DNA of 64,000 nucleotides, taken from sequence record NC_023610.1. One strand, given 5' to 3'. The notes under the pieces are model-generated. The model saw only the letters and a list, made by a program, of their open reading frames with translations. It made no database searches and was not told the DNA's origin. Numbering within the stretch: the stretch's first letter is position 1; each line of letters opens with the position of its first letter. The position numbers were made by a program, and so were the translations under genes. Shown piece after piece: positions 1 through 64,000 of this stretch.

Positions 1-1
1 G

Positions 2-1648
2 AACTTTGTGGCGCAGACCAAGAAGATTAACCCGAACCAGGACGTCTTCACCGCGTGGCAGTCGTACAAAGCGGCTGACCTGCTGAAGATTGCCAACTTC
101 GTTTCCGATGCCCGTGCAACGGTTAACGGCCAACGCATCAGCGTGTGGGCAGTTAAGGTGTCTCCATTCCCTGGAGAAACCGCAGGAACGGACGGAACGG
201 TTATCCAGAAGAACCTGGAAGTCTTCAAGCAAGCGCAAGAGAAAGAACAGTACCAAGAGTCGGAAGCCGCAGCGCGAGCTATTCGTGAGAAGTACACGGG
301 CGTAAAAGTCAATGCACTCTCCGATAAAGGTCGTGTTGAGCTAACCAGTCGGGTTAACAACCTGATGGCGGACATGGCGAAAGCCACAGGGAACACATCA
401 GGGTACCAAGGGATTCCGACTGGGGGTGCGTACGGTACCTCGTTTGAGTCCGCAGGGACCGGCGGGATGTACGGGTCCGGTAATGTGCCGAAGGTGAAAC
501 TCTCGGGTTCAGCCAAACAGCACGCGGACACGGCAATGAAGTTTGCACAGGCGAACGGGATTGCCGGAGAAGAGTTGGCGTTGTTCATGGGAACGCTCGC
601 ACACGAGTCCGGTAACTTCTCTGCAACACTGGAGAAAGGGTCGGGCGCGAAGTACGAGAACAACAAGAACCTCGGGAACACTCAACCTGGCGACGGGGAG
701 CGGTTTAAAGGTCGTGGTTGGATTCAGTTGACCGGGCGTAACAACTACGCTCACTACGGGAAACTGACCGGTCTCGACTTGTTGAATCACCCTGAGCTGG
801 CAGAGATTCCAGAGAACGCCAACAAACTGGCAGTGGCCTACTGGCAAGACCGAGTCATTCCGATGATTCGACAGAAGCGTGCGAAGTTCGATGTTCTGAG
901 CGTAGCACGTGCGGTGAACGGTTGGTTTGAAGACCGGATGCCGAACGGAATGGATGACCGTATTCTGAAGACTAACCAGTGGCGACAGATTCTGAATGGC
1001 GGTGGTGACATCCCACTGTCTGACCGTGGGGCTTCCGAGAACCCGGGTGGGCAGGTACAGGCAGGTGGCGGACAGGAAACGACCCCACCGTTGTCACAAG
1101 CTGCTAAAGCAGCAAACCCATACGACTCAATTGCCAATTCAGTCACTTCTCCGAAAGGAGGAGCCGCTGGCGGACAGGAAACTGTACCGTCTATCGCGAA
1201 TGCTGCAACCGACCCAATTCCTACGGGAAGCGGACGCGGTCTACAGAACCTGAAAGGAATGAGTGCCTCTAACCCAACGATGCAACCGCAAGCCAACCCA
1301 TCGGCTGAGGTCGTTGACCACAAACGTCTGCAAGTGGCGCGTAGTGTGATTGAAAATAATCAGGTACGTCAAACGCAGCAGGCGGTAACCGAACAGGCGA
1401 AAGCCACAGGGTCGGCTGTGGAATGGTTAGAGAAATCGTATGGCGTGCAGAACGACTCCCTGACCCAACTGAAACAGTTGGTGAAAATCATCTCCGAAGG
1501 CGGCCTCTTTGGCGGCGCGAACGAGAAGAAAGGGGAGTCGAAGAATCCGTCCACCGCAGAACGCACCATGAACGATATCCCGATTAAGTCGGGGTTAGGT
1601 CAGAATGGTAGCGGTGCCCTGCCGTTCAGTACAAAACGCGGCGGTTAA
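2..1648 (+). CDS. C-terminal part of large tail (tape-measure-like, phiKZ gp181-position) protein with GH19 muramidase/chitinase-like domain; 5' end lies outside the window
   Basis: Frame is open from position 2. GH19 motifs AHESGNF, FKGRGWIQLTGRNNY and LLNHPEL are present. It sits directly upstream of a gp182-like gene. Confidence 0.8.
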   Translation, partial: NFVAQTKKINPNQDVFTAWQSYKAADLLKIANFVSDARATVNGQRISVWAVKVSPFPGETAGTDGTVIQKNLEVFKQAQEKEQYQESEAAARAIREKYTGVKVNALSDKGRVELTSRVNNLMADMAKATGNTSGYQGIPTGGAYGTSFESAGTGGMYGSGNVPKVKLSGSAKQHADTAMKFAQANGIAGEELALFMGTLAHESGNFSATLEKGSGAKYENNKNLGNTQPGDGERFKGRGWIQLTGRNNYAHYGKLTGLDLLNHPELAEIPENANKLAVAYWQDRVIPMIRQKRAKFDVLSVARAVNGWFEDRMPNGMDDRILKTNQWRQILNGGGDIPLSDRGASENPGGQVQAGGGQETTPPLSQAAKAANPYDSIANSVTSPKGGAAGGQETVPSIANAATDPIPTGSGRGLQNLKGMSASNPTMQPQANPSAEVVDHKRLQVARSVIENNQVRQTQQAVTEQAKATGSAVEWLEKSYGVQNDSLTQLKQLVKIISEGGLFGGANEKKGESKNPSTAERTMNDIPIKSGLGQNGSGALPFSTKRGG

Positions 1649-1652
1649 CTAT

Positions 1653-1681
1653 AGGGGGAGGAAACTCCCCCTTCCTTTTTT
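1653..1681 (+). terminator. Intrinsic terminator
   Basis: AGGGGGAG-GAAA-CTCCCCCT followed by a T-run. Confidence 0.8.
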
Positions 1682-1700
1682 AGCAACGGAGTAACAAGCA

Positions 1701-3884
1701 ATGATAACTGACAGCAGTTGGGTACGTCAGGGTAACCTACTCCCACGCAATGCCTTCAATCCGGAAGACACGTACTACCGAAACTACACCTCGGCGTATT
1801 ACAAGTTCACCGATACCACGCTGGGCGGGAACTTCGCCATGAACCCGCCTCCGCAGTTCTGTGATAACGCCGACCCGGTGGCACCTCGGTTCATGGACCT
1901 GTTGTCCCGTGAGAAGGACATGCCGTACGCTCCCGGGATGGGCCGTTGGTACAGTGAGAAGATTGATGACCCGGCTAACCTGTTGCACATTCGCTTTGGT
2001 ATTCCGGTGTACAACAGTTTGACCAGCTTCTTTGGTAACTTCTACAACGCAGATGATTCTCGTCTGGTGCGTACAGGTCGCTCCTGGAGCATCGGTTCCT
2101 TTATCGGTAAGGCGTTGGGTTGGGCGTTCTCGCTGCGTATGCTCCCGTTCATTCTGGTGGGGTCTACGCTGAAGTTCTTTGCAGGTACCACGTCAACGCG
2201 CTTCATGTACCTGAAGCCAATGATGGGAACCTACTGGAAATACGTGAACGACTTCGCCAACACCGTGGCCGCCAACATGGAGCTGACTGCCGGTTCTTCT
2301 TCCAGCTGGATGAAGTTTGCTGAGCAGGCGGGGATGACGCCAGGTAACTCCGGGAAACTGGATTACGAGAAAGTGAAGTCTGCTGCCGACGATGCCTTCC
2401 GCATTGCCGGGGATGAGCGCGACATGTACGCCAAGATGCTTCCTGACATCTACAAGACGAAGGACGGCAAAGGTAATGTGCTAACGGGGATTGACATCTA
2501 TTCGGTGGCAACCCGTGCACAGCGTCTGGCGAACGCCTTCAATGAAGGGGTGAACCGCATTGCTCAGGCAAACCAGGGAACTGCGAACGGGGTTATCTCG
2601 GGTATTCGTAAGTGGATGAACAACGGGGCGTCAAGTGACATCAACCAGAACTCCACCATTACTTACGCTACGACGGAAGACTTCCTGAATGCGTACTACA
2701 ATGGTGTGGATGGGAAGTTGAATGCGAACATGACGCAGTCAGCGGACGGTTCCGGGGAAGAAGGGGTTCAGACCACCGTTACAGCGCCCGCTACACCTGC
2801 TCAGGCGAACACGGCACCAACAGCAAACCCAGAGAACACCGCGAAGTCTCCAACCGAACAGGCGGCCTTACAGGCGCAGGGCGGTGGTGACCAGAACTTG
2901 CTGGTCTCGGCGTACGAAACGGTATCAGACTACTTCGGTTCGATTGCTGATGTGGATTCTGCTTACGCAACGTTCAAAGGGGCACAGCGCGACGGTTCCA
3001 TGTGGGTGACCTTCCGTATTGATGGTCGTCCATCGGTATCGGAATCGTTCTCCAACAGCGCGCGTGATTCTACGCTGGCGTCTGCGATTAACTCCACCTC
3101 TGCATCTAACCGTAACATGCGTAACGCTTTTGCGGACGGTAACATCGCCAATATCCCGGGGATGGAAACCGTGGTGAACTTTGTGAAGGATGCAGCCTCG
3201 TCCTTTGCGCAGTCCATGCAGATTGCAGGTTTGGGGGCATTGGCCGGTAACGCCTTCGTTGATATCCCGAAACACTACGATGAGTCGTCAGCGTCGTTCC
3301 AGGAAATGTCATTCGACCTACAGCTGCGCGCACCGTACGGTAATGACCTCTCTCGCTTCCAGTGTGAGATTCTCCCGGCCATCATGTTGTTGGCAGGTGG
3401 CTTACCGCGCTCAACCGGTACGCAGTCTTACAACGCACCGTTCCTGTGTGAGTGGTATTGCCGTGGTCGTGGTCAGTGTCGTCTGGGGATGATTAAAGAT
3501 ATCCAGATTACCCGTGGCGTCACCAACGCCCCGTGGAGCTCGGACGGTAAGTACCGTGGGGTTGACATTCGTGTGACCATCATGGACTTGTCTTCTGTCA
3601 TGCACATGCCGATGAACGAAGTCTCTGGGTGGCAGGTCATCGACCCTACCTCCTGGAACAAACTCCTGTTCCCGCAAGACTCGTCCTTCTCTGACTACAC
3701 CGCAGTACTGGCCTCATGTGGCCTGTCCGAGCAGGTGTACAAGATGGACAAGCTCAAGCGTAACTGGTATGCGAACATGAGCAGCTTCGATAAGTGGTTC
3801 TCCGTCAGTTCGCGCGTCAATGCGTTATTTGACGGGAACCGTGGGATGATTCTTTCGGCATTGTCGAAGGGTGACCGCGGATAG
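1701..3884 (+). CDS. Virion tail/baseplate structural protein (phiKZ gp182-like; possible T4 gp48-like C-terminal region)
   Basis: 727-aa ORF with RBS GGAG. C-terminal EMSFDLQLRAPYGND...PFLCEWYCRGR...LGMIKDIQITRG pattern; synteny with the tape-measure-like gene. Confidence 0.65.
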   Translation: MITDSSWVRQGNLLPRNAFNPEDTYYRNYTSAYYKFTDTTLGGNFAMNPPPQFCDNADPVAPRFMDLLSREKDMPYAPGMGRWYSEKIDDPANLLHIRFGIPVYNSLTSFFGNFYNADDSRLVRTGRSWSIGSFIGKALGWAFSLRMLPFILVGSTLKFFAGTTSTRFMYLKPMMGTYWKYVNDFANTVAANMELTAGSSSSWMKFAEQAGMTPGNSGKLDYEKVKSAADDAFRIAGDERDMYAKMLPDIYKTKDGKGNVLTGIDIYSVATRAQRLANAFNEGVNRIAQANQGTANGVISGIRKWMNNGASSDINQNSTITYATTEDFLNAYYNGVDGKLNANMTQSADGSGEEGVQTTVTAPATPAQANTAPTANPENTAKSPTEQAALQAQGGGDQNLLVSAYETVSDYFGSIADVDSAYATFKGAQRDGSMWVTFRIDGRPSVSESFSNSARDSTLASAINSTSASNRNMRNAFADGNIANIPGMETVVNFVKDAASSFAQSMQIAGLGALAGNAFVDIPKHYDESSASFQEMSFDLQLRAPYGNDLSRFQCEILPAIMLLAGGLPRSTGTQSYNAPFLCEWYCRGRGQCRLGMIKDIQITRGVTNAPWSSDGKYRGVDIRVTIMDLSSVMHMPMNEVSGWQVIDPTSWNKLLFPQDSSFSDYTAVLASCGLSEQVYKMDKLKRNWYANMSSFDKWFSVSSRVNALFDGNRGMILSALSKGDRG

Positions 3885-3887
3885 AGC

Positions 3888-3930
3888 AAAAAAAAAGAGA
3901 GGAGCGCAATGCTCCTCTCTTTATTCTCTT
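3888..3930. terminator. Bidirectional intrinsic terminator
   Basis: A-run, AGAGAGGAGC-GCAAT-GCTCCTCTCT, T-rich tail; lies between convergent genes. Confidence 0.85.
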
Positions 3931-3938
3931 TTATTCTC

Positions 3939-4439
3939 TTAATTAGGCGGGGTCCACACAGTCGGGTTTCCGGCCACCGAGGGCATCAATTGCATCATCC
4001 GTTTCGTCTTGGCGTCGAAGTAAATGAAGATGTTCGACCCGCCGCCATTAAAAGTACCGTAGGCGACCGAGGCGTACCCATTACGGTTAACGGAGGCGTA
4101 TGAGGAATAGCTACCTTGGTAAATCCAGTTAAACAACACCGTCCGTTGTTTGAGAATGTTTTCGTTCATGGTGTCGACGTCAGGGAAGCAGTGCTGAATA
4201 ACGCGCCCCTGATTGGAGTCGTATGTCACCTTAGTGTTCCACGGCGAACCCCACATTGTCCCACTAGGATTCTGGTTACAAACAATCTTCAGCGGACGGC
4301 TGATAGTGCCTAGCGAAGTATTCATTGCGCCCGACTGGATTGTCACGCCATCTAACTTACCACCTTGTAACCACGTCAAAAAATCTTGGTAGGCTTGGTC
4401 ATCTAACGGGGCTTTCGAACGAGCGAGCATCATTTCCAT
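3939..4439 (-). CDS. Hypothetical protein, possibly virion-associated (N-terminus MEMMLARSK)
   Basis: Within ORF 3939..4616, whose 5' part overlaps a terminator. Best RBS is GGGAG upstream of the ATG at 4439; alternative start at 4502. Confidence 0.55.
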   Translation of the reverse strand: MEMMLARSKAPLDDQAYQDFLTWLQGGKLDGVTIQSGAMNTSLGTISRPLKIVCNQNPSGTMWGSPWNTKVTYDSNQGRVIQHCFPDVDTMNENILKQRTVLFNWIYQGSYSSYASVNRNGYASVAYGTFNGGGSNIFIYFDAKTKRMMQLMPSVAGNPTVWTPPN

Positions 4440-4501
4440 TTCTAACTCCCAACATTGAACTTCAGGTACAGCGGGTACTCTGCGGTACTTACATAGCGAC
4501 A

Positions 4502-4528
4502 TAAAGAGAGGGCCTCGGCCCTCTCTGA
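4502..4528 (-). terminator. Intrinsic terminator
   Basis: AGAGAGGGCC-GA-GGCCCTCTCT-TTAT on the minus strand. Confidence 0.7.
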
Positions 4529-4536
4529 ATAACGAA

Positions 4537-5304
4537 TTACACCGTCGACGGGCAGGCGAACTGGTGCACTGAGTCCAGATGGCGCTCGATAGCGTAATGG
4601 GCTTCGCTCGCCTCAATCACATCTAGCTTCGAACTGGTAATCTTCTGGACGTGACAGATAATGGAGCCCGGGACCATTTTCAATTCCCTGGCCACAACCG
4701 TCAGTAAATCTTCCAGTACCACGAACATGGCGCGCAACGCCGGTTTGGTACACCCTACTACGAAGATGTTAAAGTTCAGTGTGTGGGTTGGGTACGCCGA
4801 TGTGTTGAACACTTCAACGACCTTACTTAGCACGTCCATAACTTCTTCACTGTTGTAGAAGCTCAGGTCGATGTGTGACCGCAGACGCTCCTTTAACTGG
4901 TACGGTTCGCTGTAGACGCTCAGGAACTGTGTAGGAGGCGTATGGAAGTGGTGGTGAATCCCACGCAAGATTTCCGTGAGTTCTTTTTCGATTTCCGTCG
5001 CACCGGTGGCGAACAAGGTGATGTCACGTTTACGGAGCCAGAGTCGATGCGTTTCCTTGACCGCCGTTTTAAAGTGTTTATCAAACATTTCCTGGGAATG
5101 ATTAGCGCACTTGTTGCGAGACAGGTAGTTGTCTAAGCGCTCATTATCCTTCGCCTCTTTGCTGACAATGCTCCGCAGCGTTCCGCCGGATTGGACATCG
5201 GAGAGGTGGAGGAAAAACGACTGGTTCATCAGTTGCCATTCGCGTTCAGTGTATTCCACAGAATGCTGGTTGAACACTTTGTCAAGGTCGATGATATTAC
5301 GCAT
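4537..5304 (-). CDS. Divergent thymidylate-synthase-fold-like protein, catalytic motifs apparently lost
   Basis: 255 aa, close to ThyA length. MRNIIDLDKVF resembles ThyA MKQYLELMQKVL; LLTVVARELKMVPGSIICHV resembles [20 protein letters not shown]. No PCH or QRSCD motif. Confidence 0.45.
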   Translation of the reverse strand: MRNIIDLDKVFNQHSVEYTEREWQLMNQSFFLHLSDVQSGGTLRSIVSKEAKDNERLDNYLSRNKCANHSQEMFDKHFKTAVKETHRLWLRKRDITLFATGATEIEKELTEILRGIHHHFHTPPTQFLSVYSEPYQLKERLRSHIDLSFYNSEEVMDVLSKVVEVFNTSAYPTHTLNFNIFVVGCTKPALRAMFVVLEDLLTVVARELKMVPGSIICHVQKITSSKLDVIEASEAHYAIERHLDSVHQFACPSTV

Positions 5305-5400
5305 GGTGTTATTTCCTTAGATACGAGTATACGAGTTGCCTTCGGTTCTTTAATGGCCCACGCCAGAACTCCCGGTCATAGTAAGGACACCATGACGTAA

Positions 5401-5439
5401 TAAAAAAACAAAAAAAAAGAAGGGCCGAAGCCCCTCTGT
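5401..5439 (-). terminator. Intrinsic terminator
   Basis: AGGGGC-TTCG-GCCCTT followed by a long T-run on the minus strand. Confidence 0.75.
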
Positions 5440-5829
5440 TTAATGGACCGTCAGATTTCCTGATTGGGCACAGGAATTCATCGGGATAAGTGCCAGTTCA
5501 CCGGTCACGTGTTTGATGGTAAACGACTTTTCTGGAATGACGTGCACCACTTCCACAAACGCACATAACGTCTCCGCGCTCATGACATCACTCATCATGT
5601 CGTTCATCAATTCACGGTACAATCCCCAGGCTTTCGGGTTAGAGAACTCGACACGAACGAAACAGGTGTTGCCACTGAATGACCCATCGTCGTTACGGCG
5701 CACATCCACCATACAGGAGAGATAGGACCTGTCCGTTTCTATTTCGTTCAACGGGGTGATGCGGTCTTCAAGTTCTACCGTCGAGCCATCGCTGAACGTG
5801 TACTTGTTTATCGTGTATCGACTTTCCAT
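5440..5829 (-). CDS. Hypothetical protein
   Basis: 129-aa ORF; TAATG overlap with the upstream gene. Confidence 0.7.
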   Translation of the reverse strand: MESRYTINKYTFSDGSTVELEDRITPLNEIETDRSYLSCMVDVRRNDDGSFSGNTCFVRVEFSNPKAWGLYRELMNDMMSDVMSAETLCAFVEVVHVIPEKSFTIKHVTGELALIPMNSCAQSGNLTVH

Positions 5830-6266
5830 TATTTCCTCACGAGATGGTTAGGTCGTTTACGCATGAATTCCTGGTACTCGGTCGAGTCTGACCAAGCCAG
5901 GATACTCTCCACGTGGACCATGATAGGGCGATGTGAAACCATCACCATCTTACTGTTGTGCTGTACGGTTCCTTCTGCCATCGGACGTTGGTGGAGTAGT
6001 TCTGACACCGTTTGACCGGCGTAAAACCCCATCACTTCCCCTGACGCCGGAACGTACTGTGCACCCACTTGTTTCGACACCTCACTGACCACCAACGACA
6101 CAGCCGTGAAGTACGCATGTGCAGCCCCACTCACCGGAACTAACAGTGGTGGGAAACGCATCTTATCGAAAACAACCACCGTTGCCAGGAATCGGACCGG
6201 CCCTTTCGGTGGCGTTTTCTTCCTCTTCTTCAAAATCTTAACAACCCATTGCTTTAACAGACCCAT
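5829..6266 (-). CDS. Hypothetical protein
   Basis: RBS GGAG before the ATG at 6266 (MGLLKQW). Confidence 0.7.
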   Translation of the reverse strand: MGLLKQWVVKILKKRKKTPPKGPVRFLATVVVFDKMRFPPLLVPVSGAAHAYFTAVSLVVSEVSKQVGAQYVPASGEVMGFYAGQTVSELLHQRPMAEGTVQHNSKMVMVSHRPIMVHVESILAWSDSTEYQEFMRKRPNHLVRK

Positions 6267-6311
6267 TGTGTCACTCCGCACGAAAAAGTGGGGGCACTCA
6301 GGCCCCGCAAG

Positions 6312-6782
6312 TTATCGGCCAAAGAGCGGATTAGGAACCGCTCCTGTATCAATCTCAAGTTTGCTCTGGGCGAACGCAAGCTTATAGTGAATCAATTTCT
6401 CTTCTACCCGGTAGGACAATTCATATCCAACGCCCCGTAGTTCTTCGGAGTCCAGGCGTAACCACGTCTCGATAGCCTGGTGTTCATGCTTGATAATGAC
6501 ATCGGCCAACAGGAAGCGCATCGCCCCTACAATCCCCATGTACATTGCCAGCTCCTGCATGACTTTACCCAAGTTTCGCATAGAGCTCCGCACCGCATCT
6601 TCACGAGACTGTCCAAGAATCTCGTTCAGGTCATCCGCCATTTTCTGCTGGGTCTTCATTGCGTTGGCGTACGGTGTGGTACCAATGTGCGACATGTAAA
6701 CATCAAGCGCCATGATAAGAGTCTGTTCGTACTTCTGGCGGTCGGTGGTTACATTCAGGTTTACTTCAAAGTCTAAGGCCAT
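6312..6782 (-). CDS. Hypothetical protein
   Basis: ATG 8 nt after the GGAG of the AAAACTACGGAG motif. Confidence 0.75.
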   Translation of the reverse strand: MALDFEVNLNVTTDRQKYEQTLIMALDVYMSHIGTTPYANAMKTQQKMADDLNEILGQSREDAVRSSMRNLGKVMQELAMYMGIVGAMRFLLADVIIKHEHQAIETWLRLDSEELRGVGYELSYRVEEKLIHYKLAFAQSKLEIDTGAVPNPLFGR

Positions 6783-6789
6783 TTTCAAT

Positions 6790-6803
6790 ACTCCGTAGTT
6801 TTA
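6790..6803 (-). promoter_or_regulatory. Repeated gene-start motif TAAAACTACGGAG (copy 1 of 5)
   Basis: Copies at 6790, 8671, 9198, 11967 and 12363, each ending in an RBS just before a start codon. Confidence 0.7.
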
Positions 6804-6814
6804 GCAAATTAAGG

Positions 6815-7069
6815 TTAGACGAACAGGGCAGAACCCGGGATGTCTTCAGGGAAGTCGATGGTGTCAGTGACCACGTCATCAATCTTCTCACGTTTGATTT
6901 CAAGGTGGCACGGTGTGTCGTACGGTTCCATCAGAAGGGGTTTGACCGCTGGTAGTACCCCTTTATGGTTTTCGTTCAACCAGTGCGCGTACGCTTCTTC
7001 AAAACCGAATGGGTCGAGGATAATGTAGAAGTTCCCTTGTACGTGCTCGTAGCCTTTATTGGTGGACAT
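6815..7069 (-). CDS. Small hypothetical protein, paralogue of 7357..7629
   Basis: YEHVQGNFYIILDPFGFEEAYAHWLNE aligns with YEHIGGDTFKVTDPEAVLLAYQEWLAN. Confidence 0.75.
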   Translation of the reverse strand: MSTNKGYEHVQGNFYIILDPFGFEEAYAHWLNENHKGVLPAVKPLLMEPYDTPCHLEIKREKIDDVVTDTIDFPEDIPGSALFV

Positions 7070-7081
7070 GGTGATTCCTTA

Positions 7082-7112
7082 CAAAAAAGAAGGGGACACA
7101 GCGTCCCCTTAC
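7082..7112 (-). terminator. Intrinsic terminator
   Basis: AAGGGGAC-GCTGT-GTCCCCTT followed by a T-run. Confidence 0.7.
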
Positions 7113-7115
7113 TTG

Positions 7116-7355
7116 TTAAACGTTAATGGCAGTGAAGATGGCAACGGTACCGTCTTCTTCGTTTTCGTGTTGACACAACACTTCACACGGGTAGCGAGTA
7201 GGGCGAGTTTCGACCACCCTATCAGGGCCTTCATCCCCCTCGCCGTAGACCCGGTTCATCCAGATAACGCACGCGGTGTCGTATGCAGTCTCGTCGTTAA
7301 CCAGGAAACGGCCGTTCCCAATCTCTACTACACCTGTTGCAATTTCTTCGGCCAT
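7116..7355 (-). CDS. Hypothetical protein (MAEEIATG...)
   Basis: RBS GAGG and ATG at 7355 immediately after the upstream TAG. Confidence 0.7.
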   Translation of the reverse strand: MAEEIATGVVEIGNGRFLVNDETAYDTACVIWMNRVYGEGDEGPDRVVETRPTRYPCEVLCQHENEEDGTVAIFTAINV

Positions 7356-7356
7356 A

Positions 7357-7629
7357 CTAACCTCGTTGTTGGTTACCGGATTGTACCCAAAGCTGATGTA
7401 TTTCCTCATCGCTCAAGTCACGCTTCCATTCATCAAAGATTTCCCCGCCGCGGGTGACGCGGGTGAAGGTCACGTTCATTGGGTAACCGTCAATAGGCGG
7501 AACTTCAACCGGATGGTCGGCTGCACCGTTACCTTCCATTTCGTTCGCCAGCCATTCCTGGTAAGCCAGTAAAACAGCTTCCGGGTCAGTGACTTTAAAG
7601 GTGTCGCCACCGATGTGTTCATACGCCAT
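7357..7629 (-). CDS. Small acidic hypothetical protein, paralogue of 6815..7069
   Basis: RBS AGGAG; shared YEH..G....DP.....AY..WL motif. Confidence 0.75.
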   Translation of the reverse strand: MAYEHIGGDTFKVTDPEAVLLAYQEWLANEMEGNGAADHPVEVPPIDGYPMNVTFTRVTRGGEIFDEWKRDLSDEEIHQLWVQSGNQQRG

Positions 7630-7645
7630 AGTTTTATCTCCTGGA

Positions 7646-8119
7646 TTAAAAGCCGTAGGTCATTTGGTCGTTACGGTCGTCTTCCGGTAATTCTGACACC
7701 GGGTCGTAGTCCGGGACATTACTGATTGCCTCGGTCTTACATTTCTTGTCACTGATTTCTTTGGCGTCTTTGTACACCTTCACGCCTTCACGCCAGCTGC
7801 CGTCAGGGAGCGTAGCGGAATAGACTACGTAACTGATGTTACCTTTGATGAAGCGGTAATACATCCCACCACCACCGGAGAATGCCGTGTACGCGTAGCG
7901 CACATTAGTGCGGTTCCCGTAAATTGCAAGTTCAGTGGTGTCACCTTTATGGAAGGCGTACAGTGGGCCGTCAGCGTCGTCAATAATGGAGACGCTGTGT
8001 TGCGCATCAAGTTCACAATGGAAAATGAGTGGGACGTTAACAGGGATGTCTTCCGCATGGGCTTTTACTTGGTGAGCCAGGAACACCGCACAGATTGCCA
8101 ATAACCATACACGAATCAT
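7646..8119 (-). CDS. Secreted/periplasmic protein with signal peptide and two cysteines
   Basis: MIRVWLLAICAVFLAHQVKAHA signal peptide with AHA cleavage site; beta-rich core FSGGGGMYYRFIKGNISYVVYS; Cys near each end. Confidence 0.7.
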   Translation of the reverse strand: MIRVWLLAICAVFLAHQVKAHAEDIPVNVPLIFHCELDAQHSVSIIDDADGPLYAFHKGDTTELAIYGNRTNVRYAYTAFSGGGGMYYRFIKGNISYVVYSATLPDGSWREGVKVYKDAKEISDKKCKTEAISNVPDYDPVSELPEDDRNDQMTYGF

Positions 8120-8661
8120 TTTACTTCTCCTTCTACTGCAAAGCTTGGGTGAGTTAAGACGTAGAACTTACCGTGTACGCCCATTTTACCGCGAGCGACC
8201 GTAATACCGATGTGGTCCATGAGTCTTTCGGCTTCAAGGACAACGGCTTCAAAGAACAGGTTGAATTCCCAGCCGTCGAGGCGTTTGGTTTCCACGCACT
8301 CCACCAATGCTCGCATTCCCGCCAGGGTTTCTGTTTTCGCTGCATCCATGCGGTTCACTATTACCGCACCATTGATTTCGCTGAGTGTCTGAGTTTCCAG
8401 CTCACCCAGACTCGGGTAGACCATGAGGTTAATTTCCTCTTCGTCCATCTTCCGTTTACGCAACGCCGACCACGTTTGGAAATACGGGAGTTCCATCACC
8501 TTGGTCCGGCTGTCACGGCCACGGCGTAACTCCATGTAGAGAATATAGTGGGCGACCGAAGCGGGAGTGAAGCCACAGTAGAACCCTTCCAGTACTGCGC
8601 CAATGCGGCCAGTCATCAGGGTGTTGATGCGAATGTCTTTCGTGTCAGTGTTGGTGTTCAT
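8116..8661 (-). CDS. Hypothetical protein
   Basis: 181-aa ORF preceded by the AAAACTACGGAG motif; ATGA overlap with the next gene. Confidence 0.75.
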   Translation of the reverse strand: MNTNTDTKDIRINTLMTGRIGAVLEGFYCGFTPASVAHYILYMELRRGRDSRTKVMELPYFQTWSALRKRKMDEEEINLMVYPSLGELETQTLSEINGAVIVNRMDAAKTETLAGMRALVECVETKRLDGWEFNLFFEAVVLEAERLMDHIGITVARGKMGVHGKFYVLTHPSFAVEGEVK

Positions 8662-8670
8662 CTTAAAATA

Positions 8671-8685
8671 CTCCGTAGTTTTAAC
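8671..8685 (-). promoter_or_regulatory. GTTAAAACTACGGAG motif (copy 2)
   Basis: Exact 15-mer. Confidence 0.7.
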
Positions 8686-8692
8686 AGGTTAG

Positions 8693-9190
8693 TTACACAA
8701 GGCTGTAGCGTTGTGGGTTAATGAGTTTGTCTTCTTCGAGCGCGAGTAGACATTCCCGGTATTGTTTATCTTGTTCGCATACCGCCGCAGTGGCAAAGTA
8801 ATCACGCAGGGACTTAATGTCATTGGTGACGACCCAGTGCGCGAACTGGAGGTTGGTCACCAACTCTAACGGTGTGATGGGTAAGTTTCTGGTTCCACCG
8901 GTGAGCGACAGGGTAACCACCATCTCCTTCCCAATTCTAACCATCTCTTGCAAGGTTTCGACCTTGCGCCCTGCACCCAATACGTAATCGTAGAAAGCGC
9001 GCCCCTGGTCAGTCTTAAGGCGTTGACCTTCGATAAGGCGGATTAAATCTGTGCGGTAGTTCGTCAATTCTTTTACGGTAAGTTCTCCGTAGCGCCCGCG
9101 GTTGATGGTCATCTCGAGTGATTCCATTGGGCGATTAGGGCGACCGCTATTCAGGTTAAGTGTTCTTAAAAAATCTGTTTGTCTTGACAT
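8693..9190 (-). CDS. Hypothetical protein
   Basis: ATG at 9190 (MSRQTDF) downstream of the motif RBS. Confidence 0.7.
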   Translation of the reverse strand: MSRQTDFLRTLNLNSGRPNRPMESLEMTINRGRYGELTVKELTNYRTDLIRLIEGQRLKTDQGRAFYDYVLGAGRKVETLQEMVRIGKEMVVTLSLTGGTRNLPITPLELVTNLQFAHWVVTNDIKSLRDYFATAAVCEQDKQYRECLLALEEDKLINPQRYSLV

Positions 9191-9197
9191 ATCGAGC

Positions 9198-9213
9198 ACT
9201 CCGTAGTTTTAAC
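9198..9213 (-). promoter_or_regulatory. GTTAAAACTACGGAG motif (copy 3), directly after a terminator-like hairpin
   Basis: Exact 15-mer; GGGGC-TTCG-GTCCCC hairpin at 9216-9236. Confidence 0.7.
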
Positions 9214-9241
9214 AAGGGGACCGAAGCCCCCTTTTTTAAGG

Positions 9242-10108
9242 TTAGAAACCGGTGAAAGACACACCGTCGATTTTACCGCCTTTCAGCACCAGCACTACAT
9301 TCGGGTTACGTGACTTGTTGGCACGTGTGTAATGCGGCACTGGGCGTTCGCCAGGAATATCAGAACGTTCACGACCACCCAAGGTGACGGCTACACGACT
9401 GGTACCGTACATCGCATCCACCGCAGAACCAATGCGGTCGAAGTCATCCAGAGACAGCGTCAGTTCGCTGATAGTCGGTGCGCTCTCTTTGGCGTTCACA
9501 CGGTTAGCCAGATTTTCGATAGCATTACCCATTTCTTTCCAGGAATGAATATTCAGGTAATGGCCAAAATCCATGGTCGCCTTCAGGTCCATTTCGTTGG
9601 TAAAGTGTTTATCTACACAACGGTCAATGGCCTTCAATATCGGTTTAATCATTGGTGCGCAGGTACGGTTTTCGATGTAATCGAGATAAGTGCCGATATC
9701 TTCCTGGCTACGGGTACGGGTGGCGATGGCGTAGTAGATAGTGGCAGTCATGAACTCGGCGAATGAACCTTTGAAGTTCACGTCCGGGTAAGTGGTCGGT
9801 AACACCAACAACTCTTCCCCTTCTGGTATCGCCTTGTCGGCTTCGATTTCCCCCATGGTATCGGCGAAGTAGGTGCGGACTTGCTGGATGACTTCCTCCT
9901 CTTCCTGGGAGAGTTCGTAGTCTGGTTCGTCACGGTGCAAGCGGACCAGGTTGCGCAGTACCTCAGCGCGCTGCTCCATGTCACCCTGAGCTTTACGACC
10001 GGATGCGGCTTTACCGATGTCAGTGGTATCACGCAGGTAGTTAGCGCTTTCTGCCAGTACGAGGGAACCAATAATCAGTGTGTTAATTTTAAATTCAGAT
10101 ACTTTCAT
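9242..10108 (-). CDS. Hypothetical protein
   Basis: 288-aa ORF; RBS within the 17-mer TTAAATAAGGGGTTGTC. Confidence 0.8.
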   Translation of the reverse strand: MKVSEFKINTLIIGSLVLAESANYLRDTTDIGKAASGRKAQGDMEQRAEVLRNLVRLHRDEPDYELSQEEEEVIQQVRTYFADTMGEIEADKAIPEGEELLVLPTTYPDVNFKGSFAEFMTATIYYAIATRTRSQEDIGTYLDYIENRTCAPMIKPILKAIDRCVDKHFTNEMDLKATMDFGHYLNIHSWKEMGNAIENLANRVNAKESAPTISELTLSLDDFDRIGSAVDAMYGTSRVAVTLGGRERSDIPGERPVPHYTRANKSRNPNVVLVLKGGKIDGVSFTGF

Positions 10109-10110
10109 GA

Positions 10111-10127
10111 GACAACCCCTTATTTAA
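10111..10127 (-). promoter_or_regulatory. 17-nt motif TTAAATAAGGGGTTGTC (copy 1 of 3)
   Basis: Identical at 10111-10127, 56403-56419 and 59018-59034, each 2-4 nt before an ATG. Confidence 0.65.
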
Positions 10128-10746
10128 GTGTCAGTTTTTTGCGGACGTTGGCTTTAAAGTGCGAGCCGCAGGCCAGCGCTTGATAGTACAGTGCGGTGAA
10201 CGGAAATATCCGTCCGATAGGTTTCTGTTCTTGCACGCTCCCTTCTTTGAAGGTAAAGCGGTAAATCACGCCACCACAACGTTCGTCGTGACGTATTGCC
10301 GTGGCCACGTATAACCACGCTGCCAATACGCATTGGCTAATGTGGGTAACACGTTCTTTTGCATCACCCAAAATGATGGTGCTTTCCGGCGGGTACTCGA
10401 TAAGCGTCCCGTCTAATGATGCGACGTAAATCGGACCATCGGTGATAATCAACTGTTCGCCCTTCATCCCTTCTTCCAGAATCAGAAAGCGAGAGGTGTC
10501 GGCGTAGCTGAGGAATCCTGTCTCCTCTTTTGCAGCCATCAGTTGATAACGATAATCCCAGGCACGGGCCATGATGTTACTCCCGACGTAAGCCCAGAGT
10601 AAGACCTTATGACCATGAAAGGTAAAGGGGCCGTGAGGGTAACGGTACTTACGCCCACTGTCTTCAGTGTGCATCTTCCCGCCATGGGCTACAACAACGC
10701 GAGAGTCAACGGCCAATTCCCCGCGTGTATAAACCAGTATGCTCAT
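10120..10746 (-). CDS. Ntn-hydrolase / proteasome-beta (HslV-like) fold protein
   Basis: N-terminal MSILVYTRGELAVDSRVV matches the T-x-x-A-Y-x-G-x-L-A-A-D-S pattern; C-terminal AIRHDERCGGVIYRF. Confidence 0.55.
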   Translation of the reverse strand: MSILVYTRGELAVDSRVVVAHGGKMHTEDSGRKYRYPHGPFTFHGHKVLLWAYVGSNIMARAWDYRYQLMAAKEETGFLSYADTSRFLILEEGMKGEQLIITDGPIYVASLDGTLIEYPPESTIILGDAKERVTHISQCVLAAWLYVATAIRHDERCGGVIYRFTFKEGSVQEQKPIGRIFPFTALYYQALACGSHFKANVRKKLTLK

Positions 10747-10943
10747 TTTATTCGGCTCTCCAATAACTGCCGCATTAACTCAGCCTCCAGCCGAGCTGTT
10801 GCCAGTGTGTGCTCTGTGAGTTCTGCGCGTCGCACCGGCGATTGAGCCATCGCCTCCGCCATGTAGTGAACGAAGGACTTGACGGTTGAATCGACCTGCT
10901 GGCGTTTGTGCTCGGAACGGATTAAAGCGTCTAAGTCCTTCAT
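10743..10943 (-). CDS. Small helical hypothetical protein
   Basis: 66 aa; RBS AAGGA; ATGA overlap. Confidence 0.7.
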   Translation of the reverse strand: MKDLDALIRSEHKRQQVDSTVKSFVHYMAEAMAQSPVRRAELTEHTLATARLEAELMRQLLESRIK

Positions 10944-10953
10944 GTTGAATTCC

Positions 10954-11121
10954 TTATTCGCCTAAGCGATAAACGTCGTCACCGCCGAAGATACGACTGA
11001 AGTCTTCTTCGAAACGGGTGCGGTCCAGGGGTACGTCATCGAACTCGCCTGGCGCTGCTTTGTCGTAATCCCCGGTACCAGGGAGTGTACGTGGTGCTGG
11101 AACAGTTTCATTTCTTGCCAT
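10954..11121 (-). CDS. Small acidic hypothetical protein (55 aa, MARNETVPAP...RIFGGDDVYRLGE), absent from the ORF track
   Basis: RBS GAGG(A); fills the gap between neighbouring genes; host-like codon usage. Confidence 0.7.
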   Translation of the reverse strand: MARNETVPAPRTLPGTGDYDKAAPGEFDDVPLDRTRFEEDFSRIFGGDDVYRLGE

Positions 11122-11140
11122 TGTCAGGTTCCTCTATGGA

Positions 11141-11170
11141 ATAAAAAAGGTGGGGGCGGCACGCCCCCTG
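11141..11170 (-). terminator. Intrinsic terminator
   Basis: GGGGGC-GTGCC-GCCCCC followed by a T-run on the minus strand. Confidence 0.65.
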
Positions 11171-11210
11171 TCGGTAATGTCCCGACCAAACGAAGAGAAC
11201 TTTTTAGTGA

Positions 11211-11534
11211 TTAGTGTACGAGGCGAGTTTCGCCGTCAACAACGCGGTGAGAGTCACGGTCAGCTTCGGTCACGGCGATGTATTCGACCGTACCGGTGAA
11301 GCCCATCTGACGCCCGTAGGTGTCCTCGTAGAACTCGGTCAATTCACGAACATCGTTCGGTAGCGGACCGTCCACCTGGAAGAACTTCAGTTCCTGGTCC
11401 ATGGTGGTGACCATCAGGTACTTCTGACCGACGCGCAGGTTCTGACGGTCGGTTGGGTGCATGTTCAACGAGAACACCTGGTTATCGTCGTTGGACAGTT
11501 CGATGCGGTTGATGTAGTTACGAATGATTTGCAT
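11211..11534 (-). CDS. Hypothetical protein
   Basis: 107 aa; RBS AGGAG; strongly biased codons. Confidence 0.75.
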   Translation of the reverse strand: MQIIRNYINRIELSNDDNQVFSLNMHPTDRQNLRVGQKYLMVTTMDQELKFFQVDGPLPNDVRELTEFYEDTYGRQMGFTGTVEYIAVTEADRDSHRVVDGETRLVH

Positions 11535-11576
11535 GATAAAACTCCTGAAAGAATAGTTAGGATTGTAGAATGGGGA

Positions 11577-11957
11577 TTAGTTAACTTTACGGTAGACTGG
11601 CATCTTGCTCAGGGTGTCGGTGTGAACCTTGAACTCTTTGTCAATCCCTTTGTTCAGTTTATAGGCCAGGTAAGCACGCAGACGCAATGCATCACCCCAT
11701 GTGAACATCCACTCGGTGTCCCGTTTAAAGAACCACGAGTTAAAGCGACCGAACTGTGATTGCATCACGTAGATACGGTCGTACATCTTACCGGATAACT
11801 CTTCTTCCAGAATCTCCAGTAACTTCGCGGCTTCTTTCGGGTTCAAGGTAAGTTCCTTGACGCCCTTCAACGCACGGGTCTTTTCAAAGTCCGCTTGCTC
11901 TTTTGCCAACGCTTTCGTTTCATCAACCAGAATCAAACTCATTAATAAATTCAACAT
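11577..11957 (-). CDS. Hypothetical protein
   Basis: 126 aa; preceded by the AAAACTACGGAG motif. Confidence 0.75.
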   Translation of the reverse strand: MLNLLMSLILVDETKALAKEQADFEKTRALKGVKELTLNPKEAAKLLEILEEELSGKMYDRIYVMQSQFGRFNSWFFKRDTEWMFTWGDALRLRAYLAYKLNKGIDKEFKVHTDTLSKMPVYRKVN

Positions 11958-11966
11958 GTTCTTAAT

Positions 11967-11981
11967 CTCCGTAGTTTTAAC
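11967..11981 (-). promoter_or_regulatory. GTTAAAACTACGGAG motif (copy 4)
   Basis: Exact 15-mer. Confidence 0.7.
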
Positions 11982-11990
11982 AGGGGGTAC

Positions 11991-12353
11991 TTAGTGAATC
12001 TGCATCATGACTTCGGTGAGGGCAGGGGACGCCTTCCCAACGATGGTGTAGGTCCGCTCGGTGTCGAGCGCCATTGCTGCCACACATTCTTCTTTCAACT
12101 TTTCCGTGACGATAATGCGGCGTTGCTCATCCGTGAAGTGAATGAGGGAATGAGTAGTGGGGTCGAAGAAGTAGCTCCCCGCCACTTTACTGAGTGTGAA
12201 TTCAAAATCACACACGCCAACAGCAATGTATTCTTTAAAGGCGTGCTGCATGGCTTCTACCAACTTGTGGTTAATGCGCACTTCCACATCGCATTCATTA
12301 TCCACGACATTCAATTTACCCTGGGTGTGAATGTAAAAATGATACTGTTGCAT
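11991..12353 (-). CDS. Hypothetical protein (MQQYHFYIH...)
   Basis: ATG at 12353 follows GTTACAACTACGGAG (copy 5, one mismatch, 12363-12377). Confidence 0.7.
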   Translation of the reverse strand: MQQYHFYIHTQGKLNVVDNECDVEVRINHKLVEAMQHAFKEYIAVGVCDFEFTLSKVAGSYFFDPTTHSLIHFTDEQRRIIVTEKLKEECVAAMALDTERTYTIVGKASPALTEVMMQIH

Positions 12354-12415
12354 GAGGTTATTCTCCGTAGTTGTAACATTGGTATCTAGGGGTTTAGTAC
12401 CCTTATTCACCGAGA

Positions 12416-12428
12416 GAATATATACTTC
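12416..12428 (-). promoter_or_regulatory. Putative phage-RNAP promoter (TATATT-core variant)
   Basis: GAAGTATATATTC resembles the TATATTAC core described for phiKZ early promoters. Confidence 0.4.
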
Positions 12429-12457
12429 AAAATCCTTTAGATAGGGAATAAAGAAAG

Positions 12458-12590
12458 AATCTCCCCTCCAGCCAAAAGACGTAAAGTCTCTTGACTAAAG
12501 GGGTGCGAGCCTAATAGCAGGAAGATGCTGAACGGGAGACTTTACAACCGTTCTCATCCACTCGCATAAAGAGTGGACCGGCTGTAAAAA
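12458..12590. ncRNA. Candidate structured non-coding RNA / cis-regulatory RNA
   Basis: Several perfect complementarities in ~130 nt: GTAAAGTCTC/GAGACTTTAC, TCCACTC/GAGTGGA, CAGCC/GGCTG, CCCCT/AGGGG, GAACGG/CCGTTC, TGCGAG/CTCGCA. Confidence 0.4.
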
Positions 12591-12596
12591 ATGAGT

Positions 12597-13664
12597 TTAA
12601 GCAATGGCGGCGTAAGGGTACATCTGCTTCGCCAGGGATTTCAGACTGGTGGTCGCAGTGAAATGACCGGAGACAGTGAGCATCCGATTGTACAACGTAT
12701 CGGTAATCATCAGCTTCTTCACGTCGTTTGACGCGCCATTGAACACAGAGAGGTTGCGGGGATTGGTGGCTTTGAAAGACAGGCGGTCCCAGTTCGCATT
12801 GAAGCGGGTGAGAATCGCCACCAGTTCGTTCTTGTAGTTGCTGTAGTCAGCGGCCAGTGCCCCTACCGGTAAACGGTAGTAGCTGATGATGTCGGTCACA
12901 GCCGTCGGGTAACGTTGCAGAACGAAGTCGACTCCGAGGTGGTCGAGCATACTGTTGAGGATGGTGACGTCGCCGTTCTGTACTGCGAAATCGAACTGGT
13001 CGATTAACGCCGTTTTCATTACCACGTCATTCGGGTTGGTGCTCATCACCCGGTCAATGATGTTGGTCATCCCCAGCCGCGCGGCATTGGTCAGGATACT
13101 GACACGCATCGCGTAATCCGAGGCACTGTCTTTGATGCGCCCGAATTCTTCGCCTGGCAAATCCAGCAAACGGTTACTGGTTTCAATCAGGTTGTTGATT
13201 TCGGGGACAGTGGCACCCAAGGCAACCTTGAGAAAACTGTTTCCGTTCTGCACCTGGTCGAAGGGAAGTTTGTTCAGGTTATTCAGCTGACCCTGTATCT
13301 GACTTTGCAGGTCGCTGGACATCCCTTTGACGGTCCCGATGGTCCCATCCAGTGCCGAGTTCAACTGGGTGGTCAGGGCGGTGACGTCTTCCCGTACTTC
13401 TTTCGCCGTAGCCAATGCATCGTTCAGGGAACCGAGGTCCCCAATCTTCGTGTTGAAGAGGAAGTTCTTGGCGGCGGCTATCTTGTTCTGGATGGTGTTC
13501 GACATCCCGGTGAGGGTGTCTTTCGCTGTCTTCCCGTAACCATCGACGGTCATTAACGCGTCTTTGGCTTTGGTGGTCATCAGCGTACTGCCTGCCTGCA
13601 CCGACTTCGTGGCACTGCTGGCTGCCGTTTTGGCGTCGCTCAATTTGCTGGTAATGTCTACCAT
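12597..13664 (-). CDS. Putative virion structural protein
   Basis: 355 aa; Ala/Thr/Ser-rich helical N-terminus; RBS GAGG; resembles conserved phiKZ-like virion proteins. Confidence 0.55.
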   Translation of the reverse strand: MVDITSKLSDAKTAASSATKSVQAGSTLMTTKAKDALMTVDGYGKTAKDTLTGMSNTIQNKIAAAKNFLFNTKIGDLGSLNDALATAKEVREDVTALTTQLNSALDGTIGTVKGMSSDLQSQIQGQLNNLNKLPFDQVQNGNSFLKVALGATVPEINNLIETSNRLLDLPGEEFGRIKDSASDYAMRVSILTNAARLGMTNIIDRVMSTNPNDVVMKTALIDQFDFAVQNGDVTILNSMLDHLGVDFVLQRYPTAVTDIISYYRLPVGALAADYSNYKNELVAILTRFNANWDRLSFKATNPRNLSVFNGASNDVKKLMITDTLYNRMLTVSGHFTATTSLKSLAKQMYPYAAIA

Positions 13665-13682
13665 GGTAGCGTCCTCGATGAG

Positions 13683-13712
13683 ACAAAAAAAGAACCGGGG
13701 TTTCCCCCGGTC
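13683..13712 (-). terminator. Intrinsic terminator
   Basis: GACCGGGGG-AAA-CCCCGGTTC followed by a T-run. Confidence 0.75.
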
Positions 13713-13717
13713 GTAAA

Positions 13718-14509
13718 CTATTCTTCTCCTTCTACCGCCACCAGTGCGTTACCGGCTACCTGAATGTGGTGAGAAGTCGAGCGGCCGCCAGAGTATTCCA
13801 GGCGCACCTTAAAATAGATTTGTTTTGGGTTCAGTACTTTGAGCCCTTTAGTGAACACTTTGATAGACATGTCCGGGTTACTCAACCCACGGGTTAAGTT
13901 ACTGCGCTCCGAACTCCGCTTACCACCGTTCACGACTGAAGACTTCACCCCACTGTCCGCTACCGTTGTTTCGACGAAACCGTTCAGTGGGTTATTGAGA
14001 TACGCCGACATCAGCTTACGCCATTGCTCGTCATTAATCTCCAAGGTGTTCTTAATGTTACGGAACATGGTCGCCAGGAAGTTTTGGCGGTCCGGGTATT
14101 TCTCGTTATGGAAAGGTAGGTACAGCATTTCTTCGTCAATGTTGACGCTGGTCGATACGGTTACCTCGTTGTCGAATTCCAGGTCCATCTTCAGTGTCAC
14201 CTTGAGCGGTGCCAATAAGCGTAGACCTTTCATGAAGTTTTTGAACGTCAGTCCCGGGTTGGTTAACCCACGGTTAAGGTTGCTGCGTTCCGAAGAACGT
14301 CCACGACTGGTTTGCAGCACCTCGTTCCGGGGGTCTTTCAAATACTGATTCATCAGCATTGACCACCGATGGGAGGAGATGTTCAGGTCACCTTTTATCT
14401 GGCGGAACATCAAAGCCAAGATGTTCATGCCACTAATGTTCTCCTCTTCTGGCTCGTTGAGTAGAGCGCCGAGTGCGAAGCGAAGTGGTAGACTACTCCT
14501 CATGTGCAT
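13718..14509 (-). CDS. Conserved jumbo-phage protein with an internally duplicated domain
   Basis: Two ~120-aa repeats, each containing RSSERSNL.RGL.NP......F.KGL..L.P. Confidence 0.75.
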   Translation of the reverse strand: MHMRSSLPLRFALGALLNEPEEENISGMNILALMFRQIKGDLNISSHRWSMLMNQYLKDPRNEVLQTSRGRSSERSNLNRGLTNPGLTFKNFMKGLRLLAPLKVTLKMDLEFDNEVTVSTSVNIDEEMLYLPFHNEKYPDRQNFLATMFRNIKNTLEINDEQWRKLMSAYLNNPLNGFVETTVADSGVKSSVVNGGKRSSERSNLTRGLSNPDMSIKVFTKGLKVLNPKQIYFKVRLEYSGGRSTSHHIQVAGNALVAVEGEE

Positions 14510-14516
14510 ACCTTAT

Positions 14517-15038
14517 TTACGTAGAGTGAGCCCTCCGCAGAATACTCTCGCAGAAGGTCATAATGTCACAATACACGTAATACATCTCACCGATACGGTA
14601 ATTGTACACGTGCTCCGCCTCAGTCTCCCGGGAGAGGTCCATCGCTTCCACATTGTCCTTGATAAGTTCCTCAAGTTCCAGTAAGAAGGAGATGGCTTCC
14701 AGGTGGCTCCCTTGTTTATCGCTCAGCCAAAAGCGTAGGGAACTCGAATTGATTTCTGGCGGGTAGTGAGTGCGCGGCGGTTCTTCCGTGCGGGCGAAAT
14801 ACAACGTGCCTTTTTCTAAACGCTCGGCCACGTCGTGTGCCTGGTAATAGAAGTCGCCTTGAATCGGGAGCAGTAGTAGCAACTCTTCCTCAGAGAGACG
14901 GAGTGCTCTTAACCCTTTCCATAGGATAAGCATGGTTTCCGGACTGACCTCTATCTCCCCGTCGATACCACCCAGTAGGGCGTACGCCTTGTTCAACTGA
15001 CGGGATTGAAAGTAACGCCGTAACATTTTTGCTAACAT
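14517..15038 (-). CDS. Hypothetical protein
   Basis: 173-aa ORF; RBS AGGAG. Confidence 0.75.
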   Translation of the reverse strand: MLAKMLRRYFQSRQLNKAYALLGGIDGEIEVSPETMLILWKGLRALRLSEEELLLLLPIQGDFYYQAHDVAERLEKGTLYFARTEEPPRTHYPPEINSSSLRFWLSDKQGSHLEAISFLLELEELIKDNVEAMDLSRETEAEHVYNYRIGEMYYVYCDIMTFCESILRRAHST

Positions 15039-15079
15039 TCTGTGTAACTCCTGTGATACAAGTAGCTGAAGTCAATTCT

Positions 15080-15092
15080 ATAATATAGACCT
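15080..15092 (-). promoter_or_regulatory. Putative promoter GGTCTATATTAT
   Basis: Matches the TCTATATTAC motif also seen at 28220 and 27363. Confidence 0.5.
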
Positions 15093-15117
15093 GTTCCGTT
15101 TTTAGGAGGACCTAGCC

Positions 15118-15666
15118 GTGAGCGCTATTGAGTTTGTTGAACCCGAAGACTTGGCGAAGAAGGCTGGGGCTTTACCGCAAGTCGTTGACCAGAATGAACT
15201 ACCGGAGACTGAACCGGCCGGACAGTCCGAAGAAGACCGTGTGGATGACGACCGCCTTGAGTTTACCCAGAATGTCCGTGAGCAAATTGTTACCGGACTG
15301 ATGCCAACAGGGAAAGCCCCGACCGACCTGAAAGAGATTGACCGTTTGCTGGCCACCCTTGATGGCATTGACCGTGCTGTCCACACCAAACGTCGTACTA
15401 AGCAGGCGGATAAGCAAGTCCAGAATGACACCATGATTGCGAAGATTCTGGAGAAAGCCCAGCTGGAATTGGAACGTAAGCAGTTGACGGGTTCCAACTC
15501 CGCACCGACCCGTGCGGCCAATGCACTTGACCCAAGCTTCCTGTCCCAACCGGTAACGCTGGAAGGGGAGTTCAAAGAACAGGTGGAACAAGAAACCTCC
15601 GCCGACTTCTTCGAACGTATGGAGAACGACCACCCCGAATTGCGTCGCGGGGAGAAAGAAGAATAG
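15118..15666 (+). CDS. Acidic hypothetical protein
   Basis: GTG start with strong RBS AGGAGG; 182 aa. Confidence 0.8.
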   Translation: MSAIEFVEPEDLAKKAGALPQVVDQNELPETEPAGQSEEDRVDDDRLEFTQNVREQIVTGLMPTGKAPTDLKEIDRLLATLDGIDRAVHTKRRTKQADKQVQNDTMIAKILEKAQLELERKQLTGSNSAPTRAANALDPSFLSQPVTLEGEFKEQVEQETSADFFERMENDHPELRRGEKEE

Positions 15667-15702
15667 AAGGCCCAGAGGAGCTTCGGCTCCTCTGGGTTCT
15701 AT
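15666..15702. terminator. Bidirectional terminator
   Basis: CCCAGAGGAGC-TTCG-GCTCCTCTGGG between convergent genes. Confidence 0.8.
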
Positions 15703-15705
15703 GCC

Positions 15706-16416
15706 CTACCGGTTGGGGGCACACCAGTAATCCACTTTTTCAAAGCGCAGGTTCATCGCCGGAGCCATGAACTGTTCCGCCAATTCCAGAATCCCCATTT
15801 CCTTAATCATCGGCTCAAAGACTTTGGTGTCTTCGGGCGATGGCAGGTCTTTCAGCAGGGCCGCAGCCACCACTGTCACGGCCAGCAGGTTTCCAGGTTC
15901 GTCGGTGTCCTTGTGCGTCTCCATCCAATCGGTGAAGTCGTACAGGATAAAGTGGGTGCAGTGTTCGGCCAGGTACTTCGGGGACAGCCGTTTCTTGGCC
16001 ACACGGACAAAGCGGATTTTGGTTTCCGGTCCCAGCAGCTGTTTCATCACCGCAATCTGTTCGTTCTGCACGGGTTTGCTCAGGCGATAGGGCCATTCGT
16101 TTACCAGCACTTCGAAGTTAGCAGTTTGCGCATCCTGCCACGGGGCACTGTTCGATTCCCGTTTCAGGTCGACCAGCAGGTTGTACATCTTACTGCGCGA
16201 TGCCCGCATCAATACCAGGTCAGGACGTTTACGGAACCGCTCTTTCCATTGTTCTTCGGTCATCCCCGCATGTTCGTACACCATGTGGTCCGATGTCCGC
16301 TTTCCGTATCCGGCTTGCACGCAGGTGATTGCCCGGTGTACCGACAGACTGGCCAGAAATGACAACCGGGTGTCGTACAGGTCGTCCATACTGACGAGGA
16401 CTTTAATCGGTTCCAT
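15706..16416 (-). CDS. Conserved hypothetical protein, possibly HAD-like (MEPIKVLVSMDDLYDTR)
   Basis: RBS GGAG before the ATG at 16416; the longer start in the ORF track overlaps the upstream gene. Confidence 0.7.
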   Translation of the reverse strand: MEPIKVLVSMDDLYDTRLSFLASLSVHRAITCVQAGYGKRTSDHMVYEHAGMTEEQWKERFRKRPDLVLMRASRSKMYNLLVDLKRESNSAPWQDAQTANFEVLVNEWPYRLSKPVQNEQIAVMKQLLGPETKIRFVRVAKKRLSPKYLAEHCTHFILYDFTDWMETHKDTDEPGNLLAVTVVAAALLKDLPSPEDTKVFEPMIKEMGILELAEQFMAPAMNLRFEKVDYWCAPNR

Positions 16417-16891
16417 TGTGCGTTGACTCCGGCAGTTCCGCCCAGGATAGTACCAACAGTGGCAGCAGCCAACGGTTCGCCCGCAGACGGTTTGCGATGT
16501 CCTGGTCAGTGACCTTGAACCGTGCGTCGTCTGTAGGGCCCACAGCGAACTCCTGGACCTTCTGGCTGGCATCGTACACCACCACCGGCGCAATGCCGTA
16601 AGAGAGGTGCTCAATGACTTCCTCGGTACCTTTACGACCGAACGGGGTTAGGACCACCATCTGGAGGTCATAGACGAAGTTCTGGTAGACCAGGTTACCG
16701 TGCACCTGTTCTGCCAACTGAACCAGTGAAGATTCAGTCACCAGATTCATGTACTGACTACCTGCATAGAAGCTGGAGAGGAATTCCCGCAGCTTCTGGT
16801 CTTCGGCTTTCGGCGAATCTTGCAGGTAATCAATGACGGCCCCAGCAGACGTGGACACAAACTGTTCAAAGGTTGAGATTTCTTTTTCCAT
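16403..16891 (-). CDS. Conserved hypothetical protein (MEKEIST...)
   Basis: ATG directly after the RNAP gene stop at 16893. Confidence 0.7.
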   Translation of the reverse strand: MEKEISTFEQFVSTSAGAVIDYLQDSPKAEDQKLREFLSSFYAGSQYMNLVTESSLVQLAEQVHGNLVYQNFVYDLQMVVLTPFGRKGTEEVIEHLSYGIAPVVVYDASQKVQEFAVGPTDDARFKVTDQDIANRLRANRWLLPLLVLSWAELPESTHNGTD

Positions 16892-16892
16892 C

Positions 16893-17570
16893 TTAACGCC
16901 CTTTATCCAAAGTGGTATCCAGATGCGCCACACGGAAGTAGGTCGCCATGTTCTGGGTAGAGGTGGTTCCTTCCCCGGCATCCAGCGCACGATTCAACGA
17001 CCCGCTACCGGACGTCATGATATCGTACTCCAGCTGACGGTTAGCGGCGTCATCACCCCCACGAACAGAGATGGCTTCCAGAATGGCTGCATCGTGTCCA
17101 CGGGCGTGTAGCACCCCGATTTCCGGGAAGGAGAGACGTGACCCTTTCGAGTCCCCGGTCACCTGACCGGTCAGTTCATCGGTCGACAAGTTGTCTTCAG
17201 GAATCGACATCTTCGTCTCTTGCATCTGAGACAGGCGAGTAACATGGATTTTAATCACCATGTACTTGAGCGGGGTAATCATCTCCCGCCCCGTATCAGG
17301 GTCTGTCACCACCAGGCGGTGGAATAACTCGACGCCCCATTTCTTGGCCACGTTCTTCAGGTGGTCAACCGTCAGGGTGTGTTTGGTCAAGTTGGGGAGA
17401 ATAGCAGATGGAGTTTGCGTCCCGTCTCCAAAGCCTTTCATCAGCGCGGCAAATTGCGTCGGGCTGAGGGCATCAAGGTCCTTCTTAAATTGTTCGGCAT
17501 TACCGGTCCCGGGGAACAACTCGGCCATTCTTTGCACGCCAAGCGCCGTTACCTCTTCTCTTTTTCCCAT
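16893..17570 (-). CDS. Virion RNA polymerase beta subunit, C-terminal part (phiKZ gp149-like)
   Basis: DPDTGRE...YMVIKIHVTRLSQ...LTGQVTGDSKGSRLSFPEIGVL...LEAISVRGGD corresponds to the RpoB C-terminal KL.H...LT.QP..G..GGQRFGEME...E.L..KSDD region. Confidence 0.85.
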   Translation of the reverse strand: MGKREEVTALGVQRMAELFPGTGNAEQFKKDLDALSPTQFAALMKGFGDGTQTPSAILPNLTKHTLTVDHLKNVAKKWGVELFHRLVVTDPDTGREMITPLKYMVIKIHVTRLSQMQETKMSIPEDNLSTDELTGQVTGDSKGSRLSFPEIGVLHARGHDAAILEAISVRGGDDAANRQLEYDIMTSGSGSLNRALDAGEGTTSTQNMATYFRVAHLDTTLDKGR

Positions 17571-17946
17571 TGGGATTCTCCTCAGGAATCTTCACCACGC
17601 GTAAGCTTACGTCATACTTAGTCGCTTCTTTAACCACGTGGCCCGTGCCGCGACTGTAACCGTCCCAGAAGGCAACGCCATAGCGGGCGATTTCCATCAT
17701 CTCCGCGTTACGGATGTAGCCTGCGGACTTACCGTGTTCGTCCCAATCGGCATCGTAGGTGGCGTGCGCCAGCTTGCGACGGCGGGCGTACAGATACGCC
17801 AGGTAATCGGTCCCCCTGGCACCCCCTTCAATCAGAACCACCTTCTCCCGGTCAAAGTTCTTGAGGAGGTGGTCCATGCGCTTGGCAAACTGCCAGTAGG
17901 ATGTATAATGTCTACACCCACTGACCATGACGTATATTAAGTCCAT
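17500..17946 (-). CDS. SLOG-family (DUF2493/YspA-like) protein
   Basis: VMVSGCRHY, IEGGARGTD, ADWDEHGKSAGYIRN and AFWDGYSRGTGH motifs. Confidence 0.85.
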   Translation of the reverse strand: MDLIYVMVSGCRHYTSYWQFAKRMDHLLKNFDREKVVLIEGGARGTDYLAYLYARRRKLAHATYDADWDEHGKSAGYIRNAEMMEIARYGVAFWDGYSRGTGHVVKEATKYDVSLRVVKIPEENPNGKKRRGNGAWRAKNGRVVPRDR

Positions 17947-17959
17947 ACGTCCTCCGTCA

Positions 17960-18244
17960 TCAATGAATGATGCGCACCAGGTCGTCTACCAGTTCCCGTT
18001 CAAAGGCACGAATCCATTGGTCAATGGAGCCTTCTACCGGAAGTTCCCTGGCACGTTTAGCAGCCACCGGGTCTTTCTCATCGAGGAAGACGGTGAACCA
18101 CTCGTTGATTTCGCGCATCTCGGACTTGTTGCTGCTACGCTCACGCGGGGCGTGTTCGAACCGACGCTCAAAATAGTTGGCGACACGGTTGGAGTAACGC
18201 GACAGCATCATCACGAGATGAAAGCGGGCGTCTTGCTTAACCAT
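17960..18244 (-). CDS. Hypothetical protein
   Basis: 94-aa ORF between uvsX and the SLOG gene; RBS GAGCAGAG. Confidence 0.65.
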   Translation of the reverse strand: MVKQDARFHLVMMLSRYSNRVANYFERRFEHAPRERSSNKSEMREINEWFTVFLDEKDPVAAKRARELPVEGSIDQWIRAFERELVDDLVRIIH

Positions 18245-18256
18245 TTCTCTGCTCTC

Positions 18257-19684
18257 TTATTTTTTCTTCAGCGGCTGCATCCAGTACGGATGGTATTCGC
18301 CAGCTGCCATACGGAGGAGGTCCAAAGCCGACAGGAACTGTTTGTCTTCTTTGATACCGTTAAACTGCCAGTGGCCGCGCGTTCCGCCCAGGATTTCATC
18401 CCAGTCGTAACCCATCTCTTTCAGCTTCTGGAAGATGTCCGGTGGCGTCTGGTGCACGATGTCACCTAAGTACCACATGACGCGCTTAATCTGGCACAGC
18501 CCGGCGGTCAATTCCAGGGCACGGCACAGCTTCGCATCTTCTTTGATTTTGTCACGGATGGAGTTACGGGTGAACTTGCCGTCCGGGTAAATTTCCATGG
18601 ACATGTTGACCATGTTGCTACCCATGCCGTACTGACCATTCTCACGCAGGTAGCAGAGTTCTGTCAGGTGCGGCTGTAACCCTTCGGTCTGTGAGAAGAT
18701 AACCTTGAACGGGGCACCGGATTGACCGAACTTACCGCGCAGGTTGAGCATCTTCACTTCGACCAGGTCTTTGTCGTACTGCTCACCTTTCTCACCGCGA
18801 CCGTACATCGGGATACCTTCTTTATCCAGGTGCGGTTTCTGCGAGTGACACATCCACATGTTGTTCGGGATGTAGGTGAACTTTTCGGTGGCGTTCTTAA
18901 TCTTGGTACCCGCCTGCATGTGCGCCATGATTTTCTCAGGCGGACTGTTCGGGTCCATGTTAAACGCATCGCCCAGGTGCGCGGTCATGACGCTGTAGAA
19001 GCCTGTGCGACCGTTCACGCCAGGCATGGCCATGATGATACGGGTTTTGTACATCCCGTCGTTGGCGAACAACATGTTGTTTTTGCTGTCGGCGACGTTC
19101 TTGGCTTTATCGGCTTTCTTCTCCAACGCTTCGAAGTTCAACATCGACCAGGAGTCAATCTCTTCAAAGGTTGGGGCCAGGACCTGGATGAAGCTACCAT
19201 CGGCATTCAGGAACGGGGTTTCAAGCATCGCACCTTTGGTGGCGACTTTCTTCTTCCCGTATTCCTTACGTTTTTCCCAGTAGTCTTCCGCCGATATCTT
19301 AATCATGTTCGTCAAGAACATTTTCGGGTTACCGATAACCCCGGCTTCCTGGATGCGCGGGAATTGTCCCATACGGAACTCCAGGCCTTCCAGGTCACGA
19401 GAACCTTCGGTTTCTTTATAGAAGCTGTTACCCACGTCGTAGTAGTTGTTCTGGGCAGCGGCCATGAAATAGTCAGCCGTCGTGGACTTATACTGGTTGT
19501 TCTTACCCACGATAGCGGTGATGTGAGACATACCGCCGTTCAGCAAGGATTCACCGTGTGCACCGCGGGTATAACGGCCGGAGAAATGGTCAAAAAGGCA
19601 ACCCACGTTCAGTTTTGGCGTAGAGGCATCGGCTTGTTGCGTTGCTTCCATTACGCCATCCATTGGGTCTAAGAAAAAGGACAT
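18257..19684 (-). CDS. uvsX: UvsX/RecA-like recombinase (phiKZ gp152-like)
   Basis: Walker A-like AIVGKNNQYKST; EEIDSWS (Walker B); SVMTAH; LNLRGKFGQSG. Confidence 0.85.
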   Translation of the reverse strand: MSFFLDPMDGVMEATQQADASTPKLNVGCLFDHFSGRYTRGAHGESLLNGGMSHITAIVGKNNQYKSTTADYFMAAAQNNYYDVGNSFYKETEGSRDLEGLEFRMGQFPRIQEAGVIGNPKMFLTNMIKISAEDYWEKRKEYGKKKVATKGAMLETPFLNADGSFIQVLAPTFEEIDSWSMLNFEALEKKADKAKNVADSKNNMLFANDGMYKTRIIMAMPGVNGRTGFYSVMTAHLGDAFNMDPNSPPEKIMAHMQAGTKIKNATEKFTYIPNNMWMCHSQKPHLDKEGIPMYGRGEKGEQYDKDLVEVKMLNLRGKFGQSGAPFKVIFSQTEGLQPHLTELCYLRENGQYGMGSNMVNMSMEIYPDGKFTRNSIRDKIKEDAKLCRALELTAGLCQIKRVMWYLGDIVHQTPPDIFQKLKEMGYDWDEILGGTRGHWQFNGIKEDKQFLSALDLLRMAAGEYHPYWMQPLKKK

Positions 19685-19778
19685 GGTGCGATTCCTTAAG
19701 CTGGTTAGAGTGATTCTGTCATCTAATATGGGCTATACATTTAATTTTATGTAATTTAACCCCGGAGGTTGTACCCCC

Positions 19779-20636
19779 ATGAACAACAATTTGAGTACGT
19801 TTCGTACGAGAGCCGTCATTATCGCACTGGAAGGGAAGTCACTGGTCTCGACCGAATCCCTTTCCGTACACCGTCCTCTTGCCGGGACAGTTGCCAAACT
19901 TTCTGGTTTCCTGAAAGAGCTGGGCGATGACTTAGGGTATCGTGTTAGTGGTATTCAGGACACCTTATTTAAGACGGACGTAAAAACTAAAAAGGGTCAG
20001 GAGCTGTTACTGTCACGTCTGCCTGGTACTGACTACCTGAACCTGGCACCAATTCGTGTCCCTGTGTTACCGGGTCTGCGTGTGACGTGGCTGGACCTGC
20101 TCCACAACATGAAACCTGGTGTTGAGTTCTCAGTCAGTTTGCAAGAGAACGTGATTCACCCGTTCAAGCAGTTTGTCGCCACCGCCCTGACCAACCCAGA
20201 GAAGTTCTCCTCCAGCGCCCTGAACTCCACCGTCAACTTCGTGGACTACGAGCTGCTGAAGAAGTCACTGGGTGCCTCGGTCAGTGGGAACGCTTCTGTG
20301 AACGTGCGCAAGTACGGTGAGTGTGTGGCGCGGAACTCGGACATGGCAGAAGTTCTGGACCTGACCAACAACTTCGAGCACGTCTTCATGAACTCCAACC
20401 CACAGATGCTGATGGCGGAGATTGATGAGCTGCGTGAGTTGTTCGGTCAACTGTCGGCCAACATTACGGATACCAACCAACAGTTCCGTCTGAACGGCAA
20501 GACCATCTCTAACCTGGCCACGGCTGCGTACAACGTGGCAGAGTCGGTGGAGTACTACGCGGCAGTCAGAACCCTGTTCATCAACCATGCGAACGCCATG
20601 AAGGCCGCGGTTGACAAACTGGTCAAAGCGGTGTAA
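19779..20636 (+). CDS. Putative internal head / virion protein with prohead-protease-type sites
   Basis: RBS GGAGG; N-terminal IALEGKSLVSTES contains A/S-x-E sites. Confidence 0.6.
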   Translation: MNNNLSTFRTRAVIIALEGKSLVSTESLSVHRPLAGTVAKLSGFLKELGDDLGYRVSGIQDTLFKTDVKTKKGQELLLSRLPGTDYLNLAPIRVPVLPGLRVTWLDLLHNMKPGVEFSVSLQENVIHPFKQFVATALTNPEKFSSSALNSTVNFVDYELLKKSLGASVSGNASVNVRKYGECVARNSDMAEVLDLTNNFEHVFMNSNPQMLMAEIDELRELFGQLSANITDTNQQFRLNGKTISNLATAAYNVAESVEYYAAVRTLFINHANAMKAAVDKLVKAV

Positions 20637-20682
20637 CAAAAAAAAATAACCCCAGGGGACCCGAAGGTCCCCTGGGTTTTAT
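20637..20682. terminator. Bidirectional terminator
   Basis: AACCCCAGGGGACC-GAA-GGTCCCCTGGGTTTT flanked by A- and T-runs. Confidence 0.85.
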
Positions 20683-21044
20683 GCCATCGTGCGCGCGATG
20701 CGTACGATTTGCTTAACATCGTTATCCAGGTCGTATTTGCACTGGTCAGAGTAATGTAACCAGCACGGAGCAATACGGCGCAGATAGCGTTCCAACGTCG
20801 GAGGAGCAATGTGTCGGAAGTCACGCTTTTTGACTTCCCCGCGCCAGGCTTTCGTCAGTAGTCCACAAAGGAGGAATCCCCGTTCGTCCTGCAAGAAACG
20901 GAGTTCATCATTCAGGACCTTGAAGTCAGCCTTGCGCTCACATCTGTCCGTTAAGAGGAGATAAAGTGACCCCGTTAACAAAATCCTCCGTGACTTGTCA
21001 CTGAGGAATCGTTTACTGAGGTGCAGCAGTATGGTCGTCTTCAT
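20679..21044 (-). CDS. Hypothetical protein
   Basis: 121 aa; ATGA overlap with the RNase H stop. Confidence 0.6.
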   Translation of the reverse strand: MKTTILLHLSKRFLSDKSRRILLTGSLYLLLTDRCERKADFKVLNDELRFLQDERGFLLCGLLTKAWRGEVKKRDFRHIAPPTLERYLRRIAPCWLHYSDQCKYDLDNDVKQIVRIARTMA

Positions 21045-22621
21045 ACACGCTTTCCAATTAACACTATTAGGTTGGACTTAAACGACGCACTGAGGAGAAG
21101 GTCCCCATCGGTTTCCACAATCGTGGCATACCGGAACGAAGTTGCCGTTTCACGCCAAGTAATCGCCTTCACTGTGGTATTCGGCCCTGCGACGGCCACC
21201 AAAGTGTTACGCGTTGGAATGTCAGCACCCAGCTTAAACTTCACCGGACGTTGTTCAACGGTCTTCAGGTCCACGCAGAAATCCAAGGTAAACGTCGCCG
21301 TGTTATGCGGCGGGTCAATCTCTTTACGAGCCTTGTAAACCTGCTTGTTCTTCTCTTCGATTACCTGATAAACCTTATCAGTTAAATCGGTCACTACCAG
21401 GGCGTCGTCACCTGCGAGATAACGCTCGATAATCCGCACCAGGCTCTCAAAGTGTCCCACTAGGTGGAAACCGTGGTAAGCCGGACGGAGGGTCTTCAAC
21501 ACGGGGCAACGGTCAGGAGTTACAACAACCTCCTCATTCCATTTCGGGAACAGGATATCTTCCTTCTCCTCCAAAATGGCCGCATAGCGTTCGGTGTTAA
21601 GAATGTTGCTCAGATTACCGAGCGTCACTTCACTGACCCCGCGATAGTATCGCTTCTCGAGGCTGCTCGCGAGCAAATCCAGTACCGGTTCTGGCTCGCT
21701 GCTGACCCATACGGCGACTTTCGCTGTGGCGGTATCCTTGCCCACCAAATCGTCTTCGACGTCCGCTTTACCGTGGTTGCCGAAGAAATATACCGACTTG
21801 TCCTTAAATGCGTAGTCTGTGGCTTTGCGGTCAGAAAGCCCATACCACCAGTTGTGCTCCATGATACGGTTGCTCAACTTCGTTTTCTGAACGTATCCTT
21901 TCGGTGAAGAGCAACGGTATTCGTCGGTGAAAACTCCGCGGATGCCACGAACTTGTCCCTTCGTGGAGTTCCAGTCGGCTCGGTCGTTACCCGGGTCGCC
22001 GGAGTGTGCTTCCGCTTTGGCGAAGTAAATGGAGATACCCTTCTTGATGGCATCCAGGTACAAGGTTGCTAACGTCTGCCACCATGCCCAGTGTGCCACC
22101 GGTTTCCCGGTCGAAGTTAATCCCCCACGCTTCAGCCAGTTGGGGTAATCCCGAGTGATTCCGTCTAAGACGTATTGTGAATCCCCCAGGATTACCACCT
22201 GTTTTGGATGATACTTGTTTACAAAGGTCAACGCCTCAATCATGGCGTTTATTTCACCCTGACTGACGGTCCATTCCTCGCGACCACCATACCAGTCAAA
22301 GAAGAAATCTGGTTCTACCGGTCTCGCCGCAGGCGGGCTCGGATAGGGCATCAACAATCCGTTGTAAAAAGGCTCGGTCTGTTCACGTGAGGTGTCCTTG
22401 AACTCCTTCGTGTACTGTCCCAGCCGCCCATCCACGTAACCCAGGTGACTCGGCGCGTTCTTCTTCTTCGTGAATTTGTTTTTCTTTTCTTCTACCAGGC
22501 TATACGTGTACCCGTGGAGACCCCAGCTACCAACACGGTAACCTGAGTGACTGCCTCCATCAACGTACAGTACGGCACCAAATTCGCCTGGTTGCGCCGT
22601 AAAGTCCTGCGACAATTCCAT
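21041..22621 (-). CDS. rnh: Ribonuclease H (type I-like N-terminal domain plus C-terminal extension; phiKZ gp155-like)
   Basis: LYVDGGS, GEINAMIEAL, ILGDSQYVLDGI, WLKRGG and AHSGDPGNDRAD motifs. Confidence 0.9.
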   Translation of the reverse strand: MELSQDFTAQPGEFGAVLYVDGGSHSGYRVGSWGLHGYTYSLVEEKKNKFTKKKNAPSHLGYVDGRLGQYTKEFKDTSREQTEPFYNGLLMPYPSPPAARPVEPDFFFDWYGGREEWTVSQGEINAMIEALTFVNKYHPKQVVILGDSQYVLDGITRDYPNWLKRGGLTSTGKPVAHWAWWQTLATLYLDAIKKGISIYFAKAEAHSGDPGNDRADWNSTKGQVRGIRGVFTDEYRCSSPKGYVQKTKLSNRIMEHNWWYGLSDRKATDYAFKDKSVYFFGNHGKADVEDDLVGKDTATAKVAVWVSSEPEPVLDLLASSLEKRYYRGVSEVTLGNLSNILNTERYAAILEEKEDILFPKWNEEVVVTPDRCPVLKTLRPAYHGFHLVGHFESLVRIIERYLAGDDALVVTDLTDKVYQVIEEKNKQVYKARKEIDPPHNTATFTLDFCVDLKTVEQRPVKFKLGADIPTRNTLVAVAGPNTTVKAITWRETATSFRYATIVETDGDLLLSASFKSNLIVLIGKRV

Positions 22622-22666
22622 GATTACCTCGAAATAAATGCTTCGGTCAAAGGAAGTAACCGTGGA

Positions 22667-23173
22667 TTATTTTTTAACATCATTAACAATAGCGGAAGAT
22701 TGCTCACTGAGCCCCGGTCCGGTGGGCTCTGGTTCTTCCTGCGGATGCAACCGTTCAACCTTCTCGATAAGCTTTTTGGTCAGCACCCCGCACTTCTCAG
22801 GGTCCTTCGCACAAGCCTCCCTAACCTTCTCCAGCAACATTTCGTTGTAGATACCCAGCTCGGTATTCTTATGACTAAGCTCATCCATGTCATGGTCGTA
22901 CTGTGTGCGTAAAATATAGTCCGCCGGTTTCCCCACTACGCTATCTTTTACCTTTTGTACCTCGACCAGGCAGAGCCCCAACGCGTCAGCGTCTTTCCGG
23001 TAACGGAAGTACCCAAAAATCGAACCCAGTATTAACGCAGCAACCAGAATGGCGACGTACGTCCGATACTTTGTTCGCTTGCTGGGTGGTAACTCTTCTT
23101 CCATATCCCGGCGGTGACTCTCCTTTATGAAGTAGTAAAGGTATGGGATTAAACGAACCAAGAGTGAAAACAC
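22667..23173 (-). CDS. Membrane-anchored coiled-coil protein
   Basis: GTG start after GGAGG; hydrophobic segment YVAILVAALILGSIFGYF. Confidence 0.7.
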   Translation of the reverse strand: MFSLLVRLIPYLYYFIKESHRRDMEEELPPSKRTKYRTYVAILVAALILGSIFGYFRYRKDADALGLCLVEVQKVKDSVVGKPADYILRTQYDHDMDELSHKNTELGIYNEMLLEKVREACAKDPEKCGVLTKKLIEKVERLHPQEEPEPTGPGLSEQSSAIVNDVKK

Positions 23174-23232
23174 GTGACCTCCTGCGTTAAACAACCCTTT
23201 CTTTATAATAGTTTTTTCGGAGACGATACAAC

Positions 23233-24534
23233 ATGTACAGCTTATACGGTTTTGTGGGTATCCCCAACTTCAAAAACAACGGACCCGGTAAGACTGCCAC
23301 CATTGGTGAGCTGGAAGATATAGGTTTCCAGTACAGTACCGAAGTCGGTACTTATCGCACGGGCACCTATTCCAACGTCGTATTTCACAGCATCGACTCG
23401 CGCCGCGACGATGTTCTTGTCGAAGTCGGATTGACGTATTACGATACGATTCTTCACATCTCGCAGTGGCTGTATGACCGGTCCATTCAGGGCGCAGTTG
23501 GTCAAGACTCGGTTGCCCTGAAGCAGGCACTGACCGCCGAGTTCGGCGACAGCGTTGAATTCGTTGCTGTGGGACCCATCTTACTCCAGGGTCATTACTA
23601 CTACCCGGCAAGCATGGAGATTAAGGTTAACAACTCCGGCGAAACGAATGACTTGTTCGTCTGGTTTGCGAACGATAACTTCCTTGCTGAGTATCCGGGC
23701 AAGGAGTTCCGAATCGTCCCTGCCCTGGAACCCGTAGACCAATTCTTCAATCAACGTGATGCTGTCCTGGCCATGCTCAAGGCCATCACCAGTGAAAGCC
23801 ACAACGCCAAAGTGCAGGCTGCGATTGGTAAGAAACCGCAGTCGTACATCTGGACGAAGAACTTCAACTGGCACGACATTGATAACGAGGACGTGACCTG
23901 GCCTGCGCCATTCACCGCGATTATCAACGGGCAAGCTGGCGTCAACATTGATTACATCAAAGAGGCGATTCGCGCGTACATCCTGGCAAATTCCGAACAC
24001 ACCGAATCCGAATGGGCTAAGGTGTTACCGGAAATCTTTACGCCAACGGAATTCTATATCGTGCCCATCTGGGACCGCTATAGTTTACCGAACCAGGCTC
24101 TGGAGACTGGGGTTTACAGTCCGACCATCCCGTATTCGGACCAGATGACGTATGCCCTGAAGTACTTTAAAGGCTACCTCCCTGCGCACATTACGGCAAA
24201 CCTCTGCGTTACAAGTTGCTCATATCAGTCGTTGCAGTTCCTAAGTTGCGGGAACCAGTTGAACTACGGTGCCGATACCCGCTTCGACCGCGAGTGGCCG
24301 AAGTACGCGAACGTACCGCCGGTCTCCGCTGAATTTGCGAAACTGCCGCCCGACACCCAGACGTTCATCACGAAGTTAATTACCCTTCTGATGGCCGCCG
24401 AGGTGGCAACGCCGCAGAGCATCATACCGACTGACATGACTCGTACGCAACGTGACGGGGTATATTACCTCACAACAACCGTCGGAGCAGTGCAGTACCT
24501 GGTACCAATTAAGCAAGGCTTTGCTCTGAGCTAA
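23233..24534 (+). CDS. Virion structural protein (phiKZ gp157-like position)
   Basis: 433 aa; MYSLYGFVGIPNFKNNGPG start typical of this conserved family; RBS GGAG. Confidence 0.65.
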   Translation: MYSLYGFVGIPNFKNNGPGKTATIGELEDIGFQYSTEVGTYRTGTYSNVVFHSIDSRRDDVLVEVGLTYYDTILHISQWLYDRSIQGAVGQDSVALKQALTAEFGDSVEFVAVGPILLQGHYYYPASMEIKVNNSGETNDLFVWFANDNFLAEYPGKEFRIVPALEPVDQFFNQRDAVLAMLKAITSESHNAKVQAAIGKKPQSYIWTKNFNWHDIDNEDVTWPAPFTAIINGQAGVNIDYIKEAIRAYILANSEHTESEWAKVLPEIFTPTEFYIVPIWDRYSLPNQALETGVYSPTIPYSDQMTYALKYFKGYLPAHITANLCVTSCSYQSLQFLSCGNQLNYGADTRFDREWPKYANVPPVSAEFAKLPPDTQTFITKLITLLMAAEVATPQSIIPTDMTRTQRDGVYYLTTTVGAVQYLVPIKQGFALS

Positions 24535-24544
24535 GGGGTTTCTG

Positions 24545-25162
24545 ATGGCAACGAGAATCACGCCGTTACCAAACATGCGCGGGTTGTACACACTGCGGAT
24601 GCCATGGACAACGGACAACAAGGTCTTGTACACCTGTACGGCCCTGCGTACCTTTAGGGAATTGATTGCAAACGGCAATGACGTGTTCGTCACGTATTAC
24701 CAGCCGAAGGGGTTGCAACAAAGCGACTACGAAGCTGACAATGCCGCCGGAGCAATCCTTTGTGTCTTGCAAGGGGACGACGGGAGCATCATTAATGTCC
24801 CGGACACCTACGTCGTTTCTTATCCTGACTCATCAGTGCCTGCTGTCGGCCACTTTGTATTGAGCGCGAGTATTGGACCCATGCGAATGGATGTCAATAT
24901 GGACTTTTTACGCTCGAAAGTGGGAGAGGTAATCTCGGATACTATCGGAGTCGTCCCGGAAGTGTTCGTTGACGTCCTGGATAGCAGTACGGTCATGACA
25001 CGGGAAGAATACGACGCTATGGAAGCGGCCCGCACTGCGGCTATCAAGAACCGTTCCACAACTTATGCCCTGCTGTTGCAAGAACAGGCACGTACGACTG
25101 TCTTGCAGAATAAGGTGGCGGAACTTCAGTCCTTGTTAGAGCAGAAGCAGCAAAATCCTTAA
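24545..25162 (+). CDS. Conserved hypothetical protein with C-terminal coiled coil
   Basis: 205 aa; co-transcribed with the previous gene. Confidence 0.75.
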   Translation: MATRITPLPNMRGLYTLRMPWTTDNKVLYTCTALRTFRELIANGNDVFVTYYQPKGLQQSDYEADNAAGAILCVLQGDDGSIINVPDTYVVSYPDSSVPAVGHFVLSASIGPMRMDVNMDFLRSKVGEVISDTIGVVPEVFVDVLDSSTVMTREEYDAMEAARTAAIKNRSTTYALLLQEQARTTVLQNKVAELQSLLEQKQQNP

Positions 25163-25176
25163 CTCAGGAAAACAAC

Positions 25177-25220
25177 AAAAAAAAAGAGAGGGCGAAAGCC
25201 CTCTCTTATTCTGTTTTTTA
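25177..25220. terminator. Bidirectional terminator
   Basis: AAGAGAGGGC-GAAA-GCCCTCTCTT flanked by A- and T-runs. Confidence 0.85.
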
Positions 25221-25853
25221 TTCTGCTTCTTCGCTGAACATTGGGTTGTCAGCATCGCGCAGTGCCGTCAGCGTTTGGTGCAGGCGGGAGTTGATGTACA
25301 CGCGGGAGTCGATTTCGTTGTGGCCGTAACCGAACGGACCACCGAAACGGTAGCGGTTACTGTTCGCAAAGTTCTGCGGGTAGTAGCCGTGGATAACACA
25401 TTGGCGCAGCTCTGGGTAGATGCTGTAGACCTTGTGGTCCAGGCAGAACTGATTGAAAGCTTTCTGTACGCGGGTGCCGTAGAACACTTCGGTAGCATGA
25501 CCTGCTTCGGAATGCAGTGCACCGTCAACCATCTGCTGTACCATGTTCTGAATCAGACTGATAGTTGCATCCAGTTCCCGGGAGTCGTACTTGTGCTGCA
25601 AGTCCAGAGACCAGTCTTTCACCACGCGAATGATTTCACGGAAACCACCCACGGTTTGCGGTAGACCAGTAATGTCGATTTTCGGTGCGTTGGTTTCAAT
25701 AGCGTGTTCAACCAGACGCTCGCACAGTTCCAATGTCGCATCGTCTTTCAGGCGCAACCACACGGTTGCCAGACGCTCTTCCCACTCAGCCTGCGTGTAC
25801 AATTCTTTTTCGAGCACATCGGCCAGGTCTAAACAAATCTTGCGCTTATCCAT
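25218..25853 (-). CDS. Hypothetical protein
   Basis: 211-aa ORF; RBS AGG. Confidence 0.75.
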   Translation of the reverse strand: MDKRKICLDLADVLEKELYTQAEWEERLATVWLRLKDDATLELCERLVEHAIETNAPKIDITGLPQTVGGFREIIRVVKDWSLDLQHKYDSRELDATISLIQNMVQQMVDGALHSEAGHATEVFYGTRVQKAFNQFCLDHKVYSIYPELRQCVIHGYYPQNFANSNRYRFGGPFGYGHNEIDSRVYINSRLHQTLTALRDADNPMFSEEAE

Positions 25854-25862
25854 TACCTATCC

Positions 25863-26534
25863 TTACAGTGATTGAAGTTGTTGAGTGATTTCACTCAGTT
25901 CATACTGACGATTCACGTTACGGACCGAGAAATCGAGAGTGTTGAGTTTCGCCATTAACGCGTCAATACGGATGACACGTTCGTCCATCGGCCAATACTG
26001 TTTCAATGACCAGAGTACCAGCGCCGTCCAGTGGAGCAATTTGATGTAACTGTGTTGCACCGTGAAGTAATTGTGGACCAGGTTACTGAGGGTTTGACGC
26101 CCCGGCAGTTTCTGACGTTGGTTGAGCCAGCCGTACGCCTGTTCCCTGGCATGATGAACCACGCTGACAGCCGCATCACCTTTACGTTCTTTCCACACCT
26201 TGTTCAGAGTGGCACCACCTTGTTCACCAGAATCTTTGGCAATCACGGTGAAGAAGTCTGACGTATCAGCAACGAAGATGTCTTGGTAGTTCACCCCCAG
26301 CTTCAACATATCTCTGACGAGGTGGTCGAAAATAAACTCGCTGTCGTGCTTGTACCACATCTGGTCGTAATTGCTAAACCAGAAGTGAACCTGCTCCATC
26401 AGTTGTGGACCCGTCAAGGCACCCAGTTCCCGAAGCGCGTCCAATGGGTAGATTTGTAAGCGGAGTTCACTTACGTCAATGCCCTCGTACGTTTCTTCTT
26501 CGAGCTCTTCGTCAATCATCACTTTTTCTGTCAT
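25863..26534 (-). CDS. Hypothetical protein
   Basis: 223 aa; ATGA overlap. Confidence 0.75.
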   Translation of the reverse strand: MTEKVMIDEELEEETYEGIDVSELRLQIYPLDALRELGALTGPQLMEQVHFWFSNYDQMWYKHDSEFIFDHLVRDMLKLGVNYQDIFVADTSDFFTVIAKDSGEQGGATLNKVWKERKGDAAVSVVHHAREQAYGWLNQRQKLPGRQTLSNLVHNYFTVQHSYIKLLHWTALVLWSLKQYWPMDERVIRIDALMAKLNTLDFSVRNVNRQYELSEITQQLQSL

Positions 26535-26884
26535 TTGTTTCCTGCCCTGTCAATCTTTAAAGAAATCGCTTCCGGCGTCATCACCAGAACCTCATTCTTC
26601 ATCATGGTGGGGTAGCTTGCGGCTACAATGTCAATCAACCCAAACATCCGGGTTTCGATACGCAGGTGAGGACCGTCTTCACGGTCCACTTGATTCCCGC
26701 CACGAAACTCCTGGACTAGCTTGCTGAACACCCGTTTGTCGACCTGGATGTTCATGGCAAGTGTAGCGTTACCGTCACCGTGCACGACATGCGCCGCGGG
26801 CAGCACAACAGCGTACTGTCCGAGGTTGGTCTTGAATGCCATTTGCAGGTTACGGTACGCGAATTGTATTTCTTTCAGGTTCAC
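26531..26884 (-). CDS. Hypothetical protein
   Basis: GTG start after AAGGAG. Confidence 0.7.
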   Translation of the reverse strand: MNLKEIQFAYRNLQMAFKTNLGQYAVVLPAAHVVHGDGNATLAMNIQVDKRVFSKLVQEFRGGNQVDREDGPHLRIETRMFGLIDIVAASYPTMMKNEVLVMTPEAISLKIDRAGNK

Positions 26885-26887
26885 TGA

Positions 26888-27307
26888 TTAATTCTCCTTA
26901 GTTTCTTCCAGGTGTGCGGCAATAAGTTCGAGGTCGAAGGCATCTTTACGACGCCCCCAAACCTCTTTCGCACGAGCAATACTGTCCAGTGTCTGCACAT
27001 GGACGCCGTCAACCATTTCGGTATGGAAGCGGGTGTTGGTAATCTTCACACGGTAGTCGTCCCCTTCTGGTCCTACCGTGAAAGATAAGAATTGGGGGAA
27101 GCCGTGCACGTACTGCATGTTGGCACCAAAGCGCCACTCGAGTGAGTGCCAGACTTCCTCGTCCACTTGGATGTCGATGTCGGTACAATTGTCGCGCACC
27201 CCGTGGACGACTAACGCTGCTCCTGAGGTGAGCGCAAAGTTACCTAACGACCGCGGAAGCTGCTCAACGAATTGGTCCAGAGTTTCTAAAACTTGGTCAA
27301 TGTTCAT
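26888..27307 (-). CDS. Putative nucleotidyltransferase (Pol-beta superfamily-like)
   Basis: FALTSGAALVVHGVRDNCTDIDI motif (G..A...G.R...D.D) and C-terminal RRKDAFDL; RBS AAGGA before MNIDQ. Confidence 0.65.
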   Translation of the reverse strand: MNIDQVLETLDQFVEQLPRSLGNFALTSGAALVVHGVRDNCTDIDIQVDEEVWHSLEWRFGANMQYVHGFPQFLSFTVGPEGDDYRVKITNTRFHTEMVDGVHVQTLDSIARAKEVWGRRKDAFDLELIAAHLEETKEN

Positions 27308-27362
27308 CTTGGTTCCTTGCAGGTGTTGGTGTAATTGCGATTTAATTGGTTTGGTCACCCCA

Positions 27363-27373
27363 GTTATATAGAC
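27363..27373 (-). promoter_or_regulatory. Putative promoter GTCTATATAAC
   Basis: One mismatch to GTCTATATTAC. Confidence 0.45.
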
Positions 27374-27374
27374 T

Positions 27375-27884
27375 TTAAAACAGCTTAGACCAAGCAGCGT
27401 GAGCCTTGGTTTCCATCCCCATTAACATGTTCCGTAGCATTATGTCGCGCAATGCTGACGGGGGTCCGCCAACGGTGTAATACGAAATGGTGCCGTTCTC
27501 CATCTCACGCACCAACTCATGGTGGTGTTCGGGGTGAGTGAAGGACGTCTTCGATTCATTGTTACGGAAAGGGAACAGGTGCCAGGTCAGGCGATTTAAC
27601 CGCACCCGACTAACCTTCTGGAACGGCTGGTTATTAGGGTAACTCCCCAATGTCACCCGGTGACCCTTTTCGGGAACCAGTGTACCGTAAGTCAGCGGGT
27701 TTATCTTCGGGATGAACGGTGCCTCGTCGATGATGGTGAATACCCTTGTTTTAATCGGTTGTGGCTCAGGTGCTCCCGCGATATGGGCGCACCAGAAGTC
27801 CAAGCCTTCCGTAAGGAATTTGTGTTCACGACGCCCGGCTACCAGCAGGGCTTTCTTACTTGGGTCTTCGTAGTCATCTGACAT
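27375..27884 (-). CDS. Hypothetical protein
   Basis: 169 aa; TAATG overlap. Confidence 0.65.
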   Translation of the reverse strand: MSDDYEDPSKKALLVAGRREHKFLTEGLDFWCAHIAGAPEPQPIKTRVFTIIDEAPFIPKINPLTYGTLVPEKGHRVTLGSYPNNQPFQKVSRVRLNRLTWHLFPFRNNESKTSFTHPEHHHELVREMENGTISYYTVGGPPSALRDIMLRNMLMGMETKAHAAWSKLF

Positions 27885-28186
27885 TATTCATTCTCCTCAA
27901 TACCCAGCAACGGAGGCAAGGTGTTGGTTCGCTCCTCTTCCGTCAGCAGACGGTAGTGCTGGTCACCACCGCCCCAGTTACGTAACCCCTCCAAGGTCAG
28001 CAGGGCGTTATTCAGTTCGATGAATTCAGGGGTATAGACGTAATAGAGCTTACCCCCGTACATTTCCGTCGTGCGGTGTTTCCCCGCCGCAATCATCTTT
28101 GTTTTCTTTTCCTGAAGTTTCAGGTACTCCACGTCACTTTCAAAATCGCGGAGGATGAACGGGACAACCAGATGGTTAGCTATCAT
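27884..28186 (-). CDS. Hypothetical protein
   Basis: 100 aa; RBS AAGGA. Confidence 0.7.
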   Translation of the reverse strand: MIANHLVVPFILRDFESDVEYLKLQEKKTKMIAAGKHRTTEMYGGKLYYVYTPEFIELNNALLTLEGLRNWGGGDQHYRLLTEEERTNTLPPLLGIEENE

Positions 28187-28210
28187 GACACAATCCTTTT
28201 AGTTAAGGTT

Positions 28211-28240
28211 CTCACTTGAGTAATATAGACCTCAAGCGAG
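28211..28240 (-). promoter_or_regulatory. Putative promoter GTCTATATTAC embedded in a 10-bp inverted repeat
   Basis: CTCGCTTGAG-GTCTATATTA-CTCAAGTGAG. Confidence 0.55.
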
Positions 28241-30709
28241 TTGGGCTACTTTGTTGTAATCCGGATGGGATTTGTGCAGACCCACTTCCAGTACGTCGTG
28301 GAAAGGTAACGCACCCCATGCTGCTTCATGGTGGCTAATCAGGAACACTTGCGAGAAGACGTTATTCTCGATGAGTTCCTTGACGTAGTTCATGAGCCTG
28401 GTCTTGTGGGCCACTTCCAACGGCCGGTCAGTTTCATCCAGGAGTAATGGTGCCCCCTCCTGTCCCAGCTGTAACAACGCCACTACCTTGAAAGCGAAGT
28501 CGATGATTTCCACCTGGCCATCGGAACATTGGTTCACGTCCTTCGCCGGGTGACTGTCATCTTCGTTCACTACCACTGGGAACACGTACGTCAGTTCCGC
28601 ATTGTCATCGAACCCACACGGCATCACTTCCAGCGGTGTGGTCCAAATCTGGCGGATGATACTGTTCATCTCGTTGATGAAGTTATTGATGGCACCGGTC
28701 ATGTGTTTGGCAATCAGACCGTTTGCTGGCGACAGTCCTTCAATCGCAAACTTATACCCCGCAATCTTCTCCTCCTCCAGACGAATCTGTTCCATCGCAT
28801 CCTTAATGGCTTCGCGGTTAGTGTGGATATCGTTCAGCTCTTTGGTGAGCGTCCCAATCCACCCCTGTAAATCCTCGATAGCAATTTTACGGATACGGTT
28901 GAACATGGCTTCCAGTGCAACCTGAACATCTCCCCCTAATGCTTCCACCTGACCCGTCAGGCTGTCCACGTAGCGACTGTACGTATCGGCTTGTTCCAGA
29001 CGCGCCTGGTCGCGCTTAATCAATTCGTGGAGGTACACCCGAGCGTAGACCACGTCCTCAATTTGTTTACTGAGCTGTTCCATCCGTGCCCGTAACTGAC
29101 CAGTTCCCTTGATGTCCTTTTCCTGCAAGGTCAACAAGAGTTTCTCTTTGTCCGCGTGTTCACGGGAGAGTTTGGCGTATTGCGCATGGTGCTCTAAGTC
29201 AACCGCCAGGTTACCGGCAATCGACACCAGAAGCATCGGACTCTTCATGATGTCAGCGGCATGGAAGAGGGTGCTGAAGTACAACTTGAGACTAGGGTTC
29301 GACTGTTCGAAAGACATCACGCGTTCATACGCACGAATCCACTCGGTAATCTTCCCTTGTTGCTCCTCCAGCTCTACCAGACGCTTTCCGTAGGTCTCCC
29401 GTTGGGTTCGCATGGTTCCCAACTTCTCGGTGAGCACACGGGCCTCTGAGGCGCGTTTCTCTTCATTCGAGGAGTAACCACACTTCGGACATTTCGCGTC
29501 ATGTTCTTCATTGAGGTGGTGCAGCCGTGCCTCGGCTTGTGCAATCTCATTCTCCACCTTGGAGAGCAAGGAGCGACCACGAGACAACGACTGGTTCGTT
29601 TCGTGCAACGCGTTGGCGTTGTACTGATTATCGGCATTGACGGGCAGGTTGAACAATGCATCCTGAAGAGACGGAAGAATGGCGCTGATGGAATCCCACG
29701 CCGCTTCCGGGTTAGGGTACTCCATTCCCGGTTGGAACCAGGTGACATTACGGAAGCTCACCAACTGTTGTTCCAACCGACGAACTTCTTCTTCCAGGTT
29801 ATCCACGGAACCGTCACCGACCAACTGCTCGAGGGTGGTATTAAGAGAATCGTACTGTTCCTGATACGCTTTCTCTTTGGTGGCGTACTCCTGGTACTCC
29901 AGTTGCAGTCCACCCAGACGGTCCGTGTACATGTCACGGTTAGACGCATCGAGCGGCGCATCCGGAATTAACTTCTTCCCGTGCTCCAGTGCTTTATCCC
30001 CGATGGTCTCCAAACGCGCTACAATCGCTTCTAAGGCGTCGGCATGTTTGTCTTCAATATCAGGCCGGTACTCTTGCAGAAGCTCTGTAACCGTGTCCTG
30101 GTAGCCTTTAAGGCGTTGCTTGAGGACTTCGTGCTCCTCCTCGGAGATATCACGGGTCTGACGTTGAACCAAAGACTCTTCCAAGCCGCGTTTGTAACCG
30201 ACCGCATCACGCAACTTCCCCTTCAGGCGGTTGTAGACCTTATACGCAAACGTAACGTCTGTTCCGCCAATACGGGAGAACAACTCCTGACGTTTCGCAG
30301 GCCCCAGGCGTGTCAGACGGATTTCCCCGGTGAGGATTTCGTGAACGTCTTGGGTGTAGTTAAATTCCAGGGCGTACAAATCCCGCTGGACGGTACGGGT
30401 ACCGCCTTCGTTCAATTCCCGTCCGTTCTTTTTAAACGAGTAGCGCACGCCTTTACCTGCGGCTTCGGCGACTATTTCGTAGTCGGATTCATTTGCGTGT
30501 ATTTTTGTACGCATGAATCCTTGTTTATGAAAGTCCCCTGCCTCGGGGTTGTATGACGTCAGCATTTTGAGGAGTGTACTCTTACCTGAACCATTCTTTC
30601 CAACAATCACTTGATACGGAGATTGGGGACGGTAAAGGATGCGGCTGACAGCATTCAGCATCAGACGTTTGTTTTTCACTACCTCGGATTCGGTTATCCG
30701 GTAAGCCAT
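28232..30709 (-). CDS. sbcC: SbcC/Rad50-like SMC ATPase (phiKZ gp165-like)
   Basis: Walker A VGKNGSGKST; long coiled coil with CPKC zinc hook; signature CSDGQ; Walker B LLLDE; FLISH. Confidence 0.9.
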   Translation of the reverse strand: MAYRITESEVVKNKRLMLNAVSRILYRPQSPYQVIVGKNGSGKSTLLKMLTSYNPEAGDFHKQGFMRTKIHANESDYEIVAEAAGKGVRYSFKKNGRELNEGGTRTVQRDLYALEFNYTQDVHEILTGEIRLTRLGPAKRQELFSRIGGTDVTFAYKVYNRLKGKLRDAVGYKRGLEESLVQRQTRDISEEEHEVLKQRLKGYQDTVTELLQEYRPDIEDKHADALEAIVARLETIGDKALEHGKKLIPDAPLDASNRDMYTDRLGGLQLEYQEYATKEKAYQEQYDSLNTTLEQLVGDGSVDNLEEEVRRLEQQLVSFRNVTWFQPGMEYPNPEAAWDSISAILPSLQDALFNLPVNADNQYNANALHETNQSLSRGRSLLSKVENEIAQAEARLHHLNEEHDAKCPKCGYSSNEEKRASEARVLTEKLGTMRTQRETYGKRLVELEEQQGKITEWIRAYERVMSFEQSNPSLKLYFSTLFHAADIMKSPMLLVSIAGNLAVDLEHHAQYAKLSREHADKEKLLLTLQEKDIKGTGQLRARMEQLSKQIEDVVYARVYLHELIKRDQARLEQADTYSRYVDSLTGQVEALGGDVQVALEAMFNRIRKIAIEDLQGWIGTLTKELNDIHTNREAIKDAMEQIRLEEEKIAGYKFAIEGLSPANGLIAKHMTGAINNFINEMNSIIRQIWTTPLEVMPCGFDDNAELTYVFPVVVNEDDSHPAKDVNQCSDGQVEIIDFAFKVVALLQLGQEGAPLLLDETDRPLEVAHKTRLMNYVKELIENNVFSQVFLISHHEAAWGALPFHDVLEVGLHKSHPDYNKVAQLA

Positions 30710-30791
30710 TATTCTTATTCCTCGTGAGGCTAAAGTTAAGCGGTCTAACAGATACGCTTGCTATGTAAAAAATCATATTAGCGAGGACGTC

Positions 30792-31772
30792 ATGGCCAGC
30801 AAAGAAGATTCCTCTCCCTGGAGACTCTTTTGTATTGGGGTGGTGGCTGAGAACAAACCCCTCAGTACGAATAACATTCTCTTTACGCCTTTAGAGAAAA
30901 CCCCGCTGATGCAGGGTGACTTGATGGCGAATGCGCAGCAGATAAAAGTAGAAGGGACGGATGCCTCAGGGAACAAGTTCCAGGCCCAGGCAAACACCGA
31001 CGCTGCGATGGAAGCGACCTGGCTCCCGTCTGATGCAAACCGCGACACGGCCCCCGATGTGATGCGTGGGGAGAAAGTCTTCATCTATCGTTACGCCGAC
31101 GGCAAGACGTACTTCTGGCGAGAGATGAACACCGACCGTAAACTGCGCCGTGGGGAAACGATTCGTTGGTCTGCCTCTGCAACCCTTGACCCGAACGGTA
31201 CCGGGGAAGTCACCGAAGACACTCACTACCTCTTTGAACTCTCTGGACACACCGGGGCGATTAACCTACTCACCAGTCAGGCAAATGGTGAGAAGAGTCG
31301 TTACCAGTTTACCATTGATGGGAAAGGGGGTTTGATTCTCTTGGGGGATGGTGAAGGGAACCGCTTCAGTCTGGACACGGTTAACACGGTGGTACAGTTA
31401 ATGAACGCCATGGAAACGGTGCTTCAATTGAACCAACGTGACTTTCTTGTCGCGGCGGATGAAGATGGGGTGATGCAATTTGCCCGGATGTTAATCGACC
31501 TGAAACAGAACGGGACGATTCAAGCCAAAGACTTCATCAAGATTCTCGGTGGGAAACGTATCGAGTTAGAAGCTATCGACATCCTGTTAAACGGCATCCT
31601 GCACCTGAACGGTCCGATTGTTCAGGACGACGGTGTGGCAGGTGGTTACGTGGCGCAGATGAAGGGGCCGCTTACCGTGGAGAAAGAAGGCACGTTCAAC
31701 AACGTTACCGTTTCTGGTCACGACCACGACGAGACTGGCAGCAGAACCAAAAAACCCAACCAGGGAACATAA
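30792..31772 (+). CDS. Baseplate central spike / gpV-gp5-like protein
   Basis: N-terminal OB-fold-like region (APDVMRGEKVFIYRY), beta-repeat middle, C-terminal HDH metal-binding motif. Confidence 0.6.
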   Translation: MASKEDSSPWRLFCIGVVAENKPLSTNNILFTPLEKTPLMQGDLMANAQQIKVEGTDASGNKFQAQANTDAAMEATWLPSDANRDTAPDVMRGEKVFIYRYADGKTYFWREMNTDRKLRRGETIRWSASATLDPNGTGEVTEDTHYLFELSGHTGAINLLTSQANGEKSRYQFTIDGKGGLILLGDGEGNRFSLDTVNTVVQLMNAMETVLQLNQRDFLVAADEDGVMQFARMLIDLKQNGTIQAKDFIKILGGKRIELEAIDILLNGILHLNGPIVQDDGVAGGYVAQMKGPLTVEKEGTFNNVTVSGHDHDETGSRTKKPNQGT

Positions 31773-31776
31773 GAGC

Positions 31777-31812
31777 ACTCCTCCTGCCCCGAAAGGCAGG
31801 AGGAGGCTTTAT
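31777..31812. terminator. Bidirectional terminator
   Basis: CTCCTCCTGCC-CCGAAA-GGCAGGAGGAG. Confidence 0.8.
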
Positions 31813-31817
31813 GCTGC

Positions 31818-33638
31818 TTACACGCGGGAGATTAGCGTAGAGCCTTGTTTGGTGATGGTGATTTCACCGCTCATGCTCCAGTTGGTTCCACGACCGGTAT
31901 CGTTGTAGACCTTGATGTAGTTCCAGCGACCAACCCCAACAGCTGGCAGGTTGAATGGACCCACGTTCACGGTACCGGAGTTACGTCCGTTGTTACCGGT
32001 ATCTTTGTACATCACCTGCGCATCACCAATACCGTCACCGCCACTGTAGACGTAGAAGTATTGACGTTCACCGGAACCGCAGTACACGTTCAGACCAGAA
32101 AGCGTACGCGCGAAGTTTGCACCCGGAATACGGTAGATGGCCGTTGGTGTACGGATAGCTCCGCCCTGAGACCAACCAGGGAGCGTCTGGTTACCCGTCT
32201 GCCCCTCTGCTTCGTTCATCATGCGCGTCACCAGCAGTGAACCACCACGTGGTGTCAGGTAACGGTCAGAAGCCGTACCTGCTTGCGCTTCCGCATCGTT
32301 AGCCGTCAGGAAGTTATTGACGTTACCCAACCCAACCTGAGCTTTCGTCACGTTGTGTGGGTTGTCCTGACGGTTGGCGTGGGCGTTAATCAGTGGCACT
32401 GCCAGCACGTTAATCGCTTGTGCAGTACGCAGCGGTGTCATGTACGTGGCATTGTCCGCCCCGACTTGTGCCTGCGACTGACTGGCAATCCCGTAGTTCT
32501 GCACTGCACCCAAACCAACTTGTGCCGCCGTCACGCCGTGTGGGTTAGAGCGGTTGTTGATGTGGGCGTTCAACGGAATCAACGCCTGTTTCGAAACAGC
32601 CTGGGCTGTACGAAGAGGCGTCATGTACAGGACGTTACTGGTTCCGTTCTCAGCATCAAGCTGGGTGGCAATCCCGTAGTTCTCAACGGAGCCTAACCCG
32701 ACTTGCGCTTTGGTTGTCGCATGGGGGTTGTTCTTATCGTTGATGTGGGCTTGAATCACCGGGGTGATGTTGAGCGCGGTGTACTTGGCGATTTCCTGCC
32801 AGGTAGTCAGTGGCGTCATGTACAACGTAGACGAGGTGCCCGCTTCCGCTTCCGCCTGAGTAGCAGGACGGTAGTTTTCCACAATCCCTAAGCCAACCTG
32901 CGCCTTGGTGGTATTGTGGGGGTTGTTCTTGTCTGCGATGTGGGCGTTGAGGTTCGCTTCCACTTGCGCCAGGTGTTGCTCAATAGCCAGGCAACGAGCA
33001 TCCAGGCGATTGACGTTGGCGTACAGGTCAGCATCCACTGCATCGAGCCGTGCCACTTCATCCAACATCTGCTGACGAACACGGTTGATGTATTCGTAGA
33101 TAACGTTGTGCGAAGCGACGTCACCCTGAATCACCGCCCGCGTCAACTCTTCCAGCGCCAGCACCACGTACTCCAGGGAGTACAGGTCAGTGGCAGCATG
33201 TAAGTGCTTGCTCGGGTTGAAGGTCAGCGGTTTACCCCAGATGTTACCCCAGGAGACCACACGGTCGTCCTGCATCAAATCGTTCATCATTTTCACGATG
33301 GCGTCGATGCTGTAGGAGTAAGGTCCGCCCACAACCTGATACGTCAGCAACACGGTATCGTAGTCGCGGTTCACCAGGTTCAGGATGTTGTACACCGGTA
33401 AACCCAGGTTCTGGGTGGCTTCAACGTACGGGTAAATCAGGGTGTAGTCGGTACCGAGGTCGAGTTTCTTCCCACTGGCTTTGTCAGTAACGACCATGGA
33501 GTCGCCGTAGAACGGACCACCAAAGGGCTGAAACGCTCGGTTAAACTGTTTATCGACGGTGCGCTCTTCACCGATTACTCGGTTAGCCGCACTCTGCCCC
33601 GTTCTGTCCAACGGGTACTTGGGTTTGGTTAAGGCCAT
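31818..33638 (-). CDS. Tail fibre protein (phiKZ gp146-like) with NPH-x-x-T-x-AQVGL repeats
   Basis: MALTKPKYPLDRTG start; at least 4 repeats of ~55 aa (H...NPH.VTKAQVGLG.VENY..AT...A..G....YMTPL.T). Confidence 0.8.
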   Translation of the reverse strand: MALTKPKYPLDRTGQSAANRVIGEERTVDKQFNRAFQPFGGPFYGDSMVVTDKASGKKLDLGTDYTLIYPYVEATQNLGLPVYNILNLVNRDYDTVLLTYQVVGGPYSYSIDAIVKMMNDLMQDDRVVSWGNIWGKPLTFNPSKHLHAATDLYSLEYVVLALEELTRAVIQGDVASHNVIYEYINRVRQQMLDEVARLDAVDADLYANVNRLDARCLAIEQHLAQVEANLNAHIADKNNPHNTTKAQVGLGIVENYRPATQAEAEAGTSSTLYMTPLTTWQEIAKYTALNITPVIQAHINDKNNPHATTKAQVGLGSVENYGIATQLDAENGTSNVLYMTPLRTAQAVSKQALIPLNAHINNRSNPHGVTAAQVGLGAVQNYGIASQSQAQVGADNATYMTPLRTAQAINVLAVPLINAHANRQDNPHNVTKAQVGLGNVNNFLTANDAEAQAGTASDRYLTPRGGSLLVTRMMNEAEGQTGNQTLPGWSQGGAIRTPTAIYRIPGANFARTLSGLNVYCGSGERQYFYVYSGGDGIGDAQVMYKDTGNNGRNSGTVNVGPFNLPAVGVGRWNYIKVYNDTGRGTNWSMSGEITITKQGSTLISRV

Positions 33639-33701
33639 CGTAAGGCTCCCTTTGGGGTTACTTCAAGCGAATATAAAGCGGGTCAGTCTATAAAATGAGA
33701 C

Positions 33702-34796
33702 TTACGGCGGAGTGATGTTCGACAAGACACCGTCTTCCTTGGTGAAGTAGAGTTGCTTGTCCACGGTGGAACTGAACAGGCGACCCTGCGGCATCTCCAT
33801 GACGGCCTTTGGGTTACCCGCAGCATACTTGACCCAGGCACGGTTTTCGTACTTCCAGGTGGAGTTGTCACGGGCGTCGATAATCGGTTTATTGCTACCC
33901 GGTGACTGGAACACCTTGAAGGTAGCCTGTGGCTGACTGAATGCAATGTAACCAATCTTTGCCGGTTGCTGGAAGCGTTTCAGGTCAGCGCTGGTCAATG
34001 GGATGACCAAGGAGTTGGCTTCGCTGTACACAGTCGGTGAACCCACGTCAGAGGCCCAGATTTTAATCTGCGTTGCCGTACGTTCCACCTTCAGTCGCAC
34101 AGGTCCTGCTGTACCCCAACTTCCCTTCCCGCCGTTGGTGGTAATCCCTTCCGCAGGAATCACTGAACCATCCGCATGGTGCAGGGTACCGGTCACGCCA
34201 CCGATGTACTTCATGGTACCGGTCGGACTCGCCGGGTTCATTACCACGTACACCGGGTCAATACGGTAACTGGCGTCATGGGGGACAACCGTGGAGAAAG
34301 TGCGGTACACCATCAACGACATCGGGACACCGTTCTCTTCCAGATACGCCAGGCACAGACCGATAGCATCGTCATCCCCATCTGCACTGGACAATTCGAC
34401 TTCAAAGATGTAGCTGTCGTATTTGTCAGGCGACAAGAAGCCGGTGGTGTACACGGAGTTCACGGTGCAGACAATCGCATCGTTCGCTGAGTCGTAGTTC
34501 CACGCAGCGGCTTCGGTCGGGTCCGTCATCTTGTTGGTCCCGTTCAGTGAGATGCGCTCCCACTGGTTGAACACGGTTCCAAAGCTGGCACTCTTTTGGT
34601 CGTTAAGTTGAGCATCCGTGTTGACGATAGGATAAAAGTTTACCAGTGGTCCGGAAACTACGCTCGGCGTACCGTCCTCAACTTTGCTGAACAACGCATC
34701 ACCCTTACTCCAGTTAGGGCGGTCAAGGAGGTCGTAAATACCGGTATTCACCAACACCTTAAATTGCTGGTAAAATTCCCGCAAACTAATTTTCAT
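33702..34796 (-). CDS. Tail-fibre-associated protein with lectin/TSP-C-like beta domain
   Basis: WNYDSANDAIVCTVNS...GFLSPDKYDSYIFEVELSSADGDDDAIGL motif; located in the fibre cluster. Confidence 0.6.
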   Translation of the reverse strand: MKISLREFYQQFKVLVNTGIYDLLDRPNWSKGDALFSKVEDGTPSVVSGPLVNFYPIVNTDAQLNDQKSASFGTVFNQWERISLNGTNKMTDPTEAAAWNYDSANDAIVCTVNSVYTTGFLSPDKYDSYIFEVELSSADGDDDAIGLCLAYLEENGVPMSLMVYRTFSTVVPHDASYRIDPVYVVMNPASPTGTMKYIGGVTGTLHHADGSVIPAEGITTNGGKGSWGTAGPVRLKVERTATQIKIWASDVGSPTVYSEANSLVIPLTSADLKRFQQPAKIGYIAFSQPQATFKVFQSPGSNKPIIDARDNSTWKYENRAWVKYAAGNPKAVMEMPQGRLFSSTVDKQLYFTKEDGVLSNITPP

Positions 34797-34840
34797 CGCA
34801 ACACCCTTCTAAATTGGTCTCCGTCCGTGGAGAAGAGTCC

Positions 34841-37522
34841 TTAAGGGAAGGTCCAGTTTAAAGCGCCGGTGGTTGTCGGGTTACCGCTCGAGGCCGGGAT
34901 GGCGAACGGAGCCTTATCAAACGACAAGGAGAAGCCGTCAATCCCTACCACTTTAAAGACTGTTACACTGACGACGTGCGTCGTGTCCGTGGCGACAGTC
35001 CCTACGAGTAATCGGTTCCGGTCAGCGCTTTGTGGACCGTTGGTGACCAGGTAGTCAAACTGTCCATCGGTCAACTGAACGTAAATGTAAAAGGTTTTGT
35101 TACTGGGGTCAGCTATTACGCTGGTCAGGTTGACGGTTTTCTTCGGCGCACGACCTTTGATACCCGCAATCTGGCAATATACCTCTTCTGAGAAGTATAC
35201 GTTCCAGCTCCCCTTCACTGCCTGCGTTGCAATTACCTTGGCTTTGGTGGTTGGCCCTGACAACACACTCGTCTTGGTTCGTCCGTACGACATCACCGTC
35301 AGGGTGGTTTGTACGAATAAACTGTCGACACTGGTGTTCATCGCCACCACCCCTAACGAGGAGGGGAGAGCAAAGAGTTCGTCTTGGTTCGCGTACCCAT
35401 GACCTTGGTAATCTCGAATGGCGAACATCGCACCATCGCTGTCATTGAATCCCACCGCCTGCGTCGGATGTCCAGAGTTACCCGGATAACTGGCGGAGAA
35501 TGGAATCGACCCGCCCACAAAGGTGTAGTCGGTTTGTTCAGCAATGGTCATCCCGATACCACCGGCTCCCACGTTCACCACGGAGATAACACCCGTCGCG
35601 ACTTGTGCAGACAATCGTTTTTGAGTAATCGACACCGCAGACAACGTCCCGCCCGACCATCCGGTTTTATCCCCCATTGTCAGGAAACTAAAACCTGCCC
35701 CATCGCCCATGATAATCAAAGTCAGTGATACGAACTTGTTGGCCAACTTCTTCGTCAGAATGCGCGGGATGGCGACCACCGTGTGCATACTGCGAATTGT
35801 CCCTACCCCGCCCAACTCAGCGCGTGCAGATGCTTCAATTGCATCGAAGACCGCTGCCGTCACTGTAGTATCATTCGTCCCTATCCCGTATTGGTCAAGG
35901 TTAGAAGACCCACTGGGTGCGTCGCGGGTAAACGTATTGGACAACCGGACATTAAAGTTGACATCAATCTCTGTTAACATCCGGGAAGTTTCCATCCCCC
36001 CGGTCGCTTCCCTCCCCGTGTCCAATGCCCACGTCGAGGTGGTGCCGTCCGGGTAGTTGAACACCGTGGTATCGTTGTAGTTGATACCGGTGATGTTCGC
36101 CTGCCCGCCATCGAAAGAGACGCGGAGTTTATCCTTCGCTAGCACTTTCGGGATACGGATACTCACCGTCAGGGGCGTAGGGTAGTTACCTTTATACGCA
36201 TACGGCGGTTTCCCACTGAAGTTACGTTGTTTCGGGTCCAACCACACCGCATCAGGAACCACCCCAAGGTACTGTTGTTGGGAAGTCCCGTAGACCACAG
36301 AGTTGGTTTGTGTCAACACTTCTTTCGTGCGCGGACAGCGGCCAAACGACGGTCTGACGTTACCCAGCCCCGAAAGACCGTACTTAACTGTATCCGGGTA
36401 AGAAGCCAAACCATTGATAACGATGCTGTTGGCGTTGGTGTCACCTACCGCTTGTGTCGGACCCAACGAGTTGGGTTGCCAGGTAAAGGTCTTCGTTATC
36501 AGGTTAACATCCACTTGACGGCTGACCTGAACACGGATGGAAGCACCGCTCGCCAAACTCACCCATTGTTCATGGACGAAGAAAAGACGATACGTATCAC
36601 CCGACAAGAATGTGGCGTGGATACTCGGCGGCTGAATCATCGGCGCGGTTGCTGGGAGGTTATCCGTCCATTCGAAATAGACCGAGTCATTCCCTAAACC
36701 AGGTACCCCAGTGGTGTAGTACTTTGACACCGCAATCGCATCCCAGCTGTTGAACTGGTTGCCGTGAATGTCTTTACCCGTCCAACCTAAGAGTTGGGTT
36801 GCAGCACTTGCTGGGTTACCCGTGTACGTTTCCATTTTATCCACCACGATAGACAAGGCTACACCTTGCGTGTCGTTGAGGTTGTAATGGAAATGGTAGA
36901 GACTACCCTTGTGCGCCAGTACGCAAGAAAGGCTCGGGGTCCAGGTGCTACCGATAATCCCTTTCAGTCCGGTCGCGTGGGCAGCCGGGTCCAGTGTCCC
37001 CGTACGCTCACTGACCGCAAAGAAAGAACGGTTGTTTACACTATCCCTGACCAGTAACGCCACCTGTGTCTCCAGACCGTTTATCACGGCGATAGGACGT
37101 TGGGTGTCTGGTAGGTACGACGGTTGCCAGATGTTCGCTAACGGACTGTATCCTTCGACATTCCCTAACGCATTGACATTGTACTTGCAGAGGTAAACCC
37201 CGTACTGCGAACCGTCACATCCTGCCCGGAGATAGTTACGTGACCCGTCTGCTTCGACGTTGTACGCAATCCCCGGGTTGTAAGTCGCCGCCCCTTCGTA
37301 CTTCACCGAGATATTTGGCGGGATGAACCCCAGGTCGCCGAACTGGGACAACGGAAGGTCACCAGAACCTGCTATCAGGGCGAGTTTCGCATCCACCTGG
37401 TCTTTGGTGTACGTCCCGACTTGTTCGGTGGTAACCTCGTTTGGGTTTGCCCCGTCATCAATGGCCTGCTGGTAATCGGTCACCGATTTGATGGTCTCAC
37501 CAACACTCACCGATTTTACCAT
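34841..37522 (-). CDS. Large tail fibre / receptor-binding protein
   Basis: 893 aa, beta-rich; N-terminal NPNEVTTEQVGTYTK...LPLSQFG anchor module. Confidence 0.65.
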   Translation of the reverse strand: MVKSVSVGETIKSVTDYQQAIDDGANPNEVTTEQVGTYTKDQVDAKLALIAGSGDLPLSQFGDLGFIPPNISVKYEGAATYNPGIAYNVEADGSRNYLRAGCDGSQYGVYLCKYNVNALGNVEGYSPLANIWQPSYLPDTQRPIAVINGLETQVALLVRDSVNNRSFFAVSERTGTLDPAAHATGLKGIIGSTWTPSLSCVLAHKGSLYHFHYNLNDTQGVALSIVVDKMETYTGNPASAATQLLGWTGKDIHGNQFNSWDAIAVSKYYTTGVPGLGNDSVYFEWTDNLPATAPMIQPPSIHATFLSGDTYRLFFVHEQWVSLASGASIRVQVSRQVDVNLITKTFTWQPNSLGPTQAVGDTNANSIVINGLASYPDTVKYGLSGLGNVRPSFGRCPRTKEVLTQTNSVVYGTSQQQYLGVVPDAVWLDPKQRNFSGKPPYAYKGNYPTPLTVSIRIPKVLAKDKLRVSFDGGQANITGINYNDTTVFNYPDGTTSTWALDTGREATGGMETSRMLTEIDVNFNVRLSNTFTRDAPSGSSNLDQYGIGTNDTTVTAAVFDAIEASARAELGGVGTIRSMHTVVAIPRILTKKLANKFVSLTLIIMGDGAGFSFLTMGDKTGWSGGTLSAVSITQKRLSAQVATGVISVVNVGAGGIGMTIAEQTDYTFVGGSIPFSASYPGNSGHPTQAVGFNDSDGAMFAIRDYQGHGYANQDELFALPSSLGVVAMNTSVDSLFVQTTLTVMSYGRTKTSVLSGPTTKAKVIATQAVKGSWNVYFSEEVYCQIAGIKGRAPKKTVNLTSVIADPSNKTFYIYVQLTDGQFDYLVTNGPQSADRNRLLVGTVATDTTHVVSVTVFKVVGIDGFSLSFDKAPFAIPASSGNPTTTGALNWTFP

Positions 37523-38070
37523 GACGTATTCCCCGCACTGTTCGAAACAGGGATGGCGTTCCCGCGGCGGGTGTTAGACAGACGCTTACCGCCAATCTGG
37601 ATGACTGGAGTAAAATCGGTCAACGTTGCACTGGTACCTGTCCCCACTGCTTTACCGAGATACATCAACGTATTCGACTCAGCCTGTTCAGTCGCACTGA
37701 CCACGTAGGTCAACGCCCCCACATCTGCCTTCAGGTAAATGAAGTTCGTTGCCCCGGAGGTTTTGGTGATAGTCAGGGTACTGACCGGAAGAACCACACG
37801 GATACCCGCCAACAAGGAAGGAACGGCAGTGTTAATCTTCAGCCCTGCGCTATCGACCGCCACGGAAATGGCGAAGGTGTCGGATTGTCCCCAGTAAGAA
37901 ATGGGAACGTCACTCAACTGGAGTTTGGCGGCGAGCAGAGAATCAATTTCGGTTTTGGTGTACGCATTGATTTGAGCGGCAGTAACGTTGGTCGGGTTAT
38001 TGGTGTTATTAACGAATTGAGTAACAAAATCTAATACGGGCTTGAGTACCGCTCTGAGAGATACTTTCAT
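37516..38070 (-). CDS. Small tail-fibre-associated virion protein
   Basis: NPTNVTAAQINAYTK...DVPISYWG module shared with 34841..37522. Confidence 0.65.
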   Translation of the reverse strand: MKVSLRAVLKPVLDFVTQFVNNTNNPTNVTAAQINAYTKTEIDSLLAAKLQLSDVPISYWGQSDTFAISVAVDSAGLKINTAVPSLLAGIRVVLPVSTLTITKTSGATNFIYLKADVGALTYVVSATEQAESNTLMYLGKAVGTGTSATLTDFTPVIQIGGKRLSNTRRGNAIPVSNSAGNTSW

Positions 38071-38096
38071 GTTACACCCTTTATGGTTTAATCAGA

Positions 38097-38126
38097 ATAA
38101 AGAGAGGGGACGAATCCCCTCTTCTT
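38097..38126 (-). terminator. Intrinsic terminator
   Basis: AGAAGAGGGGA-TTCG-TCCCCTCTCT-TTTATT. Confidence 0.75.
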
Positions 38127-38132
38127 AGATTA

Positions 38133-40709
38133 CTACGCGGTGGTACCATCGTCGTACTTGATATCACCGTTGACGGTCAGGTCGCGGTCGACTGTACCGG
38201 TCAGCGCCAGAGATACGCCGTAACCATTGCTGGTCGCTTTGATTTCCGTGCTGTCTGCGATACCGAAGGTCGGCGACGCCATCAGCATCACACGCTCAGT
38301 GCTCAGTGCCATGAAGACTTCGTTCGTGTACTCGTTAAAGTAGAAACGGGATTTACGAAGCGGGCCCTCGAAGCCTGCCACATTGGTCCAAGCACCTTTG
38401 GCGTAACTGTAGGTCTTCGCCCCAACAACGTCAGTGAAGACGAAGTTCAGGCTCGGCCAGTTATCCGGTTTGAAGGTGACATCAGCCAGGTCAGTGGTTG
38501 GGGTCAGTAAGCCAGCACCGAAGACGTATGCCAGGTCAGTCAACGTCAGACCCGTTTCGGTCAGGATGTTGGTCAACGGATACGTTGCGGTGAAGATTTG
38601 CGTAGTCCCGTTCTTCAGGATAATCTGAAGGTTAACGCCACGGGTGATTTTCGCGCTGTAGGTCAGGGTTGCTCCTGCGGCGGCACTTAACGCAGTTTCT
38701 GCTTTCGCATCCACCAACGTCCCTTGGCTGTCCAGGTACACTTCCGTCACGCCGGTGGTACGAATACGCGCCGCCATGAAGTTGTCTTCCATGTTACCGG
38801 ACCCGGTATCCACCTGGTAGTACACTAACGGTAAGTACACCGCAATGCCCGCACGCATGGTGAATGTCCCGGTAAAGGTCAGGACGGACGGTAAGACGTC
38901 GTACTCGTTGTCCGTGAACTGCCACGCCAGGGTTGGGGTACCGGTGTTGTTCCCTTTGGTCACGAGACCCAAACGAGACGCAGTCCAGTCGCCTTCCACA
39001 GTGGAGTCAGCCAGCAGGCCTTCAAACGGGGCACGGGTGATGATGTCGTTCACCCAACCGGTGTTCGCCGTCAAGTGATAACCATCAACCAACAGCGTAT
39101 CCAGCAAAGCACCCGCCGTTGATGGAATCATGTACTTGTCTGGCGCACCATTCAGTACATCCGTTTCCGACGCTGCCGCGTAGTTCTGTACCTGACCCAA
39201 CCCAATCGAGTCTTTGGTTACAGGTTCAGCACCCGCTGCAATCATGTCGTGCACGGGACCGTTCAGGAAGATACGCAGGTCAGCCGCAGAGACGTATTTG
39301 TCGTCTGCTGTCATCGCCAGAATATCAGCGTCTTCTGCCATACCGTAGTTCTGAACATTGCCGAGGCCGACCTGTGCTTTGGTCGTGTTATGCGGGTTGT
39401 TGTAATCCGCGATGTGCGCAGCAATACCATCGCTACCGGTGGCTTTCAGAATCTGGTTCACCAGGTAAGCGGTCATCAGCTTATCGGTGGCCGTCCCTGC
39501 AATGGCTTCCTGTAGCGTTGCCACCCCGTAGTTTGGCACGTTACCTAAACCTACCTGGTCTTTGGTGACCTGGTGCGGGTTACTGAAGTCCAACAAGTGT
39601 GCGGAGAGACCCTGACCCGAACCGTTGGAGATAGCTTGCGCTACCAGGTACGGAGACATAAAGGTGGTGGTACTGGTTCCCGAAATCGCTTCGGCCAATG
39701 TCGCCATCGCATAGTTCGGTACGCTACCCAGACCCACTTGCGCCTTCGTGACGTTATGCGGGTTGTTGGTGTTCCCGGTGTGCGACGCCAGCGCCAACGG
39801 AGCCAATACGTCAATGGCCGCTTTAGTCAGTGCAGGTGTCATGAAGCGGTTGGTTGCTACACCCGCTTGTGCCTCCACAACGGTCGCCGTCTGGTAGTTG
39901 TCAACTGACCCTAAACCAACCTGGGCTTTCGTTGTACCGTGCGGGTTGTCCGTCCGATTCGCGTGCGCATTAATCATCGGAACAATGAACTTGTTAGTGA
40001 AGTCCATCACACGCAATGACGTCATGTACTTGACGTTGTCAGTACCGGTCTCGGCTTCTTCTTTACTGGCCGGAACCAGGTTACCCAGGTCATCAATGCC
40101 CAAGTCAGCCAAGGTAATGTGGTGCGGGTTGGCGTGGTCAGCAATGTGCTCAAGGAGAGCCTGAAGCGCTTTGTTGTACCCGGCTTCCTGTGCGTCAATC
40201 AAGTCATACAGGCGAGCCACCACTTCATTCATCCCGACCATGTCGTCCACATTGTGACGATGCGGTACCGGTGGTAACTCATCCGGGATGTCCACTACCG
40301 CAGCCCAGGTCACGGTGCGCGGGTCAAGCTGTTTGTTGGCCAGCAGCGTCGTAATCTGGTTGATATCCAGAACGAACTCGCCACCCAGCGTCTGATAATC
40401 AATTTCGACTATCAGGTTTGCCTGCGGGTCGTTCATGACGATAGCACCGTAAATAGGTTGCATCGCCCCCGACAGAATCATCTGGTCAAAACGGAAACCG
40501 AAGTAATAGTCGTACCCTGGACGTAACGGCAACTGGGTTGCGGCATTCCGTAGCACGAAACCACGTCGGTGAAACGGTCCCTTGGTAGGGATAAAGAAGT
40601 TCGTCTGACCGTTGCCCACAGGCGTAATGGTATGACGCTCCTTAGTAATCTTGTTGTTCGTATTCGTCCCGTATGGGTCAAACTCGAACTCGTACGCTTT
40701 CGTTACCAT
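38133..40709 (-). CDS. Tail fibre protein (phiKZ gp145-like) with NPH repeats
   Basis: MVTKAYEFEFDPYG start (RBS GAGG); about 5 NPH..TKAQVGL repeats. Confidence 0.8.
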   Translation of the reverse strand: MVTKAYEFEFDPYGTNTNNKITKERHTITPVGNGQTNFFIPTKGPFHRRGFVLRNAATQLPLRPGYDYYFGFRFDQMILSGAMQPIYGAIVMNDPQANLIVEIDYQTLGGEFVLDINQITTLLANKQLDPRTVTWAAVVDIPDELPPVPHRHNVDDMVGMNEVVARLYDLIDAQEAGYNKALQALLEHIADHANPHHITLADLGIDDLGNLVPASKEEAETGTDNVKYMTSLRVMDFTNKFIVPMINAHANRTDNPHGTTKAQVGLGSVDNYQTATVVEAQAGVATNRFMTPALTKAAIDVLAPLALASHTGNTNNPHNVTKAQVGLGSVPNYAMATLAEAISGTSTTTFMSPYLVAQAISNGSGQGLSAHLLDFSNPHQVTKDQVGLGNVPNYGVATLQEAIAGTATDKLMTAYLVNQILKATGSDGIAAHIADYNNPHNTTKAQVGLGNVQNYGMAEDADILAMTADDKYVSAADLRIFLNGPVHDMIAAGAEPVTKDSIGLGQVQNYAAASETDVLNGAPDKYMIPSTAGALLDTLLVDGYHLTANTGWVNDIITRAPFEGLLADSTVEGDWTASRLGLVTKGNNTGTPTLAWQFTDNEYDVLPSVLTFTGTFTMRAGIAVYLPLVYYQVDTGSGNMEDNFMAARIRTTGVTEVYLDSQGTLVDAKAETALSAAAGATLTYSAKITRGVNLQIILKNGTTQIFTATYPLTNILTETGLTLTDLAYVFGAGLLTPTTDLADVTFKPDNWPSLNFVFTDVVGAKTYSYAKGAWTNVAGFEGPLRKSRFYFNEYTNEVFMALSTERVMLMASPTFGIADSTEIKATSNGYGVSLALTGTVDRDLTVNGDIKYDDGTTA

Positions 40710-40785
40710 GGAAAAAGTTCCTCGAGGTTTATTCACCCGGCCGGATGGGTAGACATAGAATTTAACCGTTTTCAGGAGTTAGCTC

Positions 40786-42039
40786 ATGCTACGTGTGATT
40801 TCCGCCCAAGTTATAGCCGCCGGGACATCTGGCGGGTGGCAAACCGCCAACTTGGCGGACGTGCCGATGTTTCAATCGTTTAAGCGCTACTCGGCCGCTA
40901 TCGTACGGGTGTACGACACCGTAGCCGATACCAACGGCTACCTCGACCTTTATTCTCTCCCGGTGGTGACCCGCAGTTCAGCCATGACCCTGAAGGCCTA
41001 CCTGGAGATTGCGGTAGGGTTAATCGTCTTAACCGACAGTCCCGTTACCCGCTCAACGACTCCCCGTGTGGCGTCCTATTACGCCGGGGCATACGGCTAC
41101 GCACTGAAAGGGTTCAACAACAACTTCCACCCGGATACCGAATTGCTTCCGGACCAGAAGATTGACTTGTTGGTCTACCATAATGATATCAGTGATTATC
41201 GACGCCTCCAGGCGAATGCGCTCTTTGCAGTCAACGGGTTGTTCCACAAGTCTGACTACACCGAAGACGGTATCGTGTTGTTTGACGGTGGCCGTACAGT
41301 CACCAAAGGGAACGACAACCGAGTAACGGTACTGGACTTCTCGTCATTGGGTGGGGTAACGCTGCTACCGATTACCAACGAGATGATTCGTTCCACCAAG
41401 GACACCATCGGTCTTGAAGACAGCCTGTACATTGACCTCCCGGAAACGCTGGAAGGGAAAACCCTGTTCGTGGTTATCGGCGGGATGCTGTATCCCCTGA
41501 ACTCATCATTCGACATGGTGAGCTCCACTCGGGTCCGGTTGACTCTGAAACACTACGACCTGGTTGAGTGGTTCATCGACAACTATACCCTGATGGATTT
41601 ATCGGCACTGCCAATGACCATGGACGTTAATGACCCGGCCAAGTTCGTGGAAGGGGAGTTCCACACCGATGCGTTTGTGCGTGCTGTACTGACCATGAGC
41701 CAAACGTTCTTTGTGGTTATCCCGACGACGGGTATCACCGTGGAGAAGGTTCGCCTTGGTGAGACTGACCAACCGGGTTTATACCGTGCACCTAACGACG
41801 CTGACCCCGACGTCCCGGTGATGATTGGCAACGGGTATGTGGTGGCGTACAACGTCAGTTACCAATGGGGGTTCAATGCCCTGGCGGTACCGAACAACCA
41901 GATGTTCAACCGCATCTGGAAAACAACAACCAAGGAAGACAACCTCGGTACGAACTACCAACTGTTGCGTGACCAGAACGAGACTAACCGTCCGCTCAAA
42001 CGTCCCGCAGCGCATTTGCTCTACATCAGCAAACCGTAA
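40786..42039 (+). CDS. Virion structural protein
   Basis: 417 aa; RBS AGGAG; conserved LFAVNGLFH motif of phiKZ-like virion proteins. Confidence 0.6.
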   Translation: MLRVISAQVIAAGTSGGWQTANLADVPMFQSFKRYSAAIVRVYDTVADTNGYLDLYSLPVVTRSSAMTLKAYLEIAVGLIVLTDSPVTRSTTPRVASYYAGAYGYALKGFNNNFHPDTELLPDQKIDLLVYHNDISDYRRLQANALFAVNGLFHKSDYTEDGIVLFDGGRTVTKGNDNRVTVLDFSSLGGVTLLPITNEMIRSTKDTIGLEDSLYIDLPETLEGKTLFVVIGGMLYPLNSSFDMVSSTRVRLTLKHYDLVEWFIDNYTLMDLSALPMTMDVNDPAKFVEGEFHTDAFVRAVLTMSQTFFVVIPTTGITVEKVRLGETDQPGLYRAPNDADPDVPVMIGNGYVVAYNVSYQWGFNALAVPNNQMFNRIWKTTTKEDNLGTNYQLLRDQNETNRPLKRPAAHLLYISKP

Positions 42040-42048
42040 GGTGTAACC

Positions 42049-42633
42049 ATGTTCGAAAAACTGGAAGCGGCTGTCGGCAGTAAAGTGTTGTACGGGGTCA
42101 TCTGGATTGCGACCCTGACCTTCACGTACTGGTTCGGCGGACACATTGAAAAAGAGAAGACCACGGCGGTCGACTCGGCGGTCTCGAGTGTCTCCACGCA
42201 ATTGGGGACTATCCTGACCAATCAAATTAACACGCAGGTCGGTGGGATAAACGCCAGACTGCTTGGAGATACCAATGCGATTAACCTCATTCTTCAAGGT
42301 GGCTTCAAAAACAATGACGATGCTGATGCTCGTCTGCATAACCTCACTAATGCTGGGGTGTACGTCAAAGCCAGTCCTGGTACCCCAGGCGAAACCAAAG
42401 CCGCTGGTACTGCCGCCGCTGGACCCGGCAATAATGCAACCTATCGAGCCCAACTTTCAGACCAGGCTCGAGACTTTTTTGCAGGCGAAGCTAAACGCGC
42501 CAACCAATGTGCCGTTCAACTCAAAGGCGCTCAAGATACCCTCTTGAGTTGGCAGCGCGCTGTTGATGAGTACAACCGAACTGTTGCTGACCCCAATGGT
42601 TACGACCGCGTTCAACTACCCGATAAAAAATAA
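42049..42633 (+). CDS. Rz: Inner-membrane spanin (Rz-like)
   Basis: N-terminal transmembrane segment; NDDADARLHNL...GVYVKA...LSDQARDFF...A.RAN.CA.QL pattern typical of Rz. Confidence 0.75.
   Translation: MFEKLEAAVGSKVLYGVIWIATLTFTYWFGGHIEKEKTTAVDSAVSSVSTQLGTILTNQINTQVGGINARLLGDTNAINLILQGGFKNNDDADARLHNLTNAGVYVKASPGTPGETKAAGTAAAGPGNNATYRAQLSDQARDFFAGEAKRANQCAVQLKGAQDTLLSWQRAVDEYNRTVADPNGYDRVQLPDKK
42275..42547 (+). CDS. Rz1: Outer-membrane lipoprotein spanin (Rz1-like), embedded in Rz in the +1 frame
   Basis: RBS GGAG 6 nt before the ATG; lipobox LMLG-C; Pro-rich LVLPPLDPAIMQP. Confidence 0.8.
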   Translation: MRLTSFFKVASKTMTMLMLVCITSLMLGCTSKPVLVPQAKPKPLVLPPLDPAIMQPIEPNFQTRLETFLQAKLNAPTNVPFNSKALKIPS

Positions 42634-42676
42634 AAAAAGAACCTCCTGAGGACCCGAAGGTCCTCAGGGGTTTTAT
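42630..42676. terminator. Bidirectional terminator
   Basis: CCTCCTGAGGACC-CGAA-GGTCCTCAGGGG flanked by A- and T-runs. Confidence 0.85.
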
Positions 42677-43380
42677 GCTGCGATGGGAAAGGAAGGTGTG
42701 AAGTTGGCGCTATACCTTGCTTTGCGATAGCAGGCAAATTCCGGGATATAAAGGTTGGAAGCAGTACCATCGCCAATCTGAAAGATGGTTGACGCCGCAA
42801 TGTTGGTCAACGAGTCCCGTTCAGTCAGACTGTAATCGCTCCCCGTGAATACTGCTAACCCTTGCTTCACCCCATTCAGGTAGACGGAGATTTTCCCGTT
42901 ACGTCGCTGCATGACGAAATGTATCCAGCGATTAGTTCCGGTTGCTCGCGTTGTACTGGTTGAGTAGTTCGAGTTACCTATATCAGGTTGGGTTGAAACC
43001 TGTAACCGGTTACCGTACCCGTTATCCCCAAAGCGCATGATTAACCCGCCCCAACTGGATGTATTCGGGCGTTGGTACATCAAAGTCGTATAACCATTAC
43101 TGGTCTGGGTACAATAGAAAGGAAATTCAATCGTGAAATCCCCGGTCCCTACATCCATTGACGTCAATGGGATGATGGGGAACTGTTTGGTTCCCGTGAA
43201 CAGTGCCTTGCTGTACCCCGAAAGGGCTACCGGTGGTGTGACCACATCACTAGCAACCAGGTTAGTGAGACTGATAACCTGTTTCCCGGTCGATAGTCCT
43301 TTCTCGAAATTATAACCGATATAGGGCTGCTCGCCCGGAACAAATCCGTTCTTCTTACCGAGGAGTATGGCTTCTAACAT
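42673..43380 (-). CDS. Virion protein with LamG/ConA-like domain
   Basis: GTGDFTIEF, WIHFVMQRRNGKISVYLNGV and RKARYSANFTP motifs; N-terminal MLEAILLGKK. Confidence 0.75.
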   Translation of the reverse strand: MLEAILLGKKNGFVPGEQPYIGYNFEKGLSTGKQVISLTNLVASDVVTPPVALSGYSKALFTGTKQFPIIPLTSMDVGTGDFTIEFPFYCTQTSNGYTTLMYQRPNTSSWGGLIMRFGDNGYGNRLQVSTQPDIGNSNYSTSTTRATGTNRWIHFVMQRRNGKISVYLNGVKQGLAVFTGSDYSLTERDSLTNIAASTIFQIGDGTASNLYIPEFACYRKARYSANFTPSFPIAA

Positions 43381-43390
43381 GGTCTACCCC

Positions 43391-44140
43391 TTAAGGAATG
43401 ATTTCCAAAACAGGACGCCAACCTAAATAGGCCTGAACGTCAGTGATAACAGGTGCACCCACTGTCCAGATGCTACTCCAGACGGTTGCAGCACGGGCTA
43501 GGCTGTCGTTGGCATTGACCTGCTCACGACACAACTGTAATCCGCCGGGTGTAGTGGTACCACCAATCAACATCAGGTCATTGACCGGGTCGTACGTTTC
43601 CCACTTCGGACCTTCCTGCGCAGAAACAGTAGTGGAGACAATATTGGGAATCAACCGCATCCAATCCGACCCCAACATCTCCGTTCGGTTAGTGTAGTTC
43701 CCGTTATAAGGGAGTTTACCCAGACCGGGTTGCAGGACGTTCCACAACATGACCTTGTACGTAACCCCGTTCAATACGATGGTCCGTAACTGGTTACGCG
43801 GCGTTCCGTTGTTGAACAGCCCGTTGTCGTTTGACCCCCAGACTAAACCCGAAGAGTAAAGCGCACTCCACCCGTAAGCAGAGGTGATGGGTTTCTTCGG
43901 TGTATAGAGGAGGCGACCGTCAATCCCGAATTTCAACCACGGGATGGTTGTGTTGATAGCCGACCCCACATTGCCCCCGAGTGCTCGCAATGCGGCTACT
44001 GAGGGCATAGCGCTGTTCGCCACCTCTCCGTAGAACTCCGTAAAACGCGCACTGTTGTTGGGGTCGACGTATCGCCCAATGGGCGTGGTCGCTCCGGGGT
44101 ATCTACCGCTTTTCTTCCCAGCTAACAAAAGTTCTTGCAT
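43391..44140 (-). CDS. Virion structural protein (phiKZ gp131-family-like)
   Basis: MQELLLAGKK start; FYGEV, WLKFGIDGRLLYTPKKP, LYSSGLVWG, YKVML and GWRPVLE motifs. Confidence 0.7.
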   Translation of the reverse strand: MQELLLAGKKSGRYPGATTPIGRYVDPNNSARFTEFYGEVANSAMPSVAALRALGGNVGSAINTTIPWLKFGIDGRLLYTPKKPITSAYGWSALYSSGLVWGSNDNGLFNNGTPRNQLRTIVLNGVTYKVMLWNVLQPGLGKLPYNGNYTNRTEMLGSDWMRLIPNIVSTTVSAQEGPKWETYDPVNDLMLIGGTTTPGGLQLCREQVNANDSLARAATVWSSIWTVGAPVITDVQAYLGWRPVLEIIP

Positions 44141-44153
44141 GGTTTCATCCTCG

Positions 44154-44924
44154 TTACGCGCTGGGGTAAAGGGTTGCCGTGTCCGCAGTGAACCCGGTGG
44201 TCGGGAACAGTGCCCCGGCACGCAGTCGGTAACGTTCTACCATCCCCCTGACATCGGGACTGTTAGCCACAGACTGCGACATGATACCGACCTGTTGGTT
44301 ACCCGTTGGAGTCAGAATCGTGTACGTCAACGTGTCAATCAACACCCCGTTACAGAAGAAGTAAACCTTGCCGCCAGAGTACATGACTGCAATGTGTTTC
44401 CAGTCGGTGCCGTAGAATGCATCGTTCTGTTTCGTTCCGTTGATTCTGGGCGCAGCCTGATTGTTCCAAATCCCAACCAAGCGGGCGGTGTTGGCGTACC
44501 CCAAGGTACACTGCAACCGGTTGGTCCAGTAGCCGTTTACCGTGAGGTCGGGATAAACAATCAGGGGGATTAACGGTTGGTGTTTGTTAACCGGGGAAAG
44601 GACGTCCAAGTCCCGTTTCCAATAATCCACTGTCCAGGCACTGGTCACAAATCCTGGTGCAATAGTCCCGGGTGGAGTGGCGACAGAACCATGTCCCATT
44701 TCCACACCCTTTCCGTATTGAAAACTTTCGGCACCCAATGAAGGTAATAGTGGGGGCACTGCTGCACCGGCGGTTGGGATAACACTGGTGACCTTCAAAG
44801 TTTTTCCGGTGTAATCGACAAAACCAGTGTCCCTGAAGATACTCGAGTCCCACGCCAACATCTCAGTGCCCAATGCCCACGCTGCGGACGGTTTCCTTCT
44901 TCCCATCAAGAGCGCTTCAATCAT
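44154..44924 (-). CDS. Virion protein with LamG/ConA-like domain
   Basis: MIEALLMGRRK start; AWTVDYW and WKHIAVMYSGGKVYFFCNG motifs. Confidence 0.7.
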   Translation of the reverse strand: MIEALLMGRRKPSAAWALGTEMLAWDSSIFRDTGFVDYTGKTLKVTSVIPTAGAAVPPLLPSLGAESFQYGKGVEMGHGSVATPPGTIAPGFVTSAWTVDYWKRDLDVLSPVNKHQPLIPLIVYPDLTVNGYWTNRLQCTLGYANTARLVGIWNNQAAPRINGTKQNDAFYGTDWKHIAVMYSGGKVYFFCNGVLIDTLTYTILTPTGNQQVGIMSQSVANSPDVRGMVERYRLRAGALFPTTGFTADTATLYPSA

Positions 44925-44933
44925 ACCTCCCCC

Positions 44934-45713
44934 TTATACGTCGTCTGCATTTTCAGGGAATGCGCGCGTGTCACCCCACATGATTCTTACGCCACCCACA
45001 CCTGCCCCGGCATACGCACGGGCGTTGTCACTCGAACGACGAGCCACTCCTGCGGATACACCACACCGAGTACCTTTGACCAATGTCCCATACAGCTGTG
45101 AGCCTATCCCGTTGTTCCCGCCACTGATGTTCACGCCGTTGACGGTGTTACTGGTCATGGTACCAGCCTTACCCGCGGTCGTGTCGGTCGGAGTTGCCCC
45201 TGCTGTAGTACCACCGCCGTCTCCGTAGTACCCGCCCGTACCGGACCCCGGCGCACCTTGGGTACTACTGGTTGCAATCCTTACACCACCATCCCCGCCA
45301 CCGGCTCCCAGAGAGTTGGCCACCATTGCATCTTTGGTTGCCCGCCCGCCAGACGCTTTCAAAAGCACGGTGGAACCGCGGAGGATACTGGTGTCCTTAC
45401 CGTCTACCCAACCAATCCCACCGGTTGTATACCCAAGGTTACTGGTTCCCGCCCCGACAATGATGGTCAGTGTTTCACCGGGGGTAACTGAAATCGCATT
45501 GTTGTAACGCAGGGAGCCACCGACCCCACCAACGGTCGTGGTCACGCCGTCAAAGGTTCCGTACGCTCCATGCGCCCCTGCACCAATAGCCACTGCGCTG
45601 ATACTCTTTACGCCGTCGGGTACAACCCAGTTAAAGGTTCCGGCGGCAACCCACATCGCCTGGCTAGGAAGAACCTCGACTTTCTTCTTCCCACCCATCA
45701 CCATTTCTAACAT
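44934..45713 (-). CDS. Glycine-rich virion/tail-tip protein
   Basis: MLEMVMGGKKK start; GTFNWVVPDGVKSISAVAIGAG, VTPGETLTIIVG and GGVRIMW glycine-rich-domain motifs. Confidence 0.7.
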   Translation of the reverse strand: MLEMVMGGKKKVEVLPSQAMWVAAGTFNWVVPDGVKSISAVAIGAGAHGAYGTFDGVTTTVGGVGGSLRYNNAISVTPGETLTIIVGAGTSNLGYTTGGIGWVDGKDTSILRGSTVLLKASGGRATKDAMVANSLGAGGGDGGVRIATSSTQGAPGSGTGGYYGDGGGTTAGATPTDTTAGKAGTMTSNTVNGVNISGGNNGIGSQLYGTLVKGTRCGVSAGVARRSSDNARAYAGAGVGGVRIMWGDTRAFPENADDV

Positions 45714-45775
45714 ACGCGCCTCGAAGCATAAAAGAATGACAGCGCTACCCGAAGGTAACGCCGCCATTGTTAGCG

Positions 45776-46345
45776 TTAGACTTTTCGTCGCGTGGCCAGG
45801 AAGTCAAAGAAGGCCCCAACAAATCCACCACCTGCCTGGCTGTCACCTAACACCACCGACATCAGGTCACGGCGCTCTTTGTTGATTAAGCCCATGAACA
45901 ACCAACCAATCCCCATCACAGGGCCAACCACCACCAGAACCAGGAACCAGTCCGGGAACTCTTTGCGGTCGATGGACACCCAACAGATAGTGGCCGCGAA
46001 CATCAGCGCCATGAGGGCGAGAACCACACACATGGTCACACCAATCACGGCCCGGACTTTCGCTTCCCGTTGGTATTCAGGGGACACGGTTAACGGCGGC
46101 ACCGCGTTGGGTGTTTTCTCCACCGTTTTATCATCTACGTCCAGACTCATGAATTCCTCCTGGTGCTCTGGGGTCAAAAGAGCGACAGAATCAATCACGT
46201 GTTGCAACATTAAGCAGTCGCTACACGCGACGGCAAGCTCTTCGTATCCCTGGAGGGTTTCTACTAAGCTCTTGCCGTTACTGAGCTGAATCCCCGAGAC
46301 GCCCAGCGTCGTCGGTTTCACTTGTAACAGCTCGCTTACTTTCAT
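45776..46345 (-). CDS. Two-TM membrane protein (holin candidate)
   Basis: Two hydrophobic segments near the C-terminus; basic tail RRKV. Confidence 0.55.
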   Translation of the reverse strand: MKVSELLQVKPTTLGVSGIQLSNGKSLVETLQGYEELAVACSDCLMLQHVIDSVALLTPEHQEEFMSLDVDDKTVEKTPNAVPPLTVSPEYQREAKVRAVIGVTMCVVLALMALMFAATICWVSIDRKEFPDWFLVLVVVGPVMGIGWLFMGLINKERRDLMSVVLGDSQAGGGFVGAFFDFLATRRKV

Positions 46346-47027
46346 TTTCGTTCAGCCTCGCTTGCACCTTGCTAATCGCTTCCATTGCTTTAGCAAAGAC
46401 TGTGCTCATCGGTTGACGTGCATCCAATGTCACAGCATTAGGAGCGTTAGCAGCAAGATTTTGGTAGACTAAGCGAGCGGATTCGTAGCGGGTATCGAGC
46501 TTGGCTTCGATGTCACACGGTTCATCCCGTCGCGGTACGCCGGGGAACAATTCTTCCCAGTGTGCATCTTCCTGCGCTTTACGCCGAGCCAGGGACGTTT
46601 TGTGGTCCAGGTCCAGATAAATAATCAGGTCCGGCTCCAGGTCATTCCCTAACAGCACGTGGAGCTGTTGTGCGAGCTCGTACGTCTCTGGGTCTGTGTA
46701 GGCCAAGGTTGACCAGAAGAAACGGTCACAGAGCACTACAGAGCCTTTGGCGAGGTGTGGGCGAATAACGTGCTCCAGGTGTTGACTGCGACTGGCGTTC
46801 AGGAGACAGAGGCGAGTCTGTTCCGTCATCGGTTCATTGTACTTAGACTGCCCGTACTTGACCAGGTCACGGAACTGTTCCGCTAACGGCGTACCGCCGG
46901 GCTCACGAGCCAGAATGACATCGTAGCCCTGGTCTTGTAAAGCAACACTAATCAGATTGCGCAACGTTGTTTTTCCTGCACCATCAAGACCTTCAATGTC
47001 CAGGAAGAAAGGAATCAATTTATCCAC
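46278..47027 (-). CDS. tmk: Thymidylate (dTMP) kinase
   Basis: IEGLDGAGKTT, REPGGT, VLCDRFFWSTLAY and PDLIIYLD motifs. Confidence 0.95.
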   Translation of the reverse strand: MDKLIPFFLDIEGLDGAGKTTLRNLISVALQDQGYDVILAREPGGTPLAEQFRDLVKYGQSKYNEPMTEQTRLCLLNASRSQHLEHVIRPHLAKGSVVLCDRFFWSTLAYTDPETYELAQQLHVLLGNDLEPDLIIYLDLDHKTSLARRKAQEDAHWEELFPGVPRRDEPCDIEAKLDTRYESARLVYQNLAANAPNAVTLDARQPMSTVFAKAMEAISKVQARLNENESKRAVTSETDDAGRLGDSAQ

Positions 47028-47030
47028 GGG

Positions 47031-47591
47031 TTACTCCGGTTGGTTTTCTTCTATCCAGCGCTTGAGTCCCCACCACCCGATGGCAACGGAGTCAACGCTG
47101 TGTTCGTCTAACAAGTCCACTTCTACCTCAAAGGCGAAGTCCTTGTTCTTCAAGAGGGCATCCCGTACCGCATCTTTACCGCCGCCGCGTCCCGGTGCAC
47201 CGACAGCAATCTTCGCCGTCGGCGGGTCCACTAACCACAAACGGGTCTCTTCATTCCAGGCGTACACGGCGTTCTGAATACAGACCACCCCTTCGACCAG
47301 TGAACGAAACGCCGCAGGGAAGCGCCCCAGGTACGCATCTTCACAACAGACGATGTGGGGATTCAGTTCGGTCAATTGGCGCGTGATGAACTCACCGCAC
47401 AACCGCAACCTTTTCCCACGCACGCCAAAGATATCAAACCGGGGATTCGACTTCATCACCGATTCCGCATGGAAGGTACGGGCAAACTTTAACCGGGGGT
47501 CGTTGGTTTCGATGTTGTGCTCAAAGTACGAGAACCCCAGTGACTGGCTACCGGGGTCAATCCCGACAACACGTAAAATATTCCCGTCCAC
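47031..47591 (-). CDS. ruvC: RuvC-like Holliday junction resolvase
   Basis: VGIDPGS, VCCEDAY, PPTAKIAVG and DEHSVDSVAIG motifs; GTG start after AGGAGG. Confidence 0.85.
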   Translation of the reverse strand: MDGNILRVVGIDPGSQSLGFSYFEHNIETNDPRLKFARTFHAESVMKSNPRFDIFGVRGKRLRLCGEFITRQLTELNPHIVCCEDAYLGRFPAAFRSLVEGVVCIQNAVYAWNEETRLWLVDPPTAKIAVGAPGRGGGKDAVRDALLKNKDFAFEVEVDLLDEHSVDSVAIGWWGLKRWIEENQPE

Positions 47592-47605
47592 GGGCAACCT
47601 CCTGA

Positions 47606-47645
47606 ACAAAAAATAAAAGCGGGGGACTGTCCCCCCGTCTTTTTA
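47606..47645 (-). terminator. Intrinsic terminator
   Basis: GACGGGGGAC-A-GTCCCCCGCT hairpin followed by a T-run. Confidence 0.6.
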
Positions 47646-47993
47646 GTAGAACGGTTTACATACCGCAATGAAAAGGATGTCTTTTACCTTTTCGGTTTCA
47701 GGCAGCTGGTCGTACGGCACGAGGTTAGGGTGTTTCTTCCCTTCTCTGTCGTAGTCACCGTGCTCCCACCCTTGTTCCATCATCCAGGTCGACCACTGTT
47801 TGTGGGCATCCGCTGGACTGGAGAGTTTGGAATCAATGGCGTTGGCTACCGCGTGGATGTAATGCTCTTTATCGTCCTGTGACAGGGTGTTCCATTCCGG
47901 GCGGGTTTCGTTACCGACTTCTTTGGTCCAGACGTTGTTCACGGCATGGGCCTGCTCAGCAATTTTTGCCAAGATTTGAATTGGTGGCTTCAT
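47643..47993 (-). CDS. Stand-alone RyR-domain protein
   Basis: WNTLSQDDK...H..W......GWEHG.YD...K.HPNLVPYDQLPETEKVKD matches the RyR repeat. Confidence 0.85.
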   Translation of the reverse strand: MKPPIQILAKIAEQAHAVNNVWTKEVGNETRPEWNTLSQDDKEHYIHAVANAIDSKLSSPADAHKQWSTWMMEQGWEHGDYDREGKKHPNLVPYDQLPETEKVKDILFIAVCKPFY

Positions 47994-48592
47994 TCGGGTT
48001 GCTCATCGTCTGGGAGGCTGGGGTAACGGTAGCCAGCGAGCGTAGGGTAGATAATCGCTTCACTGAGGTCGTTGTTCGGCGGCGTAAAGCCATCGAGGTC
48101 GGTGGTCTTAATCGCTGTGTTCAGGTGCGGAACGCCGTCCCAGAGACCGATGTCAAGAATCCCGTGCCAACCGAGCGAGTCATCGGCGAATATCGCCGTG
48201 AGGTTCCCTCTTCCATCAATAAGATGGACGGTTTGCGTAAAAAGCGAGGAGTCTTCAAAGTCGGTAGCCAGGTACTGCGGTAACCCGTATTGGATACAGA
48301 AACGCTTGAGGACGGCCGCAACCGTTTCCCCTTCACGAACCTGCACCATGGGAGTAATCCCTTTGAACAAAAGCGAGAATTCCACCCGGTGGTATTCGAA
48401 ATCGCGGTAGCTGAAGAACCGGTTGGTCAAGTCACGGACCCAGATGGTGTTGTTGTCCGTCTGGGAATCGTAAGACTTGTACTCGATAGACAACTCAGAG
48501 GGAGCCCAGTTAGGTCCCTCAGGATTTGCCGCCTTAATCAACCGGACCAGCTCGTCACGAATAACCCCCGTTTGCGTCAGGTTATCCATCAC
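47990..48592 (-). CDS. Virion structural protein with two C-terminal L..AI....L.GF..P motifs
   Basis: HLNTAIKTTDLDGFTPP and DLSEAIIYPTLAGYRYP. Confidence 0.7.
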   Translation of the reverse strand: MMDNLTQTGVIRDELVRLIKAANPEGPNWAPSELSIEYKSYDSQTDNNTIWVRDLTNRFFSYRDFEYHRVEFSLLFKGITPMVQVREGETVAAVLKRFCIQYGLPQYLATDFEDSSLFTQTVHLIDGRGNLTAIFADDSLGWHGILDIGLWDGVPHLNTAIKTTDLDGFTPPNNDLSEAIIYPTLAGYRYPSLPDDEQPE

Positions 48593-48601
48593 GCCCCCTT
48601 A

Positions 48602-49531
48602 TTAGCTGACGGTGATGTTAGAGAGCAGGGAAGAACGTGCCATCGCTAACAGGTCGTTGTTGGCTCCAGCAGACAGCGCAGAACCCGTCAACATCGGTTC
48701 GGTCGCACCGACTTCCATGTTGATGTTGAAGCCTTCGTTGTCGATGGACAGCTGTTTGTAGGTGGTCACGTGCGTAATCACCTGGCAACCGATGACTTCT
48801 TTAAAGTTGATGGCAGCACCACCGGCCCCAACGCTTTGGATGTTACGGTCAACACCGGAGCAGAACGCCAGCTCAGAGATGATAGCGCGCTTCTCATTGT
48901 TCCACAGCACCGCCGCCACGTTGAACAGTTCGTTCACGTCGAACAGGTCGAAGGCGATGGTCACTGGCATGGTAGTGGACAGGAAGTCGTTAGCCGTCGT
49001 CGTGGCTTCATCCGGTAACACCACCGGGCGCACCGGGTTCAGGTTCGCATTACTGAACACGTACTCTTCGGTGTTGCTCACGCCGTTGACTACCGTGGTG
49101 TGCATGACTTTGGCGGATGTACCGGAAAGGTCAATACGCTTCAGGTAATACGCAAAGTAGTTCTTGCCGTTGTGCTGCTCGCTGCGGCGCAGGCCGTAGT
49201 TCAGACGCAGGTCAGCCGACAGGTCGTTGGCTTCTTCGCGCAGCACAAACGGGATATGATTCCAGCACGCACAATCTTCGGGCGCATGTTTGTACAGGTC
49301 GATGATGGTATCGGTCCCGTCGACAATGCTCGAGGTGTGACCTTTGTTACCAATCGCGTAGTAACCAAAACGAGGATTTTCACCCTGGCCCAGAATCGCG
49401 TTCTGCTGAATCTGGAGCAATTCGTTGAGGGTCGTACCGGCCAACAGGGGTTGTTGTTTCCCAGCCAGCAAGTTATCTTGCAGCAAGCTGCCAATCGCCG
49501 TCCGGGTTACCGGACTAATCTTAACGGCCAT
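48602..49531 (-). CDS. Virion (baseplate) structural protein
   Basis: MAVKISP start with RBS GGAG; YYAIGNKGH, HIPFVLR, YFAYYLKR and ISELAFCSG motifs conserved in phiKZ-like baseplate genes. Confidence 0.7.
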   Translation of the reverse strand: MAVKISPVTRTAIGSLLQDNLLAGKQQPLLAGTTLNELLQIQQNAILGQGENPRFGYYAIGNKGHTSSIVDGTDTIIDLYKHAPEDCACWNHIPFVLREEANDLSADLRLNYGLRRSEQHNGKNYFAYYLKRIDLSGTSAKVMHTTVVNGVSNTEEYVFSNANLNPVRPVVLPDEATTTANDFLSTTMPVTIAFDLFDVNELFNVAAVLWNNEKRAIISELAFCSGVDRNIQSVGAGGAAINFKEVIGCQVITHVTTYKQLSIDNEGFNINMEVGATEPMLTGSALSAGANNDLLAMARSSLLSNITVS

Positions 49532-49609
49532 CAGAGTATTCTCCGGGTTGCTTATTAAAGGGTAGACACATAAGAAACCGGTGGGATGCTCTCCCACCGG
49601 CTCTTAGGG

Positions 49610-50458
49610 CTATGACGGCAAGTTGTAATGCAACACCAGATACCCGGCAACGTTGTCGCACATGTTCTCGTCAAGACTGATAACTACACAGTGCGTGTAC
49701 CAGGTACTGTTCGCTGGAACCGGGGCTCCGCTAATCAGACCGTTCCACGTTACCAGTGAACCACGCAGGTTCCAGTCCTGTGGTGTTACCTCATTAACCC
49801 ATGGCGTTTCCACCTTGCGGTTAAAGGAGTCCAGCGTTTCCCCGATGATTTCCTGTCCTTGTGGGAACAAGGCTTGCAGTTCATCGTAGGCGTACGAGAA
49901 GTCGAACCCGTACAGGAACAACGGACCTTGAATCTTCACCGTCTGCATGGTTGGGTAGTTAATCCCGGCCAACTGATGGTTTGTCATCACGGTTTCCAAC
50001 TGGAGCTTACGGCGACCGATATGTACGGTGAGCTTCCCGGTAAACGCCGGGTTGTTCTCACGCACCACGAGGTCAACGGCGTATGGCACCAGCTGCGGAT
50101 TCAGGTAACCGTCGTAGATGTCAGCGGCCGTTAACTGGAACCCAAAGCGTGCATTGATGTCCGATAACAGTTCAGACTTCTGGGTTTGTCCTTGCGGTGC
50201 CACCCAGACCTCAACGTCGGCAAAGATGACCCCGATGTCAGGACGGTTGTGGGTCAGTTCCCAGGTACCTTCGCGCCCGTACTCCGGAACACCAATCAGA
50301 GTGGACTTGGTATTCACTTCCGTATCGGAGGTAATGAACGGTGTGATATCAATCAGCTTCACTTCTTCAGCGGTGAAGTTAATGTTGGGGTTATCCAACT
50401 TCAACTGGCGGAAAAAGAGTTGCCACGTGGGTAGATTGTAGTAGCCATCGGCAGTCAT
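49610..50458 (-). CDS. Virion structural protein
   Basis: 282 aa; WELTHNRPDI; LETVMTNHQLAGINYP motif. Confidence 0.7.
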   Translation of the reverse strand: MTADGYYNLPTWQLFFRQLKLDNPNINFTAEEVKLIDITPFITSDTEVNTKSTLIGVPEYGREGTWELTHNRPDIGVIFADVEVWVAPQGQTQKSELLSDINARFGFQLTAADIYDGYLNPQLVPYAVDLVVRENNPAFTGKLTVHIGRRKLQLETVMTNHQLAGINYPTMQTVKIQGPLFLYGFDFSYAYDELQALFPQGQEIIGETLDSFNRKVETPWVNEVTPQDWNLRGSLVTWNGLISGAPVPANSTWYTHCVVISLDENMCDNVAGYLVLHYNLPS

Positions 50459-50475
50459 CGTTTGACTCCATTTAG

Positions 50476-52719
50476 TTAGTCGTCATCACCGGTGTCGGTG
50501 ACTTTAATTAGTTTGAGGCCAGTTAAACGGGTGTTGTCTACCACGAAGTTCGGCTCTTCGCCGGTAGCCGGGTAAACCTTTAACCCGTTTAGACGATGGC
50601 GGTCCATGACGTCCGGGATGGTTGGGTCGAGCACCAGATTAAACCGTACTCCCGGCATGTACATCCGGTGACGAGTTTCCGAGATAGGCGACACCTTAAT
50701 ACCGGTACCCCCACCAATCCGCACATTGAGGTGCGACTTCATCCCGATGTTGCTCAGCAGTGGACTGTTGGCAATGGGGAGTTCAATGCGCATCGACGTG
50801 TGCTCGTTGGTCTCTTCAAAGAACCGAACGGAGTTGTCAAGGTACAGGTGCTGCCAGCTTTCTTCGCTCTTCACATTGAAGCGCATCGCTAACCGGTCAG
50901 GAACCATGTACGGGCCGTCGTTGATTTCTTTCAGGAACTGGATACTGTACGAGGACAACTGACTGACAATCCCGAGCATCGCCGCTTGAATCTCTTTCAA
51001 GGACGCCACGTGTTTCAGACTCATCCCGGTAACCAGAGCAAACAACGTCTCCTCAATCGCCGCAAAGTCTGCGGTTTTGAAATTGGAGAAGTCCAGTTGG
51101 TTTTCTGCCAGCCACTGGTCGTACGTTTTGGTTGGGTCATCCACAATCGCCACACGGGTGTCGAAGTAGAACTGTTGCGTCAACCGTTCCAGGTAACCAC
51201 GACGAACCGGGTCTTCCTGCGTCGAGTACAACACCCGATGCGCTAACCGGTTTCCGTGAATCTGTACCATCGTCTTGTAGAACTCTTCCGTCGAGATAAT
51301 CTTCCCAACCGGGGTGTGTTCTGTTAACGCCAACATTACCATCGTCGGGGTCAAGACCGTCATGTCGGTATCAGCAACCAGCTCAGTGTACTTCGGAGCC
51401 ATCACCCGCATGACACCCTGACAGAGAACCGTTGGAATCACGTCCGTAGGCAGCTCGTACTCCTTCAACAGGAAGTAAGTCCACAACACCAACGCCTGCT
51501 TAGCCGTTAACGTGATAGACGTCTGCGTTAAGGGGTTCTCCAGCGCCACAGTGGCGATGTAGCGGTCTTGGGTAACCAACCACACCCATTCGTTGTAGAT
51601 GGTCTCTACGAGCTTCACAGGCGTGGAATCCGTGTTGTCAATCATCTCGGACTTCACGACCTTGGTCGGCAGCGTTGACACGTAGGTGGAGCTGGCACGG
51701 ACCGGGACATCAGACAGCTGAGCTTCCAGGTAATCACTGTTGTCACGCGCCATGGGGACCTGGGCACGGAGTACAGCCGCAATGGTGGTTTTCTCGACCC
51801 CGGTTGCAGACGCAGCCAAACTGTTCAGTGGAATCTTCGCCACTTCCATTTCCGGGAGAATCTCCGACGGAATGTTTGCCGCGTTCTGCCAAAGTTCGTA
51901 AGCCGCCAGCGGGATATTGCGTTCCGTCAGGATGTTGGTAATCAACTCCTTGAACGTTTCCGACTTCCCGGCGTTGTTCTCGTACCACGCAATGTTACGG
52001 TATAAATGTAACGCTTGCTTGGTGGTCAGGTAGTCCTTATAAAGGTGCAACCTGCCGTGGGAGCCGAGGTACGCCCAGATGTGGTAACTGTGCACGAAAC
52101 GGGTCCCGCAGTTGGCCAACCGGATGTTGAGAATTGCGGGGCCCATCTGCATGAACAACGTTATCCAGAAGGACGCCGGGTACATGCTTTGGTTGAAACC
52201 AATGCGCGACATCCACCACCGGGTCGCGAACCCCTTTACCCACTTCTGGAGTTCGAACATCAGGTTAGATTCTTGTGACTCCACCAAACTGGTGTCCCAG
52301 GCAAGGATGGAGAAGTCATCGGCTGCTACCGCCACATTGATATCCACCGGATTGATAATCCCGCGAATCAAATCTTTCTGGTCCGGGTAGCGCTCCATCA
52401 AGGCACGGTGGTAGTCGGAATCAATGCTGTAGGCCTTCGCCGTGGCGCGGTGTACCTGAAGGCTATCATATGTGAACGGGATTTCCTCCAGCGTATCGAG
52501 GGAGACGACAGTCATCACCTCGTCTATACCGTCAACGTATTGTCCCGCCAAATGTTTATAGTAGGGCTGTTGATTGAGCGGAAGTTCCGAAAAGTCAACA
52601 CCTTTGAGTTCTAAGTACGATTTGTTCTGCGCGTCGGAGTTGGCCGCGAACTTGAGCGTTATCGAACGCGCTAACTGGAGAACATTACTCCGATATAGCA
52701 CTTGAGTGGTGTCTGCCAT
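50476..52719 (-). CDS. Baseplate wedge-like virion protein (phiKZ gp128-like)
   Basis: MADTTQV start (RBS AGGAG); YYKHLAGQY, HSYHIWAYLGSHG and QLSSYSIQF motifs; divergent from the portal gene. Confidence 0.75.
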   Translation of the reverse strand: MADTTQVLYRSNVLQLARSITLKFAANSDAQNKSYLELKGVDFSELPLNQQPYYKHLAGQYVDGIDEVMTVVSLDTLEEIPFTYDSLQVHRATAKAYSIDSDYHRALMERYPDQKDLIRGIINPVDINVAVAADDFSILAWDTSLVESQESNLMFELQKWVKGFATRWWMSRIGFNQSMYPASFWITLFMQMGPAILNIRLANCGTRFVHSYHIWAYLGSHGRLHLYKDYLTTKQALHLYRNIAWYENNAGKSETFKELITNILTERNIPLAAYELWQNAANIPSEILPEMEVAKIPLNSLAASATGVEKTTIAAVLRAQVPMARDNSDYLEAQLSDVPVRASSTYVSTLPTKVVKSEMIDNTDSTPVKLVETIYNEWVWLVTQDRYIATVALENPLTQTSITLTAKQALVLWTYFLLKEYELPTDVIPTVLCQGVMRVMAPKYTELVADTDMTVLTPTMVMLALTEHTPVGKIISTEEFYKTMVQIHGNRLAHRVLYSTQEDPVRRGYLERLTQQFYFDTRVAIVDDPTKTYDQWLAENQLDFSNFKTADFAAIEETLFALVTGMSLKHVASLKEIQAAMLGIVSQLSSYSIQFLKEINDGPYMVPDRLAMRFNVKSEESWQHLYLDNSVRFFEETNEHTSMRIELPIANSPLLSNIGMKSHLNVRIGGGTGIKVSPISETRHRMYMPGVRFNLVLDPTIPDVMDRHRLNGLKVYPATGEEPNFVVDNTRLTGLKLIKVTDTGDDD

Positions 52720-52760
52720 GGCCGACTCCTGAAAAGCGGTTAAAGAGAAAGAGGACCAGT

Positions 52761-55538
52761 ATGGGCTACAAGAAAAATAAAGTTGCGCCAACGTCGGTAC
52801 GGGTAAAAAGTCAGAACACCGACTTCTTCCACCGTAACCCGCGCGCAGCTGTCGTCGCCTCCAAAATGATTGCTGACCGCTACAGCGGACAGAACAAACC
52901 TGGCCACGGTGTCGACGTACCGAACGAAAGCATCTTTGACGTCATCATCAACCGCCGTGGGCGGAAGAACCTTGACGCCGAAACTATCATGAACTTGCAG
53001 CCGGACATCAAGCTGATTAAAAGCCTGATTACCTCCATCGTCATGTCACCGATTGACATGGACTCCGGCGGCGTAACCTTTAAAATGACGGAATCCACGG
53101 AACTCCCAGGGGTGGTCTATAACCCGTTGCTGGAAGTCATCCGTTCGCACTTCACCAGTTACTACGACCTCAACGAAGTGTTACCGTTGGCCGTCGGCGA
53201 AGCGCTCTTCGACCAAGGTGCCTCCATCCGCGTGGTGGTTCCCGAAGCCGCGGTCGACGACATGATTAACGGAACCACTCAGCGCGTCAGCACCGAAGAC
53301 TATATTAACTCCCGTCTGGACGCTGACCGCCTGACGTTCCGTCCCCAAGGTTTCCTGGGTCCGGTAATGTCTGGCTGGAAAGACAATAAACGTATTCCGT
53401 TTGATGCCCACGCCGCGCAGAAGAAAGTGTCACTGGAGTCTGCCTTTACTATCCAGGCGTCCGCCACGAACACGCGCTTCAACAGCATGGCTACCATCAC
53501 CGACAATATCGAAATCCTGACGGTTCCCATACTAAAAGAGCGCACACGTGCCCGCATGTTGCGTAATGCTCAGATGGCGCGGTTGTATCAGGCGAACCGG
53601 TCGGTCGCTACGGAAAGTAACCAGGCACAAATCCGTACGTTAGCAGGAACGTTGTACAAACAAACGAACGGGCGCAGTCAGGTAAAGAACGTGGAAATCA
53701 TGTCCGCGGCACATTCTGCTTCCCGCTCCTCAATCGGTCACCCAATGGTCATGAAGTGGTCCTCCGACTCCCTGGTTCCGGCGTATGTCCCGGGGGAAGA
53801 AGAGAAACACCTGGGTTACATCGGGGCGATTGATGAGAACGGTCACCCAATTGATGTCATGGAAGAGATGAAACAAAACATCTCGAAAGGCATGGGAAAC
53901 CTGGATAACCAACAGGCGATGAACCTGACCTCGACGTTGATTCAGCAAACGCAGATTCTTCAGTCGGGTTACAACGTCGACATGGACAAGCAGTCCGCTG
54001 CGGAACGTTTGCGTCTCTTCACTCAGGTGTACGAAGAGAACATCCTGAACCGTATCAAGTCGGGTATCTACGGGCACAACGTGAAGCTCGGTGACAACGA
54101 ATCCTTCTACAAGGTGATGTTGGCTCGCCACTTCGCAAACAACCACATCCACCTGGTGTTCATCCCAGCCGAACAGGTCGCGTACTTCGCGTACGACTAC
54201 GACAAGAACGGTATGGGTAAATCCCTGCTGGATGACGTGAAGCAGGTCAGTACCCTGCGTGTCATGACCACGTTTGCGAACTTCATGTCGGCGATTGCCA
54301 ACGCCGTGGGCCGTACCAAAGTTACACTCAACATCGACCCGCGTTCTCCGGACCCGGAAAAGGATTACCATATCCTGATGGACGAGTATCTCCGTGGCCA
54401 GTCTAACGCCAGTCCAACTGACGTGACCTCGGCAGCTGAGATGTTCCGTACCATTCGTCAGATGGGCGTGAACTTTGAAGTGACCGGTAACGACCGTATC
54501 CCGAACACCACGGTACAGGTTGACTCTTACCAGTCGCAGAAACAAATGATTGACCCGGAGTTTACCAACGAACTGAAAACCCAGCAGTACATGGGCCTGT
54601 TCGTTACCCCTGACATGGTGGACATGACGCAGCAAGGTGATTTCGCGATTACCCGCTGGACATCAAACCAACTGTTCGCTAAGCGTATCAAAACTATCCA
54701 ACAGGCGACGTGTCGCCATGGGAAGAAACTGGTCACGGCATATACCCTGTCGTCCGGCGAATTGATTAAGCGCTTGCAGCAGGAAATCGACGGGATTAAA
54801 GATAAGCTTCCGGAGAAGTACAAGATAACGGAATCACAGGGTAACGTTATCCGGCACCAAGAGCTGATTGAAGACTTCATGGAAGACCTCATGCTCGAAT
54901 TGCCAACGCCGTCCAGTACCAAGTACCAGACGCAGCTGGAAGAAATGAACAAGTACTCCGGCCTCCTTGACGAAGGTATCCGTCATTACGTGACCAACGA
55001 ACTGTTGGGCGGCGCAATGGCAGATGAAGACAGTTCTCACGTTGACCTGATGGTGAACTCCATTAAGTCGTACATGATGCGCGAGTACATGGCGCGTGAG
55101 GATATCTTGCCTGAGTTGCAGGAACTGGTGCGTAAAGGTACCGAGGACAATCCGTCACTCGACCTCTCCAAAGAGTACATGGTGCACATGACGAACATCA
55201 TGAACAACCTGGGGGATTGGGGTTCAGCGGTGAAACTGCGTCGTGAGAAGTATCTGGAAATGCTGCAATCCAAGAACCCGGATTACGCCGAGGCGATTGG
55301 TAGCGCAGGAGCCAGTGCGGACTCTTCATCTTCGGCTGACAGCAGTGACGACAGCGGGGATGACGAGTTCGACTTCGACAGCGAGCCACCAGGAATGGAT
55401 GAGTTCGATGACGGTGGGGATACCGATGCGGAAGAGTCTCCGGATGAGACAGACACCGATACCACCGGGGAAGCGGACATGGCGGCAGAAGAAGAACCTG
55501 CACAGGAACCAGCAGGGGACACGGAACCAACGCCATAA
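52761..55538 (+). CDS. Portal protein (phiKZ gp129-like)
   Basis: 925 aa; synteny next to the gp128-like gene; HPMVMKWSSDSLVP, GYIGAIDENGHP and AYFAYDY..NG.GKSLL motifs; acidic C-terminal tail. Confidence 0.8.
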   Translation: MGYKKNKVAPTSVRVKSQNTDFFHRNPRAAVVASKMIADRYSGQNKPGHGVDVPNESIFDVIINRRGRKNLDAETIMNLQPDIKLIKSLITSIVMSPIDMDSGGVTFKMTESTELPGVVYNPLLEVIRSHFTSYYDLNEVLPLAVGEALFDQGASIRVVVPEAAVDDMINGTTQRVSTEDYINSRLDADRLTFRPQGFLGPVMSGWKDNKRIPFDAHAAQKKVSLESAFTIQASATNTRFNSMATITDNIEILTVPILKERTRARMLRNAQMARLYQANRSVATESNQAQIRTLAGTLYKQTNGRSQVKNVEIMSAAHSASRSSIGHPMVMKWSSDSLVPAYVPGEEEKHLGYIGAIDENGHPIDVMEEMKQNISKGMGNLDNQQAMNLTSTLIQQTQILQSGYNVDMDKQSAAERLRLFTQVYEENILNRIKSGIYGHNVKLGDNESFYKVMLARHFANNHIHLVFIPAEQVAYFAYDYDKNGMGKSLLDDVKQVSTLRVMTTFANFMSAIANAVGRTKVTLNIDPRSPDPEKDYHILMDEYLRGQSNASPTDVTSAAEMFRTIRQMGVNFEVTGNDRIPNTTVQVDSYQSQKQMIDPEFTNELKTQQYMGLFVTPDMVDMTQQGDFAITRWTSNQLFAKRIKTIQQATCRHGKKLVTAYTLSSGELIKRLQQEIDGIKDKLPEKYKITESQGNVIRHQELIEDFMEDLMLELPTPSSTKYQTQLEEMNKYSGLLDEGIRHYVTNELLGGAMADEDSSHVDLMVNSIKSYMMREYMAREDILPELQELVRKGTEDNPSLDLSKEYMVHMTNIMNNLGDWGSAVKLRREKYLEMLQSKNPDYAEAIGSAGASADSSSSADSSDDSGDDEFDFDSEPPGMDEFDDGGDTDAEESPDETDTDTTGEADMAAEEEPAQEPAGDTEPTP

Positions 55539-55539
55539 C

Positions 55540-55588
55540 GAAAAAAAAAGAAAGGCAACGCCACCGGGTTTCCCCGGTGGCGTTTATG
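55540..55588. terminator. Bidirectional terminator
   Basis: AACGCCACCGGG-TTT-CCCCGGTGGCGTT with an A-run upstream. Confidence 0.8.
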
Positions 55589-55592
55589 CCGC

Positions 55593-55772
55593 TTAGTGAT
55601 AACGGAAGATGCGATGCGCAATCAACGTTACAACCAAGGGCACAACCGTAATAAGGACAAACAGCCACAGGACGTTTGCCCGCTCAGGAGGAATGGAAAC
55701 CATAATCAACGCACAGATAATCCATGCACCGAACCCACTCCCCATAACGTAGCTAAACGCGCGCGGGGACAT
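55593..55772 (-). CDS. Small two-TM membrane protein (59 aa), absent from the ORF track
   Basis: TGATG overlap with the upstream stop; MSPRAFSYVMGSGFGAWIICALIMVSIPPERANVLWLFVLITVVPLVVTLIAHRIFRYH. Confidence 0.65.
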   Translation of the reverse strand: MSPRAFSYVMGSGFGAWIICALIMVSIPPERANVLWLFVLITVVPLVVTLIAHRIFRYH

Positions 55773-56398
55773 CAGCTGTACGCCACGTCACGCCAGAAGC
55801 GAGAGAACTGAAGGTTCTCCAGCACATCCACGTTCTGCTCGCGCAGTGCGGTTTCAGCGATTTCCAGAATCCCACGACCGTCATCGGGTTCATCCGTTAA
55901 CAGTTCGGTGAGTTCTTTTTCGTTACGGGCGAAGAGCGTGTACGCAACCTGGGTCAGTAGCGAGGAGTGGTCGTCCTCACGTGACGGAGATTTGTACTGG
56001 TTAGCGTCTTTGACGTACAGGTTATCCTGTTCCAGGACGGCGACTTCAATCCCGAAAGAGCTGTCACGCCAGGCATCGAAACACTGACGAACTACGCCCA
56101 GTACCGCTTGGGGATTCTGTTGATAGAAACGTTTGAAGGCCAGGTAACGCGGGGAGTCAAAGAAACTGTTAGCGCGGGCCTGTGCCATCAAATCGGGAAC
56201 GGACGTGTTACCGAAGATAGTGGCAACGATTGGGTTCACTTCAGACATAGCGGGTTCCTTCTCAGGTTTAGGTAAGAATGCGGGTTCAGGACGAGGTGCG
56301 GTAACTTCCTCAGCCGTGGCGATGCGATAGGGTACGACGTTACTGATTTTTGACGTGTCGATTTTACCCTGAGAAGATTTGTTATTTTTTCTACTCAT
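55772..56398 (-). CDS. Hypothetical protein (MSRKNNK...)
   Basis: ATG follows the 17-mer RBS motif. Confidence 0.75.
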   Translation of the reverse strand: MSRKNNKSSQGKIDTSKISNVVPYRIATAEEVTAPRPEPAFLPKPEKEPAMSEVNPIVATIFGNTSVPDLMAQARANSFFDSPRYLAFKRFYQQNPQAVLGVVRQCFDAWRDSSFGIEVAVLEQDNLYVKDANQYKSPSREDDHSSLLTQVAYTLFARNEKELTELLTDEPDDGRGILEIAETALREQNVDVLENLQFSRFWRDVAYS

Positions 56399-56402
56399 GG
56401 TG

Positions 56403-56419
56403 GACAACCCCTTATTTAA
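56403..56419 (-). promoter_or_regulatory. TTAAATAAGGGGTTGTC motif (copy 2)
   Basis: Exact 17-mer. Confidence 0.65.
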
Positions 56420-56801
56420 AATCAAACGTGATGATGTAACTTGGGATAAAGACATCACTCCCAGGCTTCAATCGTTTTTGCTCAGAGAAGGCAAAGCCGT
56501 AGCCCGCTTCTTTAAGCTTTTCCATCAGGTAGTACAAGCAGCAGGTGTTGATGTTCCTGTTGCGCAGCACTATCCCGTCGAAACGTTGACCCTGATTGAA
56601 TTTACGTTCGTGCTCTACAATACCGTTGAAGATGGCAGGATATTCATTCATCAGTTTGTAGGCTGTGCGTCCCTTAAGTACGTACTCATTAACGCGGTTG
56701 ACAAACTCCTGTTCAGCTTGCACGATACGCAGGTTAGTCACCCCTGGCAATTTACCCATAGGGTCATCAATCAGGGAGAGTAATACCGGCTGTTTTGACA
56801 T
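56412..56801 (-). CDS. Conserved hypothetical protein (MSKQPVL...)
   Basis: RBS GGAGAG. Confidence 0.7.
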   Translation of the reverse strand: MSKQPVLLSLIDDPMGKLPGVTNLRIVQAEQEFVNRVNEYVLKGRTAYKLMNEYPAIFNGIVEHERKFNQGQRFDGIVLRNRNINTCCLYYLMEKLKEAGYGFAFSEQKRLKPGSDVFIPSYIITFDFK

Positions 56802-56851
56802 ATGCTCTCCAGATGGCATAACGCTGGGAGGTTACCCTCCCAGCTATGGGT

Positions 56852-59014
56852 TTAGTTGCTCAGGCGAACCAGGTATTCGCTCAGGCTTGGGTCGTACCAG
56901 CTAACGAAGATTTCCATGTCCACACCGTCAGCCAGCAAGATACGGCGGCGGATAGCGAACAGTTCTTCTGCGATACCTTCGTGTTGACGCATCCCGTTGA
57001 TGGCTTTATACAGCAACGGAGAGGCTTCTTTGGTTACACGAGCGACACGCGTTGGTTTCCCGTTAGCACGTGGAGCCATCAGACCTAGTTCCATGGTAGA
57101 GAAGCTGGTCAGGATGGTGTCGAAACGTTCACGGTGATACACGCCACGATTAACTGCAACGTTGTCTTCACCGGCCGCAAACTCGATGCAGTGGAACTGG
57201 CGCATCAATTCACGGGCGAACTTGTTCAGACGTTCCACAGTTTGCACACCGAAGTCTTCTTTCAGACGACCGAGGAATTCCACACCGTCCACGCCGAAGT
57301 CGTCAATCCAGCATGGCAGACCCAGGTTACCTTGCAGTGCACGGTTAACCGCAGCTGTGAACAAACGGTTGATGCCCACCCACAACGCCGGAGCAATGGT
57401 CCCTTTCAGGTCCATCAGACGTTTGTGGTATTCCTGGTAGCTGTGGCCGTCGTGCCATTTGCTGGAGGTGAAGTCAATCAGCTGAAGCTTCAGGTCTTCG
57501 AACTCCGCATCGGTACGCGCAACGTACAGCAGTTCCATTTCGTTGGTGATACCCTGAATGGTAATTGGGTCAGAGTCTTCCGCCATAACGGTGTTCTCTG
57601 TTGCCAGCTGCCACATTTTCACCGTGAGGTCTTTCTTGCCCATGCCATAGACCGTACCGTTTAACAGGACGGTATCCCCATTACGGGACGGCAGTTCCGG
57701 AGCGAAGGTCGGCATTGGTTCGCGTTCTTCTTCCGGCAGTTGCCCGTTGGCCTCTTCCCATTCCTTCATTTCGCGCTCGTGTTCCTTGCGCTGATGTTCT
57801 TCGTCTGCTTCGATATCGTTCAGACGGAAACGGGAAGTAGAAGCTACTTTGGTCAGCTGTGCACGAATCTGCGCAACTTCGTTCTCGTAGCTCTGTGGGC
57901 GACCTAAGTCAGGAATCACCGCATCATCGTAGTTCATGTCGACCTCAGTATACACGACATCCTGATAGCCATCTTCCGTCACCACTAAGCGCATACGCAC
58001 TACAGTCGGGTCGTACAGGACTGGCAGGTTTGGTTTGTTCGGGTCCAAAGGCTTACGCGGAAGCGTAGCAATGAATTCCGGGTTTTCGATGTCTGCACCC
58101 AGCTCAATCAACTGTGCACGGGTCGGGCGGTCAGTCTTCGCCAACACTTTAGCTGGGTCCAGCGTTGCAGCATCACGAACAGGTTGTCCCATACGACTTG
58201 GACCGTTGTGGACAAACTTCACGGCTTCCGGTTCGCGGGCTGCGACAGGTGCTAGATTAACAACAGCCGGGTCTGGGAAATCCGGCACCGGTTGAGAGGC
58301 AGCCGGTTTTTCCTGAGTGATGCCACCACCTGCCAACTTCGCACGCATCTGTGCCAGTGCATCCTGGTTTTTATCCAGAACAGTGTTACCGGTAGAGCGT
58401 GGACGCTCTTCAGCGCGGCTGTAACGGTCAGAGACACGAGAAGGTTGTGCAGGTGCACGGTCTTCTGGTAATGGGCGGTCACGTAAGCGAGAACGCAATT
58501 CTTCACGTTCTTCGCCACCACGGGAAGAGCGACGTGCGCTGCGGTCGTAATCACGGCCACTGCTACGGTCACGTTCCTGACCACCACCAAAGCGGTCGCT
58601 TGGACGACCACGTTCGTCACGGTCATCGCGGTCACGACCGCGTCCACGGCCACCTCGACCACCACGGGCGTCTGAGAGCACGTCTTGCAGGTCTTCGGCT
58701 TTCTTGACGAACTTACGTGCGTCATCGTAGTCGCGGTCGTTCAGGTCGTCAGACATACGTTTGTCTTTCAACACGAAGTCGGCGGCTTTCATGAAGACCA
58801 GACCGGCGAGATGACGACTGTAGTCAAACTGACGGTCGTCGGACAGGTATTCCAGCGCATCAATCACCCACTTCATCAGCGAGTCAAATTCACGGTTAGT
58901 GAACTTGTCGATGCTCACTTCTTCGAAATACATTTCGATAACCATTGAACGGTCTTTCTTCAGAACATCAATCACGTCCAATTCGATATCACGGTCACTT
59001 GGCAAACGGCTCAT
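56852..59014 (-). CDS. Conserved jumbo-phage protein with R/D/G-rich disordered segment
   Basis: 720 aa; GGRGGRGRGRDRDDRDERGRPSDRFGGG segment; immediately downstream of the nvRNAP gene. Confidence 0.8.
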   Translation of the reverse strand: MSRLPSDRDIELDVIDVLKKDRSMVIEMYFEEVSIDKFTNREFDSLMKWVIDALEYLSDDRQFDYSRHLAGLVFMKAADFVLKDKRMSDDLNDRDYDDARKFVKKAEDLQDVLSDARGGRGGRGRGRDRDDRDERGRPSDRFGGGQERDRSSGRDYDRSARRSSRGGEEREELRSRLRDRPLPEDRAPAQPSRVSDRYSRAEERPRSTGNTVLDKNQDALAQMRAKLAGGGITQEKPAASQPVPDFPDPAVVNLAPVAAREPEAVKFVHNGPSRMGQPVRDAATLDPAKVLAKTDRPTRAQLIELGADIENPEFIATLPRKPLDPNKPNLPVLYDPTVVRMRLVVTEDGYQDVVYTEVDMNYDDAVIPDLGRPQSYENEVAQIRAQLTKVASTSRFRLNDIEADEEHQRKEHEREMKEWEEANGQLPEEEREPMPTFAPELPSRNGDTVLLNGTVYGMGKKDLTVKMWQLATENTVMAEDSDPITIQGITNEMELLYVARTDAEFEDLKLQLIDFTSSKWHDGHSYQEYHKRLMDLKGTIAPALWVGINRLFTAAVNRALQGNLGLPCWIDDFGVDGVEFLGRLKEDFGVQTVERLNKFARELMRQFHCIEFAAGEDNVAVNRGVYHRERFDTILTSFSTMELGLMAPRANGKPTRVARVTKEASPLLYKAINGMRQHEGIAEELFAIRRRILLADGVDMEIFVSWYDPSLSEYLVRLSN

Positions 59015-59017
59015 TTA

Positions 59018-59034
59018 GACAACCCCTTATTTAA
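59018..59034 (-). promoter_or_regulatory. TTAAATAAGGGGTTGTC motif (copy 3)
   Basis: Exact 17-mer, fully intergenic. Confidence 0.65.
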
Positions 59035-59044
59035 AGATACAAAG

Positions 59045-60709
59045 TTAGAAAGTTGAGATTTCATCTTTCATCATGTTCAGCAGGTTCACGTACTTCGGAT
59101 TACGGATAAACATCCCGTCATCGTCAATCCACGCAAACGGATTCAGTTTGGTGCGGCCATCCGGAGACGGTTTCGGGAAGTTGCAGTAGCTGCCACATTC
59201 CACCACCGACGGGTGAAGATGGTAACTCACGTCGTTGACGTTGATTACTTTCTTCTTCTTCCCTTTCTGGATGACTGCGTTGGTCTGGCGGATGATGTTA
59301 CAGGTGTACTTAAACAAGTAACAGTCACCAGGGAACTGCACGCTGGTAATCTCACCGTGGCTGCGGCGGCCCATGGGGAAGGAAAGAATGTTAATCTTCT
59401 TACCGAGTAACAGCTTGATTTTCTGTAACGAAATCGGATGCCGTTCGCGGTTTAAAGACCAACCCAGGTTAAAGATGGCGTCGGTAATGCTCGAATACAC
59501 GTAACGGTTTACCATCAGGTACTTGCCCCACATGTTACCCGGGTCAGCGTTGTTCATGCGTTGCTGAATCGTGTCGTTCATGTGGATAAAGAACTCGTAG
59601 ATATCCCGCACATCTATACCGATGTTACGTAAATCTCGCCGTGCTTTCACGTCCACGTAGCGGTCCAGAGAATCCAGGTGGTTGTCGATTTTGTTCAACA
59701 GTTTCCCTTCGCTCTCGTTACTGCGGTGAATCGTGTAGCCCATCACTACTTTCCAGGAATCCGGATGGTCAATGTTCTGGGCGTTGAAGTACAGCGGGAA
59801 GTGGTCAACCACGTAGAAGAAGTGTGCCGCTGCCGTGTGGAAGTCGGTGTTCTTCATGGTCAACTGGTCGGTACGGAACACCAGGTTTAACTGGGTCGGC
59901 ATCCCATATTTCTTCGGCGAGTGCACCGGACGTCCGATACCGCAAGCGTACTTGGAACTGAGCACGGTCCATTGCTCACCCTGATACATCTCACGCACAT
60001 CGTTGACGTCGCAGACGATTACGTCCAGGCCGTAGAAACGACGGAAGACATCAGTAACACCGTACTTACAGAACAGGTAGTGACCGGTTGTGGAAATGGT
60101 CTTGGGTAAATGACGCACTTCACTGGCTTTGGTTTTAGGGCGGGCATTATGCGCCGTTACCTTCACCACGTAGCTGTTAACCGTTTCCCCATCCTGCAAG
60201 AGCTGGTACTGCTGCGTCTCCATAGTAAACTTCGCACGGGCGAAGATGACAAACACGTCACGGTCAGTTACCGTAAACACCGGGTCGCCTAACACGGATG
60301 CAATCGTGTTGGTAGTACCCGAGAGCATAAGGTTACCGGCCTCCCCAGCGAAAGGTAAGAAGATGGGCTTGGGAATCAGCGTCTCTTGTTTCGTTTTGGG
60401 GTCAGTATACTTGAACAGCATTTCTGCCAAGTACAGGTCAGATTCAGCAATGTCAAACTCACGCTTGCCGCTGTCGGATTTCATTAGGGTTTCTTTGACG
60501 GTTTCTAACGGCGATAACCGGCGTATACCCATGTAACGGAATTCCGGAGGAAAACCCTCATCAGCGCAGCGTGCCACCGAGTCAAGATACTCGAGGTCGC
60601 TTTCCATCGCCTCGCCCACAAAGCCTTCGCAGATGCGCGGGTTGAACTGCGGCAGGTCATCATGGATAAAATCAAATAGTTCGAGGTCGAAGCTCACCTT
60701 ATCCTCCAT
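59045..60709 (-). CDS. Non-virion RNA polymerase beta subunit, N-terminal part (phiKZ gp123-like)
   Basis: PQFNPRICEGF, LSPLE, KPIFLPF..EAGNLMLSG....I..VLGD and LHPSVVECGSY...PK..PDGR..LNPF motifs; two genes downstream of the capsid gene as in phiKZ. Confidence 0.85.
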   Translation of the reverse strand: MEDKVSFDLELFDFIHDDLPQFNPRICEGFVGEAMESDLEYLDSVARCADEGFPPEFRYMGIRRLSPLETVKETLMKSDSGKREFDIAESDLYLAEMLFKYTDPKTKQETLIPKPIFLPFAGEAGNLMLSGTTNTIASVLGDPVFTVTDRDVFVIFARAKFTMETQQYQLLQDGETVNSYVVKVTAHNARPKTKASEVRHLPKTISTTGHYLFCKYGVTDVFRRFYGLDVIVCDVNDVREMYQGEQWTVLSSKYACGIGRPVHSPKKYGMPTQLNLVFRTDQLTMKNTDFHTAAAHFFYVVDHFPLYFNAQNIDHPDSWKVVMGYTIHRSNESEGKLLNKIDNHLDSLDRYVDVKARRDLRNIGIDVRDIYEFFIHMNDTIQQRMNNADPGNMWGKYLMVNRYVYSSITDAIFNLGWSLNRERHPISLQKIKLLLGKKINILSFPMGRRSHGEITSVQFPGDCYLFKYTCNIIRQTNAVIQKGKKKKVINVNDVSYHLHPSVVECGSYCNFPKPSPDGRTKLNPFAWIDDDGMFIRNPKYVNLLNMMKDEISTF

Positions 60710-60715
60710 TGGTTG

Positions 60716-61756
60716 TCAAGAACGGAACCAATCCGCCAGCTTACTGATTACGGTAATTGCCCCGCCGATAATACCGGCACTGGCAACAAACATCTTCAGG
60801 TGTTCACTGTCGTCTTTACGGTCGAGGCTACGGTATTCGAAATAGTCTTTGCGCTCGAGCGATTTCAGTTCGTTCTCATTCTTCAGGGTTAATATCTGTT
60901 TCTCGAAGTCTTGCTTCTCCCGCTCCCAGGCTTTCTCAGCTTCGGCGAAAATGTCACCGTGTGCTGCTGCTTCCGCCTGCGTCGGATAAAACTTTATCGG
61001 ACATTGTTCATCAGATGAGTGGAGCTCGTAAAAAACGATTTCCGTCCGCTTATCCACGTTTCCCGGAACGTAGACATAAATACCTGATGGCTGTAACGGG
61101 TCAGTAACGGGCGACACCTTACAGACAAAGCCGTTGACGTTAATGTAGCGCGTTCCGAAAATGCCCTCGTTATCTACCACGCCCATCATCAGTCCAGAGG
61201 TGGCCGATGACATGGTAGCAATACGCTCTTCAAACGCCAGTTGGAAATCCACGTTCTCTGACGGATGTTGAGGCAGGTGCTCGAGGCCATGCATGGAGAC
61301 GACAACATCGAGTTCTTGCAGATATAACACCCCACCTTTATCCATTACATCTTTAGCGTCCAAGAAGTAATGATGCGTTAGCTTCGTGACCTGGACAGAG
61401 GCCCCGTAGCGAGAAGGTTCAATTACTTGCGATACACGGGTACGGTCTAAAGTCATTCCGTTACCGGTGCGTCGCGTCACGTCATAATCCACTCCTTCTG
61501 TTGAGAAATACCCACAGGTATAGAACAGCCCTTTGCGTAGTTCCAGGACCACCTCTTTACTCGGGATGCGATGGACAATCCCGTCTCGTTCTCTCACGTA
61601 TAAGTCGATGCCCGTGTTGTTGACAATGCTCTTGGCACTCACATACCGCGGCAGAGTCTTTGGAATCTCCTCTTCTATAATGGTGCCTAAGACGGCTTTA
61701 AATGATGTGGCCTCCCGTCTGAAGCGGGGAGGTTTCCCGTGGTAGTGTGATTCCAT
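60716..61756 (-). CDS. Conserved hypothetical protein with C-terminal coiled coil and TM-like end
   Basis: 346 aa; between capsid and nvRNAP genes; ends YFEYRSLDRKD.SE.LK...GII.G.I. Confidence 0.75.
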   Translation of the reverse strand: MESHYHGKPPRFRREATSFKAVLGTIIEEEIPKTLPRYVSAKSIVNNTGIDLYVRERDGIVHRIPSKEVVLELRKGLFYTCGYFSTEGVDYDVTRRTGNGMTLDRTRVSQVIEPSRYGASVQVTKLTHHYFLDAKDVMDKGGVLYLQELDVVVSMHGLEHLPQHPSENVDFQLAFEERIATMSSATSGLMMGVVDNEGIFGTRYINVNGFVCKVSPVTDPLQPSGIYVYVPGNVDKRTEIVFYELHSSDEQCPIKFYPTQAEAAAHGDIFAEAEKAWEREKQDFEKQILTLKNENELKSLERKDYFEYRSLDRKDDSEHLKMFVASAGIIGGAITVISKLADWFRS

Positions 61757-61759
61757 AAT

Positions 61760-61834
61760 TTATCGCCCTGCGGGATAAACGCCGTTTGTTCCAAATCGCT
61801 GATGAGCAGAAGTTCCTAAAGTTCTGTCTAACAT
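61760..61834 (-). CDS. Possible 24-aa leader peptide (MLDRTLGTSAHQRFGTNGVYPAGR)
   Basis: Purine-rich GGAACGGGG before the ATG; stop 3 nt upstream of the next start. Confidence 0.3.
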   Translation of the reverse strand: MLDRTLGTSAHQRFGTNGVYPAGR

Positions 61835-61865
61835 CCCCGTTCCATTAACGGAATCGTTCAAGTAG

Positions 61866-61876
61866 GTAATATATTC
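61866..61876 (-). promoter_or_regulatory. Putative promoter GAATATATTAC
   Basis: TATATTAC core just downstream of the capsid terminator. Confidence 0.55.
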
Positions 61877-61900
61877 TTGAAAGTTCTTTACATCGACCGA

Positions 61901-61950
61901 AAACAAAAAAAGAAAATAAAGCCCGGGAGCCCCGAAGGGCTCCCGGTGCT
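61901..61950 (-). terminator. Strong intrinsic terminator of the capsid gene
   Basis: CCGGGAGCC-CTTCGG-GGCTCCCGG-GC followed by TTTATTTTCTTTTTTTG. Confidence 0.9.
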
Positions 61951-62012
61951 TCAACTACGGCACTCTACACTGTCGCCGGAGGGTCTCGCCAACCAACCCT
62001 CGATGGGGCGTA

Positions 62013-62072
62013 TCACGGTTTAGTGAAACCGTTCAACTGTGGGTTGACGATAGCCTGGCTGAGTGGAGTTCA
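62013..62072 (-). other. In-frame post-stop extension of the capsid gene (candidate UGA read-through segment)
   Basis: TGA-ACT CCA CTC AGC CAG GCT ATC GTC AAC CCA CAG TTG AAC GGT TTC ACT AAA CCG-TGA = *TPLSQAIVNPQLNGFTKP*. Confidence 0.65.
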
Positions 62073-64000
62073 AGGAGCTGGAGTAGCATCAGTGGTGGTG
62101 ATGTCGCCAGATACCTTAGCAATAGTGCTGTAGGTAGTACGTTCTGCGATTGCAGCTTCCAGGTTCAGCACGTCGATGACAATCATCAGCGGCAGGAAGT
62201 GGAAGTGACGGTAGCGAGGCGTCAGACGGATTTCGTTCGCGATACGCTGTTCACGAATCATCGCGAAGTTAACGATGTACTCTGGAATCATGCCCAGGAT
62301 GCCGTGGTCCAGCGGATGAATTTCGCTTTCACGTGGCAGGGTGAAGGTCATGATGACTTTGTCTTTCATACGCAGGTCAGAGATTGACGCTACGGTGAAG
62401 TCGAAGCCAATACCAGTGGTACGGTCGTCGCCCTGAATCATCAGGTAGTTCGGCAGACGTTTGTCAGTACCGATTGCAACGTGCGGTTTCGGGTTAGAGC
62501 CCGGGAACGCAGTTTCCAGCGCCGCAGAGTAACCGGTTTTCAGGTCAGCACGGTAGATAGCTTCCTGAATCACGGATACGAACAGACCCTGGATGTCTTC
62601 CACGCGGCCAGCAGAGTTGGTGCTGTTCAGTTCTGCCTGAACGTCCAGCTTGATGCGGCGGAAGTACGGACGAACGTAGTACTGACCCAGACCTTCCAGA
62701 CCCGGCTGAGATTCCAGCGGATGTGCAGTGTCCTGGCCCAGGTAACGTTCCAGGGTGTCAACGCGGTTCAGCAGGGTGGTAACACCCGCGTTACGCAGTT
62801 GCAGACGGTATGCGTTTTGCAGCGCTTCCATACGCGGATAGACTTTTTCGTCGTCAGTCAGCGCAGGTTTCATGATGCACAGCGGGCTCAGAGTTGGAAT
62901 CATGAAGCCGTGTTTCATCACGTCGGAGTCAATCAGCAGACCACGTTCCAGCTGGTTGATGTTGGTCAGGCGGCTTTCCAGGCTGTAACCAGCCGGAGAG
63001 AACGTGATACCAGCAATCAGCGGAGCCAGAGTTGCGTCGGACAGAGCCACTTCCTGACCCTGGGCGTTGAACGCTTTCGCGATACGCAGTTCAGGTGCAC
63101 GAGTGTCACCGTTACCGCTTTCAACGTTCATCTCACCGTCAACCTTGATGCTCAGGTGGATGGTGTAGCCAGCATCTTGCAGCGGCTTCAGGATAGCAGA
63201 AGCAGCTTTAGAGTGCAGCTTGGTGTCCGGGGTAATCGGCAGGCTGTCGTTGTGGAACTTAACAGTGGTCTGACGGAAGTTCATTTCGCGGGTAGCCAGG
63301 TACTGTGCGAAGTTAGAACGGTTCACGTCGAAGTCAACTGCTTCGTTCACGCCACCTTTGCTGACTTTAACAATCAGCTCACCCAGCGCGATACGGCTGT
63401 CCAGTGAATCGGTGTGGTTCGGCGTACCCTTCTGCATACGAGAAGGAGTCTGCGCCAGGTTGATGAGACTGAAGCTACCAACGTTGAACGCCAGGTAGTT
63501 AGTCTGGAACTCTTCACCAGACTGCTCAACAGTGGTCGGAGCAACCAGAGTTGGGTCGATGAAGTATTTTTCGTTTTTGCCGGATTGCAGGCACGGAATC
63601 AGGTCGGTAGTATCCGTTTCCAGGATTTCGTGGTTCAGCAGACCTTCCAGGATGTTACGCTTCTGGAAGTCGCCAGCATCACCAGACTGGTCAGGAGCTT
63701 TCCAACCGTCCCAGACTACGTTACGACGCACGGTCATGATGAAGCCCGCGTTGTCCGGAGTCAGGATTTGGGTTTTGTAGAACAGCTCGTTGAACTCGTG
63801 CTGTTTCGCCGCAGTCATCGCGATGGAGTAAGAGTGCTGACGCCATTCGTCAGTTACTTTCTCATCGAATGATTCCATTGCTGGAAGTGCGCGCGAAGGA
63901 ACAACAGGAATCGCACCGGCCGGGCCAGAAGTAATCTGCTCGTGGCGGATTACGTCGTCAGCTTTAAAGCCAGCACCGGTTTCACCGATATTGCTGTAGT
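62070..64000 (-). CDS. Major capsid protein (phiKZ gp120-like); 5' end lies beyond the window
   Basis: Frame is open to the window end; AME|SFDE prohead-protease-type site; QHEFNELFYKT, NQLERGLLID and PRYRHFHFLP motifs; extreme codon bias; strong terminator. Confidence 0.92.
   Translation of the reverse strand, partial: YSNIGETGAGFKADDVIRHEQITSGPAGAIPVVPSRALPAMESFDEKVTDEWRQHSYSIAMTAAKQHEFNELFYKTQILTPDNAGFIMTVRRNVVWDGWKAPDQSGDAGDFQKRNILEGLLNHEILETDTTDLIPCLQSGKNEKYFIDPTLVAPTTVEQSGEEFQTNYLAFNVGSFSLINLAQTPSRMQKGTPNHTDSLDSRIALGELIVKVSKGGVNEAVDFDVNRSNFAQYLATREMNFRQTTVKFHNDSLPITPDTKLHSKAASAILKPLQDAGYTIHLSIKVDGEMNVESGNGDTRAPELRIAKAFNAQGQEVALSDATLAPLIAGITFSPAGYSLESRLTNINQLERGLLIDSDVMKHGFMIPTLSPLCIMKPALTDDEKVYPRMEALQNAYRLQLRNAGVTTLLNRVDTLERYLGQDTAHPLESQPGLEGLGQYYVRPYFRRIKLDVQAELNSTNSAGRVEDIQGLFVSVIQEAIYRADLKTGYSAALETAFPGSNPKPHVAIGTDKRLPNYLMIQGDDRTTGIGFDFTVASISDLRMKDKVIMTFTLPRESEIHPLDHGILGMIPEYIVNFAMIREQRIANEIRLTPRYRHFHFLPLMIVIDVLNLEAAIAERTTYSTIAKVSGDITTTDATPAP

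Follow-up and report, generated by a model that had tools for sequence, protein, structure and literature searches.

In nucleus-forming phages, the nuclear shell separates transcription from ribosomes. Regulatory RNAs made in this setting, with its unusual phage polymerases and transcription apart from ribosomes, are almost unexplored in jumbo phages except in phiKZ. In phiKZ, abundant RNAs of 71 nt and 141 nt, which come from promoters with terminators close behind, have been confirmed by northern blotting (Putzeys et al. 2024, PMC10914365). The same work describes the 5'-UTR-residing terminators T102 and T131 and 17 ncRNA candidates (PMC10914365). Two kinds of phiKZ promoters are relevant here. 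The non-virion RNA polymerase requires TATG, with the G as +1, which is the form of its late promoters; its middle promoters have a weak AT-rich element centered near -24, and the sigma-like subunit of this polymerase contacts -17 to -24. In phiKZ-like phages, the virion polymerase uses early promoters with a conserved AT-rich element and a start 6 nt downstream.

The gp165/gp164 gap and its surroundings

The window analyzed here is a stretch of 64,000 nucleotides of Erwinia phage PhiEaH1 (NC_023610, genus Iapetusvirus, 218 kb), and a window position is the NC_023610 record position minus 124000. The annotation of NC_023610 includes a nuclear shell protein, the tubulin PhuZ, and several split RNA polymerase beta-type subunits, which places PhiEaH1 among the phiKZ-like nucleus-forming jumbo phages. 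The element occupies part of a gap of 243 nt (12354-12596) that is flanked by minus-strand genes, gp165 upstream and gp164 downstream, and the gene strand does not switch at this gap. The gp165 gene (12597-13664) encodes a virion-associated protein of 355 aa, recognized by its open reading frame and a match to phrog_6532; the homolog in Serratia phage Moabite is annotated as "virion-associated protein," with a match to phiKZ gp164. The gp165 stop codon is 2 nt ahead of the promoter-like box at 12594-12584 that is described below. The gp164 gene (11991-12353, minus strand) encodes 120 aa and is preceded by a leader with a ribosome-binding motif (12354-12378). The start given in the record for gp164, 12410, probably lies too far upstream, since the form annotated in the near-identical phage Ea277G is the one with 120 aa.

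Between the element and gp164 there is an early-promoter-like motif (12391-12429, minus strand) with the core TATATTCT at 12422-12415 and a predicted start near 12408. Its consensus, TATATTAC-N5-(G/T)TGA, has about 13 sites genome-wide, mostly intergenic and on the sense strand. Since it matches the early-promoter pattern of phiKZ-like phages, gp164 appears to have its own putative early-type promoter, downstream of the terminator-type hairpin B described below. A 40-nt extended version of the motif has three copies in the genome, namely, the one at 12391-12429 of the window and those at record positions 41726-41764 and 84835-84916. The contigs of two metagenomic relatives (L017 and L021) and the circular record of Ea277G (OP991903) break inside the gap, at this 40-nt motif. 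These assembly and record ends are explained by the three-copy repeat, and we therefore rejected a genome terminus or origin in the gap.

Other signals in the neighborhood were also recorded. The leader of gp164 belongs to a conserved type, TGTTA(A/C)AACTACGGAG, which ends in a ribosome-binding site and stands directly 5' of several small genes in the gp152-gp164 block (minus-strand copies at 6787-6811, 8659-8691, 9195-9219, 11955-11982, and 12351-12378). A canonical terminator hairpin with a U7 run is located at 13693-13712 (minus strand) between gp166 and gp165, about 30 nt before the gp165 start. Thus, gp165 has terminators or terminator-type elements on both sides, and its transcription needs read-through or a promoter within the end of gp166. 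Upstream of gp167, with which the gp167-gp165 group begins, there is an early-type motif, TCTATATTAT-N5-TGAC, at 15064-15084 (minus strand); it makes the timing of this virion-protein group ambiguous. Elsewhere in the window, diverged tandem repeats with a period of 183 nt and 60 to 73% identity occur at 32284-32945 and 39182-39968, inside two large minus-strand genes (31818-33638 and 38133-40736). Their sequence suggests a repeated 61-aa domain common to the two large proteins.

The initial annotation took the gp165/gp164 gap for the longest gene-free one, which is incorrect, as the gap at 61757-62069 has 313 nt. This longer gap holds a canonical terminator followed by an early-type motif (AATATATTAC...TTGAAC). 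Another gap, at 55539-55771 (233 nt), is structured to the same degree as the gp165/gp164 gap. It follows the gene at 55772-56458 on the minus strand, folds at -94.6 kcal/mol (z = -5.05), and contains a pair of long, irregular hairpins with a canonical terminator behind them; with GC correction, it comes 1st among the 133-nt windows of the whole stretch.

A conserved RNA structure on the minus strand

An unannotated structured non-coding RNA at 12458-12590 had been proposed from a set of inverted pairings, and these are present as placed: GTAAAGTCTC (12481-90) with GAGACTTTAC (12536-45), TCCACTC (12557-63) with GAGTGGA (12571-77), CAGCC (12469-73) with GGCTG (12580-84), CCCCT (12463-67) with AGGGG (12499-503), GAACGG (12530-35) with CCGTTC (12548-53), and TGCGAG (12504-09) with CTCGCA (12561-66). 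The folding is better than that of shuffled controls, with z = -4.5 against dinucleotide shuffles for both the 243-nt gap (minus strand) and the 133-nt span 12458-12590 (plus strand), and none of the 200 shuffles was as good. Structure z scores across the region range from -4.5 to -5.6, and the 133-nt span ranks 2nd among 3,193 sliding windows of the 64-kb window after GC correction.

The strand had been left open and is now fixed. The folding energy of the 133-nt span is -57.9 kcal/mol for the minus strand and -46.0 kcal/mol for the plus strand. This advantage of 12 kcal/mol is due to six G-U pairs of the minus-strand fold, of which hairpin A has two and hairpin B four; on the plus strand, they become A-C mismatches. 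In relatives, substitutions interconvert G-U and Watson-Crick pairs at such positions. The one-strand G-U pairs, together with this switching, show that the element is an RNA on the minus strand, read in the same direction as the flanking genes.

To collect relatives, one large protein search with gp165 was made; it returned matches at 88, 88, 76, 74, 71, 54, 52, and 51% identity, whose contigs were retrieved. A scan of metagenome contigs with gp165 gave no relatives. The five metagenomic relatives with gp165 identities of 71 to 88% keep a gap of 234 to 248 nt and an alignable element, and all six-sequence comparisons below are between PhiEaH1 and these five (L017, L018, L020, L021, and L022). 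A covariance model built from four of the sequences recovers the other two (E about 1e-10 to 1e-12); searched against the 218-kb genome and all other loci, it matches only at the homologous gap and finds no further copies. In more distant kin, PCH45, SPLA10, Moabite, and FBKp24, with gp165 homologs of 31 to 36% identity, a compact hairpin stands directly 3' of the homologous gene.

Ea277G, one IMG/VR contig, and the Logan runs X1 and X5-X8 are 100% identical to PhiEaH1 over 12383-12643 and thus give no co-variation information. The contigs of X5, X6, and X8 come from a phage that is 98.3% identical to PhiEaH1, with 86 differences in 5 kb (10500-15500), none of which falls inside 12383-12643. 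The four runs labeled metatranscriptomic, with X5, X6, and X8 among them, were the only RNA runs in which the sequence was found; we considered them as evidence of expression and rejected them, as their contigs of 26 to 175 kb, from the 98.3% relative, are genome DNA. A search for a transcriptome of PhiEaH1 found none. In X5, X6, and X8, this looks like phage genome DNA inside an RNA library.

The best-conserved and dominant part of the element is hairpin B (12463-12503, minus strand), a long stem of 18 bp, including 4 G-U pairs, with the loop UUUAC. The stem has 19, 19, 19, 21, and 22 bp in the relatives, with energies of -28 to -32 kcal/mol over all six sequences, and its arms are quite different in sequence in L020 and L022. 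Compensatory changes support the helix: over the whole structure, 17 pairs are changed on both sides versus 7.3 in shuffles (none of 500 reaches 17) and 0 to 7 in slid controls, and hairpin B alone has 8 double-changed pairs with 88% of cells paired, although these counts come from a model-fitted alignment that leans towards structure and are therefore generous. Behind the stem follows a U-rich tail (12447-12462), CUUUCUUUAUU, which is invariant but for one base in L021. It has 10 U in 16 nt, starts 3 nt past the stem, and is broken by C and A. Ordinary PhiEaH1 terminators have stems of 7 to 13 bp, tetraloops, and an uninterrupted U7-9 run right at the stem, and in a terminator scan, hairpin B had the longest stem among the terminator-like matches in 40 kb. 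By position and form, hairpin B is a terminator-type element of an atypical kind, and termination at this site is predicted on that basis. The initial annotation had stated that the element is not a simple terminator; this holds for the unusual length of the stem but not for the type of hairpin, since 12503-12463 with its U-rich tail is of the terminator type.

Upstream of hairpin B, a loop box, GUAAAGUCUC (12536-12545, minus strand), carries the complement of the hairpin B loop plus the adjoining upper 5' arm (12481-12490), so that a pseudoknot or kissing interaction could form. The GUCU core of the box is invariant. In all six sequences, the longest upstream Watson-Crick match to the arm plus loop falls on the box, with lengths of 10, 10, 8, 7, 8, and 8 bp, which shuffled upstream sequence reached in 0, 3, 51, 201, 54, and 45 of 2,000 trials, respectively; for PhiEaH1, a perfect 10-nt complement to the hairpin arm was found in none of the 2,000 upstream shuffles. 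The pairings of each box with its own apex beat the cross pairings, as only 2 of the 720 permutations are equal, the second being a swap of two identical rows. Three lineages carry different complementary versions: in L018 and L021, both partners have a matching deletion of 1 nt, and in L020 and L022, the pairing is extended towards the stem. With few lineages, this co-variation amounts to about two independent events. These comparisons indicate that the crossing pairing is a real feature, so the term "pseudoknot-capable" in the initial annotation was well chosen. We rejected the idea that the 10-mer is a repeated genomic motif, as it occurs only in these two places in the window. No targets of the loop box were found among phage translation start regions, where the best duplex had -18.5 kcal/mol and was equaled by 40% of shuffled boxes.

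The RNA predicted from G12565 to the end of the tail has about 119 nt and folds at -50.6 kcal/mol (z = -5.6), and its minimum-energy fold is also the centroid. Its putative 5' domain (12504-12565, minus strand) consists of three helices: P1 (12565-12560 with 12510-12505), which is the TGCGAG/CTCGCA pairing; P1b (12559-12555 with 12527-12523), which shows one compensatory double change; and P2 (12553-12548 with 12535-12530), which is the GAACGG/CCGTTC pairing and has the loop box in its apical loop. This architecture is common to PhiEaH1, L017, L018, and L021; L020 has an analogous long hairpin, L022 differs, and both fit the domain poorly. The RNAalifold covariation term for the 5' domain is about zero, and the support comes mostly from four fairly close sequences.

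Part of the same sequence can form hairpin A (12541-12588, minus strand), an alternative fold that would occur only in gp165 read-through transcripts. It covers the spacer of the promoter-like motif plus the predicted first transcribed bases. The lower stem of hairpin A is 72% paired, its changes are uncompensated, and it is missing from the minimum-energy fold of L018. In L018 and L021, one U is replaced by C; in P1, this substitution converts a U-G pair to C-G, and in hairpin A it creates an A-C mismatch. Because of this change, the double change in P1b, and the poor pairing of hairpin A, the 5'-domain fold is modestly favored over hairpin A by the sequence comparison. Both folds around TGCGAG are real as mutually exclusive alternatives, and "possible switch" is a fair description of them. 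The pairings TCCACTC/GAGTGGA and CAGCC/GGCTG do exist in the DNA; as RNA helices they stand less well, as they overlap the promoter-like DNA motif and show no compensation in relatives.

A promoter-like motif upstream of the element

At the upstream end of the gap there is a bipartite promoter-like motif. It consists of an AT-rich box, TCATTTTTTAC (12584-12594, minus strand), and, 15 nt past the box, TATG (12565-12568, minus strand), whose G12565 is the putative transcription start; the box then covers -29 to -19. The box is invariant in the six close sequences and is also found in the relatives with 54% and 51% gp165 identity, and TATG is invariant in all eight, while the sequence of the spacer varies. 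The spacing is 15 nt in the six close sequences; in the 54% and 51% relatives, where nothing else in the gap can be aligned, it is 14 nt. In the 54% relative, an ORF of 34 aa with a plausible ribosome-binding site lies between the gp165 homolog and the conserved box (L023:3088-3192), and here, too, the stop codon is immediately next to the box.

The PhiEaH1 genome, of which 94% is coding and 6% intergenic, contains 16 copies of the box when one mismatch is allowed; 12 of these are intergenic, and 14 are minus-strand copies. At N15 or N16, 8 or 9 of the 16 boxes have TATG, GATG, or AATG. The exact sequence TTTTAC-N15-TATG occurs four times in the genome, three times in intergenic DNA and on the sense strand. 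Apart from the copy in the gp165/gp164 gap, three or four intergenic, sense-strand sites have box-N15-TATG, which is present at record positions 3751, 81630, and 24152 (the last with N16); full motif sites number only about six genome-wide. The intergenic DNA of PhiEaH1 shows no enrichment of the 4-mer TATG by itself. Elsewhere in the genome, the box is often placed after stop codons. One motif site precedes the nuclear shell protein gene, in a gap between divergent genes that contains no gene end; the motif therefore cannot simply be a 3'-end signal.

The motif shares several features with phiKZ non-virion promoters. Both have TATG, which is invariant in the PhiEaH1 relatives, both have an AT-rich element (at -29 to -19 in PhiEaH1, centered on -24), and in both the first transcribed bases (predicted ones in PhiEaH1) are conserved; like phiKZ, the PhiEaH1 genome codes for split beta-type RNA polymerase subunits. 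The PhiEaH1 box differs in being a strongly conserved 11-mer at a fixed spacing rather than a weak bias, and some PhiEaH1 sites carry GATG or AATG. From this analogy, we infer that box-N15-TATG is a putative promoter of the phiKZ non-virion polymerase type. No host sigma-70 promoter was found in the gap.

A second unit with the same layout was observed between gp005 and gp004 (L027:1024-1182; record NC_023610 3623-3781, minus strand). There, box-N15-TATG starts 7 nt past the gp005 stop codon; next come about 115 nt of structured, non-coding DNA and then, just ahead of gp004 (phosphatase), an ordinary terminator. It has no sequence likeness to the gp165/gp164 element beyond the first 8 nt and is possibly a second small RNA.

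Interpretation and comparison with described systems

The initial annotation listed a small RNA, a ribozyme, and a conformational switch as possible identities. Nothing indicates a ribozyme, and the small RNA is now the leading reading. We interpret the locus as a conserved minus-strand RNA unit of about 119 nt, from a phage-type promoter to hairpin B, and we hold this view with belief and doubt in about equal parts, as the promoter, the ends, termination, and function are predictions. The putative non-virion-type promoter TCATTTTTTAC-15 nt-TATG, just past the gp165 stop codon, would start the RNA at G12565. The RNA would have a 5' hairpin domain (P1, P1b, and P2) displaying the box GUAAAGUCUC, followed by the 18-bp hairpin B and the U-rich tail. 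Hairpin B would end the short RNA plus any read-through from gp165 and would insulate the downstream gp164 block, which has the early-type promoter of its own. Pairing of the loop box with the hairpin B apex may modulate the formation of B and so make termination conditional; alternatively, the box may be held in reserve as a seed for a target in trans. We regard as speculative, and rather unlikely, the fuller version of this idea, a self-contained, ribosome-independent switch in which the box-apex kissing helix sets the leak of middle or late transcription past B into a block of early genes or frees the seed of a trans-acting sRNA. If it were true, the kissing-helix switch or seed sRNA would define a new family of RNAs, found only in nucleus-forming phages of the PhiEaH1 type, and the gp005/gp004 unit would be a second, unrelated unit built likewise.

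The main rival reading is a plain 3'-UTR of the gp165 mRNA, in which tandem hairpins A and B serve as a terminator plus 3'-end protection, and box-N15-TATG either acts at the RNA level as a motif or serves some other purpose. When the whole gap is folded, the minimum-energy structure is indeed hairpin A followed by hairpin B, the element starts 2 to 8 nt past the stop codon, the distant kin PCH45, SPLA10, Moabite, and FBKp24 have their hairpin directly 3' of the gene, many of the other boxes in the genome stand behind stop codons, and phage ncRNAs derived from 3'-UTRs are known, e.g., in PAK_P3. However, the lower stem of hairpin A, with its 72% pairing, uncompensated changes, and loss in the L018 fold, does not behave like a maintained helix, and an invariant bipartite sequence with fixed spacing and a variable spacer is the signature of a protein site and not of a helix. 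The motif copy upstream of the nuclear shell protein gene, with no gene end in that divergent gap, argues in the same direction, and we consider the 3'-UTR possible but on balance improbable. An attenuator would put the emphasis on anti-termination, with the box competing for the 5' arm of hairpin B and hairpin A or P2 deciding the access to the box; read-through into gp164 and the genes beyond would be set in this way, with any short RNA arising as a by-product. The upper 5' arm of B pairs better with the box than with the 3' arm of B (Watson-Crick pairs versus G-U pairs and a bulge), a nascent RNA cut at the B loop folds into the box-arm helix in PhiEaH1 and L022, box and arm co-vary, and conditional termination in 5' UTRs has been reported for phiKZ. 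Yet the competition concerns only the top 5 bp and the loop, leaving free the 13-bp GC-closed base next to the tail, no sensor was identified, and gp164 has its early-type promoter downstream of hairpin B. Coupling to ribosomes is unlikely in a phage that codes for a nuclear shell and PhuZ, and for this reason we also judged ribosome-coupled attenuation at the gp165 stop codon unlikely. Altogether, an attenuator seems a good deal less than probable, and we give it little weight.

An element acting at the DNA level, such as a replication origin, a packaging site, or a cluster of protein-binding palindromes, would account for the dense inverted repeats and for the Ea277G record and two metagenomic contigs that end in the gap. 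We find it hardly credible: the contig ends coincide with the three-copy 40-nt motif, the Ea277G record is circular, the helices rely on one-strand G-U pairs that switch between G-U and Watson-Crick in relatives, and the gap is not a place where gene strand switches. Membership in a described RNA family (a ribozyme, a riboswitch, or a tRNA-like structure), or a small protein gene starting at a conserved ATG, would fit the compact fold and the invariant ATG at 12567-12565, respectively. Against a described family, an Rfam scan at gathering thresholds of the window and five related loci was empty; a permissive scan of the gap gave only RAGATH-8 at 9.9 bits versus a cutoff of 86.7 bits. ARAGORN found no tRNA or tmRNA. 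The ORF from the conserved ATG has 18 aa in PhiEaH1 and 4 aa in L021, is long in L017 and L018, is shifted in frame by indels, and has no Shine-Dalgarno sequence. It was rejected because frame and length vary among relatives, and it is the only ATG ORF in the 119 nt. Both the described family and the small gene are therefore very improbable. A frameshift site, UUUUUUA plus structure, was rejected too, as the heptamer lies past the stop codon in every relative and no ORF runs across it.

Compared with intrinsic terminators, hairpin B is alike in being a stem-loop closed by four or five G-C pairs, in having a U-rich tail containing UUUAUU (the phiKZ terminator motif has TTAT after the stem), and in standing at the end of a transcription unit with a hairpin at the same place in relatives. 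It differs in a stem about twice as long with 3 to 5 G-U pairs, in a U-run that is interrupted and displaced by 3 nt, and in the invariance of the tail sequence, which suggests more than a generic U-tract. With terminator/anti-terminator switches and kissing regulators, such as plasmid antisense RNAs, the element shares an upstream segment complementary to the 5' arm and loop of a terminator, the presentation of this segment in an apical loop, and the co-variation of the two segments. In contrast to these systems, the competition is limited to the terminator apex, and the element has no known ligand, leader peptide, or partner RNA.

The closest parallel is with the short RNAs of phiKZ. In both cases, a nucleus-forming jumbo phage with its own RNA polymerases has, in intergenic DNA upstream of a gene, a promoter (predicted here), a structured stretch of less than 250 nt, and a terminator, with no ORF that carries a ribosome-binding site and with a sequence conserved within the genus. 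The two are different in that they have no sequence or Rfam kinship, the phiKZ RNAs are confirmed by northern blotting while the PhiEaH1 RNA is predicted from sequence, the PhiEaH1 terminator stem of 18 to 22 bp is not of the compact GC-rich type, and complementarity of a loop to the terminator apex is undescribed for the phiKZ RNAs. The element provides a defined candidate in an Erwinia amylovora phage, with precise coordinates, strand, and phylogenetic support, and the two candidate promoter consensus motifs, of the early type and the box-N15-TATG type, would aid the annotation of transcription units in relatives. It is not a new kind of system: the element is real and unannotated, but it belongs with the short, terminator-bounded RNAs that are known from phiKZ-like phages.

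Follow-up and report, generated by a model that had tools for sequence, protein, structure and literature searches.

The 64,000-nucleotide stretch analyzed here (the window) belongs to Erwinia phage PhiEaH1 (KF623294.1, Iapetusvirus), with window base 1 corresponding to record base 124001. At its end, on the minus strand (62070-64000), lies the gene for the major capsid protein of the phiKZ type, which matches PF25620 (E 1.5e-211), PHROG 3231 and, among solved structures, most closely PDB 8bfl (E 8e-220), as well as gp120 in 8y6v. The gene runs on past the window end; the record annotates 787 aa, whereas an ORF list of the window gives 602 aa from an internal ATG (62070-63878). The genome also encodes a tubulin-like protein, so this is a phiKZ-like jumbo phage of the nucleus-forming kind, as described for its relative PCH45 (bioRxiv 10.1101/782524). 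The capsid reading frame ends in ...DATPAP at a TGA (62072-62070, minus strand) followed by A. Eighteen in-frame sense codons follow, TPLSQAIVNPQLNGFTKP (62069-62016, minus strand), and then a second TGA (62015-62013, minus strand). An intrinsic terminator with a 10-bp G+C stem and a T run (61946-61923, or 61946-61913 as a whole, minus strand) lies 67 nt further on, ending the capsid transcript after the extension. Between this terminator and the next gene, the octamer TATATTAC (61873-61866, minus strand) is probably the core of a phage RNA-polymerase promoter; it occurs within 330 nt after the capsid stop in 22 of 40 loci from many genera, including phiKZ, and the FBKp24 record annotates a promoter at that place.

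This layout had prompted the proposal, in an initial annotation made from the sequence alone, that the first TGA is read through to give a minor capsid form with a docking tail. The first TGA is not a sequencing error, as phage vB_Ea277G and an IMG/VR contig, sequenced independently, are identical here. However, an open frame of this length is not beyond chance on its own, since 49% of 290 long ORFs in this genome have at least 18 open codons after their stop. The claim that most codons of the extension are those preferred in the capsid gene is only partly true; adaptation to capsid usage is 0.55 in frame 0, against 0.17 and 0.27 in the other frames, which places it in the lowest 6% of capsid windows. 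The small hairpins noted after the stop exist, but they sit inside a larger conserved predicted structure, and ACT CCA does occur on both sides of the stop. It is the comparison with relatives that puts the feature beyond chance.

Scans of viral and metagenome contigs added few loci, and most relatives were obtained by searching for contigs encoding related capsid proteins; these loci are designated here by L numbers. Among close relatives, capsid genes 92-97% identical to that of PhiEaH1 (L015, L016, L017) keep the TGA and all 18 codons with a few substitutions (pN/pS 0.3-0.8), whereas the sequence just past the second stop changes by substitutions and indels. Substitution counts within the PhiEaH1 clade are small. 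Over all 13 pairs compared, pN/pS is below 1. Relatives at 79-83% (L018, L037, L011, L019) have TGA followed by 42-45 in-frame codons. More widely, Moabitevirus (Totoro, Moabite, 2050HW), PCH45 and its relatives, SPLA10, and L029, L027, L031 and L032 have TGA followed by 16-55 in-frame codons, with lengths differing by whole codons. Twenty extension sequences from about 9 clades align from the first or second post-stop codon. In this alignment Leu is found in 19/20 sequences with five codons, Glu in 16 and Gln in 4, Phe in 16 and Ile in 4, Leu in 18/20 with six codons, Gly in 17/20 with all four codons, Phe in 20/20 with both codons, and Pro in 16/20 with four codons. This pattern means selection on a protein, not on an RNA. 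In contrast, the last 10-30 residues before the stop are variable and rich in Pro, Thr, Gly and Ala, like a linker.

The PhiEaH1 peptide is a diverged member of this family. Its similarity to the extensions of the other lineages is reached by 9/5000 (maximum score) and 1/5000 (summed score) shuffles, and it ranks first among the 290 post-stop peptides of its genome. Two profile HMMs of the 16-column core were built for scoring only. A profile built only from distant lineages did not pick out the PhiEaH1 peptide genome-wide (score 5.2, E 13), and a profile that included it was circular; its homology rests on position, on intermediate sequences and on the permutation test.

Other lineages reach the same peptide by different routes. 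In L028, TAG replaces TGA with the peptide still in frame. In L030 and L042, two contigs from different samples, the capsid genes end in TAA and frame 0 after the stop carries nothing similar, but the -1 frame reads ...KGLSELFNKPNLNGFGM... behind the canonical X_XXY_YYZ slippery heptamer C_CCA_AAG, two codons before the stop. The one nearby difference between the two contigs is synonymous in both frames. Three routes to one peptide are the strongest argument that it is made as a capsid extension, and the frameshift lineage is hard to explain otherwise.

The type of stop codon is also associated with the extension. Every TGA-ending capsid gene examined keeps an open in-frame post-stop peptide, over about 14 clades and down to about 25% identity. 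By clade, 14/14 TGA- or TAG-ending genes have an extension of at least 15 open codons, against 2/11 TAA-ending genes (Fisher p 3e-5, not corrected for phylogeny, and the clade counts are not phylogenetically independent). The two TAA exceptions are the -1 frameshift clade and Xoo-sp14, neither of which has the peptide in frame 0; it is likewise absent from frame 0 in the TAA-ending genes of the Klebsiella phages KpLz-2_45 and FBKp24, L012, L014, Eowyn, SPN3US, RAY, pVa-21 and RSF1. TGA ends only 25% of long PhiEaH1 ORFs, and the stop of the upstream neighbor gene varies among TAG, TAA and TGA across the same loci. A NJ tree places the extension in all major branches, with a single loss in the Klebsiella-phage clade. 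However, the base following the stop, A in PhiEaH1, is C, A or G in relatives, never T, and a C-terminal Pro, which the initial annotation had invoked as slowing termination, is not conserved.

Beyond the close family, Erwinia phage pEa_SNUABM_54 and E. coli phage Goslar have TGA plus a peptide of the same family (shuffles 2/2000 and 0/2000 for Goslar; 4/2000 for the summed score of pEa_SNUABM_54). phiKZ, 201phi2-1, PS119XW and D6 all end in TGA and share a second, different in-frame peptide of 26-28 codons with an internal two-fold repeat (L051 1365-1442, L052 1368-1451, L057 1368-1448, L058 1371-1454), with 4-8 identical residues per pair encoded by different codons. The post-UGA peptide of RP12 is not significantly similar to either family. 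No stop-less orthologue, with the peptide fused, was found among 191 capsid proteins (45 close and 146 representative), many of which end in long Gly/Thr-rich tails; this suggests that a fully extended capsid is selected against. Such Gly/Thr/Ala-rich low-complexity tails in distant phiKZ-type capsid proteins (e.g., our sequences P0060, P0087, P0104 and P0143) are the kind of linker seen before the stop in the extension-bearing lineages.

In the PhiEaH1 clade, RNAalifold predicts a long-range structure (61962-62069, minus strand) in which the bases directly after the first stop pair with a non-coding element beyond the second stop (about 61993-61962), enclosing the whole extension. This element is fully conserved among five sequences while its flanks diverge. 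Six pairs carry compensatory changes, and the alifold energy is -33.9 against -21.6 +/- 3.3 for column shuffles (z -3.8, 0/300). The structure explains the conserved non-coding block and could tune read-through, but only five sequences support it, and other clades show only a 5-bp hairpin that is confounded with codon conservation.

The initial annotation had also related the extension to a motif in three baseplate-region proteins. The pattern does occur three times in the six-frame translation of the window, but two of these are tandem copies (48020-48124, minus strand) at the C-end of one 200-aa tail-module virion protein (47990-48592, minus strand; Pfam DUF7941), and the peptide thus resembles repeats in one protein, not three. 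That gene does lie beside tail-fiber and baseplate-like genes, and a run of genes at 31818-45767 (minus strand) has tail-fiber, tail-collar-fiber and baseplate-wedge matches with repeated domains. The same kind of peptide is conserved in DUF7941 orthologues, and in Moabite, Totoro, FBKp24 and KpLz-2_45 the 382-aa orthologue carries about six tandem repeats of about 19 aa (L043 2474-3622, L044 2474-3619, L045 574-1719, L046 601-1749). In PhiEaH1, a separate 116-aa ORF with a RyR-domain match follows the 200-aa gene, overlapping by ATGA (47643-48592 for both, minus strand), where relatives have one 382-aa gene. AlphaFold modeling of the 200-aa protein was uninformative (mean pLDDT 44.9), and PDB searches with the DUF7941 proteins and their profile found nothing usable (best hit PHIKZ127, E 0.51). 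A binding partner shared by the capsid extension and these repeats is plausible, although the Klebsiella phages keep the repeats while lacking the capsid extension, so the link between the two is not obligatory.

Taken together, these data support a model (probability roughly 0.8) in which most ribosomes terminate at the UGA ending the capsid gene, while a small fraction probably decode it and add 19 residues before the second UGA, although translation of the extension and its function are inferred and not shown directly. No tRNA gene was found by ARAGORN in the whole PhiEaH1 genome, and the region has no SECIS or other Rfam match at E up to 1, apart from one chance lncRNA hit. Decoding by a host near-cognate tRNA is therefore the simplest route; tRNA-Trp is expected to read UGA at the percent level in enterobacteria, and UGA followed by C or A to be a weak terminator, although the UAG of one lineage would usually be read through less well. 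With about 1,615 capsid subunits per head in phiKp24 (PMC9700779), read-through of 1-5% would give an inferred 16-80 tagged subunits, each carrying the peptide on a Pro/Thr/Gly-rich linker. In solved relatives the capsid C-terminal arm lies at the capsomer center and, in phiKZ pentamers, touches the outer decoration protein gp244 (PMC9700779, PMC11297242), so an extension would most likely project outward; solved Goslar chains end at the annotated stop.

Alternative explanations appear unlikely. The post-stop stretch could be untranslated 3′ UTR conserved as an RNA or DNA element, with an incidental open frame, and both the frequency of equally long open frames in this genome and the overlapping conserved structure in the PhiEaH1 clade, which part of the nucleotide conservation could serve, are consistent with this. 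However, conserved residues are written with up to six synonymous codons, indels are whole codons, the other two frames are closed, the -1 frameshift variant keeps the same peptide, and other clades keep the peptide without the long-range structure. A separate small gene, giving a free 16-55-aa peptide by its own initiation or by re-initiation, is about equally improbable. In several lineages the stretch is close enough to the stop for termination-reinitiation, and CTG follows the stop directly in some of them, but no ATG, GTG or TTG precedes the conserved residues in PhiEaH1 or most relatives, the first conserved Leu sits 0-2 codons after the stop, and in L030 and L042 the peptide frame overlaps the capsid stop behind a slippery heptamer.

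A short hop, in which peptidyl-tRNA-Pro leaves CCU and lands on the CCA two codons after the stop so that no tRNA reads the UGA, could apply only to the PhiEaH1 clade, where CCT TGA ACT CCA (GCT CCA in L017) always provides a matching landing codon. This also seems doubtful, as other clades have no matching take-off and landing codons yet keep the extension, and the arrangement may simply encode the conserved Pro. Least likely is decoding by a dedicated factor; UGA is the selenocysteine codon and some large phages may carry suppressor tRNAs, but besides the absence of tRNA and SECIS matches described above, the capsid gene has no internal UGA.

Capsid extensions made by recoding are already known. 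In ssRNA phage Qbeta, a leaky UGA at the end of the coat gene gives a minor C-terminally extended protein (A1) that enters the virion, but the coat fold is unrelated and the read-through domain long, whereas the PhiEaH1 capsid protein is of the HK97 type and extensions here are 16-55 residues; no homology was tested or claimed. Gene 10A/10B of phages T7 and T3 and the major head proteins of Lactobacillus phage A2 and Listeria phage PSA (reviewed in PMC5009743) produce minor extended capsid subunits in tailed dsDNA phages, but by -1 or +1 frameshifting and in different capsid families, while PhiEaH1 and most relatives use an in-frame stop and only the L030/L042 lineage a -1 site. The coat-protein read-through domains of plant luteoviruses (PMC4422679) give a surface extension but are large and belong to eukaryotic RNA viruses, making this an analogy only. 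The G/GT tail assembly chaperone frameshift of tailed phages is likewise a recoding event conserved across very divergent phages in which a fixed low ratio of long to short product matters, although the gene and mechanism differ and the product is not part of the virion. Our literature searches found no paper describing stop-codon read-through in the capsid gene of a tailed dsDNA phage.

A broader and more tentative possibility, which we consider less likely than not, is that nucleus-forming jumbo phages as a family, including the models phiKZ, 201phi2-1, Goslar and PCH45, put a rare surface tag on their capsids by recoding the capsid stop codon. In this view the low copy number of the tag is essential, since no stop-less orthologue was found among the proteins checked, and the recoding route can be swapped between UGA, UAG and a -1 frameshift. 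The tag would act as an address for capsid trafficking or docking, or for contact with tail-module proteins that carry the same repeats. If capsid read-through is real, every annotated capsid gene of this large phage family lacks a product, and capsid structures and virion proteomes of model jumbo phages would contain an unmodeled minor subunit. The tag is also a concrete candidate for the unknown contacts that move and dock capsids in nucleus-forming phages.
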